Source: Euglena gracilis (lineage: Eukaryota). Taken from it: a DNA stretch of 64,000 bases. A program made the position numbers and the translations under genes. The stretch spans positions 12,146,716 to 12,210,715 of the forward strand of contig CP154954.1 of assembly GCA_039621445.1 (NCBI GenBank), in the 5' to 3' direction. Under the pieces are notes generated by a model. The model worked only from the letters and a program-made list of their open reading frames with translations, did no database searches and had not been told where the DNA came from. This document shows, piece by piece, positions 1-64,000 of the stretch; position 1 is the stretch's first letter; every line of letters begins with the position of its first letter.

Positions 1-146
1 TTTATGAAAGTGAAAATTGAAATGCTGTTCAAATTTTAAACGTTTTCACATTTAGTCATGATAATCAATGAATTTATCCAAGCATGAGGACGTAGAACCA
101 ACCTGCTCGAACGCCTCAATGTTCGTCCTCCATGTTTGCCTTTCAG

Positions 147-3370
<3,224 letters not shown>

Positions 3371-4212
3371 CAGGAGCTCACCGTACACCCCGTACACAAA
3401 TATAATTTCCTGTGTGTCATGTGAAGGCAATGAAACAACAAAAGACACGATATGATATCAGCCATCACGATAAGGTGGGGGAGAACTCTTCACATCTGGT
3501 GTGGAGCTCCCACTCGGTATTCTACTGCAATCAGATGTTTTTTGGGACCCGGGGGGGGGGGAGGGGGTGAAAAAAACTGATCCCCCAAAATGGGTCCCCC
3601 CCCCACCCCCGAGCCCCACCCAACCCCTGTGGGTTCGCCTGCCGAAAATAAAGGAGAACCCTGCCTCTGGCAGGGTACCCACTCGGCCGACCTCCCCAGG
3701 TCACGAAACTTTAAATCTGCTGCAAAAAAAATTGTGAATCCACAAAAAAAAACTCTTCTGGTGAAAAATTTGTGCTCAACACAGGTGGAAACCACTTGAA
3801 CAAGAAATATGGAGAAAAGGCTGTGCGAAAAATTGAGTTTCAAATTGATGAGTTGTATTTTGGGTTTCCCAAGGCTTCCAAGGAATGTGTGACTTTGATA
3901 GGAGGATTTGATATATTGTCTGTCAAGTTTGCATACAATCCACAGGGTGATGCATCACCTCGCTCATCAGGATGGGGAGGGTGGAGGCCACCCTCACCCC
4001 CAGCAGTTTATCGACAGGCATCAGGGGTTTTCTCTAGTTTTCTTAAGCCTGGAGGGGACCCCACCCCTGTAGGGAGGAGGGGGTCCAGCCAGCCAGCTGC
4101 ACAAAGCCGGGCCGCAGAACCCCCCGGGGTCCGCCGAAAAAAAGTTGGGGCAGCTCAGCCCAGTCAGGACGAGCCGATAATTTTTGGTGCAAAGCACCGA
4201 AAAAGCACCAAA

Positions 4213-4248
<36 letters not shown>
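4213..4248. repeat. (ATT)n microsatellite
   Basis: About 12 ATT units. Confidence 0.95.
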
Positions 4249-4250
<2 letters not shown>

Positions 4251-7200
4251 AACAGGTGGCTGAAAATAGGCCAAGATGGTGTGTTCGAGGGTGTTGGAGG
4301 GTTCTGTTTCCAAGTTCTGGCTAAAAATCCCAATACACGTGCAGTTTACCTTTCTTGGTCCAGCCAGCACTTTTTCCCCCCCAGCCGGCACCTTTTTCCA
4401 GCCGGCCGGCCGGACTGGACTGGAATTTTGCCAGGGTCTTTGAGAAAACGACAGGCAGGGTTCTTTTTAAGGAACTTAGCACGGTGCTATGGGCAGGCAG
4501 GGGGGTCGGGCACTTTCGACCCCCCCCCCCAGGGAGGTTGGGGTTTGGGGTGTGCCGTGTTGTAGTGCTCCCCACAGCACGAGGCACCCTCCCCCCCAGG
4601 GTTGGTAAAAGGAAGCCTGGTGACAGGCGTGCTGCAAGCCCTGTCACCAAAGAAAAGCCAATATCGGCATTTTTACAACATGTTTGACCGGGCAGCCACC
4701 ACAGGGCAGTCTGAGGGCCCTGGCAGCTGGCTGGCTTGGAGCAGCCTGCCCCCCAACCCGAGGGCCGGGCATGAGCGCAGCCACTCGATCGAGGTCCATG
4801 GCGTAACCAAGCGCTGTCGCTGGTTTTGGCACCGGGATTTCTCTGCCATTGCTCTCCCAACCATAGTGCGAGCAGGATATTGTGTGTACAGCTGACTCTG
4901 CAAAAACGTCGCAAGGCTTTTGTTTTTGGAGTTATCGATCAAGAAGCAGATGACCGGGATTTTCCTCCGCCCCCAGGGTTGGGGCATGAAGCAACTTTGG
5001 ACTCCCTTTCACTTTGTACTCCAGGGATACCTCGCTGTTCGAAAATGCATATTCCAGTGCAAGACCCTTCCTTACCAGGGAATTTCTTGGGCCAGGGGGG
5101 ACCCCCGACCGCGAGCAACTTGTGCCACACCTGCTTCCTCTCTTTCATTTTGTGTTTGTGGGCTGCCGACCAAGCCCTGTGTCCGGGTGCAGGAGGGGGC
5201 TTCCCCCCCCAACCCCTTGACCTTAGGTGCAGGAGTCCAGATCCCCCACCTGCCAAGGGATAGCCCAGGGGTTGGCTCGGACCGTCTCAAATTTTCTTTT
5301 CCTTTTCTCTTTTTGTGGTAAAAATTTGCCTCAAAAGTGCGAAATTGTGATTACTGGCAATTTTTTGTCCGGCTCTTCATGAAAGTCGGTCATGTTGGCC
5401 ATGCCCTGTGTTGTTTGGGGGTCTCCCTCCTTCACCATAGAGGACACCCCCAAACTGACCTTATGTCGAAACCCACGCGTCCCCCCTCCCCAGAGTCCTC
5501 CAAGGTTTCACCGGCACAGCAATCGACGGTTGCTTGCTGTCGAAGTGATACGAGAAGGATTGGGCCACCCTCTGCTTACCTTACCCCCTAAAGGTGCCGT
5601 ACACCATCACTGGCCAGCCGAAGTTGCAGACCCACTCCAGCATGCAGACCACTCTCAAGGCGCATTTGGCAGAAAAGTCGTGGCAGAAACGTCGTCATTT
5701 CAAGGGTTGCTGACCCCCTGCCCAACAGCAGGAGGGTCAGTTGCAGTGTTTTCTGTCTTTGGTGGATGTTCAGCTGCATCCTGGATAATCATTTGTGAAC
5801 CTCAAATAATAAGAAGGGTGTGTGTGCCAAATTTCTAAGCTTCAGGCTTTTTTGATGCTGCTCGTCAATGGAAGACATTAATGATCTCCAAGCCATAGAG
5901 AAATTTATTAAAAATTGCGACGGCAAAAACATCAGTACTTCATTTGTCATTTCACTTCATTTGTCCATCTATCCAGGGGGGAGGAGATTTTTTTTCCGGA
6001 CCCAAGACGACGATCCTGCTGAACCTCAACCTTCCCCCGGTCTTAAACTCCTGGCTCTATGCGTCCATTGACCACCAAAAAGGAGGAAATATCTCACAAA
6101 AACACAGGGATTCTTGAAGAGGACTCTCGTCGTAATAAAGTAAATTGAGTGACAGTCAGAGACACATTTCACAATGGATTTGTGCTCCTTATCCACCCTT
6201 GAGGTCCTGGATCGCTTTACCTTCCGGTTTATGCCACATCCCCAACCCACCTTCCCACAACCCAATACCCGTCTGATCAACCAAAGCCTATGTAGAGACT
6301 CCTCTTTGTCGCTGTGTATCTTCTATGTTGTACAGTCCCTTTGACCTACCAGGCAGTGAGCACAAAAGGCTGTCTTTGAGTGCCATCACCGAGCAAGAGT
6401 TGGAGAGGAGTGTCCCCCCCAAAAAAACAACAAAAATGTCCCATTTTATTTTGGAGATCTGGAAGAAAACCCTGTGGATTTGAGCATTTTCATCGCCATC
6501 ATTTTATCCATTGGTCGGTTTTTTACATATGTATTTTCAATTTGAGGTTACGTGGTAATTTTATTTTTTTGTTCTAATAAATCCTGAGCTTGTTTGCAAA
6601 TACACAAGGTGTCCGTATTTGCTCTGCTGTTTCATATTTACCCAAATCGTCCTTCTGGGTAAACGTGTTCCTTGTCTGTGTCACAGACCAGACTCCATTG
6701 AAGCATGAATCTTCGTTGCCTCTTCTGTCAACTTAGCATGAAACCGATACACACGTCGGCACAAGAAAAAAACAGGGGATATGATGAAGGAGCAACAACT
6801 GGATCGAATTCTGTAGCTTTTCTGAAGTGGCTCTTGCTGAGCCCACTGCCTCGTTTGCCGCCCTCTCTTGAGGAAGGAGGGGGACGTCGGCATCGGGTGA
6901 GCAATGCTCAGTGCGTTTGTGCGCTCAAATGGCCATTTGCCTTCATGTTCGTGACACAAGAGGGGTCTAGTCCAGGTTTGGCTTTGTTGATTTCGCCTGT
7001 GCCTTGGCATGGTTGAGCAATTGGTTGGCTTTTGGATGGGGTTGGTATTAAGGATTCAGTTGTTGGACTGTGGAAGCACCTCGGGAAGACTTCCCATCCT
7101 GATGCTGTTTGCACACCAGAGTTTGTATGAGAGCCCTCGGTGGGTCAAACTCAAAAGCCCAATGATCCAGGAAATCATCAAGTTACCCCCACCCTGTGTG

Positions 7201-8357
7201 TTTAACTTCCCCAAACAAACCCCAGTACCAAACCTGTTCCCGCATCCATTTCTTGTTCATATTTTTGCGCCTTACCGTTTCCCTCTGTCCATACTCCAAT
7301 TTTATCAGAAATTTTACCCTCTTTCGGGTCGAGTTACGAGCGCTGGTCTCTCCTCGTTGTGGAGGTCCAGAGCACTCCCCTCGACAGCCGTTCAGATGCA
7401 TCGCCTGCGCTCAACTCCTTTCTGAAAACGTGTCGCTTTCGGACAGTGGGTTCTGCAGCAGGATCTTTTTTCAGAAGTATTATGAAATTAATTAAGTCTG
7501 TTTTGTCTTAAATCTTAAAATTTTAAATTAATTTAATCTTTTTATATGGAAGCCATGAAGCTGTAGTTCAAGAGCAAGAACATTCTTTATCACGTCGGTT
7601 TCCAAGTGTCTGCGGCCAAAACGTTGGAACTGTATGGATCCTCGTTTTTGTCGAGTTTGGGATGGGGAAGCGCAGACAGAAACTCACCCCGACCCACCCC
7701 AACAGTCTCTTGGTGATAAATCCAAACACCCCCCCCCCTGAGTCACTGGCACATTTCAAACGTTTTTTTGCAAGGGAATGTTGGCTGTAGCTCATGTGGA
7801 GACTTCTTCACCTTTGTCAGGCGCTGGGGGAGGCGGTTCACCCCGTTTCTTTTGAATTTTTATTTCGTTGTTTCAAAACGAATGCCCGCCTCCCCTCTGT
7901 GGTGCAAAAACCTGCCTGGAATTATACCCCCCAGGGGGGGATTATACCCTTCAGGGGGGGGGGGCTGGAAGTCTAAGCCTAACCCTATTCTTAAAAATAA
8001 GGACACATTCTCCACAAATCCGGTAAAATTTGCCCAAGGTCGCCGTTTGACCTAGGTGGAACACACCAAGAGGAAAATGTCAAAGTGAGACCCGGGTGGA
8101 GCTGTCGGGACTCCCCCTCCTTGAGGAACTATAGCGACTTTCTAGGGCGAGGGGCGAAAGTTCCTCCACGTACACACACATACACATACATATCAAGTCC
8201 TGTCATACCCTCTTCAGGGTGTTCCGAGATACCCACATCTGCTTTTTTGGGTCGCACCCCCGGCCCTATGTGAGGGGCTGTGGGGGTCTGTGCTCCCCGC
8301 CCATATGGGCGTTCAGTGGCCGCTCTGGGTTGCCTGCATGCTGTTGGCGCTGGGGGT

Positions 8358-22560
<14,203 letters not shown>

Positions 22561-22629
22561 AAGTGACATTCTTTTTCCGAGATGAAGGATGGTGCGAAGG
22601 TGTCCAAAACGGCGCAGTAGCACGATTCA

Positions 22630-22856
22630 GATCGCGATTTCCGCAAATCTGAAAAAAAAATTGCGGGAAATGCGACGGAAATCGTGGTTTTCAAGATTTC
22701 GATCGCAATTTCTGCGATTCTGAAAAAAAAATTCACAGGAAATGCGACGGAAATTGTGGTTTTCACGATTCCGATCGCGATTTACGCATTTCAGATCAAG
22801 ATTCCCGCAAATCTGAAAAAATTTCGTGGGAAATGCCACAGAAATTGTGGTTTTCC
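22630..22856. repeat. Tandem repeat, ~3 copies of a 70-90-bp unit
   Basis: TCTGAAAAAAA..GGAAATGCGACGGAAAT(C/T)GTGGTTTTC repeated three times. Confidence 0.8.
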
Positions 22857-24289
22857 CAGCCGTCGTAGTTGGTCATCGGAAATTCAGGCAGTCCTCCAAA
22901 ATGTAAGCCAACGGCTGACGGCGGTGCAAGAGGCTCTCGTCTCCCAAGGAGTCAGGCTTCTGTGGAATGTCACCCGTGACGGAGGCTGCACAATAACAAC
23001 CAGGGAGGCGTTTTGTTTGAGCAGTTTATCGTCCATTTGGGCCAGAAACAATCACTAGCTTTATGTGCAAAGAACACCCCCCTAAAGACCATACCCTTTT
23101 TTGAAGGTTATGTCTTGCGGCTGCCAACTTTCCCTGGCATTTTCAGCCTAGGAACCCAGAACTGCACATAAAACTGTCTACAAGAAGGCAGTTGTCGCCA
23201 ACCAGGCATTGTTTTAAGGCGAAATTCGCAAAAAAATCCAAGGTTATTCATGGTTTTTTTTAGTTTTTTTTTTTGGTGGAAAAGTTTATTGAGGCATTTT
23301 GAAAATTTGAAGATTTTTTAAGTGTCCATTTTCCATTGGCGGTCAAAGAGCCATCTGGACATCGAACCAACGTCGATCCAAGTTGAAAACCAAACCCATT
23401 TTTTTGGTGGATAGACAATGCCAGAAATCATTTTCCCCGAGTTTTTTGCCAAGATTTTTTGCGACTTCAATTCGAGGGCCAGGACCAATTAATTATTTAG
23501 GTTTTTTAAGGTTTTATAAAGGCTTTTTTTAAGGCTTTTTGTTTTTTTAAGTTGTTTTTTTTCCAGGATTTTTAAGGTGCTTTAAAAAAAATTCTGCCAG
23601 CGGCAGGAAGGGAGGGGTTTTTGAGCCAAATAAGGTCTTTGAAGCTTGCAATATTTGATGCTGAAAGCAGGAACGATGCCTTGCCATATTTGATTCAACT
23701 GTCTTCCGGTCTGACCAAATCTTGTGCACTTTCTCAATTTGCTGGCGTTTCCAAATTCTCAAAAAATAACAAATTCCGTCTCTTTTATGTGGGGACGTGT
23801 TCAATGTGTGATTTATCAGGGTTTGAAGATGATTGCACGGCGATGGAAGTCAATAATGGACAAATGTTTGCAGGGGCTGGAGGAGGGGGGGTTTCTGTCG
23901 TACTGTTCTGTTTCTGTCGGACTGGTGCAGCCTCATTTGCAACCACACTGCAATGCGGCAGTGCCTTGTACAATTGCGCTGGATGACAAACAACGGCACG
24001 CAATGATTTCTCGCACGTGAGCTTTTCAGCTCTTCTTTCTCATTATTCTGCACCACGGCTACGCAGCAAACACCAAGTGAAGTCATGCCTTGTTTGCGGG
24101 CTTTTTAGGAGGCGAATGCTTTTAGGAAGGCAAGGCTTTGCTCCTGTCGCGCCTGCTTTTCCAGAGGTTGGTTCTAATCGCGATGGCTATCGCCCCGTTT
24201 TAACGAGTTTGAAGGCCTCCGTCGCCTGGTATTTCGGACGGCTCGGAAGCGCATCCGAGTTTCACAAAGCCGAGTGGCGGAAGGCCTCA

Positions 24290-24400
24290 TTCAATGCGCA
24301 CCCCTCCGGGGGCCAGTAGATCTGCAGTTCCAAATGGTGCTGCACCCCCGCCGGTGAAGCGAGCGTCTGCAGTGCTGCAACCCCCCAAATATAGCAACGC
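24290..24400 (+). pseudogene. Possible degenerate DIRS-type tyrosine recombinase C-terminus (older relic hosting element B)
   Basis: Across a frameshift reads FNAHPSG/ASRSAVPNGAAPPPVKRA, resembling the DIRS1 YR pattern FxAHSxRxASxSAA..G....IxKA; highly decayed. Confidence 0.3.
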
Positions 24401-25356
24401 GAAATGCGCAGAAGTTGGCGCAGCCCACTTCACGCGCGTTTTTCAGCACACAGAAAGAGGACAGTGGGCGATTACCCACTTGAAAAGATCACAGAATTTG
24501 TCTCGTACTCCCTCGAGGAAAGCCGACCAGGGAGGAAGGGACACCGAGGGCCAAGCACAAAGACATTGTGAGGCCATGCCTTGCTCGCCGGCGGCCTGCT
24601 GTGATTTTTTGGTGCGCTGGGTTAGGAGGTCCCGCCAGAGTTGGCTGCATCGTCCCCGACGTGGCGACCATGGCGCTGTTTCTCTGCCCCATCTTCTGAC
24701 CGAGGGCGTTTGAAGACAAATTTTCTTATATGGGTGGGGGGGGATCGGGCTCACAATGTCTTTGTGCTTCGCCCTCGGTGTCACTTCCTCCCTGTCGGCT
24801 TGCCTCGAGGGAGTACGAGACACCTCGGGCTCCGCACTTTGCCATTGAGAGGCCAGATTGTGCACTGAAAAAAGGGGGGCCAGGACATTCTCCAAAGCAC
24901 CTTGGGCACCAAGTCTTTGATAATGGGCTGCGAAAGCCTCCACCCCCTTCGACTGACCAATTTCACAAACTTCTTGGGCAAAAAGGCCCAAGTTTTTGAG
25001 CAAACCAACTCCAGCCCCTCTCGGACTCCGGTGAAGAATGATACAGGAGGAAGGGACAGCGAAGGCGGAGCACAAGACAACAGTGAGGTCTTGCTCTTCT
25101 TTCCGGCTGTTGTTTGTGTTTTTGGTGTTGGTTGTGGTGTTTCTTACTGCGATGAGATGTCGGAGTAGGCTGACTCGGAGACGGTGTCGGACTTCTCGGT
25201 GGCTCGCGGTGGCGGGTTGCTGGCCTGTCTGTGGGTGAACTGAAATTTCTTGGGGGGGGGGGGCCTTAGCGACTTTTTTGTTCTTTTCCGGGTCGGGGGG
25301 GGGGGGGGGGCTCACTGTTGTCTTGTGCTCCGCCTCCGCTGTCCCTTCCTCCTGGA

Positions 25357-26330
25357 TCATTCTTCACCGGAGTCCGAGACAGCTCCGGCTCCGCACAAGA
25401 CCCCAGTGAGGCTTTGTGCACCTTTTTTTTGGACAGCAACCCCCGCCTGTTTACCCGCTTCCAACCGCAAATAATGGGAAGAAAAGGCCTGCACATTTTT
25501 CCATTTTCCAATCTGGCACACCTCCTCAGAGGACAAACCTGCCAGTTTATACATGTACACTCCTGCCCCCCTGGTGGAGTGGGGGGCCCACTGGGGGGGT
25601 ACCCCATGTTTATCCAACAATCGTATCGTCAAACTCTTAATGGTTTTGGCAGACAGAGGGGTAAAAGGGGGTTTTAGACTTAACAACAGAGGTCCCCCTG
25701 GGGGGGCACAGTGTGATGTCAAACTGACATATTTTTTCATGTTGAACCAGGGGCAAATATTGGGACATGAAGGAATCTGGGGAATTTCCTCCCACTGAGT
25801 CTGTCTCCAACCTTTTCTTTGGACAAGAACAAAAACCTTGCCATCAACCTGGGACACTGTCCTGAAGGTTCTGCTCAAGTCCACTGAACGATGCAAACAG
25901 ATGAGTCTGAAACTTAAAATGACCTGGTCTCTCAGATCACTGAGGAACTCTGGGGGAGGTGCTGCTGCCAATTTCTGAAAGTAATGACTCAGGATTCCAA
26001 AATGAAGAATACCTGGGGGTCGATGTGTTCCATTTTCTTTTGTAGGGGGCCAACAGGGGTAAAAACCTTAACATGTGAAACCCAGGAAGCTGTACCACAG
26101 CACTATAGGCATTCCTGGCTTGAGCCACACTGAAGGTGAAAATTTTTAATGATTCCAGAAGCGACTAATTCTGGGCTCATGGTGTCGAGGTCCATCTGGG
26201 ACATGGTCAAAACTCCCCACAGGAGTCTGAACGCAGAATCATATCTTGCCAAGGACAGATTTTGACTTAAGAAATTGTCAACCACTGAGGGGGGGATCTG
26301 TTGCTTCTGTAACAACTGCCTGACAATAAA
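25357..26330 (-). pseudogene. Tyrosine recombinase of DIRS element A (frameshifted)
   Basis: LICLHRSVDL (catalytic R), QRKG, PHSTRGAG (HxxR), IGKW, HYLRL (catalytic Y). Confidence 0.9.
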
Positions 26331-27923
26331 ATGCAGGCTAGATGCCATCTTGACTTTCTCATGGGCTGCCCGTGACAATTCTCGAACATGTGGTGGCAAG
26401 ACAGAATTCTCAGGGCTGGTGTGTGTGGAATGTGAAGTTTTATTAAAAGGGGCCACCACACAGCTGAAACCCACAGGGGGCAAATCAGAAGGCATTTTAG
26501 ACGTCTGTATTTCTTTAATCTCAGGAGCCACTGGCTCAGGACAGACCAGGGAGGGTTTGCATAAACCTCTGAGAACATGTCCAGAGGGCAGTTCAAACTG
26601 TCTGTGGCCACTGCCTGAAAAATGGGGCCATCGACTCACAAACTGAGAAAGTTTGTGATTCCCTGGTGATGCAAACATGTCCACAGTTGTGTTTATGAAT
26701 TGCTGGAAAATGTGCTGACTTTTTTGAAAATGAAAGGGTTTAAACTGTAATCCCCTGGGTCGAAGTGCCGTCTTCTGATGGCATCGCTTTTCATGCTTTG
26801 GGAGGGGGCCCAGTGAACTTGGAGGGTGATGCACATTTCCATACACCACTTGAGAAAGGGTCTGATGAGTTTGTTCAGGTGGGGTAGCCCCCCCCCCCCC
26901 TTTGAGAAGATAGTAGTAGGAAACTTTGTTGTCCACTGTTACGGACACTGTGTCCTTTTTCCTGGCCGAAGACCTTACAGTGGAGATGGCTGCGATCAAT
27001 TCTTTTACATTGATATGTAAATGAGAGTCTTTTCGCCAAAATTCTTGTTACTGGGTGCCAGCTTGTAGGTCCAGGCCTCCCCAACCAAATGTTGAACTGT
27101 CTGACTCCAGGTGTCTGGTGACTGGGCTTGGGAAGGGTCTCCCCCCCCAGGTCTGCAGAATTTCCCTGACATCTTGCAGTTGAGATTTGCCCTCCTCTGG
27201 GATTGGAACCTGATGATCCCAGCCAAATTTTTCTTGTAGGTTGACAAAACCTACCAAAGTGTCTGTGAATGCCCTGAGGAAGGGCAGCCCCACCAAGAAG
27301 CTTCTTATGCATCCCTAAATTGAGGCCATTTTCCTGCAACTGAGGGACTGGTGTGTGACTAAATTCCCCAGTTCCCTCCGAACCATTTTCAGTTTTTCTG
27401 TCCCCAACTGTAATTTTCCCTGTGCCAGATTGAGGTGGAATCCCAGATGTGGGATATTTTGGGTGGATTAAAGGATTGATTTTTCGCTGTTAATTTTGAA
27501 ACCCCCCTGCAGTAAATCTGCTAGCATGATGGCCAGGTGGTTGCTGACTTGCTTCTGACTGTCTCCTATCAGGGGGATGTCGTCCAGGTACACAAAGCAT
27601 AAAAGGCCTTTGGCCCTCCAACGTTTTTCCAGGCATTTCATTAGACTCATGAATTTTTCTGGCAGAACATTTAAACCAAAACAAGCTGCCTGGAATTCAC
27701 AGCATGTGTCTTCCAGAGTCATCCTCATGTAGGGTCTTAGGGTTGGGTTCAACATTAAATGAAAGTAGGCGTCCTTTAAGTCTACTTTCGCACCCCATTG
27801 TCCATTTTTCAGGTGCCTGAAGATGACCTGGATGTTGTCCAGTTTGAAGGGGTGTGGGGAAAAATGCTGGTTCAGCTGGCGACAGTCGCTGATTAAACGA
27901 TGTTTTTCTCCCTGAGGCTCTTT
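26330..27923 (-). pseudogene. RT (C-terminal part), RNase H and Dam-like MTase domain of DIRS element A
   Basis: HRLISDCR, VDLKDAYFH, CFGLN, VYLDD; ESDSSTFGWGG, VTVDN; VDMFASPGN, YANPPW, ICPLWVSAVWWPLL. Confidence 0.92.
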
Positions 27924-28356
27924 TGTGTACCAGGCAGCCATTCTGCCATGGCACTGTGTACCAGATACAATGGGTTACGGCCTACAATCTGGCTACGGCC
28001 GGGCTGTACACAGTGGCATGGTTAAACCATAAGACAAAGATAGAATCTCAGAGCTAGCGAAAGCTTAGCGAAAGTAACTGGTTCCTAATTCAAGGTTACA
28101 GGGTTTTTGTGCTTTGCAATTCTGTTTTAGAATTCTGAGGGCGAAGTCCCATTTGAATAGAAGTTTATTTTCTTTCTTTTACAAAGCTCGAAAGAGCAAA
28201 AGTCACTTTCATATAAGGGACTGCGGTCCCAACAATTCTATTTGCCTTTGTGCTTTGCTATCAAAGGGGAAAAGGGAAACAAATTTTATTGTTACTCCCC
28301 CCACGGGCTTTTCGGGAGGAAAGCATAAGTAGAAAAGCCGGGGTGGGACGTACACT
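27924..28356 (+). repeat. 5' LTR (433 bp)
   Basis: Direct repeat of 45141-45572; I see about 4 substitutions and 1 indel. Confidence 0.97.
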
Positions 28357-28375
28357 TGGTAGCAGAATAGGTTTA
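28357..28375 (+). promoter_or_regulatory. Primer binding site, probably initiator tRNA-Met
   Basis: TGGTAGCAGA(ATAGGTTT) directly after the LTR; complementary to the ..UCUGCUACCA end typical of eukaryotic initiator tRNAs. Same core at 57086-57095 (- strand). Confidence 0.8.
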
Positions 28376-28576
28376 ACGGTCGATCGACTAAAGAAACACC
28401 CAGAAAGAGGCGCCTAAGCACGGGCGAGGTGTTTCAGGGGCACAAGTGGCTACGGCTGCATCACAAAGCCTCTGAGCCCCCACCTTTGCTTATATTTTGG
28501 TGTGTTTTAACACAAATTTTTACAATTTTTACAATTTTTACGATTTTCACAAAAATTTTCCCAACTTTTCATCAAA

Positions 28577-31500
28577 AATGCAAAGCACAAATGCGAACAA
28601 TGGAAACACACCTATTAACTATGCTTTGTTAACAGGTTCGCTTCGTGGACTGCAGAATGCAGACGAAGTCGCTACGGCGACAGAAAATTTTTCCTTACAA
28701 CGGGCGAATGCCCAAGTCGCTTTAGCGACAGAAAACTTTTATTCACAAGGGGGGGATGCCCAAGCCGCTTCTGCGGTGGAAAATTTTTCCGTACAAGGGG
28801 CGGAGGCTCAAGCCGCTTCGGCGGTGCCCCCCCCCCCACAACTGGGTTTTCGAACCCAAACCGCATTAGCGGTGCCCCCCCCACAACTGGGTTTTCGAAC
28901 CCAAACCGCATTAGCGGTGCCCCCCCCACAACTGGGTTTTCGAACCCAAACCGCATTAGCGGTGCCCCCCCCCCCTCTACAACAAGCCGCTTCGGCGGTG
29001 CCCCCCCCCTACAAGGGTCTTCGGACCCAAGCCGCTTCGGCGGTGCCCTCCCCCTCCAAGGGTCTTCGGACCCAAGCCGCTTCGGCTGTGCCCCCCCCTC
29101 CAAGGGTATTCGGACCCAAACCGCTTCGGCGGTGCCCCCCCCCAAGGGTCTTCGGACCCAACCCGCATTCGCGGACCCACCGTTAAAACAGCCGCATTTG
29201 CGGTGCAACATAACCCTACAATGGGTATACGGACCCCCTCCGCTTCTGCGGAGTCTGACTCACAAGTGGGCAGAATGCCCGAACGGGACTGGCAATTAGT
29301 GCCTTTTGGCACCCAATTGCCAACAGAGCCCCCCCCCCTTACGAGGACGGGTTGGAAACACCTTGTTTTTTCCAACCCCCCCCCCGGCCCTACCACCGGT
29401 AAGCCCCATTCGGGACTTGTCCCCCCCTCCACAATTGGCAGAAATCCCAGAACTACCTTGGTACGCTGAAATGCGGTTGGTGGTCCCGGACACTGCCGGT
29501 GTCATTGTTCCCATGGACAATGACCCCGAGGAAGACCGGGATTCGTTCTCCAGTAATACCGTTGAGCGCGTAGTCGCAAATTTACCGGGGAACCACCCAC
29601 TACAACAGCAATTTCGACACATCCAAGCATGTGTCCAAAATTGCGCTAAAACACTGAACCAAGTCCTACAATTTGATGAAGACAGTCACAAGGCCGTTTT
29701 CGGCAAGCTGGACTTCCTTTGGAAATACATCCAAGAATTTGGACAATTTTGCCAAAAGAATTTTAATTCCACTACAATGGACCTTCAGAACCTCCACCAA
29801 GGTTTTGACGCATTTTTACGCAACACCTTGGTACAAAACTTCCAACAAGTACAAGAGACCCTCCATACCGCGGAATCGCGTAATAACGCAAAATTTTCAC
29901 ATTTACAACAAAATCTACAACAACTGTTTACACAACTGGAAAATGTTTCTTATACAATGCAAGAAATGCAGTCCCGGTTACAACAACGGGATAAAGTGCC
30001 TACGGGTGCGGAACTTGGCTCATATGTCTCATATGAGCACTTTTCAAATTTGTCCAATGTTGTACAACAGTCCCAAGAACACATTTTGCGTTTGGGTGAT
30101 GAAAACGCGAGTTTTCATCAAAATTTTGCACAAATACGCGAAAACTATGTACAAAGAGCTTTTGCTCAACAACTGGAAGAGCGGATTGCTCGCTTAGAAC
30201 AAACCTCCTGCAAATGCGGTGAATTTTCCAACACTTTGACCACATTGCACACTCAAGTGGCGTAAATCGTGCATCGGCAGGATTTCCTCCATGAGAAGTG
30301 GCAAAACGACACACAAAAACTTGAAACTGCTTCCAATGCGCTACAAACCGCTACGGTGGAGCTCCAATCCCGCGATGCGGTGATTCTTAGCTTACAAACC
30401 GCGAATGCGGAACTCCAAGACCGAGAAACGGTCATAACTACCATCCAAACCGCGAATGCGGACCTCCAAATTGCGTTTGCAGACCTGAAAACCGCTTTTG
30501 CGGATGTTTCGGGACTACAAACTGCAATTGGGGACTTACAATGCCGCTTTGCGGAAACTTCCACCAAAAATCCCAGTATGGGAGCATTACGATCCACTGT
30601 AACCGATTTGCACAATCAGTTACAAGCGGACGTGAACAAAATCGAATCCGCGTTTGCGGATTTGCACAAACGGTGCAACGGTATTCAAAACTGAATTCCG
30701 GATGTCACCGGCATTGAAACCGCGCTTGCGGATTTGAATACCCAACACAAAACTCTACAATCCACCACTTCCCATTTACAAAAACGCGTACAAGCACTTA
30801 CTACAAGGGTCTCCGGACTCCAACCATCTTCGGATGGTCAACCGGTTCGCGACGTCGAACTACCCCTTGATTTTCGCACATTTTACGACCAAATGGTTGC
30901 GAAAAATCAGGAAAACTTACAAGATTTTTGTGAAACCTTGATGAAGACCAAAAATTCGGTCACCCAACAAGTTCTCACACTAAAAAAACAAATTTCGGTG
31001 TTGGAGAACCGACTTTCTACAATGATGGATGACAAAACCGCTGAAAATGCGGTATGGGTACCCCAACCCACGTTGGGTACCACAACCCCACAAACCGAGA
31101 ATCGGTTGAACGCCCTTACAACCGCCATGGAGACTTTGGTTAAGCGGGTCCAATTCTTGCACACCACTTTTACAAAGCTTTCCGCGGATTTTGACTCCAT
31201 TACTGACAAATTACCACTTTTGGATGAGTTACCCTCATACCGCAAACGTATTAAGCGTTTGCAGTGTGATGTTGAACGAATTTCAGACCTTTTCCAAGTG
31301 GTCGGTTCATTCGAACAAAGCATCCAGGATTTTGCATTGAGTTTAGATGAGATTCATGCAAAATCCTACAACCCCTCGCACTTTTCCCCTGAAAACCGTG
31401 TTTTCGGTGGTCAAAATGCAACTTCCAGCTCACAACGCGCTTTTCGCGCATCAACCGAAGCATCTTCGGATGCCCGACTTGCAACTCGCGACTTTGTGCA

Positions 31501-33375
31501 TCAAATTCCCGATTCGTTGGATGCCAATTCATCCAAAAGCGCAGTATGCGCACCCCTACAAGCATCTTTGGATGCGCATGCCCTACAAGCATCCACGGAT
31601 GCACGTGATCATGAACATGCCTACAATCGCGATTACAATCGCCCATTTATACCACAACTTAAGATTCCCCCCCCTAAGGGTGAATCTTCGGATGAGGAAC
31701 CGGTTTTTACCACAAAAACCGCGAATCCTCCGGTTTTACAACAAGTAATTCGCGAATCGGGACTGATTCGCGGTATGAGCCATACCCCTACCCCGGGTAT
31801 TGGCCATGGATCGCGAATGCGAAACACGGAATTTACCTCGGTTCCCCGATTTGTGGGTGAACAACGGGATTCCTATCCCCCTGGTATGTTACCACACCCC
31901 GAATCACGGAATCTCGACCCTTTACAATCCGAATCGCGGAATCGCGAAACACAACCATACAATTCGCGGAACTGCGACGTACCAAATACCCATGGTACCT
32001 ACGTAACCATGAGTACCATTCTGGATGCGCATTCGTACATCCCACCACAACAACCCTACAATAACAATTACGATGGAAATCGCGGCCCATAACGCGATTT
32101 CAAAGGTACCATTACAATTGCCAACAAGGTAAAACCACAATGAGACGGAGATCCCACAACTTGGAAACAATTTTGGCGCGACTGGACATACTACTGGGAC
32201 TTGAAGGGTCCAACCCAAGACGGGAAACCCCAGGTAATCAAAATGGAATTTATTGATTGCCTTCCCAAGGAAGAAAAAGATCGCGCCCGACAACTTGTGA
32301 TCCGGAATCGGATTACTTTTGATGAACTGGTTGACCAATATGTGTCAACCTGTTCAAGCCTAATTTCGCGAATTACGCTGGAGAAAAAATGGCGGCAATT
32401 CGCGCCAACGGACCGAAAATGGAAGTCAATCGACCTTTGGTATTCCAAATGGTTGGGATTGGCTTCTGAGGTTGATGAACTGGGTGAGAACCAAATGAAA
32501 GAACAATTCGATGCGGTTCTCCTCGATTTTCATTCCTACAATTATCAAGGACATCCACCGCGAGGAACTCGCGGACTACAAACTCACACTTGAACAAAGA
32601 TGGAACTATGTTTCCAAACAAATGAAACTCTCATAACTTTTGGGACAGATACAATCGGCTTACACCCACCACCCTACCGCCGGTCTCCCTAGCGGTACGG
32701 TAAGTGCCCTACAAAAGACTTCTTCTCCAAAATCCCCACGGGGATACGGTAAACATACAAACTCGCAAAGGGGAGATACAAAAACGCGCTATCCGCGCTC
32801 ATCTGACCAATCTACTGACAAAACTTGCTTTTTGTGCAACAAAGCGGGGCATACGTCCCGTGACTGCCCCCACCCTGATACGCGATAGCGGTATCAGAGT
32901 CCAAGGGGTTCACAATCCTCGCGGAGCTCGCGCTCCTCCGGATATTCGCACAAATCTATACAATCACAATCGTCGGGTTATCGACAAAGGTCCCGATCAC
33001 CGTTCCGCGACCGCGGACGCGATCGAGCACCTCGTGGTCGATCACCCCGACCCCCTTACAAACGTGATACAAATCGCGACTCATCGCGATCACGTTCACG
33101 AAGTGGATCAACTTCTTCGCGATCGTCATCCGGGAAACCGGGTTACAACAACCGTGGTCGAACGGGATTCCGTTCTCCAAGACCTCCAAGGGGTGAAAGC
33201 CCATCACAAAACCGACAACAATCACAAAACCGACAAAAGTGTTCCCTTTGTGGATCACACAACCACCACTCGTCCAAATGTTACCGCGCTCGCTCTCCCC
33301 GCCCGAACCAACGTCACCACAATGATACAAAACACAACAACAAACACAAGGTCGGGTTCAAAATCTCCTCTTTAG
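28577..33375 (+). pseudogene. Extended ORF1/gag: repeat-rich N-terminus, long coiled coil, gag core, two CCHC zinc knuckles; broken by stops and frameshifts
   Basis: ORFs 29306, 30269, 30734 and 32201 share one frame separated by stops; heptads LQTAxxxLQ; CFLCNKAGHTSRDC (32827-32868) and CSLCGSHNHHSSKC (~33240-33282). Confidence 0.8.
28660..29200 (+). repeat. Coding minisatellite, ~45-bp unit, ~10 copies
   Basis: QTALAVPPPQLGFRT / QAASAVPPP.KGLRT repeats. Confidence 0.9.
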
Positions 33376-33539
33376 AGGAGGGAACCCCAGCTTCGGGCGG
33401 GGAGGGGGATGAGAACTCCGAATCCTCGTTGGAGGACGACCGCAATGCGGTCCGTGCATTGCGCGCTATCTACTCACACAAGAAAACGATAAACAGCCGA
33501 AGTGCTGAATCGGACTTGGAGTAGGGGAGCCCGAGGTCT

Positions 33540-36500
33540 GTGGGCACGGACCTCTGGGCTGATGAACAGACGGAAGTAGGACCTGATCAACCTTACTTTC
33601 CCTGCCCATCTGCCTTTTTGGTCGGTACCCAGAAAATTTTCGGGTCCCCCACCCCCCACTCCAAATTTCTGCCTGGAATGCTGAGCAAAGTAGGAACGGT
33701 ATCCTGGAATAGTTGGAGAGACAACAATTTTACACCTGATCCTGCACTTTGCGTACCCCCCATGGAACTTTTGGTCCAAGCGGAAATCCGAACACAAAAT
33801 TTTTCTACCAAATGCAAAATTTTGGTCGACACAGGGTGTCGCATTCCCCTTCTCTTTCGAACGGGATTAATTCCCAACTCCTGCTTGGTAAAAGCCAAGT
33901 ACCCCATCAAAATTATGACTGCCGACAACAGCCCCATGTGTGGTGGTGACTTGGGATGCTTTTTGGACATACTCCTCCCCATCATCCACAAGCACCACTC
34001 ACAGCCCCCACACATACCAAATTTTCTGGGTACCTGGAGTTACGAATCGGGTATCCGCGGGTCTGACGTAATGTTGGGTTTTCCGTTCTTGCGTCAGAAC
34101 CGCCTTGTTGTGGACTGCCCCTCCCTCGGTTTGCGCACTACTTCACGCACACAACCCACACCACCGAAATTCTCCCCCAAGACATCTTCCCAGATGTCCC
34201 CCCGCCTATCCACAACGTTTTCTACAACCGAAAACACCGTTTCCTACACCAGGGGTAAAGAGAAAGCTGCCACCCTACCCACTACACTTTTACCGCACGT
34301 TTCCAATGCGGTAGGGAAAGCGAGTAGCTTAACCACCAACGTTTCACTGGGTTCCAAGGTGAAAGCCCAAAGGCCTGAAGTTATAACGGTGTCCAGTAGC
34401 CGCCCAGCTGCACAACTTTTACGTTTTCCACCAGGTGTGTCGATTTCGGACACCCCTGTACACCCCCCAGCAGCTACAACTTTCAACACCCCCATACACA
34501 CACTACACACGACTGACATGCACTACCAGACCGACACTTCCTTCCAATGCGCACATTGCCGGAGAATTTCCACACAACCTGATTTCGACTGTGGATGTAT
34601 TGTTGAACCTTCCAAACTAATCGCTTTACTCAACAACCAGAGTACACTTGGTACCCGGACCGGTATCGAGTATACCCTGCCCTCTGAACGAGAACACAAC
34701 ACACCGGAATGTTACCCGTTGTGTGTTGAAGTACATCGACAACTGGACAAACGCGGAATCGCGTCCCTATTCTGAATCGCCAGAATCGCACATGAAGACC
34801 TCCAATGGCAGAAAGCCAACCTTCCTGACCCCGAATGGCAGAATGCCAATCCTTCCAATGTCCCTGCATACAAGTGGCAGAATGCCAACAATAATTATCC
34901 TCCGTACAATACACCTGATACACTTGATACAATGATTAATGAAGAGTCTTCGGACACACCGCATTACCGATGTGGCTCGGCAAACTGTGTTTCAGCCCTC
35001 CACAGGACTGAAACTGCGACAGTTTTCGCGAACCGCAACTGGAATGCGTTAAATTTTGGACAATATCGCATTTTGGAAACTTGGTTTTCCAAAATTGCGC
35101 AAATCGCGAAGTCGATGGACCTACAATTGGAGATTGACACATTCTCGTCCAAAGCACATTCTCGTTTATCCAATTACTGGTCAAGCCGTACAAATGCGTT
35201 TGATAAGTTTTGGGGTGATGTGGTCCTGTGGCTACACCCACCTCTGAAACTTATCCCTCTTGTCGTCGACAAGATCCTTCGGGATCAAGCACGCGGTGTG
35301 CTACTCATTCCTATAAATCCCGAAGCGGAACGGTTCCAACAACTGACGTATGTCACTTTTCACTGGTGGGATTTACCGAATGACACCCCCTTGTTCGATG
35401 ATTTTTGCGGTGTCATGTTACCACCATTGAAAGAACTCATTTTCGTGTTTGTTTCTTTGATGCATTCGGAACTGTGGAGTACACTGACAAATTCCTACGG
35501 GACAAAGGTCAGAATGACCAAACATACCAACTATCCGCAGTGACAGAAAGCGGTGGTCAACACCCCAAGTCACAAGAACTATGTACAAAGATAAATCGCG
35601 AATTCAGTGATGTTTTAGAACATCCTATCTATGCCCATGACATAGATCCTGCAATTCGCGGACCTTTTGGTGTCTGTAAAATCGAACTCAAAGAAGGTGC
35701 ACAGCCCATGCACCGAAAATTCTTTCGCTGTTCAGGCGAAAGAGAACAAGCTCTCAACACAATGATCGAAAAACTGATTGAACGAAAATGGATCATACCC
35801 TCCAAAAGCGAGTGGACCTCACAAGCTTTTGTTGTGCCCAAGCCTCCCGATGCTTCTGGAGAGAAGAAGTGGAGACTTGTGCTGGATTACCGATACTTGA
35901 ACTCACAGACAAAAGACGATCCATTTCCGTTACCACTTATCGAAGACCTGATATATCGATTTTCGACTCTAGAGGATGGTTTTCAACAGATGCACTTACA
36001 CCCTGACTCACAAACGTAAACCGCATTTGTAACCTCCCGCGGAGTTTACCAATGGACGGTGTTACCAATGGGTGTTAAGAACGGCCCAGCCATGTTCCAA
36101 AGAACGATACAATGTATTTTACGAGACTTACCGTTTGCCGTTGTATACATTGATGACGTGCTGATTGGCACACCCCCTCCACTTACAAATTCGGGTAGTG
36201 ATATCCTTGATATTCACTACCGCGATATACGTTCCGTACTGACAACGTTTCAAAAACATCTGCTTTTCGTCAAAGGTGCGAAAATGCATTTGTTTCGCGA
36301 AACTATAAAATTTTGTGGACACATTCTTAACAACGGACAAAGGAGAGCATCTCCAAGCAAACTTGAAGCTATAAAGAAGTGGACACCTGAAAACATCAAG
36401 ACAATCACCCATCCAAAAGGATTTTTGGGTTTAGCGCAATATTACGTGATTTACATGAAGGATTTCTCAAAAATCGCGGTACCACTGACGCGGCAACTCA

Positions 36501-38240
36501 AAAATCGCGCTCCTGACAATACAAACATACAATGGGACGATACAATGCGAGAATCGCTAACGACAATTAAACAACTTATGTTGGACAACGTTGTACTTGA
36601 CATTGCTGACCCGTACAAACCATACGTACTGGAGGTCGACAGCAGCGACTATGCTGTCGGCGGTGTGTTGAGTCAACATAACTCGTCCAATGAACTGCGC
36701 CCTGTAGCATTCTTCAGCAGAAAGCTACAAGGTGAAGACGGAAAAGGACAAGTCAAATGGAGCATACGAGAAAAGGAGACGTATGCCATTGTCCTTATCC
36801 TACACAACTTCCGAAGTTGGGTCGCCAGTTCACTCGTACAAATACTTGTGTTGACAGACCATGAGACTCTCAAACACTGGTACACCGAAGACTTGAACAA
36901 AGCCATGTCCTCAGTTGGCCGAAGATGCCGATGGCACGAATTTTTGAGTCAATTCAACCTGGTGGTAGTTTACACACCAGGTCATACTCAAAAAGTCGCA
37001 GACCCACTTTCAGGTGCACCCTGACGAGGGTGATGCCACGTTTCACGGAAGTCGTGAAGCCGACGACGAAGCAAGGCGCGCAGACGCCGCTGACAACCTA
37101 CTTGACAGTTTTCCTGTCTCGCGGAATTGGCGGCGGATGCCGATAGCCCCCGTACGGGGAAAACGACAACACGGCAGAATGCCGGGCCCCCGCCGAGTTA
37201 CGCGATCAGAATCTCCATCCCCTCTCTTTTTTCGTGAATGGGATTATTCAAAGGATGATTTTTACAATGAAGTCGTACAAAGACTGCGTAATGGTGAATT
37301 CGTTGAGAATTATACCTTATCGCCTTTACGTTTGATTTTTCGGAATGATACTGGTTACAAGTACCGCATACCCTGTGACTTGTTTGATGACGTACGTTTA
37401 TGTTATCACAACCAAGGCCACCCTGGGGCCCCCAAACTTCTTTGGTGGGTCGCAGATACTGTACAACCCTGACCGAAAAAGATTTGTACAAGCGCTGTTT
37501 ACAAATTTCGCAACGGTGCCAAATTTGTCAAGCTGTGAAAACGCGCAGAGGTACCCCCCTGGTACGTTGGACTTCTTCCCCGTACCAAATGACATTTTTA
37601 CATCCCTCTGCATGGATTTTCTGGAACTTGAACCTTGCAAAGGAACAGATGACAAAACTTACGATTACATTCTTGTTGTCGTCTGTCGGCTGAGTGGGTA
37701 CATCGTAGCCATTCCATGCTAGAAAGCAGGGTTGACAGCACAAGTTTTGGCACAAATGTTTTCAGAAAGATGCATTTGCCTCATGGGTTTACCGAATGAA
37801 ATCGTGAGTGATCAAGACCATTTGATTTCTTCTCGATTTTTTACAACTCTTTGCGGTTTACTCGGAATTGAGCAGCATTTTTCTATCATTTTTCGTCCAA
37901 AAGGCAATGGTCGCGCTGAAGCAGCAGTTAAAGCTGTAGTCAACATGCTACGACTTTCACTGGCCGAATCGCACAATGCCTGGCTACAAGTATTACGCTG
38001 GTGTTTATTTTATATCAACACTTTACCGGGTCTGATATTACAATACTCACCGTACAAAATCGTCTTCGGACGAGACCCCCTAGCCATGGGCGACATCCCG
38101 TCAGAACGACCCGCTCGTTCTCGCGTGAGTTGCGAAACATGGTTCTCTGAAGTAGAAACCTTGCGCACGGATGTGCAAAAGCGCGTAGTCGCTATAAAAA
38201 AAAAAAAAAAAAAAACAAAAAAAAAAAAAAAAAAAAAAAA

Positions 38241-38276
<36 letters not shown>

Positions 38277-38737
38277 ACAATACAAACCAAAGACAATTTT
38301 TACAACAGTACAAATCACCGATATACAACCCAGGTGACCGCATGTGGGTTCGGAACAGTAGAACCCGCATGCAATCCACGAAGTTGGACCCCCTCTGGAT
38401 CGGACCATGTGAGATCCTCGATCGGTTGGGTACAAGTGGGCGCTATAAAGTCGCTTTACCCAACGGGGTCGAGGATGTACACATGGATGACTTCAAACCA
38501 TACCTGACTCCACCAAACGGTAAAGCAATACCCTGCCTCTACTTTAAACCACGGTCAAAACTGCCTGAAACAGATGATTTTGTCGTTGACAAAATTCTCG
38601 ACCACAAAGTAGACCGGGGTATAAATTACTGGAAGGTGAGGTGGAAAGGCTATGGTCCCGCAGAGGACACTTGGGAACCTGCAACTCGTTTTGTTGGTTA
38701 TATCCAACAAGACTGGAAACTATGGAAACAACATTGA
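33540..38737 (+). pseudogene. Gypsy pol: aspartic protease, MTase-like insert, RT, RNase H, integrase, chromodomain (disrupted)
   Basis: ILVDTGC (33820); [117 protein letters not shown] (38578-38680). Confidence 0.93.
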
Positions 38738-39077
38738 CATTTCTGTAAATACCTTCTAATGGATGATGTACAAAGATGTCCAAGATTTGTCCATAGCATG
38801 GACTTTCAACAAAATGTATAATGGGCGGATGCCAAAATGTATAATGGGCGGATGCCAAACCATTTTGTCCCTAGCGAGGGACTTTTCGCTAAAGGACTAC
38901 GGTCCTGAGTCGTGCATTTTTACACTTGGAGCTACAATTTTGATTTTACAATAAGTGCAAACATACAAATATTTTTGTGTGTGTGCACACTTGCTCGCAT
39001 GCGTACAATGTTACCGTACAATGCCTTACTTCTGTTTCCCCACAGCTCAGTACTTGCTCTTATTTGCTGTTTTTCAA

Positions 39078-42000
39078 GATGGATACTGGAGGAAGGGGAC
39101 CTGGTCCCCCATCCTCCCAACCGTATGTTCCCCCTGGATAATCTCCTACGGGAGGACCCCCTCACCCACAACCTCCTTCGGGAGGACGAGGACTTGCACT
39201 CCCTCGTGGAGGGCAAGTCCCCGTTCGGCATGTACAAGCTGCTTCGGCAGCAAGGCCCGTAGTGGCAGCCCCTCAGGTACAAGCTGCTCCGACAGCAAGG
39301 CCCGTAGTGGAAAATCCCCCTGTGACTCAACATGCGGTTCCGCATGTTGCCCCAGAACAAACTACACTTGGTGGCATACAATCTCAACCTATGATTCCAC
39401 AACAAACGGAATCTGCCTATGAACAGTATGCCACACAACCAGAACCTCCACAAAGGCAGTATGCCGCTCCCGTTATGCCTCGGTTCCCCAAGTACATAGA
39501 TGAACTGACAACGGCTTCAACAGATACAATTCGTAACGCTCTGCGCAGGTGCGCAGAGGACAGACCGGATCCCTTCATCCGAGTGATATGGGATTCGTAC
39601 TGCCGACAATTGCTTGCAATCACCAACAAGCCTATCGCCACCTGGGACATGTGGTCCCAGAGTACGATAGCAGGTAGAATCTTCTTCCAACCCGGAGAAT
39701 CCGGATTTCCAGACAACGTAACCCTCAGGGACCTGGGAGTCCTGGTTCCGCCTGTGCTCCGCGGAGTGCACCCAGTGGGTGATTACGCGGAACACATGCG
39801 CCGCTATACTCCTGAACTCACAGAAAGTGAGATGGGTGATGTCCAAATGCAAGAACCAATATACTTACCACAACAACGTTTTTCCTCTCCCCCACGCATG
39901 CCGCCTACCCGGAACTGGGAGGCTGGTATGCAATCACAATACGCCATGGAGGCCGAAGAGCCATACGATGAAAACTATACCGACGAGATGGCCGAAGAGC
40001 CTCATGACGAGTATACCACGGCAGAACCTGAGCCGGAGTATACCATGGAAACAGACGAACCATCTCAACCAGCCCCTCAACCACCACAACCCGTACAAAC
40101 TCAACCATCTGTACAATCTCAACCGCAACCACCGACAACCCCCGCCGTACCGCTGCCGGAACCGACAGCGATACAGGTTGTCGGAGAAAACTCCCTGCGT
40201 CCCGTAGTGGACAATATTAACTATGAACGAGTACCACAATCTGCGGATTTCGCTTATACAACCAAAGGCGAACAATACCTTCCCCTTGACAAAATTTACG
40301 AACTTGGATCACATTTGGGAGCCATCAACGTAAAAGGAGTGATAATGGATGGCATTGGTCCAAACTCCAACTTTTTGGGTATACCCACCTGGGCACTACC
40401 CGAAGTTTTGCGTGTGAATGCACCACCACCTCTACCTGGTCCAATGGAACAACTCGCTTCGGCGTCGAATCTTGTGCCGCCAGTAGCTCAACCTACTCCG
40501 GCACCACAAACAAAACCGGTACAAGCAGTTTCGACTGCACAGTAAACATCTACTCCGCCTGCCGCATCAGCAGCAGGTTCAAACCAACCTGTACCTATAC
40601 AAAGAACAGGACCCCCTGCTCAAGCCGCGCAGTCGGCACGTGCAAAAGCACCCGCACAATCTACAATTCCTGTTCGAGCACCTCCTGTCACAAAACATTC
40701 ACAACCGGCTTCGGCTGGACAGACACAACCACCTGTTGCACCGGGACAACCTTTCTCGGGTCAACCCAGGTTTGAGTCGCCAGCACAACGCGCCACCTAC
40801 AAGGAAGCTCTACAACATTTGACGGCACCAGCAAAACAATACAACGCGTGGACCGGAGTTTGCGACACCACCACAAACACGTCCAACGCCAGACACACAA
40901 CGTCGTCGTTTGGACGACGCCCCACAAAGCGCGCAGGCGCAACGTGATCGTCAGGAAAACGATGACCTGCCGATCCCGCCCAACGCAACGATCTTAATAC
41001 GAAATGTATCACCAACTGCGTCCAGACAAACCGTCCGATGACATTGCTGGACATTACACCGCTGGTGTAACCGTTACAATGTGGAGAAAAACACGAGCAT
41101 TCCGAAAAGACGGTGCATACCGTTGGAATGAACAAGAGCGCGAAGCCGCAAAAGGACAGAAAGGCCAGAAAGGCAAAGGAAAGAGCGAAGGCTCACAACC
41201 GGGTTACGACCTGGACGTACAATTCATGATTGACCATCTGTTCTGGATCTCAGACGGTTGTGATACAATTATGCACGAGTACTATGAGGAACAACACCCT
41301 TGGGTTGTTGCTCCTGAAGTACATCACCACATGGTCAAACTCTACAAGGAAAACGCCCGTGGCTTTTTCTTCGATGGTACAATTTCCTGTTACGAAAGCC
41401 AGGATGGCATCGACAATTTGCCGGGTTTCTGGCAACTACTTTTCTGGCTCGTATTTCATTGCTTGAACTTCGGTTCATTTGCAATGCCCGCCAGCAAAGC
41501 GCATTACTTGCCACATCCAAAGCTACAATACGGATGGGAATCATCCCTTGACGCACTGAAGACAATGTTCGACAATATCCGAGAAATCGGACCACAGGGC
41601 ATACAATGGGAAGTATTCCCACTTCCAAAGGATATACAATTGGTGACACACGAAATGTTCTGTTACAATTACCACATTTTTCAACGAATATTACGGCCCC
41701 CACTTCCAAGTGGTCGGAATCGACCTGACATACCCACAAAAATTTGTCGTTTGGTGCACCCACTGCCTCCACAAGTTCCCCATGGACTTCTGGGGCTTTG
41801 GTGTGCGCGGTCGCACAACCGACCGCCCAAACGCACAAAGGGCGCAGCCCCACCAACGTGAATGGGCGGAGGCCCAACAACAACGACGACTACTCGGACA
41901 CATCTGCCACAATCCCCTCGAAGTTAGGGAAATCGGATACGCCAGACAAAACCACCGACAAATGCTTCTGCACATGCAGACGTTCCAATGGAGAACATGG

Positions 42001-44621
42001 GTGTCCTATGCTCTGGAAATGTACAATTTATTCAATCCAAAACAACAACTCCCACAAGAACACCTCCCTCTTCCACCTGAATGGGACGAAGACGGCAAAC
42101 GGAAGTACATCAAACGCCTGTTTGGCGAAACTCTCCGAAGAGAGGACTTTGCCCCATTTTTCAAGGGCAAACGTACAAATAAGGATGGATTGGCCATCCC
42201 AATACTGGACTGGCTTCCTCGCGGATCGGGAGGAAACAAATTTGTCGGATGGCAAAACTTCCGTCTGCGACCACGTATAAAACTCCCTGAACCCCAGCCG
42301 GCGGAGTTCGAGGCAGCACAGTCTGCAGTTCAACAACCTACAACGGCTGAATCATCTACAACGACAACAGACAAAGCAGCAGCGAAGCCTGCAACCAAAC
42401 GTTCGGAAGAACGTTTGCCACAACCTCCACCTACACCTACAAGTCTGTGGAACACACTCCCGTACACTCTTCAGACTCTTCGTCTGTTTCCTCTTCTGCG
42501 TCATCCAGTGATGAGGAAATGGAAGAAGGGACAGACAATGAACACAGTACACGCTCCGTCTCCTCCGCATCTGTGGAGTCTGAACCCGGTGATGCCGGCG
42601 TACAACATGCTCTAAGGCCCGAAGTGCCAGCTACAACGCCTGCTCAAACACGACCACAAACACCATTACCATACGCGGAACCTGACGCGCCTACAGAATT
42701 TACAATGGCCGAAGTGCCTGCAGACTACAACGGCCGCAGCGCCTTCGGCAGACGTGGTTCCACCTACTCCCGCACATGCGGAAGCCGGACAGGAAGCAAC
42801 TGATGCTGAGATAATCGCATTTCGCGAACTGATCACAAGACAACAACGGGAAGGTATCGCAAGATACCAAGACCCCGACGACTTTATACTCATACCACCA
42901 CAAGTCGGACGCGCTGCAGAACGCGTCCGAAGTGCCGTAGCCTCGATGGTTGCAATGGTGCGATCGAGGTCTTCCTCTTCAACGCGAAGTCCCCGTGACA
43001 CGAGACTTGGCAAAAAACCCACACAAGAAGCTACGGCTTCCACCACAGCACTGGCAGCAGACGCGGCCAGTTCTATTCCTGATGTCCAAACACCCGAAGT
43101 GGTGACAACCACGGAAGCGCCTTCGGTCGAAACAACACCACCACATGATATAACACCCGTAGTGGTACACACACCTGAACAGGTGGTACCGACGGCTCCT
43201 GACGTACCACCTACCACCACACCAACGGTCAAACCTGCTCCAAAGACTCCTGCAAACGGGCCCTTTCCGCCACAGCGGAAAGAAAAAGGCAGTAAGCCTA
43301 AGGCTAAACCACAGCCTACAGAACCGTGCAAACCTGCTGAACGACACAACGAGCCAAAACCACCTCCACCTGGGAGTAGTAGCAAATAAGGAAAGCGGGC
43401 GAAGACCCCAGCTGCTACCACACCAGCACCAACATAGACCGAAGTGGCCGGGGAAAAGCCGGGTCACTTAAAACACTCCGAGGTAGAACTCGACAAGATA
43501 CAACGTCTGAGACCTCGCAAGAGGAAAACATGCCGGTTGACGATAATGCCACCCTTTGGCGAGAGGACATTATCTCCAACCTGCCGAGCGTCGAAGAACG
43601 CATTGCCATGATACAATCAGCCCGCGAACGCGGAATTTTGTTGAACAAGTGGATTGAACCACTCTTCTTCAACGACCAGAAGCATAATTACTATGTTCGC
43701 CATATTTGGCGATTCTACAATGCCTGATCACCAAGAGTGTTTGCCCAATATCTTGGGGAAACATTCCTGTTTGACAATAGGCCGAATGGCCAAACAACTT
43801 GGCTCTGTACTGTCTGTCACAACATTCGTAACAGCATGCCAGCTGTGCATGTCTGTTATGCAGACAACAAACGGAAAAACTTTCACCACAATGAGTTCGT
43901 TCCAAACACAGCCGCTCTGATTTGCGGTGATTGTCTCCTTGCCTGGAGACAACTGAACAACTTCCGGTGGTCGGAAGGAGACAGAGACCGGGACGTACCA
44001 GTTTTCTGTGTCAACTGCCTACGGGCAGACATATGGTTGCCCGCAGATGGCGGACATCTCAAGATCGTACCCGGAAACGAGGACGTTCTGGAAGATTTCC
44101 TGAATTTCTACAGAACAAAACGACAAATGTACCAACACAAAAGCTTCAAGAAAGCTGAGGCTTTTGACCGCGGCGGAATCGCCTTTGACTTCCAAACTGA
44201 TTCCGGCGGAATCAGACTTGCTGTGGAATGTACAAAAGGGCGATTGCCCATACTCTTCAATGATGACGACTGGAAACGAGTCATTTACCCACTCTTTACA
44301 AAGCCTTCAACGGTTTCTGAAACCACACAACGATGGTTATTGCCTGACTATCCACCTGAACGACATGGTTACGAACATTGTTCAGAATGGGTTGGTACCA
44401 TTCTGAAACCACACATAACCCGCTGTGCCTGTGCATCCCGCGCGCACAACGTTGATTTCAACGCTCTGCCTGGGATGCCACCACAGGAACCAGCAAACCA
44501 TCCAAGATGGAACTATTACATATGGCCTGCAACTTTTCCGAGAGTTTTCTGGGAAAATTTGCAGATTTACCTCCACAAGCGAGCTGAAACGCTCAAAACC
44601 GAACTGCCCAAGGAAATATAA
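39078..44621 (+). pseudogene. Large extra sense ORF (~1800 codons when joined) between integrase and 3' LTR; unknown protein with Pro/Gln/Thr linkers and Cys/His-rich domains
   Basis: Consecutive + ORFs 39262-40545, 41004-41861, 41710-42615, 42754-43389, 43530-43727 and 43737-44621 with the same A/C-rich codon style as pol; WCTHC, WLCTVCH, LICGDC, VFCVNC, RCACxxxxH. Confidence 0.75.
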
Positions 44622-45130
44622 GAAGTCAAAAGTTGGGTTCTCCCACGGATCAACACGGATGATCCCGACAAGGATACCCTAGACTTACGTCCAACCGAAA
44701 TGACCTTGGTACAAGACCCACACGGGTGAGTACTTCAAGGAAACCCGCAAACGTTGAGGGTTTCCTGCCTCGTACAATCAGCTACGGCTGAGATGGGCGT
44801 AGTCCCACATAATGAGCGAAGTCTCGAGCGTGAATACGCACTTCATCATCGCGTTCAACACCGTTTCAAGACCCTGTGGCGGAATCGCCTTAAGTTCGGT
44901 CGATAACATGTTGATCGCGAAGATTCAAGACTACAAAGACACAACGGTGTCAAGTAAGAAGACGCACAAAGCACAGCATGCGAGCCAGAATTCTTTTGCA
45001 CTTTGTGCTCCAAACATGGTAACCGTAATTAGGAACCAGACCATGGTATCCTGGTACTGTCTCCCTGAACCTGGGACTGTGCCTGGCATCCCGACTGGCC
45101 TGGTCCAGAAGGGAAATCGGGCAGAGCCCT

Positions 45131-45140
45131 GGGAGGGGGA
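45131..45140 (+). promoter_or_regulatory. Polypurine tract
   Basis: GGGAGGGGGA abutting the 3' LTR. Confidence 0.85.
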
Positions 45141-45572
45141 TGAGTACCAGGCAGCCATTCTGCCATGGCACTGTGTACCAGATACAATGGGCTACGGCCT
45201 ACAATCTGGCTACGGCCGGGCTGTACACAGTGGCATGGTTAAACCATAAGACAAAGATAGAATCTCAGAGCTAGTGAAAGCTTAGCGAAAGTAACTGGTT
45301 CCTAATTCAAGGTTACAGGGTTTGGTGCTTTGCAATTCTGTTTTAGAATTCTGAGGGCGAAGTCCCATTTGAATAGAAGTTTATTTTCTTTCTTTTACAA
45401 AGCTCGAAAGAGCAAAAGTCACTTTCATATAAGGGACTGCGGTCCCAACAATTCTATTTGCCTTTGTGCTTTGCTATCAAAGGGGAAAAGGGAAACAAAT
45501 TTTATTGTTACTCCCCCCACGGGCTTTTCGGGAGGAAAGCATAAGTAGAAAAGCCGGGGTGGGACGTACACT
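45141..45572 (+). repeat. 3' LTR (432 bp)
   Basis: Direct repeat of 27924-28356. Confidence 0.97.
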
Positions 45573-47000
45573 TCTTTTTTGGAGATTACAAACCAAGGGA
45601 TGGTGTGTTGGGTACCTTCCCAGGGGACTGGTTTTATGGCTCCTGCCTGAAAATAGTCTTGTAAAATACTTTTTGTCTTTTGTATTTCCACCTTTGATTT
45701 TGGTATGGAACATGTGCTGAGGGAGCCCCCTGTGTGATGAGTTGCAACACCCTGGGGGGGGCAACCTTTTGCCACCATTGCAGCTGGTCCTGAAGCCTCT
45801 GAAACAGAGGCACTCCCAGAAAGTGCTCCTCTGTCAGCAGCACCACGGTGATCTGTTCCACAGATCTCAAGCTTGCAGCTTCCCACAGCCTGCAGATGTC
45901 TTGGCTTCTGCCCCTCAGGGCTGGTTGACTTTGTGGCACAATGCCCAGCTCTGGCGGACACAATGTCCTTTTGGGACTTGATGAGTTCTGATCTGAAAAG
46001 GAAGGAGCAATACTTCCTGGCAAGGTGTTGGGCAAACCATTTTCCTCCTTAGGACTTGCCTTTGCCTTTGGGGCCAGACCGCCATGGTCTCGGTTGTCAA
46101 TTTGTTTGCCATTGCTTGAACTTCCACCCTTTTTCACCTGTGGAGGTGGGAAAGTGCCACATGGGGAACTCACCCCTGAAGTGGGATTTGATACCCTCTT
46201 TGTTGATGCCAGCTTGGGCTTTGGCCATTTTGATGTCTTCAGGGGTGAACAGGCCATTTCCTTGCTGTATGGTCTGAGGGATGCTTCTCCTCTTCCTCTC
46301 CTTGACAATGTCTCCTTCACATATTTGTTGGCTCAAACCCAATACGTTTTCAGGGGCTCCTTGTAAGGTGCAGTGCAGCGCTGCCAAGATACGTAGTATA
46401 TTCAAGAACTTCTGCTGGACTGCACACACGGTGCGGTCATACCCACTCTTACCGTCTTCACGGTGGTTGTTTTCCTCCGCTTTCGGCTTCAGGGTCTTCC
46501 AGGTGGGTATCTGTTCCAGCAAACTTCGTACGTCCAACCGTAAGTCCCCAGACTGTACCTGTGTCCATATCCTCTCCAGGTCCCCCGGCAGTGCCTCCTC
46601 GGCCGTCTGCCAGGGGAAGTCCTGGGCTTCCTCCGCCGCGCGCGCTGCCTCCTCGTCGCGATCCATCTCCGCCGTCGTCGTCGTCGTCGTCGTCCACTTC
46701 TCGTACAGCTTGAAGGCCACGTCCGACGCCTTGTCGCTTAGCTCCAATGACGTTATCGAGACGTTCTTAGTGAGAGCAAAGCTGTAAAGGTAAGCCGCCA
46801 GATATGGTTGTAGGGTAGACTCCACCATAGCCACTCCAGTGAGCTTCCGTACGGCAAGGGCACATCGGGTTGTTTCCCACCCTGCTCCAGTCCACTTCTG
46901 ACCTGAACCAATCGTGGCCATCACAGCAGTAGTGACGGCATCTCGCAAAAAGGCTGTTGTCAGTTATTCTTGTAAGAAAATGTTGCTCCACGCCGCTTCG
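45573..47000 (-). pseudogene. ORF1 (gag-like) and RT N-terminus of DIRS element A
   Basis: 283-aa ORF 46097-46948 next to the ITR; KSILQDYFQAGAIKPV..QHTIPWFVISKKE continues at 27923. Confidence 0.85.
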
Positions 47001-50000
47001 AAGGCCTCTTTGTCGGTCTCGTCTTGCAGGTGCGAAATTTACATGATCAGCTTGAACGAATGGTTGCAGCTCCGTGCCAAAGGGACGATTATGATCCGCC
47101 TACTCCGGCAAAGAAAAGCAGTAAGAAACACCACAACCAACCCCAAAAACACAAACAACAGCCGGAAAGAAGAGCAGGACCTCACTTGGGTCTTTGCGGA
47201 GCCGGAGCTGTCTGGTGGAGTGGGGTCCTCACACCTGGGGTTGTACCCCATGCTGGGCCAAAAGGTTTTTGGTTATGGAGGCAACGGTATCTGCCTTAAT
47301 GACTTTTTAGGGGGTTTTAACATAATTAAAAGGGAGCCCCCAGGTTTCAACGTGTTGCTGCCACATAATATATCATCAAATGAAAGGGACTGATTTGGGA
47401 GCACTGGGGAACAGAGACAACTCTCTCCCACTTGTGAATTTTTGACCTTTACATTTGATTTTGATGTAGGGTGCCCCACCCCCAACATGCTGGTGGTTCT
47501 TTGGACCTGTGCCAAATCAGACGAACGATATAAACAGAGGATACGTGAACAGAAAATGAGTTGTGTACGCAATGTACACATATCAGAGGGCAGGGGGGAC
47601 TGTGCCAGCCCCAGGAGGATTGGGAGAGGATCCCAGAATGCACCATATTTCTCCAGGTTTTGCTTCCGAAGCCTTTTATAAGGTGCCAACATGGCATGAA
47701 ACCTTAGGCCACCAAAGCCAGGGATCAAATGCATAGAACTGTATGCATTGCGTGCTTGGGCCTTTTAAAAATTGGAACAGTTGAATTAAAGCGTCAACCA
47801 CTTGGTCAGTGGTGGCTTCAGGGGGGGATACCCCCATTTTGTTCAAAACTACCCATGAAAGTGTGAAAGCGCTTTGATAACGCTTTAGACTGGGGTTTCT
47901 TACCAGGAAAGTGTTGTAATGGCTGAATTTTGTATTTGTTTCCCCTCCAGAGTTTGCCTGAGCAAATCACGCAAAGCAGGGGCCACCTGGTTGGTGGCAT
48001 TTTTTCCCCCCTGCAATTGGTGAACATACCCATGTAGGGGGTGATTTTCAGGCAGGGGTCCCTGGTACTTTCATTTTTATTAACTGCGGCCACCATGTGG
48101 CTGAATCCCAGTAGGGGTGACCATCAAAACTTTGGCCTGTGGAAACACTTTTAATCTGGTGAGAAATTTTTGGATTACAGGCCAGGGGGGGGTTTGCATA
48201 AAGATCCCCCATATTGTCCAGTGGACATTGTAATGCATCTACTGCTGTGGCTCCCCAGTGGGGCCACCTGGCCACAAATTGTGGCTGTCTTTTGTTCCCT
48301 GGTGAGGCAAAAAGCTCTTTTTTTAGGGTGATGCAATTTTTAAACTGCTGCCTCAGCCATTGAAAAAGTTGGGGGTCCAGGGAATAATCCCCCCTGTCCA
48401 TTTCTCACCTGCTTATGGTGTCTGCCAGGCATTCCTTTGAAGGGAGCCACTGTACTTGCAGATTTATGTTGTGCTCCATGCACCATTTGAAGAAGGGTCT
48501 TAGCATGTAATTGAAGGGGTCTTTTCTGCCCCCCCCTTTTGTTAAGTAATAGTAAATTACGTGATTGTCCACGGATGGGGACACATTTTCTCCTGGCTGG
48601 CTGAGGCTTTGAACTGTGCTTATTGCTGAACTTAATTCTTTGACATTTATGTGCAAAATGGAGCTTTCCCTCCAAAATTCTTGCACAATTCTTGCCCGTT
48701 CGAATGTCCAGCCCCCCCCAAGCATGGGTACTGCTGTCTGAGTGCAACTCCCTGGTTGCATTTTTGGGGAGAGGTCTGCCCCCCAGGTGTCTAGTAGAAT
48801 TTTTATTACTCTTCCTTGGTCCTTTATTTTTTTGGAAATGTGTTGTTTTGAGTCCCAGGGGACTGTGGAATTTTCCACCAAAAAATTTGCCAGGGCATCC
48901 GTAAAGGCCCTTAGAAAGGGCTGGGCCATTAGATTGCATCTTATTTGGCCTAAAATGGCAGCCAGTTGCCTTTTTGACATGTAATATTTTTTCACCTTTT
49001 TTCCCAGCTCCTTTTTTACGGTTTTAACTTTCTGGGGGGGCACCTGTATTTTTTTCTCTTGGAAGTTTAGTTGAAATCCAAGATGATATACGATTTGGGT
49101 GGGCTGCAGGGTGGACTTTTTGACGTTGATTTTGAATCCTGATTTCACTAAATACCTGACCACTGTGTTCAGGTGATTTTGTAAGATGTTTTGTGTTGGG
49201 GCCACCAGTAAAATGTCGTCCAGGTAAATAATACTTGGATGCACCTTTTCTTCCACAGCTTTTCGAATGTTTTCATTACTGATATGAACGTTTGGGGCAT
49301 TGCATTCAGGACAAAACAGCCTGCCTGGAATTCCAAGGTCTGCCCCCCCCCCACCTGATGTCTTAGAAATGGAATTAGGCCCGGCTCACTGGGATGTGGA
49401 AGTAAGCATCCTTTAGGTCTTTTTTTGCTGCCCAGTGGCCTTTTTCCAACGCTGGAAAAATGTGCTGTATGTGATCCTTGAAAGGTTTCACTTTAAACCT
49501 TTGATTTATTGCCCTGCAATCGCTTATTAATCTCCATTTTGTCTGCCCCCCCCCTCTGGTTTTGAAATCAGAAACCAGGGGATCAGGTGCTGGGTGGTTG
49601 AATCCCTCACCCTCTTTACGGATCCAGATTTTTCGTAATCCAGCAGTATTTTTTCTGCTTGGGGTAGGTTCAAATTTGCTCTGGGTTTTGTGTGGGAGGA
49701 CATTTTTGGTGGGCTGACCCAGGGGGGTTGAATGCCATCCCTGAGGAGTTGACATGTCGTTAGGGGGACATTTTTTGTCAACAATTTCAAGCTTTTTTGC
49801 AACCTTTGATGGAGGATGGTGTCTCCCCATTTTTCCTCCATGGAATTTGTTTTCTGGATAAGATGTTTTTGGGGGGGCTGGGTTGGGGGTGATGGCCATT
49901 TTTGGATTTTTTGCAACCTTTGATGGAGGGAGGTGTCTCCTTTTATTTCCTCCATTTAAATTATTTTCTGGATAAGATGATTTTGAGGGGGCTGGGCTGG

Positions 50001-51439
50001 GGGTGTTGGACATTGCACCCTTAAGTCCCCTAGGGGTTGGGCCCTTGGAAAAAGAATTTTTTTCTGGGGTTATGTGCATGCACTCTCTCCCTCTCTGCTC
50101 ACCTCTCTGGAGGATCTTGTCGTTGGAAGACATACCATAGGGCTTAATGCCCCTGTTTGGGCTATCTGGTCTTCTCCATGTTGATGTGGTTGGTTGACAT
50201 ACAATAGGGGGGCCTCTGTGGGTCCCCCCTTGATTGAATAATTGGGAATTGAAAAATAATTGTTGGAGGGGTTTCTGCCTCTCCCTCAATTAAGGCCACT
50301 GTGGGTCCCTTTTCCTCCTGGGGCTGGGTCATTGAAAGGGCTACTGTGGGTCCCTTTTTCCTCCATTTTTGGCACAGTGTCTCTGTGGGTCCCTCGGAGG
50401 ATTTCTCCAGCAGCTTCCTTAGCTTCTTGGTGGCCACTGTGGGTCCACCCTGCTGGTCTCCAAGGTCTCCATGTGTAAATGTTTCTCCATAATCCATCTG
50501 TTGGTCTTGTAGCCCTTGAGTTCTTCTTGGCCTCCAACCCCGTTGGAAATCTGGGGGGGCTGCTGTGGCACCCCCTTGTCCCCTTGCGAGGGGCTGTTGT
50601 GCAAGATGAATTGGTGGGTGTTGTACAGACCTTTTTTGCCCCTTCCTGAGGGGATTTGCCTGAAAAACTGGCCCCCATGGCCCCTGTGGTGTTGTCCTCC
50701 TTGGCCTTGATTCCATCTCCCCATCTTCTGGCCAATTTGTACACGGGCGACTGGGCGCCTTTGGTGGAGATGCCCCTGATGTGTGGGCGTTGATTGTCGA
50801 AATGTGTAGTAATTTGGGCCCCCATGGCCCATCCTTTTCCCACCAAGCGCTGGGGCTGACTTCTGTCTTCTGGGCCTTCTGGCCACAGTGGTCCAAAGGA
50901 CCGTGGCCGTCACTGGGGGGGGGGAGGTTGGGCCTTTAAATTTCTGTGGTTGGGGTCTGTGGGTGAAGAAAGGCCACGGTTTCCCGCGTGTTGACCGCAT
51001 CTCCAAGGTCTCCAGCTGCTGCGGCCACTCCTCCAGGACGTCCGTTGCCATATAATTCCAATTTCTTCTCCACTGCATTGCTCAGCGAAGTCGTAATTTA
51101 AATTTGATAATTAACTTCTCAATTGATACTCATCTTGCTCGTGTTCCCCTGGATATTGAATTGCTATTGACTTCTTTTCTCAGTTCTTCCTCGTTCGTGA
51201 ACTCTGTTCCTTTCTTCTGGGTGTCGAAGGGCAAGTTAGGAATCAGCCAACTCCAGCGAACAAAGGCACTAAGCGGGACCAAACCCAGCGCACCAAACAA
51301 CCACAACAAACCGCCCGCGAGCAATGCATGGCCTCACAATGGCAACGTTCGGAGCCCGAGGTGTCAGAAAATGAACCAGACCGCCGACGTCCTCGTCGCG
51401 AGCCTCAGAGTAGGACACTGAGCAGGACAGCGCCTGTGG

Positions 51440-51660
51440 TTTGTGGTTTTCAGTCTCTGCTTCCTTTGCCGGAGGCTCTGTTCTGCTGTGTGGTTGGTGC
51501 GCGGGGGTTCTTTCTGCAATTTTTTCCCGGAGTTGGAAGTCTCCTATTGCTTCCCTTCGACTTCAAGGAGAAAGAATTTCAACGCTACGAGTTCAACTGG
51601 CCTTTTTTCGGGAGTATTTCAACTACGAAAACCATACCTACCATCACTTGTGTACTTCAG
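51440..51660 (+). mobile_element. Fragment resembling a DIRS ITR plus ORF1 start
   Basis: Similar to 63208-63360 (TGCCGG..TGTTCTG..GTGCGCGGGGG..CCGGAGTTGG..TCAAGGAGAAAGA..TTTCAAC..TACGAGT). Confidence 0.55.
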
Positions 51661-52879
51661 AATTTCTGAACTTCTACTTAATGGTGGAATAATTCAACTC
51701 AATGTGTCCCAGCCAGAAAGATGACCCAACAGCCAAACATCCCAAACACCCCACCCAGAGCACCAAATCCAATAGCACGGAACAGCCCAATTAGTGCTGC
51801 ATCCCCACGCCGCTGGAGACGGCCGTCAAATACTGCTGCGGGGCAATACTATTTGGGGGGGTTCCTTTTTAAAAAAAAAAATCGTGCCACGATGGCCTCG
51901 CCACAAAGGTGCCCCAATGTGGAGGAAAATCCTGTCGCGGCGCATTGGCGGCCCATGCGGCAGCACGGCCAAAGCCTTCGGGAGGAAACTCCTCGTGGCG
52001 TCATTTGGGCCAATGGCAATGCGTCAGCCGCCTGGTTTCGTGCACGGAGGCAGTGGCGGCTCGACGTAGTGATTCTTGCAAGGGTTAAAACATCAGGGTC
52101 ACGCAAACGAAGAGCTGGGGGATGATTATCGACGCTTGCGATGAGCATCACGTCTCTTCCTAGGTTTTCATCCCGGGCAATAAGGTCCCTCAACAGGGTG
52201 CTCCTCTTAATCGTGCGGACGGAGTGTGTACGTCCACAGGCGCAGTTTCAGTGCTGATTGTTTTTTACCTCTGGTTTGGGGGTCTCCAACACGTGCGGCA
52301 GAGGGCTTATTATCCTGTCATGTGTTGCTTTTTGTGCAGGTTTTCGTCTGCCGCCACGTTGTTGCCCCTGAAGATTTGGAGAAGGTCCTGCGGGAACTCT
52401 GAATTTGGGCATAGCACGGAGGGTACGGCCTTGCGAAAATTCCTAATAAAACTCCGTATCTGACCCATGCTTTTGTAGGCGGATCCAAGCTTGAGCTTTT
52501 CCCTCTGGCTGCAAGCTGAAGTGGGAAAGTATTTTGGGAAGAAAACCCGGAATTTCTAGACACGATTTTTGGAAGTCGAAAATGGAACTCAGAATACGAA
52601 GAGTTCATTGGGGATTATGAGCAGAATTTACGGACTGTTCAGACTTCCATGTGGTCTTTGCATGCCCAGAGGCCGCAGGTGAAAGGGTTTCCACTGAAGC
52701 TAAAAAGTCTCTGGATTACTGGATTGAAGGAAGCTGGCTCAGTCAGTGTGCCATTAATTTGCAACCCCAAGAAAAGCACGTAGACACGTGATCTTTTGTG
52801 GTTGATCCAATTTTTCTATTGCCATTGGCTTTCCAGGGGATGGATGGATTATTTGCCAAACCGGCCCACCGGCCGCAAA

Positions 52880-55800
52880 ACTCTAGCACTCCTGCACACT
52901 GAAGGAAGTGTTCAGACCCTTGCCAAACATCGCCATTGGAAAAACACTCAAACTAGCCGTGGTGGATATCGAGTTTAAAAATAAATGTGAAAACTTTCCG
53001 ATGAGAGGTAAATGTTGTCCCACGCCAAAAAAGGTGAGTAGGAAACTGAAAAAACAAGTCGAAGAGTTGGTCCAAGCCAACACTGTCGAAGTATTCTCGC
53101 CGGAGACATTTCCGCGTTTTGGCTCACTGACTTTGATAGTAGCAAAGAAAGCATCTGACGAGACTAATGGTGAGTAAACATCAAAAGCTGAACAAGAGGA
53201 CAAAGACCCACGCCACTCATGGAACAACTTTCGTCGTCTAAAATTCAAAGCAAATTGAATTTAGGAAGTGGTTTTTGTGCCAATTTCTCTTACACCCCAT
53301 GCCCAAGATTTAACGAATTTCACAACTGCAAGTGGAAGATGCTTCCGATGGCTATGAATTCCTTTTGGCTTGCAACAAGCGCTGGGGATGTTTCAAGAAA
53401 TGATGGATATTTTGTGTGGGAACGTCCAATAAAAGAATGAAATGAAACCAATTTTAGAAAATATATTTTGTGGAGCTTTTTCGATGATTGTTGAATCGGT
53501 TCACAAAATGAGAGTGATCATTTAAAACTCTTGGAAGAATTTTTGAGGACGTGTTTGGAAAACTGTAAATTCATGAAAACTGAACTCGGTTATTTCAGCT
53601 ACGGAGCCTGTCGCCTGACTATGAGTCACATCAGTAAGAAACGAACTATGGAATGATGTAATGACACATAATCAGAGCCTTAAAAAAGTGGGAATGACGG
53701 ATTGGGTTGCGGCCCATCGTGCTTCTTACTGGCCACAAGACTGTGGAACCTTGGGCTAGAGAGGTTCCAGACACACGAACTTACGCAGTTTGCACGAACG
53801 CACGACTTTCTCTCCTCCCCTGTCTGCACCCTATCAACCTCCATTGGATTGTCCCTAGCCCATATTTTCGCGTTCCTTCAGTATAAGCTCAAAGTGTCTT
53901 GATTGGTGGGCAATAAGGGCTTCCAGAAATTTTTTTTTGGGAATCATCCGACATTGAGACATATAAAAAAAATTACTGTTTGTTTGCAGTGAATTAATTT
54001 TGCAACATTTGATCCAGACAAACCATGTCTTTTAGGAGAGGATGCTAGTTTACGTCCCCTGACACTATTCCCACTGCCTGTCGGCCTACTTAAACCCTCC
54101 CGTGGGAACAGAACCAGGAGAGTAGCAAAAAAAAGTCTTTCACTTAACTATTAGTTTTTATTGCCTTCGGGCATATGCAGAGCACAAGGCAAACCAGGTT
54201 GTGATTTTGGAACTTCAGTTCCACAATGTTCTCCTATCGCAGATTTGATCTTGAAATTGCCTTTGATCAGGCTTTTGATGACATGAATAAAATAATACCA
54301 CCTGTGAAAGGAGCGGCAGATCCGAGATAGGATGGGCTATTCCTAATTCTGCAATTTGTATTGCAGAACCTGGAATAGTACTATCTGGTATGCCACTGTA
54401 CGTTCTGCAGATTGCTGCTATGCACAGTGTCATGGTGTTAATGCTGCCTGGTACACATCCTCCTACCAGGGCTTTGCCTGATTTCATTACTGGACCAGGC
54501 CAGCAAGGACACAAGCCAGGCCCTGAGATAGAGGAACATACACCAGGAAAGCACATCTTGGGTCTGCTTCTCCATCACAAGGGTGAAAAAGAAACTGGTA
54601 GGAAGAGAGGGGAACCCAAAACCCCAAAAACGCGCGAAAGAGGTTATCCGCTTAAGCAGTTACCTACTTATTGCGGTAAAGGGGTGGAAGTGGAAGAGCC
54701 CGCTTAGAAAGTGGGGCTGGAAGGTTTCCATTCCAGAAATTCCCAACCACGCAGTTTGGGGTGTGCCTAGGGCACATAGGGAGGTCTCATTCCATAATCA
54801 GAAAAGATTGCATAGGTGGGTTGTGGAAGGAGGGGCACCTGGGCAGTCACACCTGACCAGGGAGGAAAGCCTATTTACAAAACCAACTGCCGGCGACAGC
54901 GATTTTGCCCGGGGGGGGGGAAGAGGAGTGGAGTGGGGGGCTGGTCAAAAGAACTTAGGCAGAATTTTTGCTGTCTGGAAGTCTTATGGGGCCTTAAGGC
55001 CCAAAAGTAACAAGTTTGTCCTATTATTACGGTGTGCGCGCTGTACGCTGTGCGTCTTCTTACTGGCGGCATATACCGCTGTGAAGTCTGCACAGGGCAG
55101 CGCGAGCACGGTGTTGTCGATGGGGTATCCCCAGAGGCGTATACCTCATAGTAATGGACTATCGCCCAAGAGAAGGGAGCAGTTCGGCAAATGTGCCTGG
55201 GTTGATATGGTTGGAGGAGAGGGGGGGGGTACTCATGAACAAACAACAAGTGCAAAGATCCTCGTGATCCTTGGTAACCGTATCGGTGTTACCCATGTGG
55301 ATTTTGCAGCTTACACAGCTACGGGATTATATTAGCCAAACGCCAAAGCACCGGTGAGATGAGTTGGAAACCCATCATTGGTTTCAGAGGTTGAGAAAAT
55401 AAGCAAAATAATGATATGATGCCAAGCTTCGCTGTCCCTTGGGGACTGTTCGTGACACCGAAAACGGTGATGCACAAAACAAAATGTATGTTGTCAAGCA
55501 TGTTGCGGTAACTATCCACCAAGGCAAATAAGCATGTATGACAAAAAAAATACACCAACACGTTTTGAGCCATTGGCTCTTTTATCACACCATGATGGTG
55601 CTGCACGCGATATTTCGCCAAATAGCGATTCTGAATTCGGAAATGTGAAACAGTGGGTTGGAAATAACCATAAATTCTGCGATTCGCATGATGGTCCTCA
55701 AACCTACTCGCAATATTTGTGATTTGGGTGTGAAAACGTGCAATTTCAGCAGGAACTTCACCACCATGACGAGATTTCTGCTCCAATCGAGAAAGTATTT

Positions 55801-57760
55801 CCTCCAATTCTTGCACATAAGTTCGGGGGGCAAAACTGTCACACTGTTGGGCAATAAAGTCGGAATAATTCAGGGAATCACCACTCAGTTGGAAAATGCG
55901 CTGTTGCGCTTCATGAAAAGAAGTTGCAAGGGTGGAAAACTGCTCCAATGTAATAAATTTTCCCAAATCGGGATATTTGGTGGAAGGTTCATGCAACCTT
56001 TGCTGTAATTGCAGAAAACATGCCGTAATTGGCTCCACTTGATCAGAAAAAGCCTGCAAACTATGTTGCAAATGGGAGAAATTTGAATTTTTGCAGGATT
56101 GTGTTTCACACACTGTCTCACTCACTTTTTGGAATTTTTGCGGCAATTGTGCCTGCAAATGTGTCTCAAAACTTTGGCGCAAATTTGTCAAATCCATACA
56201 AGGCAATGCAGGAAAAGGGCCCGTATGGGGTGGTGCTTGGAATTGTCCTATAGGACTTGGATCTGTGAGCGCATGGGGAGGTTGGATAAAACATGGTGTT
56301 TCTAACCAACACTCAACAAAAAAGTTGATGTGGCGCAACCGCCTCAGAATCAAATGTGCCTATCGGCATTAGTGCAAGATCTCGCTGGGCGGAATAGCTG
56401 TCAGCCGATCAGCTTTCCACCAAAAGGGGTTGTGCCCGTTGGGCTACAGGTTGCTCGATAGAGCTGGACACCGATAGGTGTGGTGGAAGTGGGGGAGCCC
56501 ATTTGGCGCGGGGATTGCGAGACACACACATGTAGGTGTGACCCACACTGAGAGGGGGGATTACCTGTTGGCGGCTCAACCGTTAGGCGTGGACCCCGTT
56601 GGGGTTGGGAATGCTCAATAGATCTGGGCATTTGGGTCGGGGGATGCTCAATAGAGCTAGGGAAGGGAACTATGGAGTGTGGCACACCTTGGACGGGGAA
56701 GTGCTCGATAGAGCTGAATGTGTCCCCCGATAGGGATGAACAAGCTTGTAGGAGCCTATACTCCTCCTGCAACAATGCATAACAATTGCTTCTCAAAGAA
56801 CTAGTCAATTCTTTGTAATCCATGAGAGTGTTGGTGCTTGAGCTCTGTATATTTTCGGTTTGCAGAAACAAACACAAGCAAACCCCAAAAGGTAAGCAAA
56901 GGAACAAACGTAGAAGGATGTGGCAGTGTATACTGCCCAGAGCCTCCTGAAGGTTGTACATGTGCTTAGAGGTTGGCTCCAAATAGCTCGTGGATGCTTT
57001 GTAGCCTATAGGATCAGCACCACTCACTGTTTGAAGTCACCCGTTAAGATGAGGGGGGGAGAAGGGGCGTAGGAAAGAAACCGAATCTGCTACCAAGTGT
57101 ACGTCCCTGACTCTATTCCCACTGCCTGTCAGCCTACTTAAACCCTCCCGTGGGAACAGAACCAGGAGAGTAGCAAAAAAAGTCTGTCACTTAACTATTA
57201 GTTTTTATTGCCTTCGGGCTTATGCACAAGGCAAACCAGGTTGTGATTTTGGAACTTCAGTTCCACAATGTTCTCCTATGGCAAATTTGATCTTGAAATT
57301 GCCTTTGATCAGGCTTTTGATGGCATGAATAAAATAATACCACCTGTGAAAGGAGGGGCAGATCCGAGATAGGATAGGCTATTCCTAATTCTGCAATTTG
57401 TATTGCAGAACCTGGAATAGTACTATCTGGCATGCCACTGTACGTTCTGCAGATTGCTGCTATGCACAGTGTCATGGTGTTAATGCTGCCTGGTATATAG
57501 GTAGCTGGTTGGGGAGGTTGGGGCTCCTACTCCAGAAGACGTTCCAAGTGTACACCATGTTGGGGAGTTTGTACTCGTTCGAACAAATGAATGGAAGCCA
57601 TTTTGAGAAACAAGGTGGAAACATTTTATGATTTACGAGCGTTTCCTGGTGCGGAAAACTTTTACGGACGACATATTCCAAGTTTTACGTTTTCGAAGGC
57701 ACAATTGACTGATAAGTTGAAGAAATATTGTGTGTCGTCATGGTCGAAATGGGGTTCCAG
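52880..57760 (+). pseudogene. Old Gypsy RT relic (52880-~53600, ~54030-54046, 57500-57760) split by later insertions
   Basis: KLKKQVEELVQA..FGSLTLIVAKK, CKWKMLPM, FFDD, ENCKFMKTELGY; resumes ..GWGGW.. and DLRAFPGAENFYGRHIPSF..QLTDKLKK. Confidence 0.65.
54047..57499 (-). mobile_element. 3.45-kb internally deleted LTR element related to the giant Gypsy family
   Basis: LTRs 57096-57499 and 54047-54457, PBS 57077-57095, PPT GGTAGGAGGA (54458-54467, -). Same termini TGTGTACCAGGCAG..GGGACGTA(C/A)ACT. ORF 55319-56353 is homologous to ORF 29306. No pol; TSD not clean. Confidence 0.9.
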
Positions 57761-58479
57761 TTCGGGTGCCCAATTAACACACCGGAGGGTGGTGCCATTC
57801 AGGGAGGGGTGTAGGATAGGGCGGCGGAACATGCATGCCCACGCCACACCGACACACCACCCGAGAGGATGGCGCAATTTTCCCAAGAAAGGGCCAAGGT
57901 AAAGTGACCCAAAAGTGGAGAAAGACGAAAGAGAATATGCACGCATAAACAGTAAACCACACCGAAAGAGAAAGAACCATCTCAATGATGTGCTCATGGT
58001 TGAGTTTGTACCACAAAAGAACCTTGACAAGACTTGGCTTGAACCAAGAACGAAGAGAGCCACTGACCAACCAACCCAAACCCCCAATCATCACTAAAAG
58101 CCCATTACTCTGAAAAAGTCTTACCTTTCTTACCATTCATATCTTGGTCTTTTTGTTTTGTGCGGAACACATTGAGTTTTATCGAGCCATGTTTTGTTCC
58201 ACCGTTCCATTCTTTCATAAAAAAAACCAGTGACATGTGTTTGCCTATCGACTTAAGTTCTAAAATGAGCAAAGTCATTTTCATGATCACGTTGGTGTGT
58301 GGATTTTGGGACAGCGTCCAAGCTCCCAAAAGGTGGAGATTGAACACCAAACGTATTTTCACGCAGTTTTGCACATCAGAAACGTGAGTGACGTCTGTCA
58401 CGACGGTGACATTTTTTCAGGTCCCTCTTGTTGTCTTTCTGCTTTGAACTTCTGGTGGAAGGACCTTATTTGGAAATTC

Positions 58480-59524
58480 AACTGTATCTTCGTGCTCTGC
58501 CTTCTAAGCTTGTGAAAAGGGTCGCACAAGGACGAAACAAGGAAACGCCTTCAGTTGCCAGGCCTCTGTGGGTCATGCCATTGGGACCATGCTGCATCCC
58601 ACTGTAACAGGGGGGGGGGGGCTCTGCGGTTATTCCCTTCCCTGAGGCTGCTGGTGCCGCTCGGAAGGGCTTTTCTCTGCCATTTAACTTTTCTCTTGTT
58701 GACAACCAGGTCTTTGCCTTGTTCAAGGCTTGGCCATCGTGCACCTTTTGAAGTTGAGCATACTTCTTGAACTTAAAACCTTCACCTGCGGACATTAAAA
58801 TACACGGTATTCCCTTCTGGTAATGGCCAGTGATGGAGGGGCAAGCGTTTAAAAAAAATTCAGGGTTGAAAAGAACAACCTTTGGCGTTGCTGATCTTCT
58901 CTACCTCCTTTTGGGACTTCAGGTCATCCGCAGAGAACAACTTCTTCCCCTTCTGTTCCACGGAGTGGGTCAGGGAGGCCTTCTTCCTCTGTTCGATCAA
59001 CCATCTGTCCATTTCCAGCAGCAATTGGAAGAACTGCTGACTCAACGCCGCCTTGTCAGCTTGCACTCCTTCGTGTATCATTGCATATATTATCAACAAA
59101 AATACAATTTCTTTGCTGGCTTGCCCGCAGCAGCTTGTCCACCTTCGGGGTGGAATTCTTACAGTGTTTGTCCTCCGGCTTGTACTTCAAGCCTTGTAAC
59201 TTGGGTAACCCTTCGAAAAAAGAACAGATATCCAAACTCAAAGATTCCGTTTGCTGCCGGAGCAGGACCTCCTCCAAGTCCGGTGGAAGGCTCTGGCGGG
59301 CATCCTCACACTCTAGGGGTTCCTCTTCCTCTTCGTTCTTTTCCTCGGGTTTTCGGTTTTTCCTCGTTTCCTCGATCGTCGCCTGCCCTCTGCCATGCGC
59401 GTCCAACGTCATCGCCGCGTCTCAAAGTTCTGCAGTGTTGGGGGGGGAACGTCGCGGACATTTTTCATTTGCTGCATTTTGATTTGAAAGATTCTTCTAA
59501 AAATCCTTGTCGTGTGGTGCACGC
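58480..59524 (-). pseudogene. DIRS ORF1 (gag-like) relic, host of element C; probably continues at 62978-63170
   Basis: LPPDLEEVLLRQQTESLSLDICSFFEGLPKLQGLKYKPE..DKLLRASQQR aligns by eye with element A ORF1 LPGDLERIWTQVQSGDLRLDVRSLLEQIPTWKTLKPKAE..DRTVCAVQQK. Confidence 0.7.
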
Positions 59525-62500
59525 AGACACCTCGGGCTCTGCACTTTGTCCTTGTGAGGCCGTGCCTTGTCGCCGGCGGTGTTGTGTGATTGTTCGCTGC
59601 GCTGTGTTAGGTGTCCCTGCTCGGTGCCTTTTTCGCCGGACAAGATGAAGCGAAGGACACGATGGAGCAGAGAGTCTGTGAGAGAGAGGGTGAGTGCATG
59701 CACCCCCCCCGTCCATTACATCTTGTAAAAGGTCAAAATCCAGGGGTACCAAGGGTTGTGAAACGTCCCACAACCCCCAACCAACCCCCAGAGAATCATT
59801 TGATTGGAGAGATAAATTCCATGTAGGAAAAGTGGGGGGACACTCACCTGCACCAGAGACTTCAAAAAAGTCTAAAACCGTGGTTCAAAAATGCCCCCCC
59901 AGCAAACTGCCAACTTTTAAAAGATGGAATTAAACCCCCTTGGGTCAAACCACCAAATTATCCACGCATCCAAAAACCAGAGCCAACCTAGACCTGAAAC
60001 AGGCAGAAAAAATCCTGCTGGATTACAAAAAAAACTGGGAGATGGTTCAGGATTCCGGAACCCAACATCTAATTCCCTGGTTCCTGATCTCAAAACCAGA
60101 GGGGGGCAAACAAAATGGAGGTTCATCAGCGACTGCAGGGAAATAAACCAAAAATTTCCCCTGAAAGCCTTCAAATTAGATCACATTCAAAACATTTTCC
60201 CAGTTTTGGAGAAAGGCCACTGGGCGGCCAAAATCGACCTGAAAGACGCATATTTTCAAAATCCAGTGAACCCAACCCTAAAACCTTTTCTCATGCATCA
60301 GGTGGGGGTGGCAAACCTGGGAATTCCAGGCAGGCTGTTTTGGCCTAAATGTGATGTCACAAATGTTTATTTAAGTGATGAAGACATTCGAAAAAGGGTG
60401 GAGGATAAAAGGAATCCAGGTTTTCATTTACACGTAAGGACATATTTATGGGTTGCCCAACTCAAAATACATTACAAAAACACTTGAACAGGGTTGTCAG
60501 AGACCTAATCGACTCGGGGTTCAAAATAAATGTCAAAAAGTCAACCTTGGAGCCCACACAGGTCGTAAACCAATTGGGCTTCCAGTTAAATTTCCAAGAT
60601 GGAAAATGACAAATTCCCCCCCAAAAAAGTGAAAACAATAAAAAAAGAGCTTGGGGAAATAGTGCAACAAGATTTCATGTCGAAAAGGCAGTTAGCTGCC
60701 ATTTTGGGCCAAATCAGGTGCAACCTCATGGGCGTACCCATTTTAAGGGCTTTCACGGATTCCCTAACAAATTTCTTGGTCAAAAAAGTCTGCAGCCCCA
60801 TGGAACTCAAAGCATTCCATTTCACAGGGAATAAAAGCCCAATTGAGGGAAATAAAAATGCTGGCCACCTTGGGTGTCAGACCTTTCTCCCAAAGCGCAA
60901 CAAGGGAGTTGCACTCAGACAGCAGCACCCATGCCTGGGGGGGGGGGGTCATTCATGCTTGAGAAATTGTCCAAGAGTTTTGGAGAGAAAACTCCATTTT
61001 ACATATTAATGTCAAAGAATTACGTGCAGCCATCAGCACAGTGAAAAGTCTAAGCAGGCCAGGGGAAATGGTGTCCCTTTCTGTGGACAATCAGGTAATT
61101 TATTATTACCTGACAAAAGATGTTTCAACAGCCATCTAAGGCCATTTTTCAAATGGTGCATGGGAAAAAAATTAAATCTACAAGTGAAATGGGTTCCTTC
61201 TCAGGAATGCTTAGCAGACCACATAAGCACGTGGGAGTCAGACACGGGGGATTACTCACTGGACCCCCATCTCTTTCAATGGCTAAGGCAGCATTTCCAA
61301 GATTTCATAAATTTGGAAACATATTTATTTCCCTCCCCAGGCAACAAAAAAACTTCCCAATTTTGTGACCAGATAGCACCACTGGGAGGCTAGAGCAGTG
61401 TATGTCCTCAAATGTTCCCTGGACAACATGGGAGGACTTTACGATTGAGAATACCACGATTGAGAATGTTTCCCCAGACCAAAGTTTTGATGGTAACCCC
61501 CTTTTGGGATTCAGCCACATGGTGACCCCAATTAAGAAAGATGAAAGTTCCAGGAACCCCCTACCTGAAACTCACGCCCTACATGGGCATGTTCAACAGT
61601 TGCATGGGGGAGAGAATTTCACCCCGCAGGTAGCCCCTCCTTTGGATGATTTGCTCAGGAAAACATTGGAGGGGAAACAAATACAGAATAAATCCATTGA
61701 CGATTTCCGGAGGAGAAACCCCAGTTTAAACCGTTATCAGAGTTCCTTTTCATTATTATGGGTTATTTGGACAAAATGGGGATACCCTCCCCTGAAGCCA
61801 CAACTGACCAAGTTGCTGACGCCTTAGTACAGTTATTTCAGTTTTCCAAGGCCCAGGCACGTAATGCCTACAGTGCTATGCTTTTAATTCTGGGTTTTGT
61901 GGGTTGAGCTTCCACACCAAGTTGGCCCCTTACAAGAGGCTTTGCAATCAAAACCTGGAAAAATATGGAGTTTTTGGGATCCCTTCCCAATCCTCCTGGG
62001 GCTGGCCCAAGCCCGCTCTCCCTCTGATATATGCACGTTGCGCATACAGCTTATTTTTTTCTCCGGAATTCTCTGTTTATATCCATCTTCTGATTTGGAG
62101 AGAATCAAACAAACAACCAGTGTGTTGGCGGCCTACATTAGCGCCCTACAAAAATTAAGCGTAAATGCAAGAAATTGCATAAATGGGAGAGAGGTGTTTC
62201 ACTTCCAAAGTGCCCACAGATAAGTCCCTTTCATTTAATGATGGCTTACATGGCTGCAACCCGATTTAACGTTAAGCCTGGGGGTCTCCTACTGATTTCA
62301 CTAAAACCCCCCTTCAAAGCCGTAAGTGCTGACACGATTGGTTCAATAACCAAGACCTTTTTATCCCAACATGGGGTACCCTCCCAGGTGTGTGCGGGCA
62401 CACTCCACCAGAGGGGCTGGAGTTGGTTTGCTCAAAAAATTGGGATTTTCTGCCCAAGAAGTTTGTGAAATTGGCCAGTGGAGGGGGATGGAAGCTTTTA

Positions 62501-62977
62501 CAGCCCACTGTCAACGACTTGGTGCCCAAGGTGCCCTGGAAACAGCCCTGGACCCCCTAATTTCAGTGCAGAATCAGGCCTCACAAGGGCAAAGTGCGGA
62601 GCCCGAGGTGTCTGGTACTCCCTCGAGGCAAACCCACAAAGGAGGAAGGGACACCGAGGGCGAAGCACAAAGACCTTATGAGCCCGACCCCCCCCACCCG
62701 TAAAAGAAAATTTGTGTTCAAAAGTCCTCGGTCAGCAAATAGGGGCCAGGGGGAGAGAAGGGGGGGACCCCCCCAAGGGACAAGAAGTCACGTGGCCAAG
62801 TCGGAGCTGCATCGTCAGCCAACTCCGGCGAGGCGGCACTGAGCAGGGACTCCTGACCCAGCGCAGCGAACAATCACACAACACCGCCGGCGAGCAAGGC
62901 ATGGCCTCACAAGGTCTTTGTGCTTCGCCCTCGGTGTCCCTTCCTCCCTTGTCGGTATGCATCGAGGGAATGCGAAA
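59525..62977 (+). mobile_element. DIRS1-like element C (family of B), ORF1 largely deleted
   Basis: Left end 59525-59630 is inverted to 62835-62910. ICR 62577-62683 is complementary to both ends. KWRFISDCR, IDLKDAYF, DSSTHAWGG, DYSLDP, HSTRGAG; frameshifted. Confidence 0.9.
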
Positions 62978-63176
62978 CCCAAACCACAACCCACTCGAGG
63001 TCCAAAGTGCCAAATGCTGTCGATGCCAAAATTCCCAAATTAACAAATTGTTTTGGGTTTAATCAGCAGCCCCATCCGGCACCGGGAAGACACGATACTC
63101 CATCATTTGCTGAAACTGCTGGCTGTCATTTTTGACCCATTACCAGAAAACATCCACTTTAAAAGACCAAGGGTGT

Positions 63177-64000
63177 AGACTATTCGGGATCCGCACTGCG
63201 AGATGGTGAGGTCCTGCTTTCCTTGCCGGCTGTTCTGTTCTGGTGTGTTTGTGTGTGCGCGGGGGGTGCTTCCTACTGCTTTTTGTTGCCGGAGTTGGCT
63301 GATTCCTAATTCTGCCCTTAGACCTCAAGGAGAAAGACTTTCAACTATACGAGTGCTGTCAATACAAAAGACAGAATACTTTCAAAAATCAAGCACGTGT
63401 TCAACGGACTTCAATGAAAGATGTGTTGGAAAAAATATCAGGCTGTCAAGAGGAAGTGGGAGCACGAGGAAGTTCAAGACAGACAGCTGAAGCTGGAAAA
63501 CGCCGAGGAGCTGCAAGCGCTGGAGAACATGATGGAGCAGGACCAAAATGTCCGTCTGTGGCCGTCGCTACCCTTCCACCCGTTCATCAGAAAATTCCCG
63601 TGTTCAACAAAACTTTTGTGACGGCCATGGACCCGGGACAATTGTGGCCAGAGCAAAGCGACGGAGAAACCATCACGGGCAAGGCTCATCCGGTCATGGG
63701 GACCCATCACAGTCATCCCTCAAGGAAACATTGCCAGGAGATGGAAGGTCTGTCAGACTTCCCATCGCTTTTCTCATCCCCACCCCTATGGCAGGGGAAA
63801 TATGACAAATTCAAAGAGTTCAAGTCAGGAATGTGGAGACCCTCCTCAAAATGGCCATGGAGATCTATCTTCAGGGCCCTGGGCCCAACTCCAAGGCTAT
63901 GGCAGCCATCTTCAAAAGGGCATGGTGCCCATTTTCAAGGACACAGAATCCAGATTCCCAGCAGGGGACCCCAGAGGGGAACGGTATGTCAAACTGTCCC
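63177..64000 (+). mobile_element. 5' end of another DIRS1-like element (runs out of the window)
   Basis: Begins AGAC..TCCGCA..GTGAGGTCCTGCT like element A's 5' end. GGAGTTGGCTGATTCCTAA is shared with B. ORF1-like EELQALENMMEQDQNVRLWPSLPFHP. Confidence 0.7.

Follow-up and report, generated by a model that had tools for sequence, protein, structure and literature searches.

The locus analyzed here raises the question of whether three unusual coding regions found in one long terminal repeat (LTR) retrotransposon belong to that element, and whether they set apart an undescribed lineage. The element occupies positions 27924-45572 of a 64,000-nucleotide stretch of Euglena gracilis DNA (contig CP154954.1; hereafter the window; coordinates are on the plus strand unless stated otherwise). 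We conclude, with a probability of about 0.8, that it is a recently inserted copy, defective in its coding regions, of a Ty3/Gypsy chromovirus family of the DAM-LTR kind that has reached very high copy number, and that it lies nested in the reverse transcriptase (RT) gene of a DIRS-like element.

Boundaries, pol domains and flanking elements

The element is 17,649 bp long, with its 3′ end at 45572 rather than 45573, and is flanked by identical TCTTT target site duplications (TSDs; 27919-27923 and 45573-45577). The 5′ LTR (433 bp, 27924-28356, tips TGTGTAC...GTACACT) and the 3′ LTR (432 bp, 45141-45572) differ by four substitutions and one indel (98.8% identity). The PBS, TGGTAGCAGAATAGG (28357-28371), which may be initiator-tRNA-like, immediately adjoins the 5′ LTR, and the PPT, GGGAGGGGGA (45131-45140), immediately adjoins the 3′ LTR. 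The terminal features of a Ty3/Gypsy element were all found: direct LTRs flanked by a TSD, with the PBS and PPT beside them. Eleven contigs of DNA run X1 connect both flanks and omit 17,654 bases, the combined length of the element and one TSD copy, which matches an empty-site joint.

The first-pass annotation had described a giant 17.65-kb chromodomain Gypsy element with ~430-bp LTRs and a ~16.8-kb, almost fully coding interior. Its size, LTRs and chromodomain (Pfam Chromo) were borne out. The interior measures 16,784 bp, and the gag-pol path (28578-38737) together with the third open reading frame (ORF3, 39079-44621) spans 15,703 bp of it (94%), but the frames are broken in this copy. The domains run Gag-PR-[DAM-like domain]-RT-RNaseH-IN-SH3-chromodomain, and the sense-strand ORF3 comes after them.

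The aspartic protease (PR, 33669-34136; ILVDTGC at 33819-33839) aligns with the N-terminal parts of the related Pol proteins P0152, P0007 and P0003. A conserved linker with Cys motifs (34137-34982), 31-35% identical to P0003, P0006 and P0007 and with no Pfam match, separates PR from the Dam-like domain. RT (YIDD at 36146-36157) and RNase H (35560-36955) matched Pfam RVT_1 (E 4.9e-13) and RT_RNaseH (E 2e-23). The integrase (IN, 37407-38187), with an HX3H zinc finger and a DDE core, was assigned from motifs and from homology to P0152; its catalytic residues (D, D and E in the regions of 37609, 37804 and 37903) are spread across three frames, and its direct Pfam match is weak (rve, E 0.15), although the IN of P0152, with which it shares 70% identity, matches rve and H2C2. 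A 76-nt A-run (38196-38271), coding for poly-Lys, is a frame-change site in this copy, and P0152 has ~10 residues at this position. The segment 38333-38737 contains SH3_Tf2-1 (38333-38488, E 2e-6), the chromodomain (38579-38686, E 5.8e-10, 39.4 bits vs. a cutoff of 25.1) and the pol stop. The chromodomain thus lies C-terminal to the integrase and after SH3_Tf2-1, and direct reading places F, W or Y at all three cage positions. The order PR-RT-RNaseH-IN with an RVT_1-type RT, and the DTG, YIDD and DDE motifs, are those of a Gypsy pol, and a chromodomain-containing Ty3/Gypsy element is a chromovirus.

Among relatives, the intact 1,677-aa metagenome Pol P0152 is closest. Its Pfam order, Dam(weak)-RVT-RNaseH-H2C2-rve-SH3-Chromo, is collinear with the window pol, with which it shares 75% identity in RT/RNase H and 74% in the chromodomain, and its C-terminal end coincides with the end of the window pol. 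The 80 Gypsy loci compared were just 28-38% identical to the giant element. The element would be expected to replicate as an ordinary chromovirus, with tRNA priming at the PBS and a DDE integrase generating the 5-bp TSD, and the chromodomain may direct integration toward marked chromatin.

The minus strand of the window carries two degenerate DIRS-like elements, in which RT is followed by a Dam-like domain, and the giant element interrupts a DIRS-like RT gene. One of the flanking DIRS-like elements shows a weak tyrosine-recombinase match. A DIRS identity for the giant element itself was rejected, given its DDE integrase motifs, LTRs and TSD. It shares the Dam-like domain family with DIRS1-type elements that have an MT domain, but its LTRs, TSD and DDE integrase set it apart from them, as does the position of its Dam-like domain upstream, not downstream, of RT. 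No close relationship links this domain to those of the flanking DIRS copies.

A Dam-like domain inside pol

The methyltransferase (MTase)-like domain that the first-pass annotation had placed inside pol was recovered with phmmer and Pfam as a Dam-like (N6-adenine MTase-like) domain at 34983-35459, between PR and RT. It has 233 phmmer homologues at E ≤ 1e-3 and 60 at E ≤ 1e-10 (best E 1.6e-38), and among the 150 homologues listed, all except two match best on the Dam-like stretch. Pfam Dam (PF05869) was matched by 35 of 38 aligned homologues (best E 2.6e-12). The window itself scores 17.5 bits, short of the curated cutoff of 28.1, but we regard the domain as a Dam homologue because its homologues match Pfam Dam. 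The nearest homologues have the identical PR-DAM-RT placement within Gypsy pol proteins, and DAM precedes RT, as in the giant element, in 24 of the 26 homologues that also carry RT. In a quick maximum-likelihood tree the window groups within a clade of 15 rows (SH-aLRT 99), at least eight of which are Gypsy-type proteins with DAM ahead of RT. By homology, the giant element is a non-DIRS LTR element with a PF05869-like domain, that is, a DAM-LTR.

The catalytic motif IV of N6-adenine MTases is (D/N/S)PP(Y/F/W). In this copy the catalytic Asn-Pro-Pro triplet is absent; His replaces Asn and the motif reads HPPL (HPP at 35235-35243). Motif IV was NPP in 86, HPP in 16, CPP in 10, NAP in 9 and other in 21 of 142 aligned homologues, and it is unstable in the window's own clade (NPP, HPP, HPM, NPH, YPP). 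The HPP (16/142) and Cys (10/142) variants bear on whether DAM domains methylate DNA, and comparison of natural NPP and HPP variants would make this directly testable.

DAM-LTRs were described in a May 2026 preprint (Fernandez-Moreno et al., bioRxiv 10.64898/2026.05.21.726589), according to whose main text chromodomain forms make up 30.9% of DAM-TEs and a Euglena group has DAM-LTRs and DAM-DIRS mixed or nested, as in the window. The preprint distinguishes five lineages. The giant element resembles these DAM-LTRs as a Ty3/Gypsy-type LTR element with a PF05869-like domain in Pol, and differs from them in its HPP, since the Asn-Pro-Pro triplet is almost universal in the DAM domains described there. 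The same text reports that 6mA was not detected when related DAM domains were expressed in E. coli. Whether freed from Pol or working inside it, the Dam-like domain could mark new cDNA or insertions with 6mA, as hypothesized in the preprint, or could have a non-catalytic nucleic-acid-binding role. The latter is favored for this copy because of the His-for-Asn change.

No DNA_methylase match was found in the plus-strand ORF pieces of at least 100 aa of the element, at E ≤ 1 for re-scanned pieces (among them every main piece of ORF3) and E ≤ 0.01 otherwise. An EpiLTR identity (DAM, DNMT and chromodomain) was rejected, as no cytosine-5 DNMT domain turned up in these pieces.

The proposal of an undescribed lineage therefore holds only in part. 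The MTase part matches a described family, since DAM-LTRs have been published, whereas the extended Gag and ORF3 were found described nowhere: in the main text of the preprint the words "gag" and "coiled" do not occur, and neither a Gag extension, an ORF3 nor element sizes are given. The hypothesis of chromatin targeting or counter-silencing, also part of the first-pass annotation, is raised in the preprint as well.

The Gag front end and ORF3

The putative gag start (ATG 28578, in an A-rich context) opens a Pro-rich region (28578-29299) of tandem repeats (48-bp × 3.3 and 45-bp × 8.2), with both unit lengths multiples of 3 and all three frames open. The rest of the N-terminal extension (29300-32092) comprises coiled-coil-like segments at 29627-31366, which in a heptad scan scored above the 99th percentile of shuffles, and then a disordered linker. 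The extension, made up of Pro-rich repeats, ~580 residues of coiled coil and the linker, places ~1,170 codons upstream of the capsid-like motif, in agreement with the ~1100-codon repeat and coiled-coil region noticed earlier. Its matches in Pfam and NCBIfam, to coiled-coil, SMC and Rad50 entries, were all sub-threshold. The capsid-like core (32093-32700), read from the translation, begins with the motif RDFKG...GDPTTWKQFW; it has no Pfam match and is assigned as a putative capsid by motif resemblance, and its codon-usage score tops those of all pieces. The nucleocapsid (32826-33281) has two CX2CX4HX4C zinc knuckles (32826-32867 and 33240-33281) separated by an Arg/Ser-rich stretch.

A related 3.4-kb non-autonomous LTR element lies at 54047-57495 on the minus strand (LTRs ~400 bp, 95.6% identical), and retains only a homologue of the Gag extension: its ORF at 55322-56359 (minus strand) is homologous to 29300-30262 (35% identity over 163 aa, E 6e-28). 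The two elements have LTR tips, PBS core and PPT region in common; the first 10 nt of the giant element's PBS are repeated in the PBS of the small one, and 81 bp around its PPT are 81% identical to the PPT/LTR junction of the small one. The content of the small partner suggests that the extension module may be needed in cis or in large amounts, with pol supplied in trans, and the presence of an autonomous/non-autonomous pair in one window offers a handle on the Gag parts required in cis. Beyond the window, homologues of the extension were found in none of 152 related Pol proteins and none of 80 Gypsy loci.

That the small element retains the extension part alone would also fit an independent upstream ORF (ORF0/ORF1, as in plant Ogre elements) rather than a Gag N-terminus, and a TAA at 32090, which closes the extension after in-frame stops at 30263 and 30692, sits precisely at the border ahead of the RDFKG motif. 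However, the extension and the capsid core are in the same frame, no ATG starts the core, and another stop follows 17 codons after the TAA, within the capsid-like motif, so that the stops near 32090 look mutational. With Cer1 as a precedent for a long N-terminal coiled coil in a Gypsy Gag, we consider a separate ORF unlikely. In the favored Gag reading, the ~580-residue coiled coil would be an oligomerization and scaffold module at the position where retroviruses have MA.

Downstream of pol, an AT-rich spacer (38738-39078) contains a candidate 3′ splice site (a pyrimidine tract and a CAG ending at 39045); splicing there is inferred only, from the sequence. ORF3 (39079-44621, ~1,847 codons), the ~5.5-kb extra ORF announced past the chromodomain, has a high Pro content (11.5%), globular blocks and, toward its C-terminus, a Cys/His-rich block with CxxC pairs from 43806. 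Its open pieces are 467, 133, 287, 322, 257, 114 and 297 codons long, and the five longest total 1,630 of the 1,847 codons. None of 500 first-order Markov simulations equaled its longest piece or the five-piece total. Every piece scores best by codon usage in its open sense frame, and the strand-compositional skew is that of gag-pol. Pol-like codon usage and ORF lengths beyond those of the simulations argue that ORF3 is coding.

ORF3 had no match in Pfam, NCBIfam or PDB, no homologue among the 152 related Pol proteins or 80 Gypsy loci, and no host homologue in word-based searches and a metagenome scan. There is no 19-residue hydrophobic window inside its frames. The only hydrophobic stretches nearby lie upstream, in a different frame. 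An Env-like (errantivirus-type) ORF3 was rejected for want of a membrane-spanning window and a Pfam match.

ORF3 might instead be a transduced host gene or passenger sequence, acquired by an ancestor of the family and of no service to the element. It has no retroelement-like domain, the Pol of the intact relative P0152 ends at the chromodomain with no sign of ORF3 on its contig, and a host gene would show pol-like codon usage too. Yet 1,630 of its codons are still open although the copy decays elsewhere, numerous distinct contigs cover it as they do the remaining element, it has its own ATG after an acceptor-like site and the skew of gag-pol, and the searches returned no host homologue. We judge a passenger origin improbable. 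Our preferred view is that ORF3 may be an element-encoded accessory protein that combines globular blocks with disordered Pro-rich linkers and a Cys/His block that probably binds zinc. It is probably produced from a spliced or trans-spliced subgenomic RNA via the acceptor-like site that precedes its ATG by 33 nt.

The giant element shares with chromoviruses the PR-RT-RH-IN order, the SH3-like domain and chromodomain at the integrase C-terminus, the aromatic cage, and a gag-pol designed as a single continuous frame. In contrast, its interior is ~3 times as long as is usual, a Dam-like domain intervenes between PR and RT, ~1,170 Gag codons are added before the core and the 5.5-kb ORF3 after it, and its LTRs are short (433 bp) relative to 17.6 kb. 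Cer1 of C. elegans (Gypsy family) has, by its published description, a long predicted coiled coil before the capsid-like domain, replacing MA, and also makes CERV, a 517-aa protein with no homologues, from a spliced mRNA with gag-overlapping exons (PMC10309623). Compared by that description, a coiled-coil Gag N-terminus and an extra homologue-free protein are common to both, but ORF3 has ~1,847 codons and follows pol, unlike CERV, and Cer1 has no Dam domain. The ORF3s of bdelloid rotifers are reported as env-like or as GDSL or DEDDy enzymes (PMC5408684), and the ORFs of plant Retand elements, which are non-chromoviruses, as antisense and encoding TRP28 (PMC11963269). As portrayed there, these elements share with the giant element a long region between pol and the 3′ LTR with lineage-specific ORFs of regulatory or unknown function; when compared with the bdelloid and Retand ORFs, the ORF3 of the giant element is on the sense strand, much larger, and without TM helices or a Pfam match. 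Ogre/Tat are further LTR elements with extra ORFs between pol and the 3′ LTR.

The Dam module is already known as a class, and the oversized Gag front end and 5.5-kb third gene appear, from sequence comparison, to have no known relatives. Since neither has a homologue outside this window, their functions are pure inference. It is possible, though we hold it only tentatively, that the element is a three-gene "giant chromovirus" in which, besides the Dam module, these two components have evolved. The ~1,170-codon front end would then be a cis-acting assembly or RNA-handling module, because it is the sole protein segment kept by non-autonomous partners. ORF3 would be a new class of retroelement accessory protein, made from a (trans-)spliced subgenomic RNA and working with the chromodomain and the possibly non-catalytic Dam-like domain on host chromatin. 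If both are functional, (i) an LTR retrotransposon can expand its coding load threefold yet reach very high copy number; and (ii) two orphan protein modules join the short list of retroelement accessory genes.

Presence in the family and state of this copy

In DNA run X1, 105,946 contigs match the element at ≥85% likeness and cover 30 of 30 bins, with 40-95 distinct contigs at each sampled site in the Gag extension and ORF3; contig depth is not copy number. Metatranscriptome X18 also covers 30 of 30 bins, mostly at 90-99% likeness; it is the only sample recorded as RNA and may contain DNA, and contigs cannot demonstrate transcripts. The Gag extension, Dam-like domain and ORF3 are family features, not private to this copy.

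The window is a nest of transposable elements, and the giant element itself lies within a DIRS-like RT, so that unrelated mobile elements nested in an ordinary chromovirus might account for the extra regions. But, the LTRs aside, neither internal pairs of direct repeats nor matches to the remainder of the window occur, the extra regions have no RT, transposase or recombinase domains and are all sense-strand coding with codon usage like that of pol, and intact relatives align collinearly with the DAM block. This makes nested insertions very improbable. The absence of internal repeat pairs, the coverage of all parts by contigs from other copies, the pol-like codons and the extension homologue argue that the additions belong to the element, and secondary insertion in this copy, named earlier as the finding that would count against it, was not seen.

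CpG o/e is 0.96 in the element vs. 0.50-0.61 in the flanks which, together with the 98.8% LTR identity, suggests a recent insertion. The best path through the copy has ~10 frame changes and ~14 premature in-frame stops (TAA, TGA and TAG mixed), and this copy cannot encode any full-length protein. Such ~24 disabling lesions are many for a young insertion with 98.8% identical LTRs and undepleted CpG, the majority of frame-change sites are in or next to homopolymer runs, and the sole LTR indel falls in a T-run; the breaks might mainly stem from errors in the assembly or consensus of a high-copy repeat, the true copy being intact and autonomous. Against this, substitutions rather than indels account for the 14 in-frame stops, and at several sites the X1 contigs, which are short-read-derived, show the indel state of this copy at greater depth than the alternative. 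We find an intact copy distinctly unlikely, and favor genuine lesions. At several lesion sites most X1 contig depth carries the same state as this copy, suggesting that much of the family may be non-autonomous.

Boundaries and coding order of the giant element

A direct-repeat search of the window yielded one pair of repeats, ~434 bp each and 17.2 kb apart. These LTRs were 98.8% identical over 434 columns by BLAST (four substitutions and one indel), they start with TGTGTAC and end with GTACACT, and the pentamer TCTTT is found at both flanks. The PBS (TGGTAGCAGAATAGG, plus strand) adjoins the 3′ end of the 5′ LTR, and the PPT (GGGAGGGGGA, plus strand) lies immediately 5′ of the 3′ LTR. Flank-to-flank joints were observed in 11 contigs of the DNA run X1, with exactly 17,654 bases skipped, i.e., the element plus one TSD copy; the flanking DNA is itself repetitive, so that other copies of the flank supply the empty sites. 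The LTRs, TSD, PBS/PPT and empty-site joints thus place the giant element at 27924-45572 (17,649 bp), with an interior of 16,784 bp. No tRNA or Rfam family was detected in the window.

The plus-strand coding order was derived from stop-to-stop ORFs, translations and Pfam scans. A leader precedes the putative gag-start ATG (28578), and Pro-rich tandem repeats with 48-bp and 45-bp units follow this ATG. The frame that carries the extension and the capsid-like core (29300-32593) is open but for four stops, and its residues 110-690 are heptad-like, beyond the 99th percentile of shuffles. Pfam and NCBIfam gave only sub-threshold coiled-coil/SMC/Rad50 matches in the Gag extension, those of NCBIfam being generic noise. 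The core from 32093 is presumably capsid; it has no Pfam match, and the assignment therefore depends on motif resemblance. Two CX2CX4HX4C knuckles that flank an Arg/Ser-rich stretch are located 3′ of this core. A 91-nt skip at 33418-33510, in this Arg/Ser-rich nucleocapsid region, was seen in one contig in each of four runs and is a length variant common to copies or relatives.

The protease DTG (33819-33839) is followed by a Cys-containing linker of ~280 residues and, between PR and RT, by the Dam-like domain (~34983-35459). Downstream lie RT (YIDD) and RNase H (Pfam E 5e-13 and 2e-23), an integrase (HX3H finger, DDE motifs), a 76-nt A-run (poly-Lys, 38196-38271) that separates the integrase core from the SH3/chromodomain part, then SH3_Tf2-1, the chromodomain (Chromo, 39.4 bits vs. 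a cutoff of 25.1) and the pol stop (38735-38737). At the A-run the nearest intact Pol, P0152, has ~10 residues, the window copy has a frame-change site, and reads appear cut. A 341-nt AT-rich spacer, which ends with a pyrimidine tract and CAG at 39045, separates pol from ORF3; the latter extends from the ATG at 39079 to 44621 on the plus strand, in pieces of 467, 133, 287, 322, 257, 114 and 297 codons.

When 1,199 codons of pol served to train a codon-usage table, every extension and ORF3 piece had its best score in its open sense-strand frame (0.04-0.24 bits per codon) and the other five frames were mostly negative, while the last 335 nt 5′ of the 3′ LTR gave a non-coding score. The longest ORF3 run (467 codons) and the five longest runs (1,630 of 1,847 codons) were reached in none of 500 first-order Markov simulations, whose maxima were 331 and 952 codons; the antisense strand, with 265 and 888 codons, was inside the simulated range. 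Gag-pol has negative GC skew and positive AT skew, both of which extend across ORF3 and end before the 3′ LTR. The LTRs, Pfam matches, codon usage and simulations show that the giant chromodomain Gypsy element with three coding additions, as recorded in the first-pass annotation, is real and was accurately described.

In run X1, 105,946 contigs fell on the stretch and all 30 bins were covered. Their likeness to the window was at least 99% for 24,415 contigs, 95-99% for 37,805, 90-95% for 34,911 and below 90% for 8,815, and at sampled sites 78-95 distinct contigs covered the extension and 40-93 covered ORF3. Since contig depth does not measure copy number, these counts are taken to indicate many diverged copies holding every part. 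When the element was compared with the window by BLAST, no internal repeat pair was found besides the LTRs and the tandem repeats. The possibility raised at first pass, that the extra regions were secondary insertions private to this copy, is thus contradicted by X1 cover of all bins and by the lack of a nested repeat pair. The leaf-litter metatranscriptome X18 also covered 30 of 30 bins, at a likeness of mostly 90-99%, which is a weak hint that close relatives are transcribed, weak because DNA carry-over is possible. For X15 and X16, guessed to be RNA, bins without cover were not read as evidence of absence, and neither these runs nor small word shares were taken for expression or habitat.

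The Dam-like domain

The direct match to Pfam PF05869 was weak (E 0.0035, 17.5 bits vs. a cutoff of 28.1). An exhaustive phmmer search with P0001, the PR-RT insert with X at its single stop, matched 233 proteins at E ≤ 1e-3, with 60 of them reaching E ≤ 1e-10; among the 150 matches listed, all except two aligned best over residues ~220-430 of the query. In an alignment of 38 sequences (the window domain and 37 short matches), 35 matched Pfam Dam at E ≤ 0.01 (best 2.6e-12), and the nine invariant or near-invariant columns are all kept in the window. DAM followed by a Gypsy-type RT, as in the window, was found in 24 of the 26 matches also bearing RT, and the full-length examples were RVT-RNaseH-H2C2-(rve)-SH3 proteins.

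The closest relative, P0152, is an intact 1,677-aa Pol encoded on an 11.6-kb metagenome contig, with the order Dam(weak)-RVT-RNaseH-H2C2-rve-SH3-Chromo, and its terminus coincides with the end of the window pol. Identity to the window was 75% in RT/RH, 70% in IN and 74% in the chromodomain, compared with 33% across PR, linker and Dam taken together and 42% for Dam by itself. A quick ML tree built from 79 domains, with SH-aLRT as the sole support measure, placed the window in a 15-row clade (SH-aLRT 99) that includes at least eight Gypsy-type Pols with DAM before RT. Recent capture of the domain from the flanking DIRS copies was not supported by comparison of the Dam sequences. A word-based search among near-length proteins gave no near-length homologue of the Dam piece 34776-35540, a PDB sequence search gave no solved structure matching P0001 or the Dam profile A2, and a scan of viral contigs gave no match to P0152.

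The catalytic triplet of the window copy is HPP. Among 142 aligned homologues we counted 86 NPP, 16 HPP, 10 CPP, 9 NAP and 21 others; the catalytic Asn is replaced in 56 of these 142 retroelement Dam homologues, and inside the window's own clade the triplet is NPP, HPP, HPM, NPH or YPP. Cys variants clustered in the Dam tree, and His variants occurred in several separate clades and were scattered in that of the window. According to the main text of a preprint on DAM-LTR retrotransposons, Asn-Pro-Pro is conserved in almost all sampled DAMs, and 6mA gain was absent upon expression of DAMs in E. coli (bioRxiv 10.64898/2026.05.21.726589).

Gag extension, ORF3 and a small, probable partner element

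A tblastx comparison of the giant element with the rest of the window revealed a minus-strand match, which belongs to a small LTR element of 3,449 bp (54047-57495, minus strand; LTRs of ~400 bp, 95.6% identical). The small and giant elements have in common their LTR tips (TGTGTACCAGGCAGC...GGGACGTACACT), the PBS core (TGGTAGCAGA) and an 81-bp PPT/LTR junction (81% identity); DNA similarity is otherwise absent. In the small element, long ORFs are limited to those for a similar N-terminus and for a block homologous to the first coiled-coil block (163 residues aligned at 35% identity, E 6e-28). That a diverged relative without pol conserves this protein sequence argues that the extension is a genuine, retained protein module. 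It also argues that the small element is non-autonomous, probably a partner served by a pol of the giant element's kind.

Among Gypsy elements, Cer1 of C. elegans sets a precedent, its Gag having a long coiled coil at the N-terminus; Cer1 is described as also making an orphan accessory protein from spliced RNA (PMC10309623). In the giant element, the candidate Gag-leader splice donor and ORF3 acceptor that we examined do not join in frame. The functions suggested for the extension and the capsid-like core are drawn from sequence features and analogy.

ORF3 contains 11.5% proline and consists of low-complexity linkers alternating with three or four globular-looking blocks, among them ~39440-39920, ~41180-42250 and ~43600-44618, the C-terminal one with four CxxC/HxC pairs; internal repeats were not found in ORF3. 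Pfam gave no match in ORF3 at E ≤ 1 and NCBIfam gave none, and the best PDB matches of four ORF3 pieces by phmmer (E 0.1-2.1) were read as noise. A word-based search among near-length proteins returned no near-length homologue of 43728-44618 or 40998-41858, and none of the 152 related Pol proteins matched ORF3. A metagenome scan with the C-terminal piece gave 23 pattern matches, none of which was confirmed, and a scan of metagenomes with an RT-RH alignment gave 80 Gypsy loci (28-38% identity), none matching the extension, the DAM domain or ORF3. With neither a transmembrane-like window nor a Pfam match, ORF3 has no feature supporting an envelope gene, and its function would have to be argued from its composition and by analogy. 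Bdelloid LTR elements carry sense-strand ORF3s, although of other kinds (PMC5408684), and plant Retand has a long region between pol and the 3′ LTR, but with antisense ORFs (PMC11963269).

Place among known elements, insertion site and lesions

The main text of the preprint reports 10,030 eukaryotic DAM proteins, 53.9% of them tied to retrotransposons, with chromodomain LTR elements making up 30.9% of DAM-TEs. Its authors regard it as the first time that Dam domains were identified in LTR elements other than DIRS, define five DAM-LTR lineages, name "EpiLTRs" those adding a DNMT, and report Metazoa and Streptophyta to be without DAM-LTRs (bioRxiv 10.64898/2026.05.21.726589). Pfam scans found no DNMT in the giant element, which is therefore not an EpiLTR. 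The words "gag" and "coiled" do not occur in the main text of the preprint, and a full-text literature search, together with that main text without its supplements, gave no published description of the Gag extension or ORF3. The proposal of an undescribed lineage accordingly holds for the extension and ORF3, found described nowhere in these sources, but not for the MTase addition, which the preprint already contains. We conclude that (i) the giant element is one defective copy in an abundant chromovirus family that carries DAM, a kind first described in 2026; and (ii) beyond DAM, the giant element has two large coding additions that occur across the family and lack known relatives, together with the putative non-autonomous partner.

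The giant element interrupts the RT of a DIRS-like element on the minus strand (~24446-27918 and 45578 onward); the interrupted element shows RVT_1 (E 2e-15), a Dam-like stretch and then a weak Phage_integrase match (E 0.037). A second degenerate minus-strand DIRS-like element occupies ~47950-51081, with RT (RVT_1, E 1e-8) and Dam-like sequence at ~47950-49385. A Gypsy element inside a DIRS-like element agrees with the nesting of DAM-LTRs pictured in the main text of the preprint (bioRxiv 10.64898/2026.05.21.726589). Both this nesting and the taxonomic range given there for DAM-LTRs would be compatible with a euglenozoan host.

CpG o/e was 0.96 in 27924-45572 vs. 0.50-0.61 in the flanks (1-27918 and 45578-64000). 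An excess of TpG and CpA is found throughout the window. This dinucleotide pattern fits old repeats decayed through CpG methylation and an element that inserted recently, and the LTR identity of 98.8% with undepleted CpG indicates that the giant element was inserted much later than its surroundings arose.

The best path through the giant element requires ~10 frame changes and ~14 in-frame stops; these ~24 disabling lesions are more than expected for the age of the insertion. The stops use all three stop codons, so that an alternative genetic code is no explanation. A programmed frameshift at 35441 was rejected, as the slippery heptamer is absent and the intact relative is collinear. The frame-change sites are mostly at homopolymers, and several of them match positions at which 1-4-nt indels distinguish other copies; at those positions, however, most X1 contig depth often carries the state of the window copy. 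Descent of the window copy from an already defective, trans-complemented lineage is the likeliest reading, with assembly error as its rival.

Beyond the second DIRS-like element, two pairs of 83-90-nt direct repeats (77-78% identity, ~11.6-11.8 kb apart, 51283-51592 and 62856-63354) may represent termini or remnants of a further repeat family.

Follow-up and report, generated by a model that had tools for sequence, protein, structure and literature searches.

A Dam-like methyltransferase-fold domain with a non-canonical motif IV in the Pol polyprotein of a Ty3/Gypsy retrotransposon of Euglena gracilis

Methyltransferase domains have been described in the pol genes of DIRS1-type retroelements (Goodwin and Poulter, as cited in PMC5890265 and 10.64898/2026.05.21.726589), and Iyer et al. 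in 2016 placed them within the PCIF1 clade and regarded them as likely inactive (PMC4738411). DAM-LTR retrotransposons were reported in a preprint by Fernandez-Moreno et al. (bioRxiv, May 2026, 10.64898/2026.05.21.726589), which distinguishes five lineages, depicts the Dam-like domain (DAM) as a five-strand sheet with flanking helices, relates it to the DAMs of DIRS elements and associates the elements with hosts that encode AMT1 and have genomic 6mA. According to the same preprint, its trees group the DAMs of transposable elements with prokaryotic Dam, their pocket is argued to be preserved, and DAM-LTR insertions carry more 6mA in three species and are also enriched in expression, while canonical DAMs placed in E. 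coli gave no added 6mA; an assemblage of DAM, DNMT and chromodomain is named EpiLTR there (10.64898/2026.05.21.726589). Captured cytosine methyltransferases are known from SymbioDIRS-Dnmt3, SymbioLINE-Dnmt and charophyte retrotransposons (PMC5890265), the last type appearing as Gypsy-DNMT3 in the preprint (10.64898/2026.05.21.726589). They too have an epigenetic enzyme in pol, proposed to act on cDNA (PMC5890265), but this enzyme modifies C5 of cytosine, and its catalytic domain is unrelated.

We analysed a window of 64,000 nucleotides of Euglena gracilis (assembly GCA_039621445.1, contig CP154954.1, positions 12,146,716 to 12,210,715), in which a Gypsy-type LTR element of 17.6 kb is inserted within a DIRS element (Table 1). 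When read on the minus strand, the sequences flanking the insertion join into one DIRS reverse-transcriptase ORF. The LTR pair is 98-99% identical; this copy is a recent insertion, and its family is abundant. The paired LTRs, the target-site duplication (TSD), SH3_Tf2-1 in the window and an integrase, whose zinc domain is seen in P0001, an intact copy with 89% identity, identify an LTR element, and Pfam placed RVT_1, RT_RNaseH and Chromo in that order on the plus strand, as in Ty3/Gypsy chromoviruses. In DIRS elements the methyltransferase domain follows RNase H, a tyrosine recombinase is encoded and no TSD is formed, whereas here there are LTRs, a 5-bp TSD, a DDE-type integrase region and a DAM before the reverse transcriptase (RT); the DIRS copies of the window are separate elements on the opposite strand.

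The domain order of the element is PR-DAM-RT-RNaseH-INT-chromodomain. Its gag-like ORF had weak coiled-coil matches only in Pfam, and the first of the two zinc knuckles matched zf-CCHC with 26.2 bits, above the cut-off of that family. We assigned the protease (PR) region from motif and position because we did not find any Pfam protease match in it. This region is closed by an in-frame stop (34773-34775) that is absent from most other copies and from P0001. The RT region is interrupted by another in-frame stop (36017-36019), and RVT_1 was matched at 36038-36328 with an E-value of 4.9e-13, as compared with 4e-27 in P0001. Integrase_H2C2 covers residues 1074-1134 of P0001 and also occurs in the colinear relatives P0017 and P0029, the latter having rve as well, which we did not find by Pfam in the window itself. 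Between 38.9 and 45.2 kb, 10 ORF pieces of at least 70 amino acids gave no convincing Pfam family; a DNMT was found neither among these (E<=0.01) nor among 11 gag-pol pieces of the same minimum length (E<=0.1), so that the cytosine methyltransferase domain of an EpiLTR is missing from the scanned pieces. Elsewhere in the window, outside 24-50.3 kb, 36 ORFs of at least 130 amino acids had no Pfam family.

Table 1. Positions in the window of the features of the Gypsy-type element, with the basis of each assignment
Feature	Position	Strand	Basis
TSD TCTTT, left	27919..27923		Identical 5 bases abut both LTRs
5' LTR, 433 bp	27924..28356	+	Direct repeat of 45141-45572
PBS-like TGGTAGCAGAA	28357..28367	+	Abuts 5' LTR; sequence reading, without tRNA match (a PBS begins with TGG)
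Gag-like long ORF, coiled-coil rich, one frame with three in-frame stops	29300..32593	+	Position alone
Two CCHC zinc knuckles (32826-32867, 33240-33281)	32826..33281	+	Motif scan
Protease region, LVDTGC 33822-33839	33525..34775	+	Motif and position
DAM, Dam/DIRS-type methyltransferase-fold domain	34995..35490	+	HMM alignment, fold matches
Motif-I-like EIDTFSS (presumably motif I)	35130..35150	+	D and F conserved to at least 90% within the family
Motif IV position, HPPL	35235..35246	+	Relatives have NPP-F/W/Y or NPP-I/V/L
Reverse transcriptase, YIDD 36146-36157	35540..36330	+	Pfam RVT_1, motif
RNase H	36533..36955	+	Pfam RT_RNaseH_2 and RT_RNaseH, E about 2e-23
Integrase, zinc-binding part and core, frameshift-broken	37365..38150 (approximate)	+	Colinearity with P0001, P0017, P0029
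SH3, Tf2-type	38333-38488	+	Pfam SH3_Tf2-1, E 2e-6
Chromodomain	38579-38686	+	Pfam Chromo, E 5.8e-10
Further long ORFs inside the element, about 6.2 kb	38900..45130	+	ORF list; no known family
Polypurine tract GGGAGGGGGA	45131..45140	+	Abuts 3' LTR
3' LTR, 432 bp	45141..45572	+	Direct repeat of 27924-28356
TSD TCTTT, right	45573..45577		Abuts 3' LTR

The original prediction, made from the sequence alone, was that a DIRS-type adenine-methyltransferase-like domain lies between protease and RT of a Gypsy pol. The peptide blocks on which it relied all occur in one plus-strand frame, that of the ORF 34776-35543, in which the DAM sits, and the HMM alignment covers residues 74-228 of this ORF and resumes in the ORF 35402-36019, following a frameshift near 35440 that lies within the DAM and is private to the window copy. 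The Pfam Dam model (PF05869, gathering cut-off of 28.1 bits) matched the window ORF marginally (E 0.0039, 17.3 bits) and P0001 slightly better (E 0.00078, 19.6 bits), the gathering score being reached by neither. When the P0001 domain was used as a phmmer query, however, 479 proteins were found at E<=1e-3 and 91 at E<=1e-10. Among the best 150 of these 479 relatives, 109 matched Pfam Dam at E<=0.01, and by hand count 62 were at or above the cut-off. A query-free profile built from 31 relatives, each passing the Pfam Dam cut-off, matched the window ORF with an E-value of 4.7e-41 among 1364 ORF pieces. Judged by these profiles, the resemblance of the segment to Dam/DIRS methyltransferases is far above chance, and the domain type named in the prediction was borne out. 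Sequence searches of the PDB with the domain and with a 65-sequence profile retrieved no chain at E<=10, PCIF1 included. In the ESM Atlas, unnamed eukaryotic clusters were matched with a score of 0.90, one of them having PF05869 on 14% of its members, which we note as a lead only.

The position between protease and RT was likewise confirmed. The DAM shares its reading frame with the protease; past the private frameshift, its C-terminal strand is read in the frame of the RT. In P0001 DAM, RT, RNase H and INT lie within one ORF, for which Pfam reported Dam, RVT_1, RT_RNaseH and Integrase_H2C2, and the window has the same order, interrupted around the DAM by one stop and one frameshift only. P0001 and P0017 are colinear over 1047 columns at 37% identity, and the DAM remains colinear in relatives down to 36-37% pol identity. 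In 14 of the best 150 relatives the DAM adjoins a PR-like region (4 cases) or precedes RVT_1 (10 cases). A protein search for close copies, with near, longer and shorter ranges, returned P0001 only, and a scan of metagenome contigs with P0001 peptides gave 36 pattern matches, none of which was confirmed; at the DNA level the family is highly repeated, with 4289 and 3614 contigs of two DNA runs over 1.1 kb. A chromodomain-bearing Ty3/Gypsy element has here inherited the DAM in frame within its Pol polyprotein; this makes it a DAM-LTR retrotransposon, from a lineage with the DAM directly upstream of RT. The order protease-methyltransferase-RT, at first described as not standard for an LTR element, is no oddity of this copy: it characterises a widespread lineage, and DAM-bearing LTR elements are already published. 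The DAM-LTRs of the preprint are likewise Ty3/Gypsy-type, with a Dam-like domain in pol and, in some lineages, a chromodomain, but its text gives the order for one lineage only, with the DAM between RT and INT (10.64898/2026.05.21.726589), and here we found PR-DAM-RT.

A leaf-litter metatranscriptome and one other presumed RNA run contained 5 and 6 contigs of such sequence, at most 99% alike, three of them below 90%. They may represent DNA carry-over or a related family, and we did not take them as expression.

The DIRS peptides to which the Gypsy segment had been compared are real, but they were drawn from two different minus-strand copies: DYSLDPQLF..DAL lies at 48404-48051 in one of them, while VDMFASPGNHKLSQF, YANPPW, CLLICPLW and MFENCHG lie at 26684-26270 in the second, with a frameshift between them. 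The profile of 31 relatives matched the DIRS piece 26635-26270 (E 1.2e-7) and, less strongly, the piece 48404-48051 (E 8e-4) among the 1364 ORF pieces. In contrast, BLASTP of P0001 against the two methyltransferase pieces of the window DIRS copies gave nothing significant, so the link emerges from profiles only; the Gypsy DAM and the second DIRS copy are identical at 20 of 102 aligned positions. The DIRS1-type domain and the Gypsy DAM thus belong to one profile-linked domain family and have several blocks in common (D-x-F-[AS]-S, (N/H)PP, K, a P-loop strand and an F..G..R..F tail). Since the Gypsy element is nested in a DIRS and has DIRS copies to either side, the segment might be thought a DIRS fragment landed in a single Gypsy copy, by nested insertion or as an assembly chimera. 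This has a vanishingly small probability, and we ruled it out: the segment lies on the Gypsy strand in the protease frame, is carried by P0001 in one ORF with RT, RNase H and INT, is colinear in many relatives, has about 20% identity to the local DIRS domain, and is covered together with its flanks continuously by thousands of contigs. A transfer of the domain between retroelement orders, which had also been proposed, agrees with the phylogenies reported in the preprint, but the neighbouring DIRS copies, at this level of identity, were not its source.

We modelled the P0001 version of the DAM with AlphaFold (AF2) from a 65-sequence alignment. The model, in which strands and helices alternate, had a pLDDT of 86.7 and a pTM of 0.79, as against a pLDDT of 34.5 in a single-sequence run. 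The best VIA-align matches were PCIF1 (Z 10.8, rmsd 2.6 over 126 aligned residues), PH1948 (10.1) and METTL5 (9.2), and further down were T4 Dam (8.3), M.TaqI (8.1) and E. coli Dam (7.9). SAM methyltransferases filled nearly all of the top 50 rows, adenine-N6 enzymes occupying ranks 1, 3, 8, 12 and 20, and the scores of 8 to 11 are moderately above the stated background of Z 7 to 8. Foldseek gave PCIF1 as the sole match at E<=1e-3 (E 7e-4). The DAM is thus predicted to have a class I (Rossmann-like) SAM methyltransferase fold, which together with the profile answers the proposed comparison with Dam and N6 methyltransferases in the affirmative.

The nearest solved fold to the model is that of PCIF1/CAPAM (PDB 6irw, 6irx), a cap-specific adenosine-N6 methyltransferase. 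Since PCIF1 tops both structural aligners, the DAM could act on RNA, by binding or methylating the 5' end or the body of its own transcript or by mimicking PCIF1 at RNA polymerase II. Weak Pfam PCIF1_WW matches in a DIRS piece of the window and in P0067 and P0117 are in line with this, as are the PCIF1-clade placement and the same roles proposed by Iyer et al. (PMC4738411) and the negative DNA assays reported in the preprint. However, the lead of PCIF1 is small, about 1 Z unit (10.8 versus 10.1 and 9.2), and the PDB chains have no sequence match, the family profile finding no PCIF1 chain at E<=10. PCIF1 is a cellular RNA enzyme, its WW domain was not found in the scanned ORFs of the element, and the trees of the preprint, as reported there, place the DAMs of transposable elements with prokaryotic Dam. 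We consider action on RNA unlikely. The motif IV of PCIF1 is NPPF, as compared with HPPL in the Gypsy DAM.

The Asn of motif IV contacts the amino group of the target adenine, on which the aromatic residue stacks. We read two copies residue by residue, the window copy and P0001, and both have HPPL, which departs from (D/N)PP(Y/F/W), at a position after the fourth strand of the AF2 model (E88-91). That motif IV is non-canonical had been rightly anticipated; HPPL, which had been thought possibly decayed, did not arise by decay in this copy alone, since P0001 has it too. Among the variants listed for 35235-35246 in thousands of contigs there was no majority variant, and a minority of Asn-bearing copies, possibly the active ones, may exist. 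The first column of motif IV in 96 aligned relatives has N in 67, H in 16 and C in 8. The window family retains all of the seven other residues that are conserved to at least 90% (D59, F61, W84, W90, P94, K104 and P117). The clade of the element comprises 14 tips (support 0.98), most of them with NPP-I/V/L, and the single-tip variants YPPI, HPMF, NPHY and NPTL are scattered in it. In the window family Asn was replaced by His, and the aromatic residue by Leu where the surrounding clade was aliphatic already. His is also found in all 8 tips of a separate clade (support 0.996), and Cys in 8 of the 11 tips of another (support 0.73); in both clades the domain is otherwise conserved. HPPL is probably a family trait within a clade that had earlier lost the aromatic residue. 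What is new here is that a non-canonical motif is fixed in a family both abundant and recently inserted; the His and Cys clades of relatives point the same way. Almost all of the DAMs of the preprint have Asn-Pro-Pro (10.64898/2026.05.21.726589).

With this substitution at a key catalytic residue, the domain may have lost its ability to methylate. Our main reading, to which we give a probability of about 0.72, is that of a genuine Dam/DIRS-type methyltransferase-fold domain, inherited in Gypsy Pol and bearing HPPL, that may have become an impaired, binding-type module. A precedent is METTL14, the inactive partner of METTL3, whose methyltransferase fold serves binding and scaffolding, its motif IV being degenerate, and in which EPPL without a stacking aromatic is the stated reason for inactivity (PMC5023411). 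The analogy is one of mechanism only, METTL14 being an MT-A70 protein of another methyltransferase family and the transposable-element domain having no known partner enzyme. The odds are about even that the DAM here would no longer be an efficient adenine methyltransferase and would persist for the binding of a cofactor or of nucleic acid; as its most likely function we infer a binding role with impaired catalysis. The DAM would be made with Pol and packaged with RT, and would therefore meet the RNA and nascent cDNA of the element. In such a binding role, like that of METTL14 next to METTL3, it would assist the element in handling its RNA or cDNA, or the adenine-methylation machinery of the host. 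Several points weigh against this main reading: the window ORF scores 17.3 bits against the Pfam Dam cut-off of 28.1, the fold scores are moderately above background, the window copy, with its stops and frameshifts, is itself broken, and His might yet serve as the acceptor of a hydrogen bond from the amino group of the adenine.

The excess of 6mA on DAM-LTRs and the preserved-pocket argument, as given in the preprint, also speak against impairment. The 6mA excess and the expression enrichment would suit a DAM that is still an active N6-adenine methyltransferase and marks cDNA or RNA:DNA before integration, so that new copies enter chromatin marked as permissive, as in the model of the preprint (10.64898/2026.05.21.726589); a possible role in marking or protecting cDNA had also been suggested in the original prediction. 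In favour of such an enzyme, the domain has preserved its fold and every other conserved residue, the window copy belongs to an abundant family and was inserted recently, and the His and Cys clades persist with the remainder conserved, as though a functioning site could accommodate these residues. Against it, neither the Asn that forms the hydrogen bond nor the aromatic that stacks on the adenine is left, the inactivity of METTL14 has been attributed to the loss of the aromatic (PMC5023411), and the E. coli assays reported in the preprint were negative even with canonical DAMs (10.64898/2026.05.21.726589), so we regard an active enzyme as rather improbable.

The DAM has diverged much faster than the RT, with identities to the nearest relatives of 43-45% against 82-84% (43% against 84% in P0006), about half of the RT values. 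This would also fit functionless drift, in which the DAM would be a relic carried along because essential domains lie on either side of it in the pol frame. The degenerate key motif as well as the single tips with YPPI, HPMF, NPHY and NPTL resemble decay. On the other hand, the seven other conserved residues are intact, the AF2 model is confident, and the comparison with P0017 gave a DAM identity (44%) near those of RT (48%) and RNase H (50%). In the DAM tree the window family does not stand on a visibly longer branch than its neighbours do, and the colinearity down to 36-37% pol identity likewise speaks against drift. A relic is thus quite doubtful, and we retain an impaired, binding-type module as the preferred reading.

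It is possible, though we hold it only tentatively, that retrotransposon DAMs are not, or not only, DNA adenine methyltransferases, and that their selected role is non-catalytic binding or lies with another substrate; the PCIF1-like predicted fold suggests that this could be, for example, the RNA 5' end of the element itself. On this view the Asn and the aromatic would have been replaced in the window family, and the Asn in whole long-lived clades of relatives, while the domain was otherwise conserved. LTR retrotransposons with an adenine methyltransferase have been in print only since 2026, and the heterologous assays reported with them were negative. A family with thousands of copies and HPPL, together with the His and Cys clades, constitutes a natural experiment on the methylation question: were the role plain adenine methylation, such variants should not persist beside an intact remainder. 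The HPPL- and NPPF-bearing relatives, the latter for example of the P0016 or P0029 type, are natural proteins for a comparison at the bench. If a role other than plain DNA methylation is true, it would reconcile the 2016 view of these domains as PCIF1-derived and inactive with the 2026 view, as the preprint presents it, of a prokaryotic Dam with a preserved pocket.

All of the peptide blocks quoted in the original prediction, which placed a DIRS-type adenine-methyltransferase-like domain (hereafter DAM) between the protease and the reverse transcriptase (RT) of a Gypsy pol, were found in a single plus-strand ORF (34776-35543). This ORF is in frame with an upstream one (33525-34775) that carries a protease-like motif, and the two are separated by one in-frame stop (34773-34775), which is missing from nearly all contig depth over 34600-35700 and which P0001, an intact protein copy of the pol, also reads through. 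Near 35440 the frame changes to that of ORFs 35402-36019 and 36020-37024, in which the last DAM strand (FRVCFFDAFG) is followed by RT (YIDD at 36146-36157) and then RNase H. The one-base length difference beside this frameshift occurs in part of the contig depth only, and many contigs diverge from the window copy there. P0001, the sole close copy in protein collections, has 1208 amino acids at 89% identity and is truncated on either side by the ends of its 4.6 kb contig. Its single open frame runs from DAM through RT and RNase H into the zinc domain of the integrase, and the proposed placement of the domain is thus borne out.

The element that carries DAM is a giant chromovirus-like Ty3/Gypsy retrotransposon of 17,649 bp. 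The minus-strand flanks outside its two LTRs join as a single DIRS reverse-transcriptase ORF (...WFVISKKE / KEPQGEKHRLISDC...) whose reading continues across the 5-bp duplication and which matches a second DIRS copy nearby. Since the LTRs are flanked by TCTTT and the flanks form one DIRS RT ORF, we conclude that the LTR element was inserted into a DIRS element. The sequence directly behind the left LTR, TGGTAGCAGAA, and that directly ahead of the right LTR, GGGAGGGGGA, match in place and form the primer binding site and polypurine tract expected of such an element, respectively. On the plus strand, the order is a gag-like ORF, two CCHC knuckles, protease, DAM, RT, RNase H, integrase, a Tf2-type SH3 domain, a chromodomain and about 6.2 kb of further ORFs. 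A Pfam scan of 10 ORF pieces in this last region found no convincing family and no DNMT; the region may be extra coding sequence of the element itself, or nested material that is older. One frame of the repeats that lie just internal to the 5′ LTR gives PPPQLGFRTQTALAV-type repeats, and a long A-rich run in the integrase C-terminal region (38150-38290) translates as poly-Lys (KKKKKK...).

Features of the Gypsy element and of the DIRS copies around it, in window coordinates
Feature	Position	Strand or orientation	Remarks
DIRS element whose RT is interrupted by the Gypsy element	24443-27923 and 45578-~47200	minus	RT, RNase H, frameshifted methyltransferase (YANPPW), recombinase-like ORFs
Second DIRS copy, decayed	47273-50289	minus	methyltransferase piece 48404-48051, motif IV YANPPL
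LTR pair	27924-28356 and 45141-45572	direct repeat	98-99% identical
Target duplication TCTTT	flanks both LTRs		same 5 bases each side
Tandem-like repeats	28812-29146		just internal to the 5′ LTR; five copies, unit ~45 bp (listed as overlapping repeats of 119 nt)
Gag-like ORF	29300-32593	plus	unusually long, ~1100 codons, three in-frame stops, coiled-coil; Pfam matches weak, coiled-coil-type
Protease-like motif LVDTGC	33822-33839	plus	in ORF 33525-34775
EIDTFSS	35130-35150	plus	in ORF 34776-35543
HPPL	35235-35246	plus	in ORF 34776-35543
Possible extra coding region, ~6.2 kb	38900-45130	plus	between chromodomain and 3′ LTR; long ORFs, mostly one frame, partly P/Q/T-rich

The DIRS strings with which the domain had been compared are real; they do not come from one copy, however, but from two separate minus-strand DIRS copies (26684-26270 and 48404-48051). 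The Pfam Dam family (PF05869) matches only weakly and under its cut-off (E 0.0039 for the window ORF, 0.00078 for P0001). A phmmer search with the intact domain against 1.84 billion representatives gave 479 relatives at E<=1e-3, 91 of them at E<=1e-10. Among the best 150 of the 479, 109 match Pfam Dam at E<=0.01 (62 at or above the cut-off) and 41 have no Dam match. A query-free profile, built from 31 relatives that each pass the Pfam Dam cut-off, recovered the window ORF at E 4.7e-41 and the DIRS pieces at 26635-26270 (E 1.2e-7) and 48404-48051 (E 8e-4). This transitive sequence evidence argues strongly for a methyltransferase identity, with which the predicted fold agrees. The AlphaFold model (65-sequence alignment, pLDDT 86.7, pTM 0.79) has alternating strands and helices, and among 48,161 solved chains its best match is PCIF1, a cap adenosine-N6 methyltransferase (Z 10.8, rmsd 2.6, 126 residues), which is also the sole Foldseek match at E<=1e-3. 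PH1948 (10.1), METTL5 (9.2), DIMT1 and KsgA (8.6), T4 Dam (8.3), M.TaqI (8.1) and E. coli Dam (7.9) follow; although such Z values exceed the background given for the tool by a moderate margin only, the list consists nearly entirely of SAM methyltransferases, with adenine-N6 enzymes at its head. Domain and profile searches found no sequence match to PDB chains.

DAM is an integral, inherited component of the pol. P0001 is colinear with P0017, a pol of 1594 amino acids, with 37% identity across 1047 columns; other pols are likewise colinear. Among the 150 listed relatives, DAM follows a protease-like match in four (P0003, P0016, P0028, P0084; the protease passes its cut-off in P0084 alone) and precedes RVT_1 in ten (P0006, P0017, P0022, P0025, P0029, P0048, P0051, P0065, P0093, P0134), while four have it behind RNase H (P0131, P0135, P0139, P0147). 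The order protease-DAM-RT, held in the original prediction to be non-standard for an LTR element, is in fact typical of a widespread lineage. In three further relatives, which are pols of the Copia type, DAM lies between integrase and RT (P0096, P0107, P0132). All have RVT_2, P0107 also has gag_pre-integrs and a retroviral SH3 domain, P0132 has rve, and the Dam match of P0096 is above the Pfam cut-off; they may represent an unreported class of DAM element. The family must be extremely abundant, because 4289 and 3614 contigs from two DNA runs of one organism were placed on 34600-35700. At least half of the sampled words from this segment are present in 14 DNA runs of that organism, and a leaf-litter metatranscriptome holds related contigs, at most 99% alike. 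Between the window copy and other copies, undirected differences in this segment are strand-asymmetric: 29 places are C>T but only 8-9 are G>A, more than the strand's C excess explains, and T>C (16) and A>G (14-15) occur about equally often.

Our full-text literature search found nothing on adenine methyltransferases in LTR elements before a bioRxiv preprint of May 2026, which presents its Dam-like domains as the first from LTR retrotransposons other than DIRS, defines five lineages of DAM-LTR elements (chromodomains are present in some) and infers repeated DAM transfer from DIRS (10.64898/2026.05.21.726589). The novelty once claimed for the domain has thus been overtaken, while the observation itself and its main interpretation stand. 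In the main text of the preprint, as far as it was available, the words "protease" and "Copia" are absent (10.64898/2026.05.21.726589).

The motif HPPL, rightly described as non-canonical, is common to the window and P0001, the two copies read. None of the best-supported 40 of 117 variants places other letters there, and minority variants may exist. In the predicted model it comes after the fourth strand, where class I methyltransferases have their motif IV. The column of its His is mostly Asn in an alignment of 151 domains (NPPF alone accounts for 49), and among the 96 longer sequences that entered the tree, 67 have N, 16 have H, 8 have C and 5 have other residues. Asn-Pro-Pro has been stated to be almost universal among DAMs of transposable elements (10.64898/2026.05.21.726589). 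The FastTree phylogeny under LG+gamma, rooted at the midpoint (96 tips, 132 columns), makes the window and P0001 sister to P0002, which has NPPI (support 0.91), within a 14-tip clade (0.98). The stacking aromatic was therefore lost before His took the place of Asn in this family, since members of that clade mainly have NPP-I/V/L. A separate clade has His in all eight tips (support 0.996; P0056, P0063, P0077, P0103, P0110, P0112, P0120, P0148), six of them with HPPD or HPPN and most without a Pfam Dam match. Another has Cys in 8 of 11 tips (0.73; P0024, P0027, P0031, P0033, P0044, P0045, P0059, P0099).

In the Gypsy family of the window, the domain may be a drifting relic, and it does diverge faster than RT from its nearest relatives (43% against 84% identity with P0006), which counts against an argument from conservation; with the distant P0017, identities are 44% for DAM, 48% for RT and 50% for RNase H. 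The remaining DAM blocks are well conserved in the His and Cys clades, and all seven family positions conserved at 90% or more (query D59, F61, W84, W90, P94, K104, P117) are kept in the window. It may instead be an enzyme that is still active despite its unusual motif. DAM-LTR insertions were reported to be richer in 6mA in two ichthyosporeans and Euglena, but DAMs of transposable elements expressed in E. coli gave no 6mA gain (10.64898/2026.05.21.726589). An RNA-directed, PCIF1-like role may also apply. Iyer, Zhang and Aravind assigned the DIRS1 domain to the PCIF1 clade, considered all its copies likely inactive and suggested transcript binding or mimicry of PCIF1 (PMC4738411). Both the activity and the RNA explanation are compatible with parts of the reading that we consider most likely, at about even odds, namely that the role of DAM is to bind and not to methylate, because both key residues are changed while the rest is conserved. 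METTL14, with EPPL and no stacking aromatic, is the textbook case of an inactive methyltransferase fold retained for binding (PMC5023411). DAM would travel with RT and meet the RNA and the cDNA of the element. The HPPL variant bears on what the DAM domains of transposable elements do.
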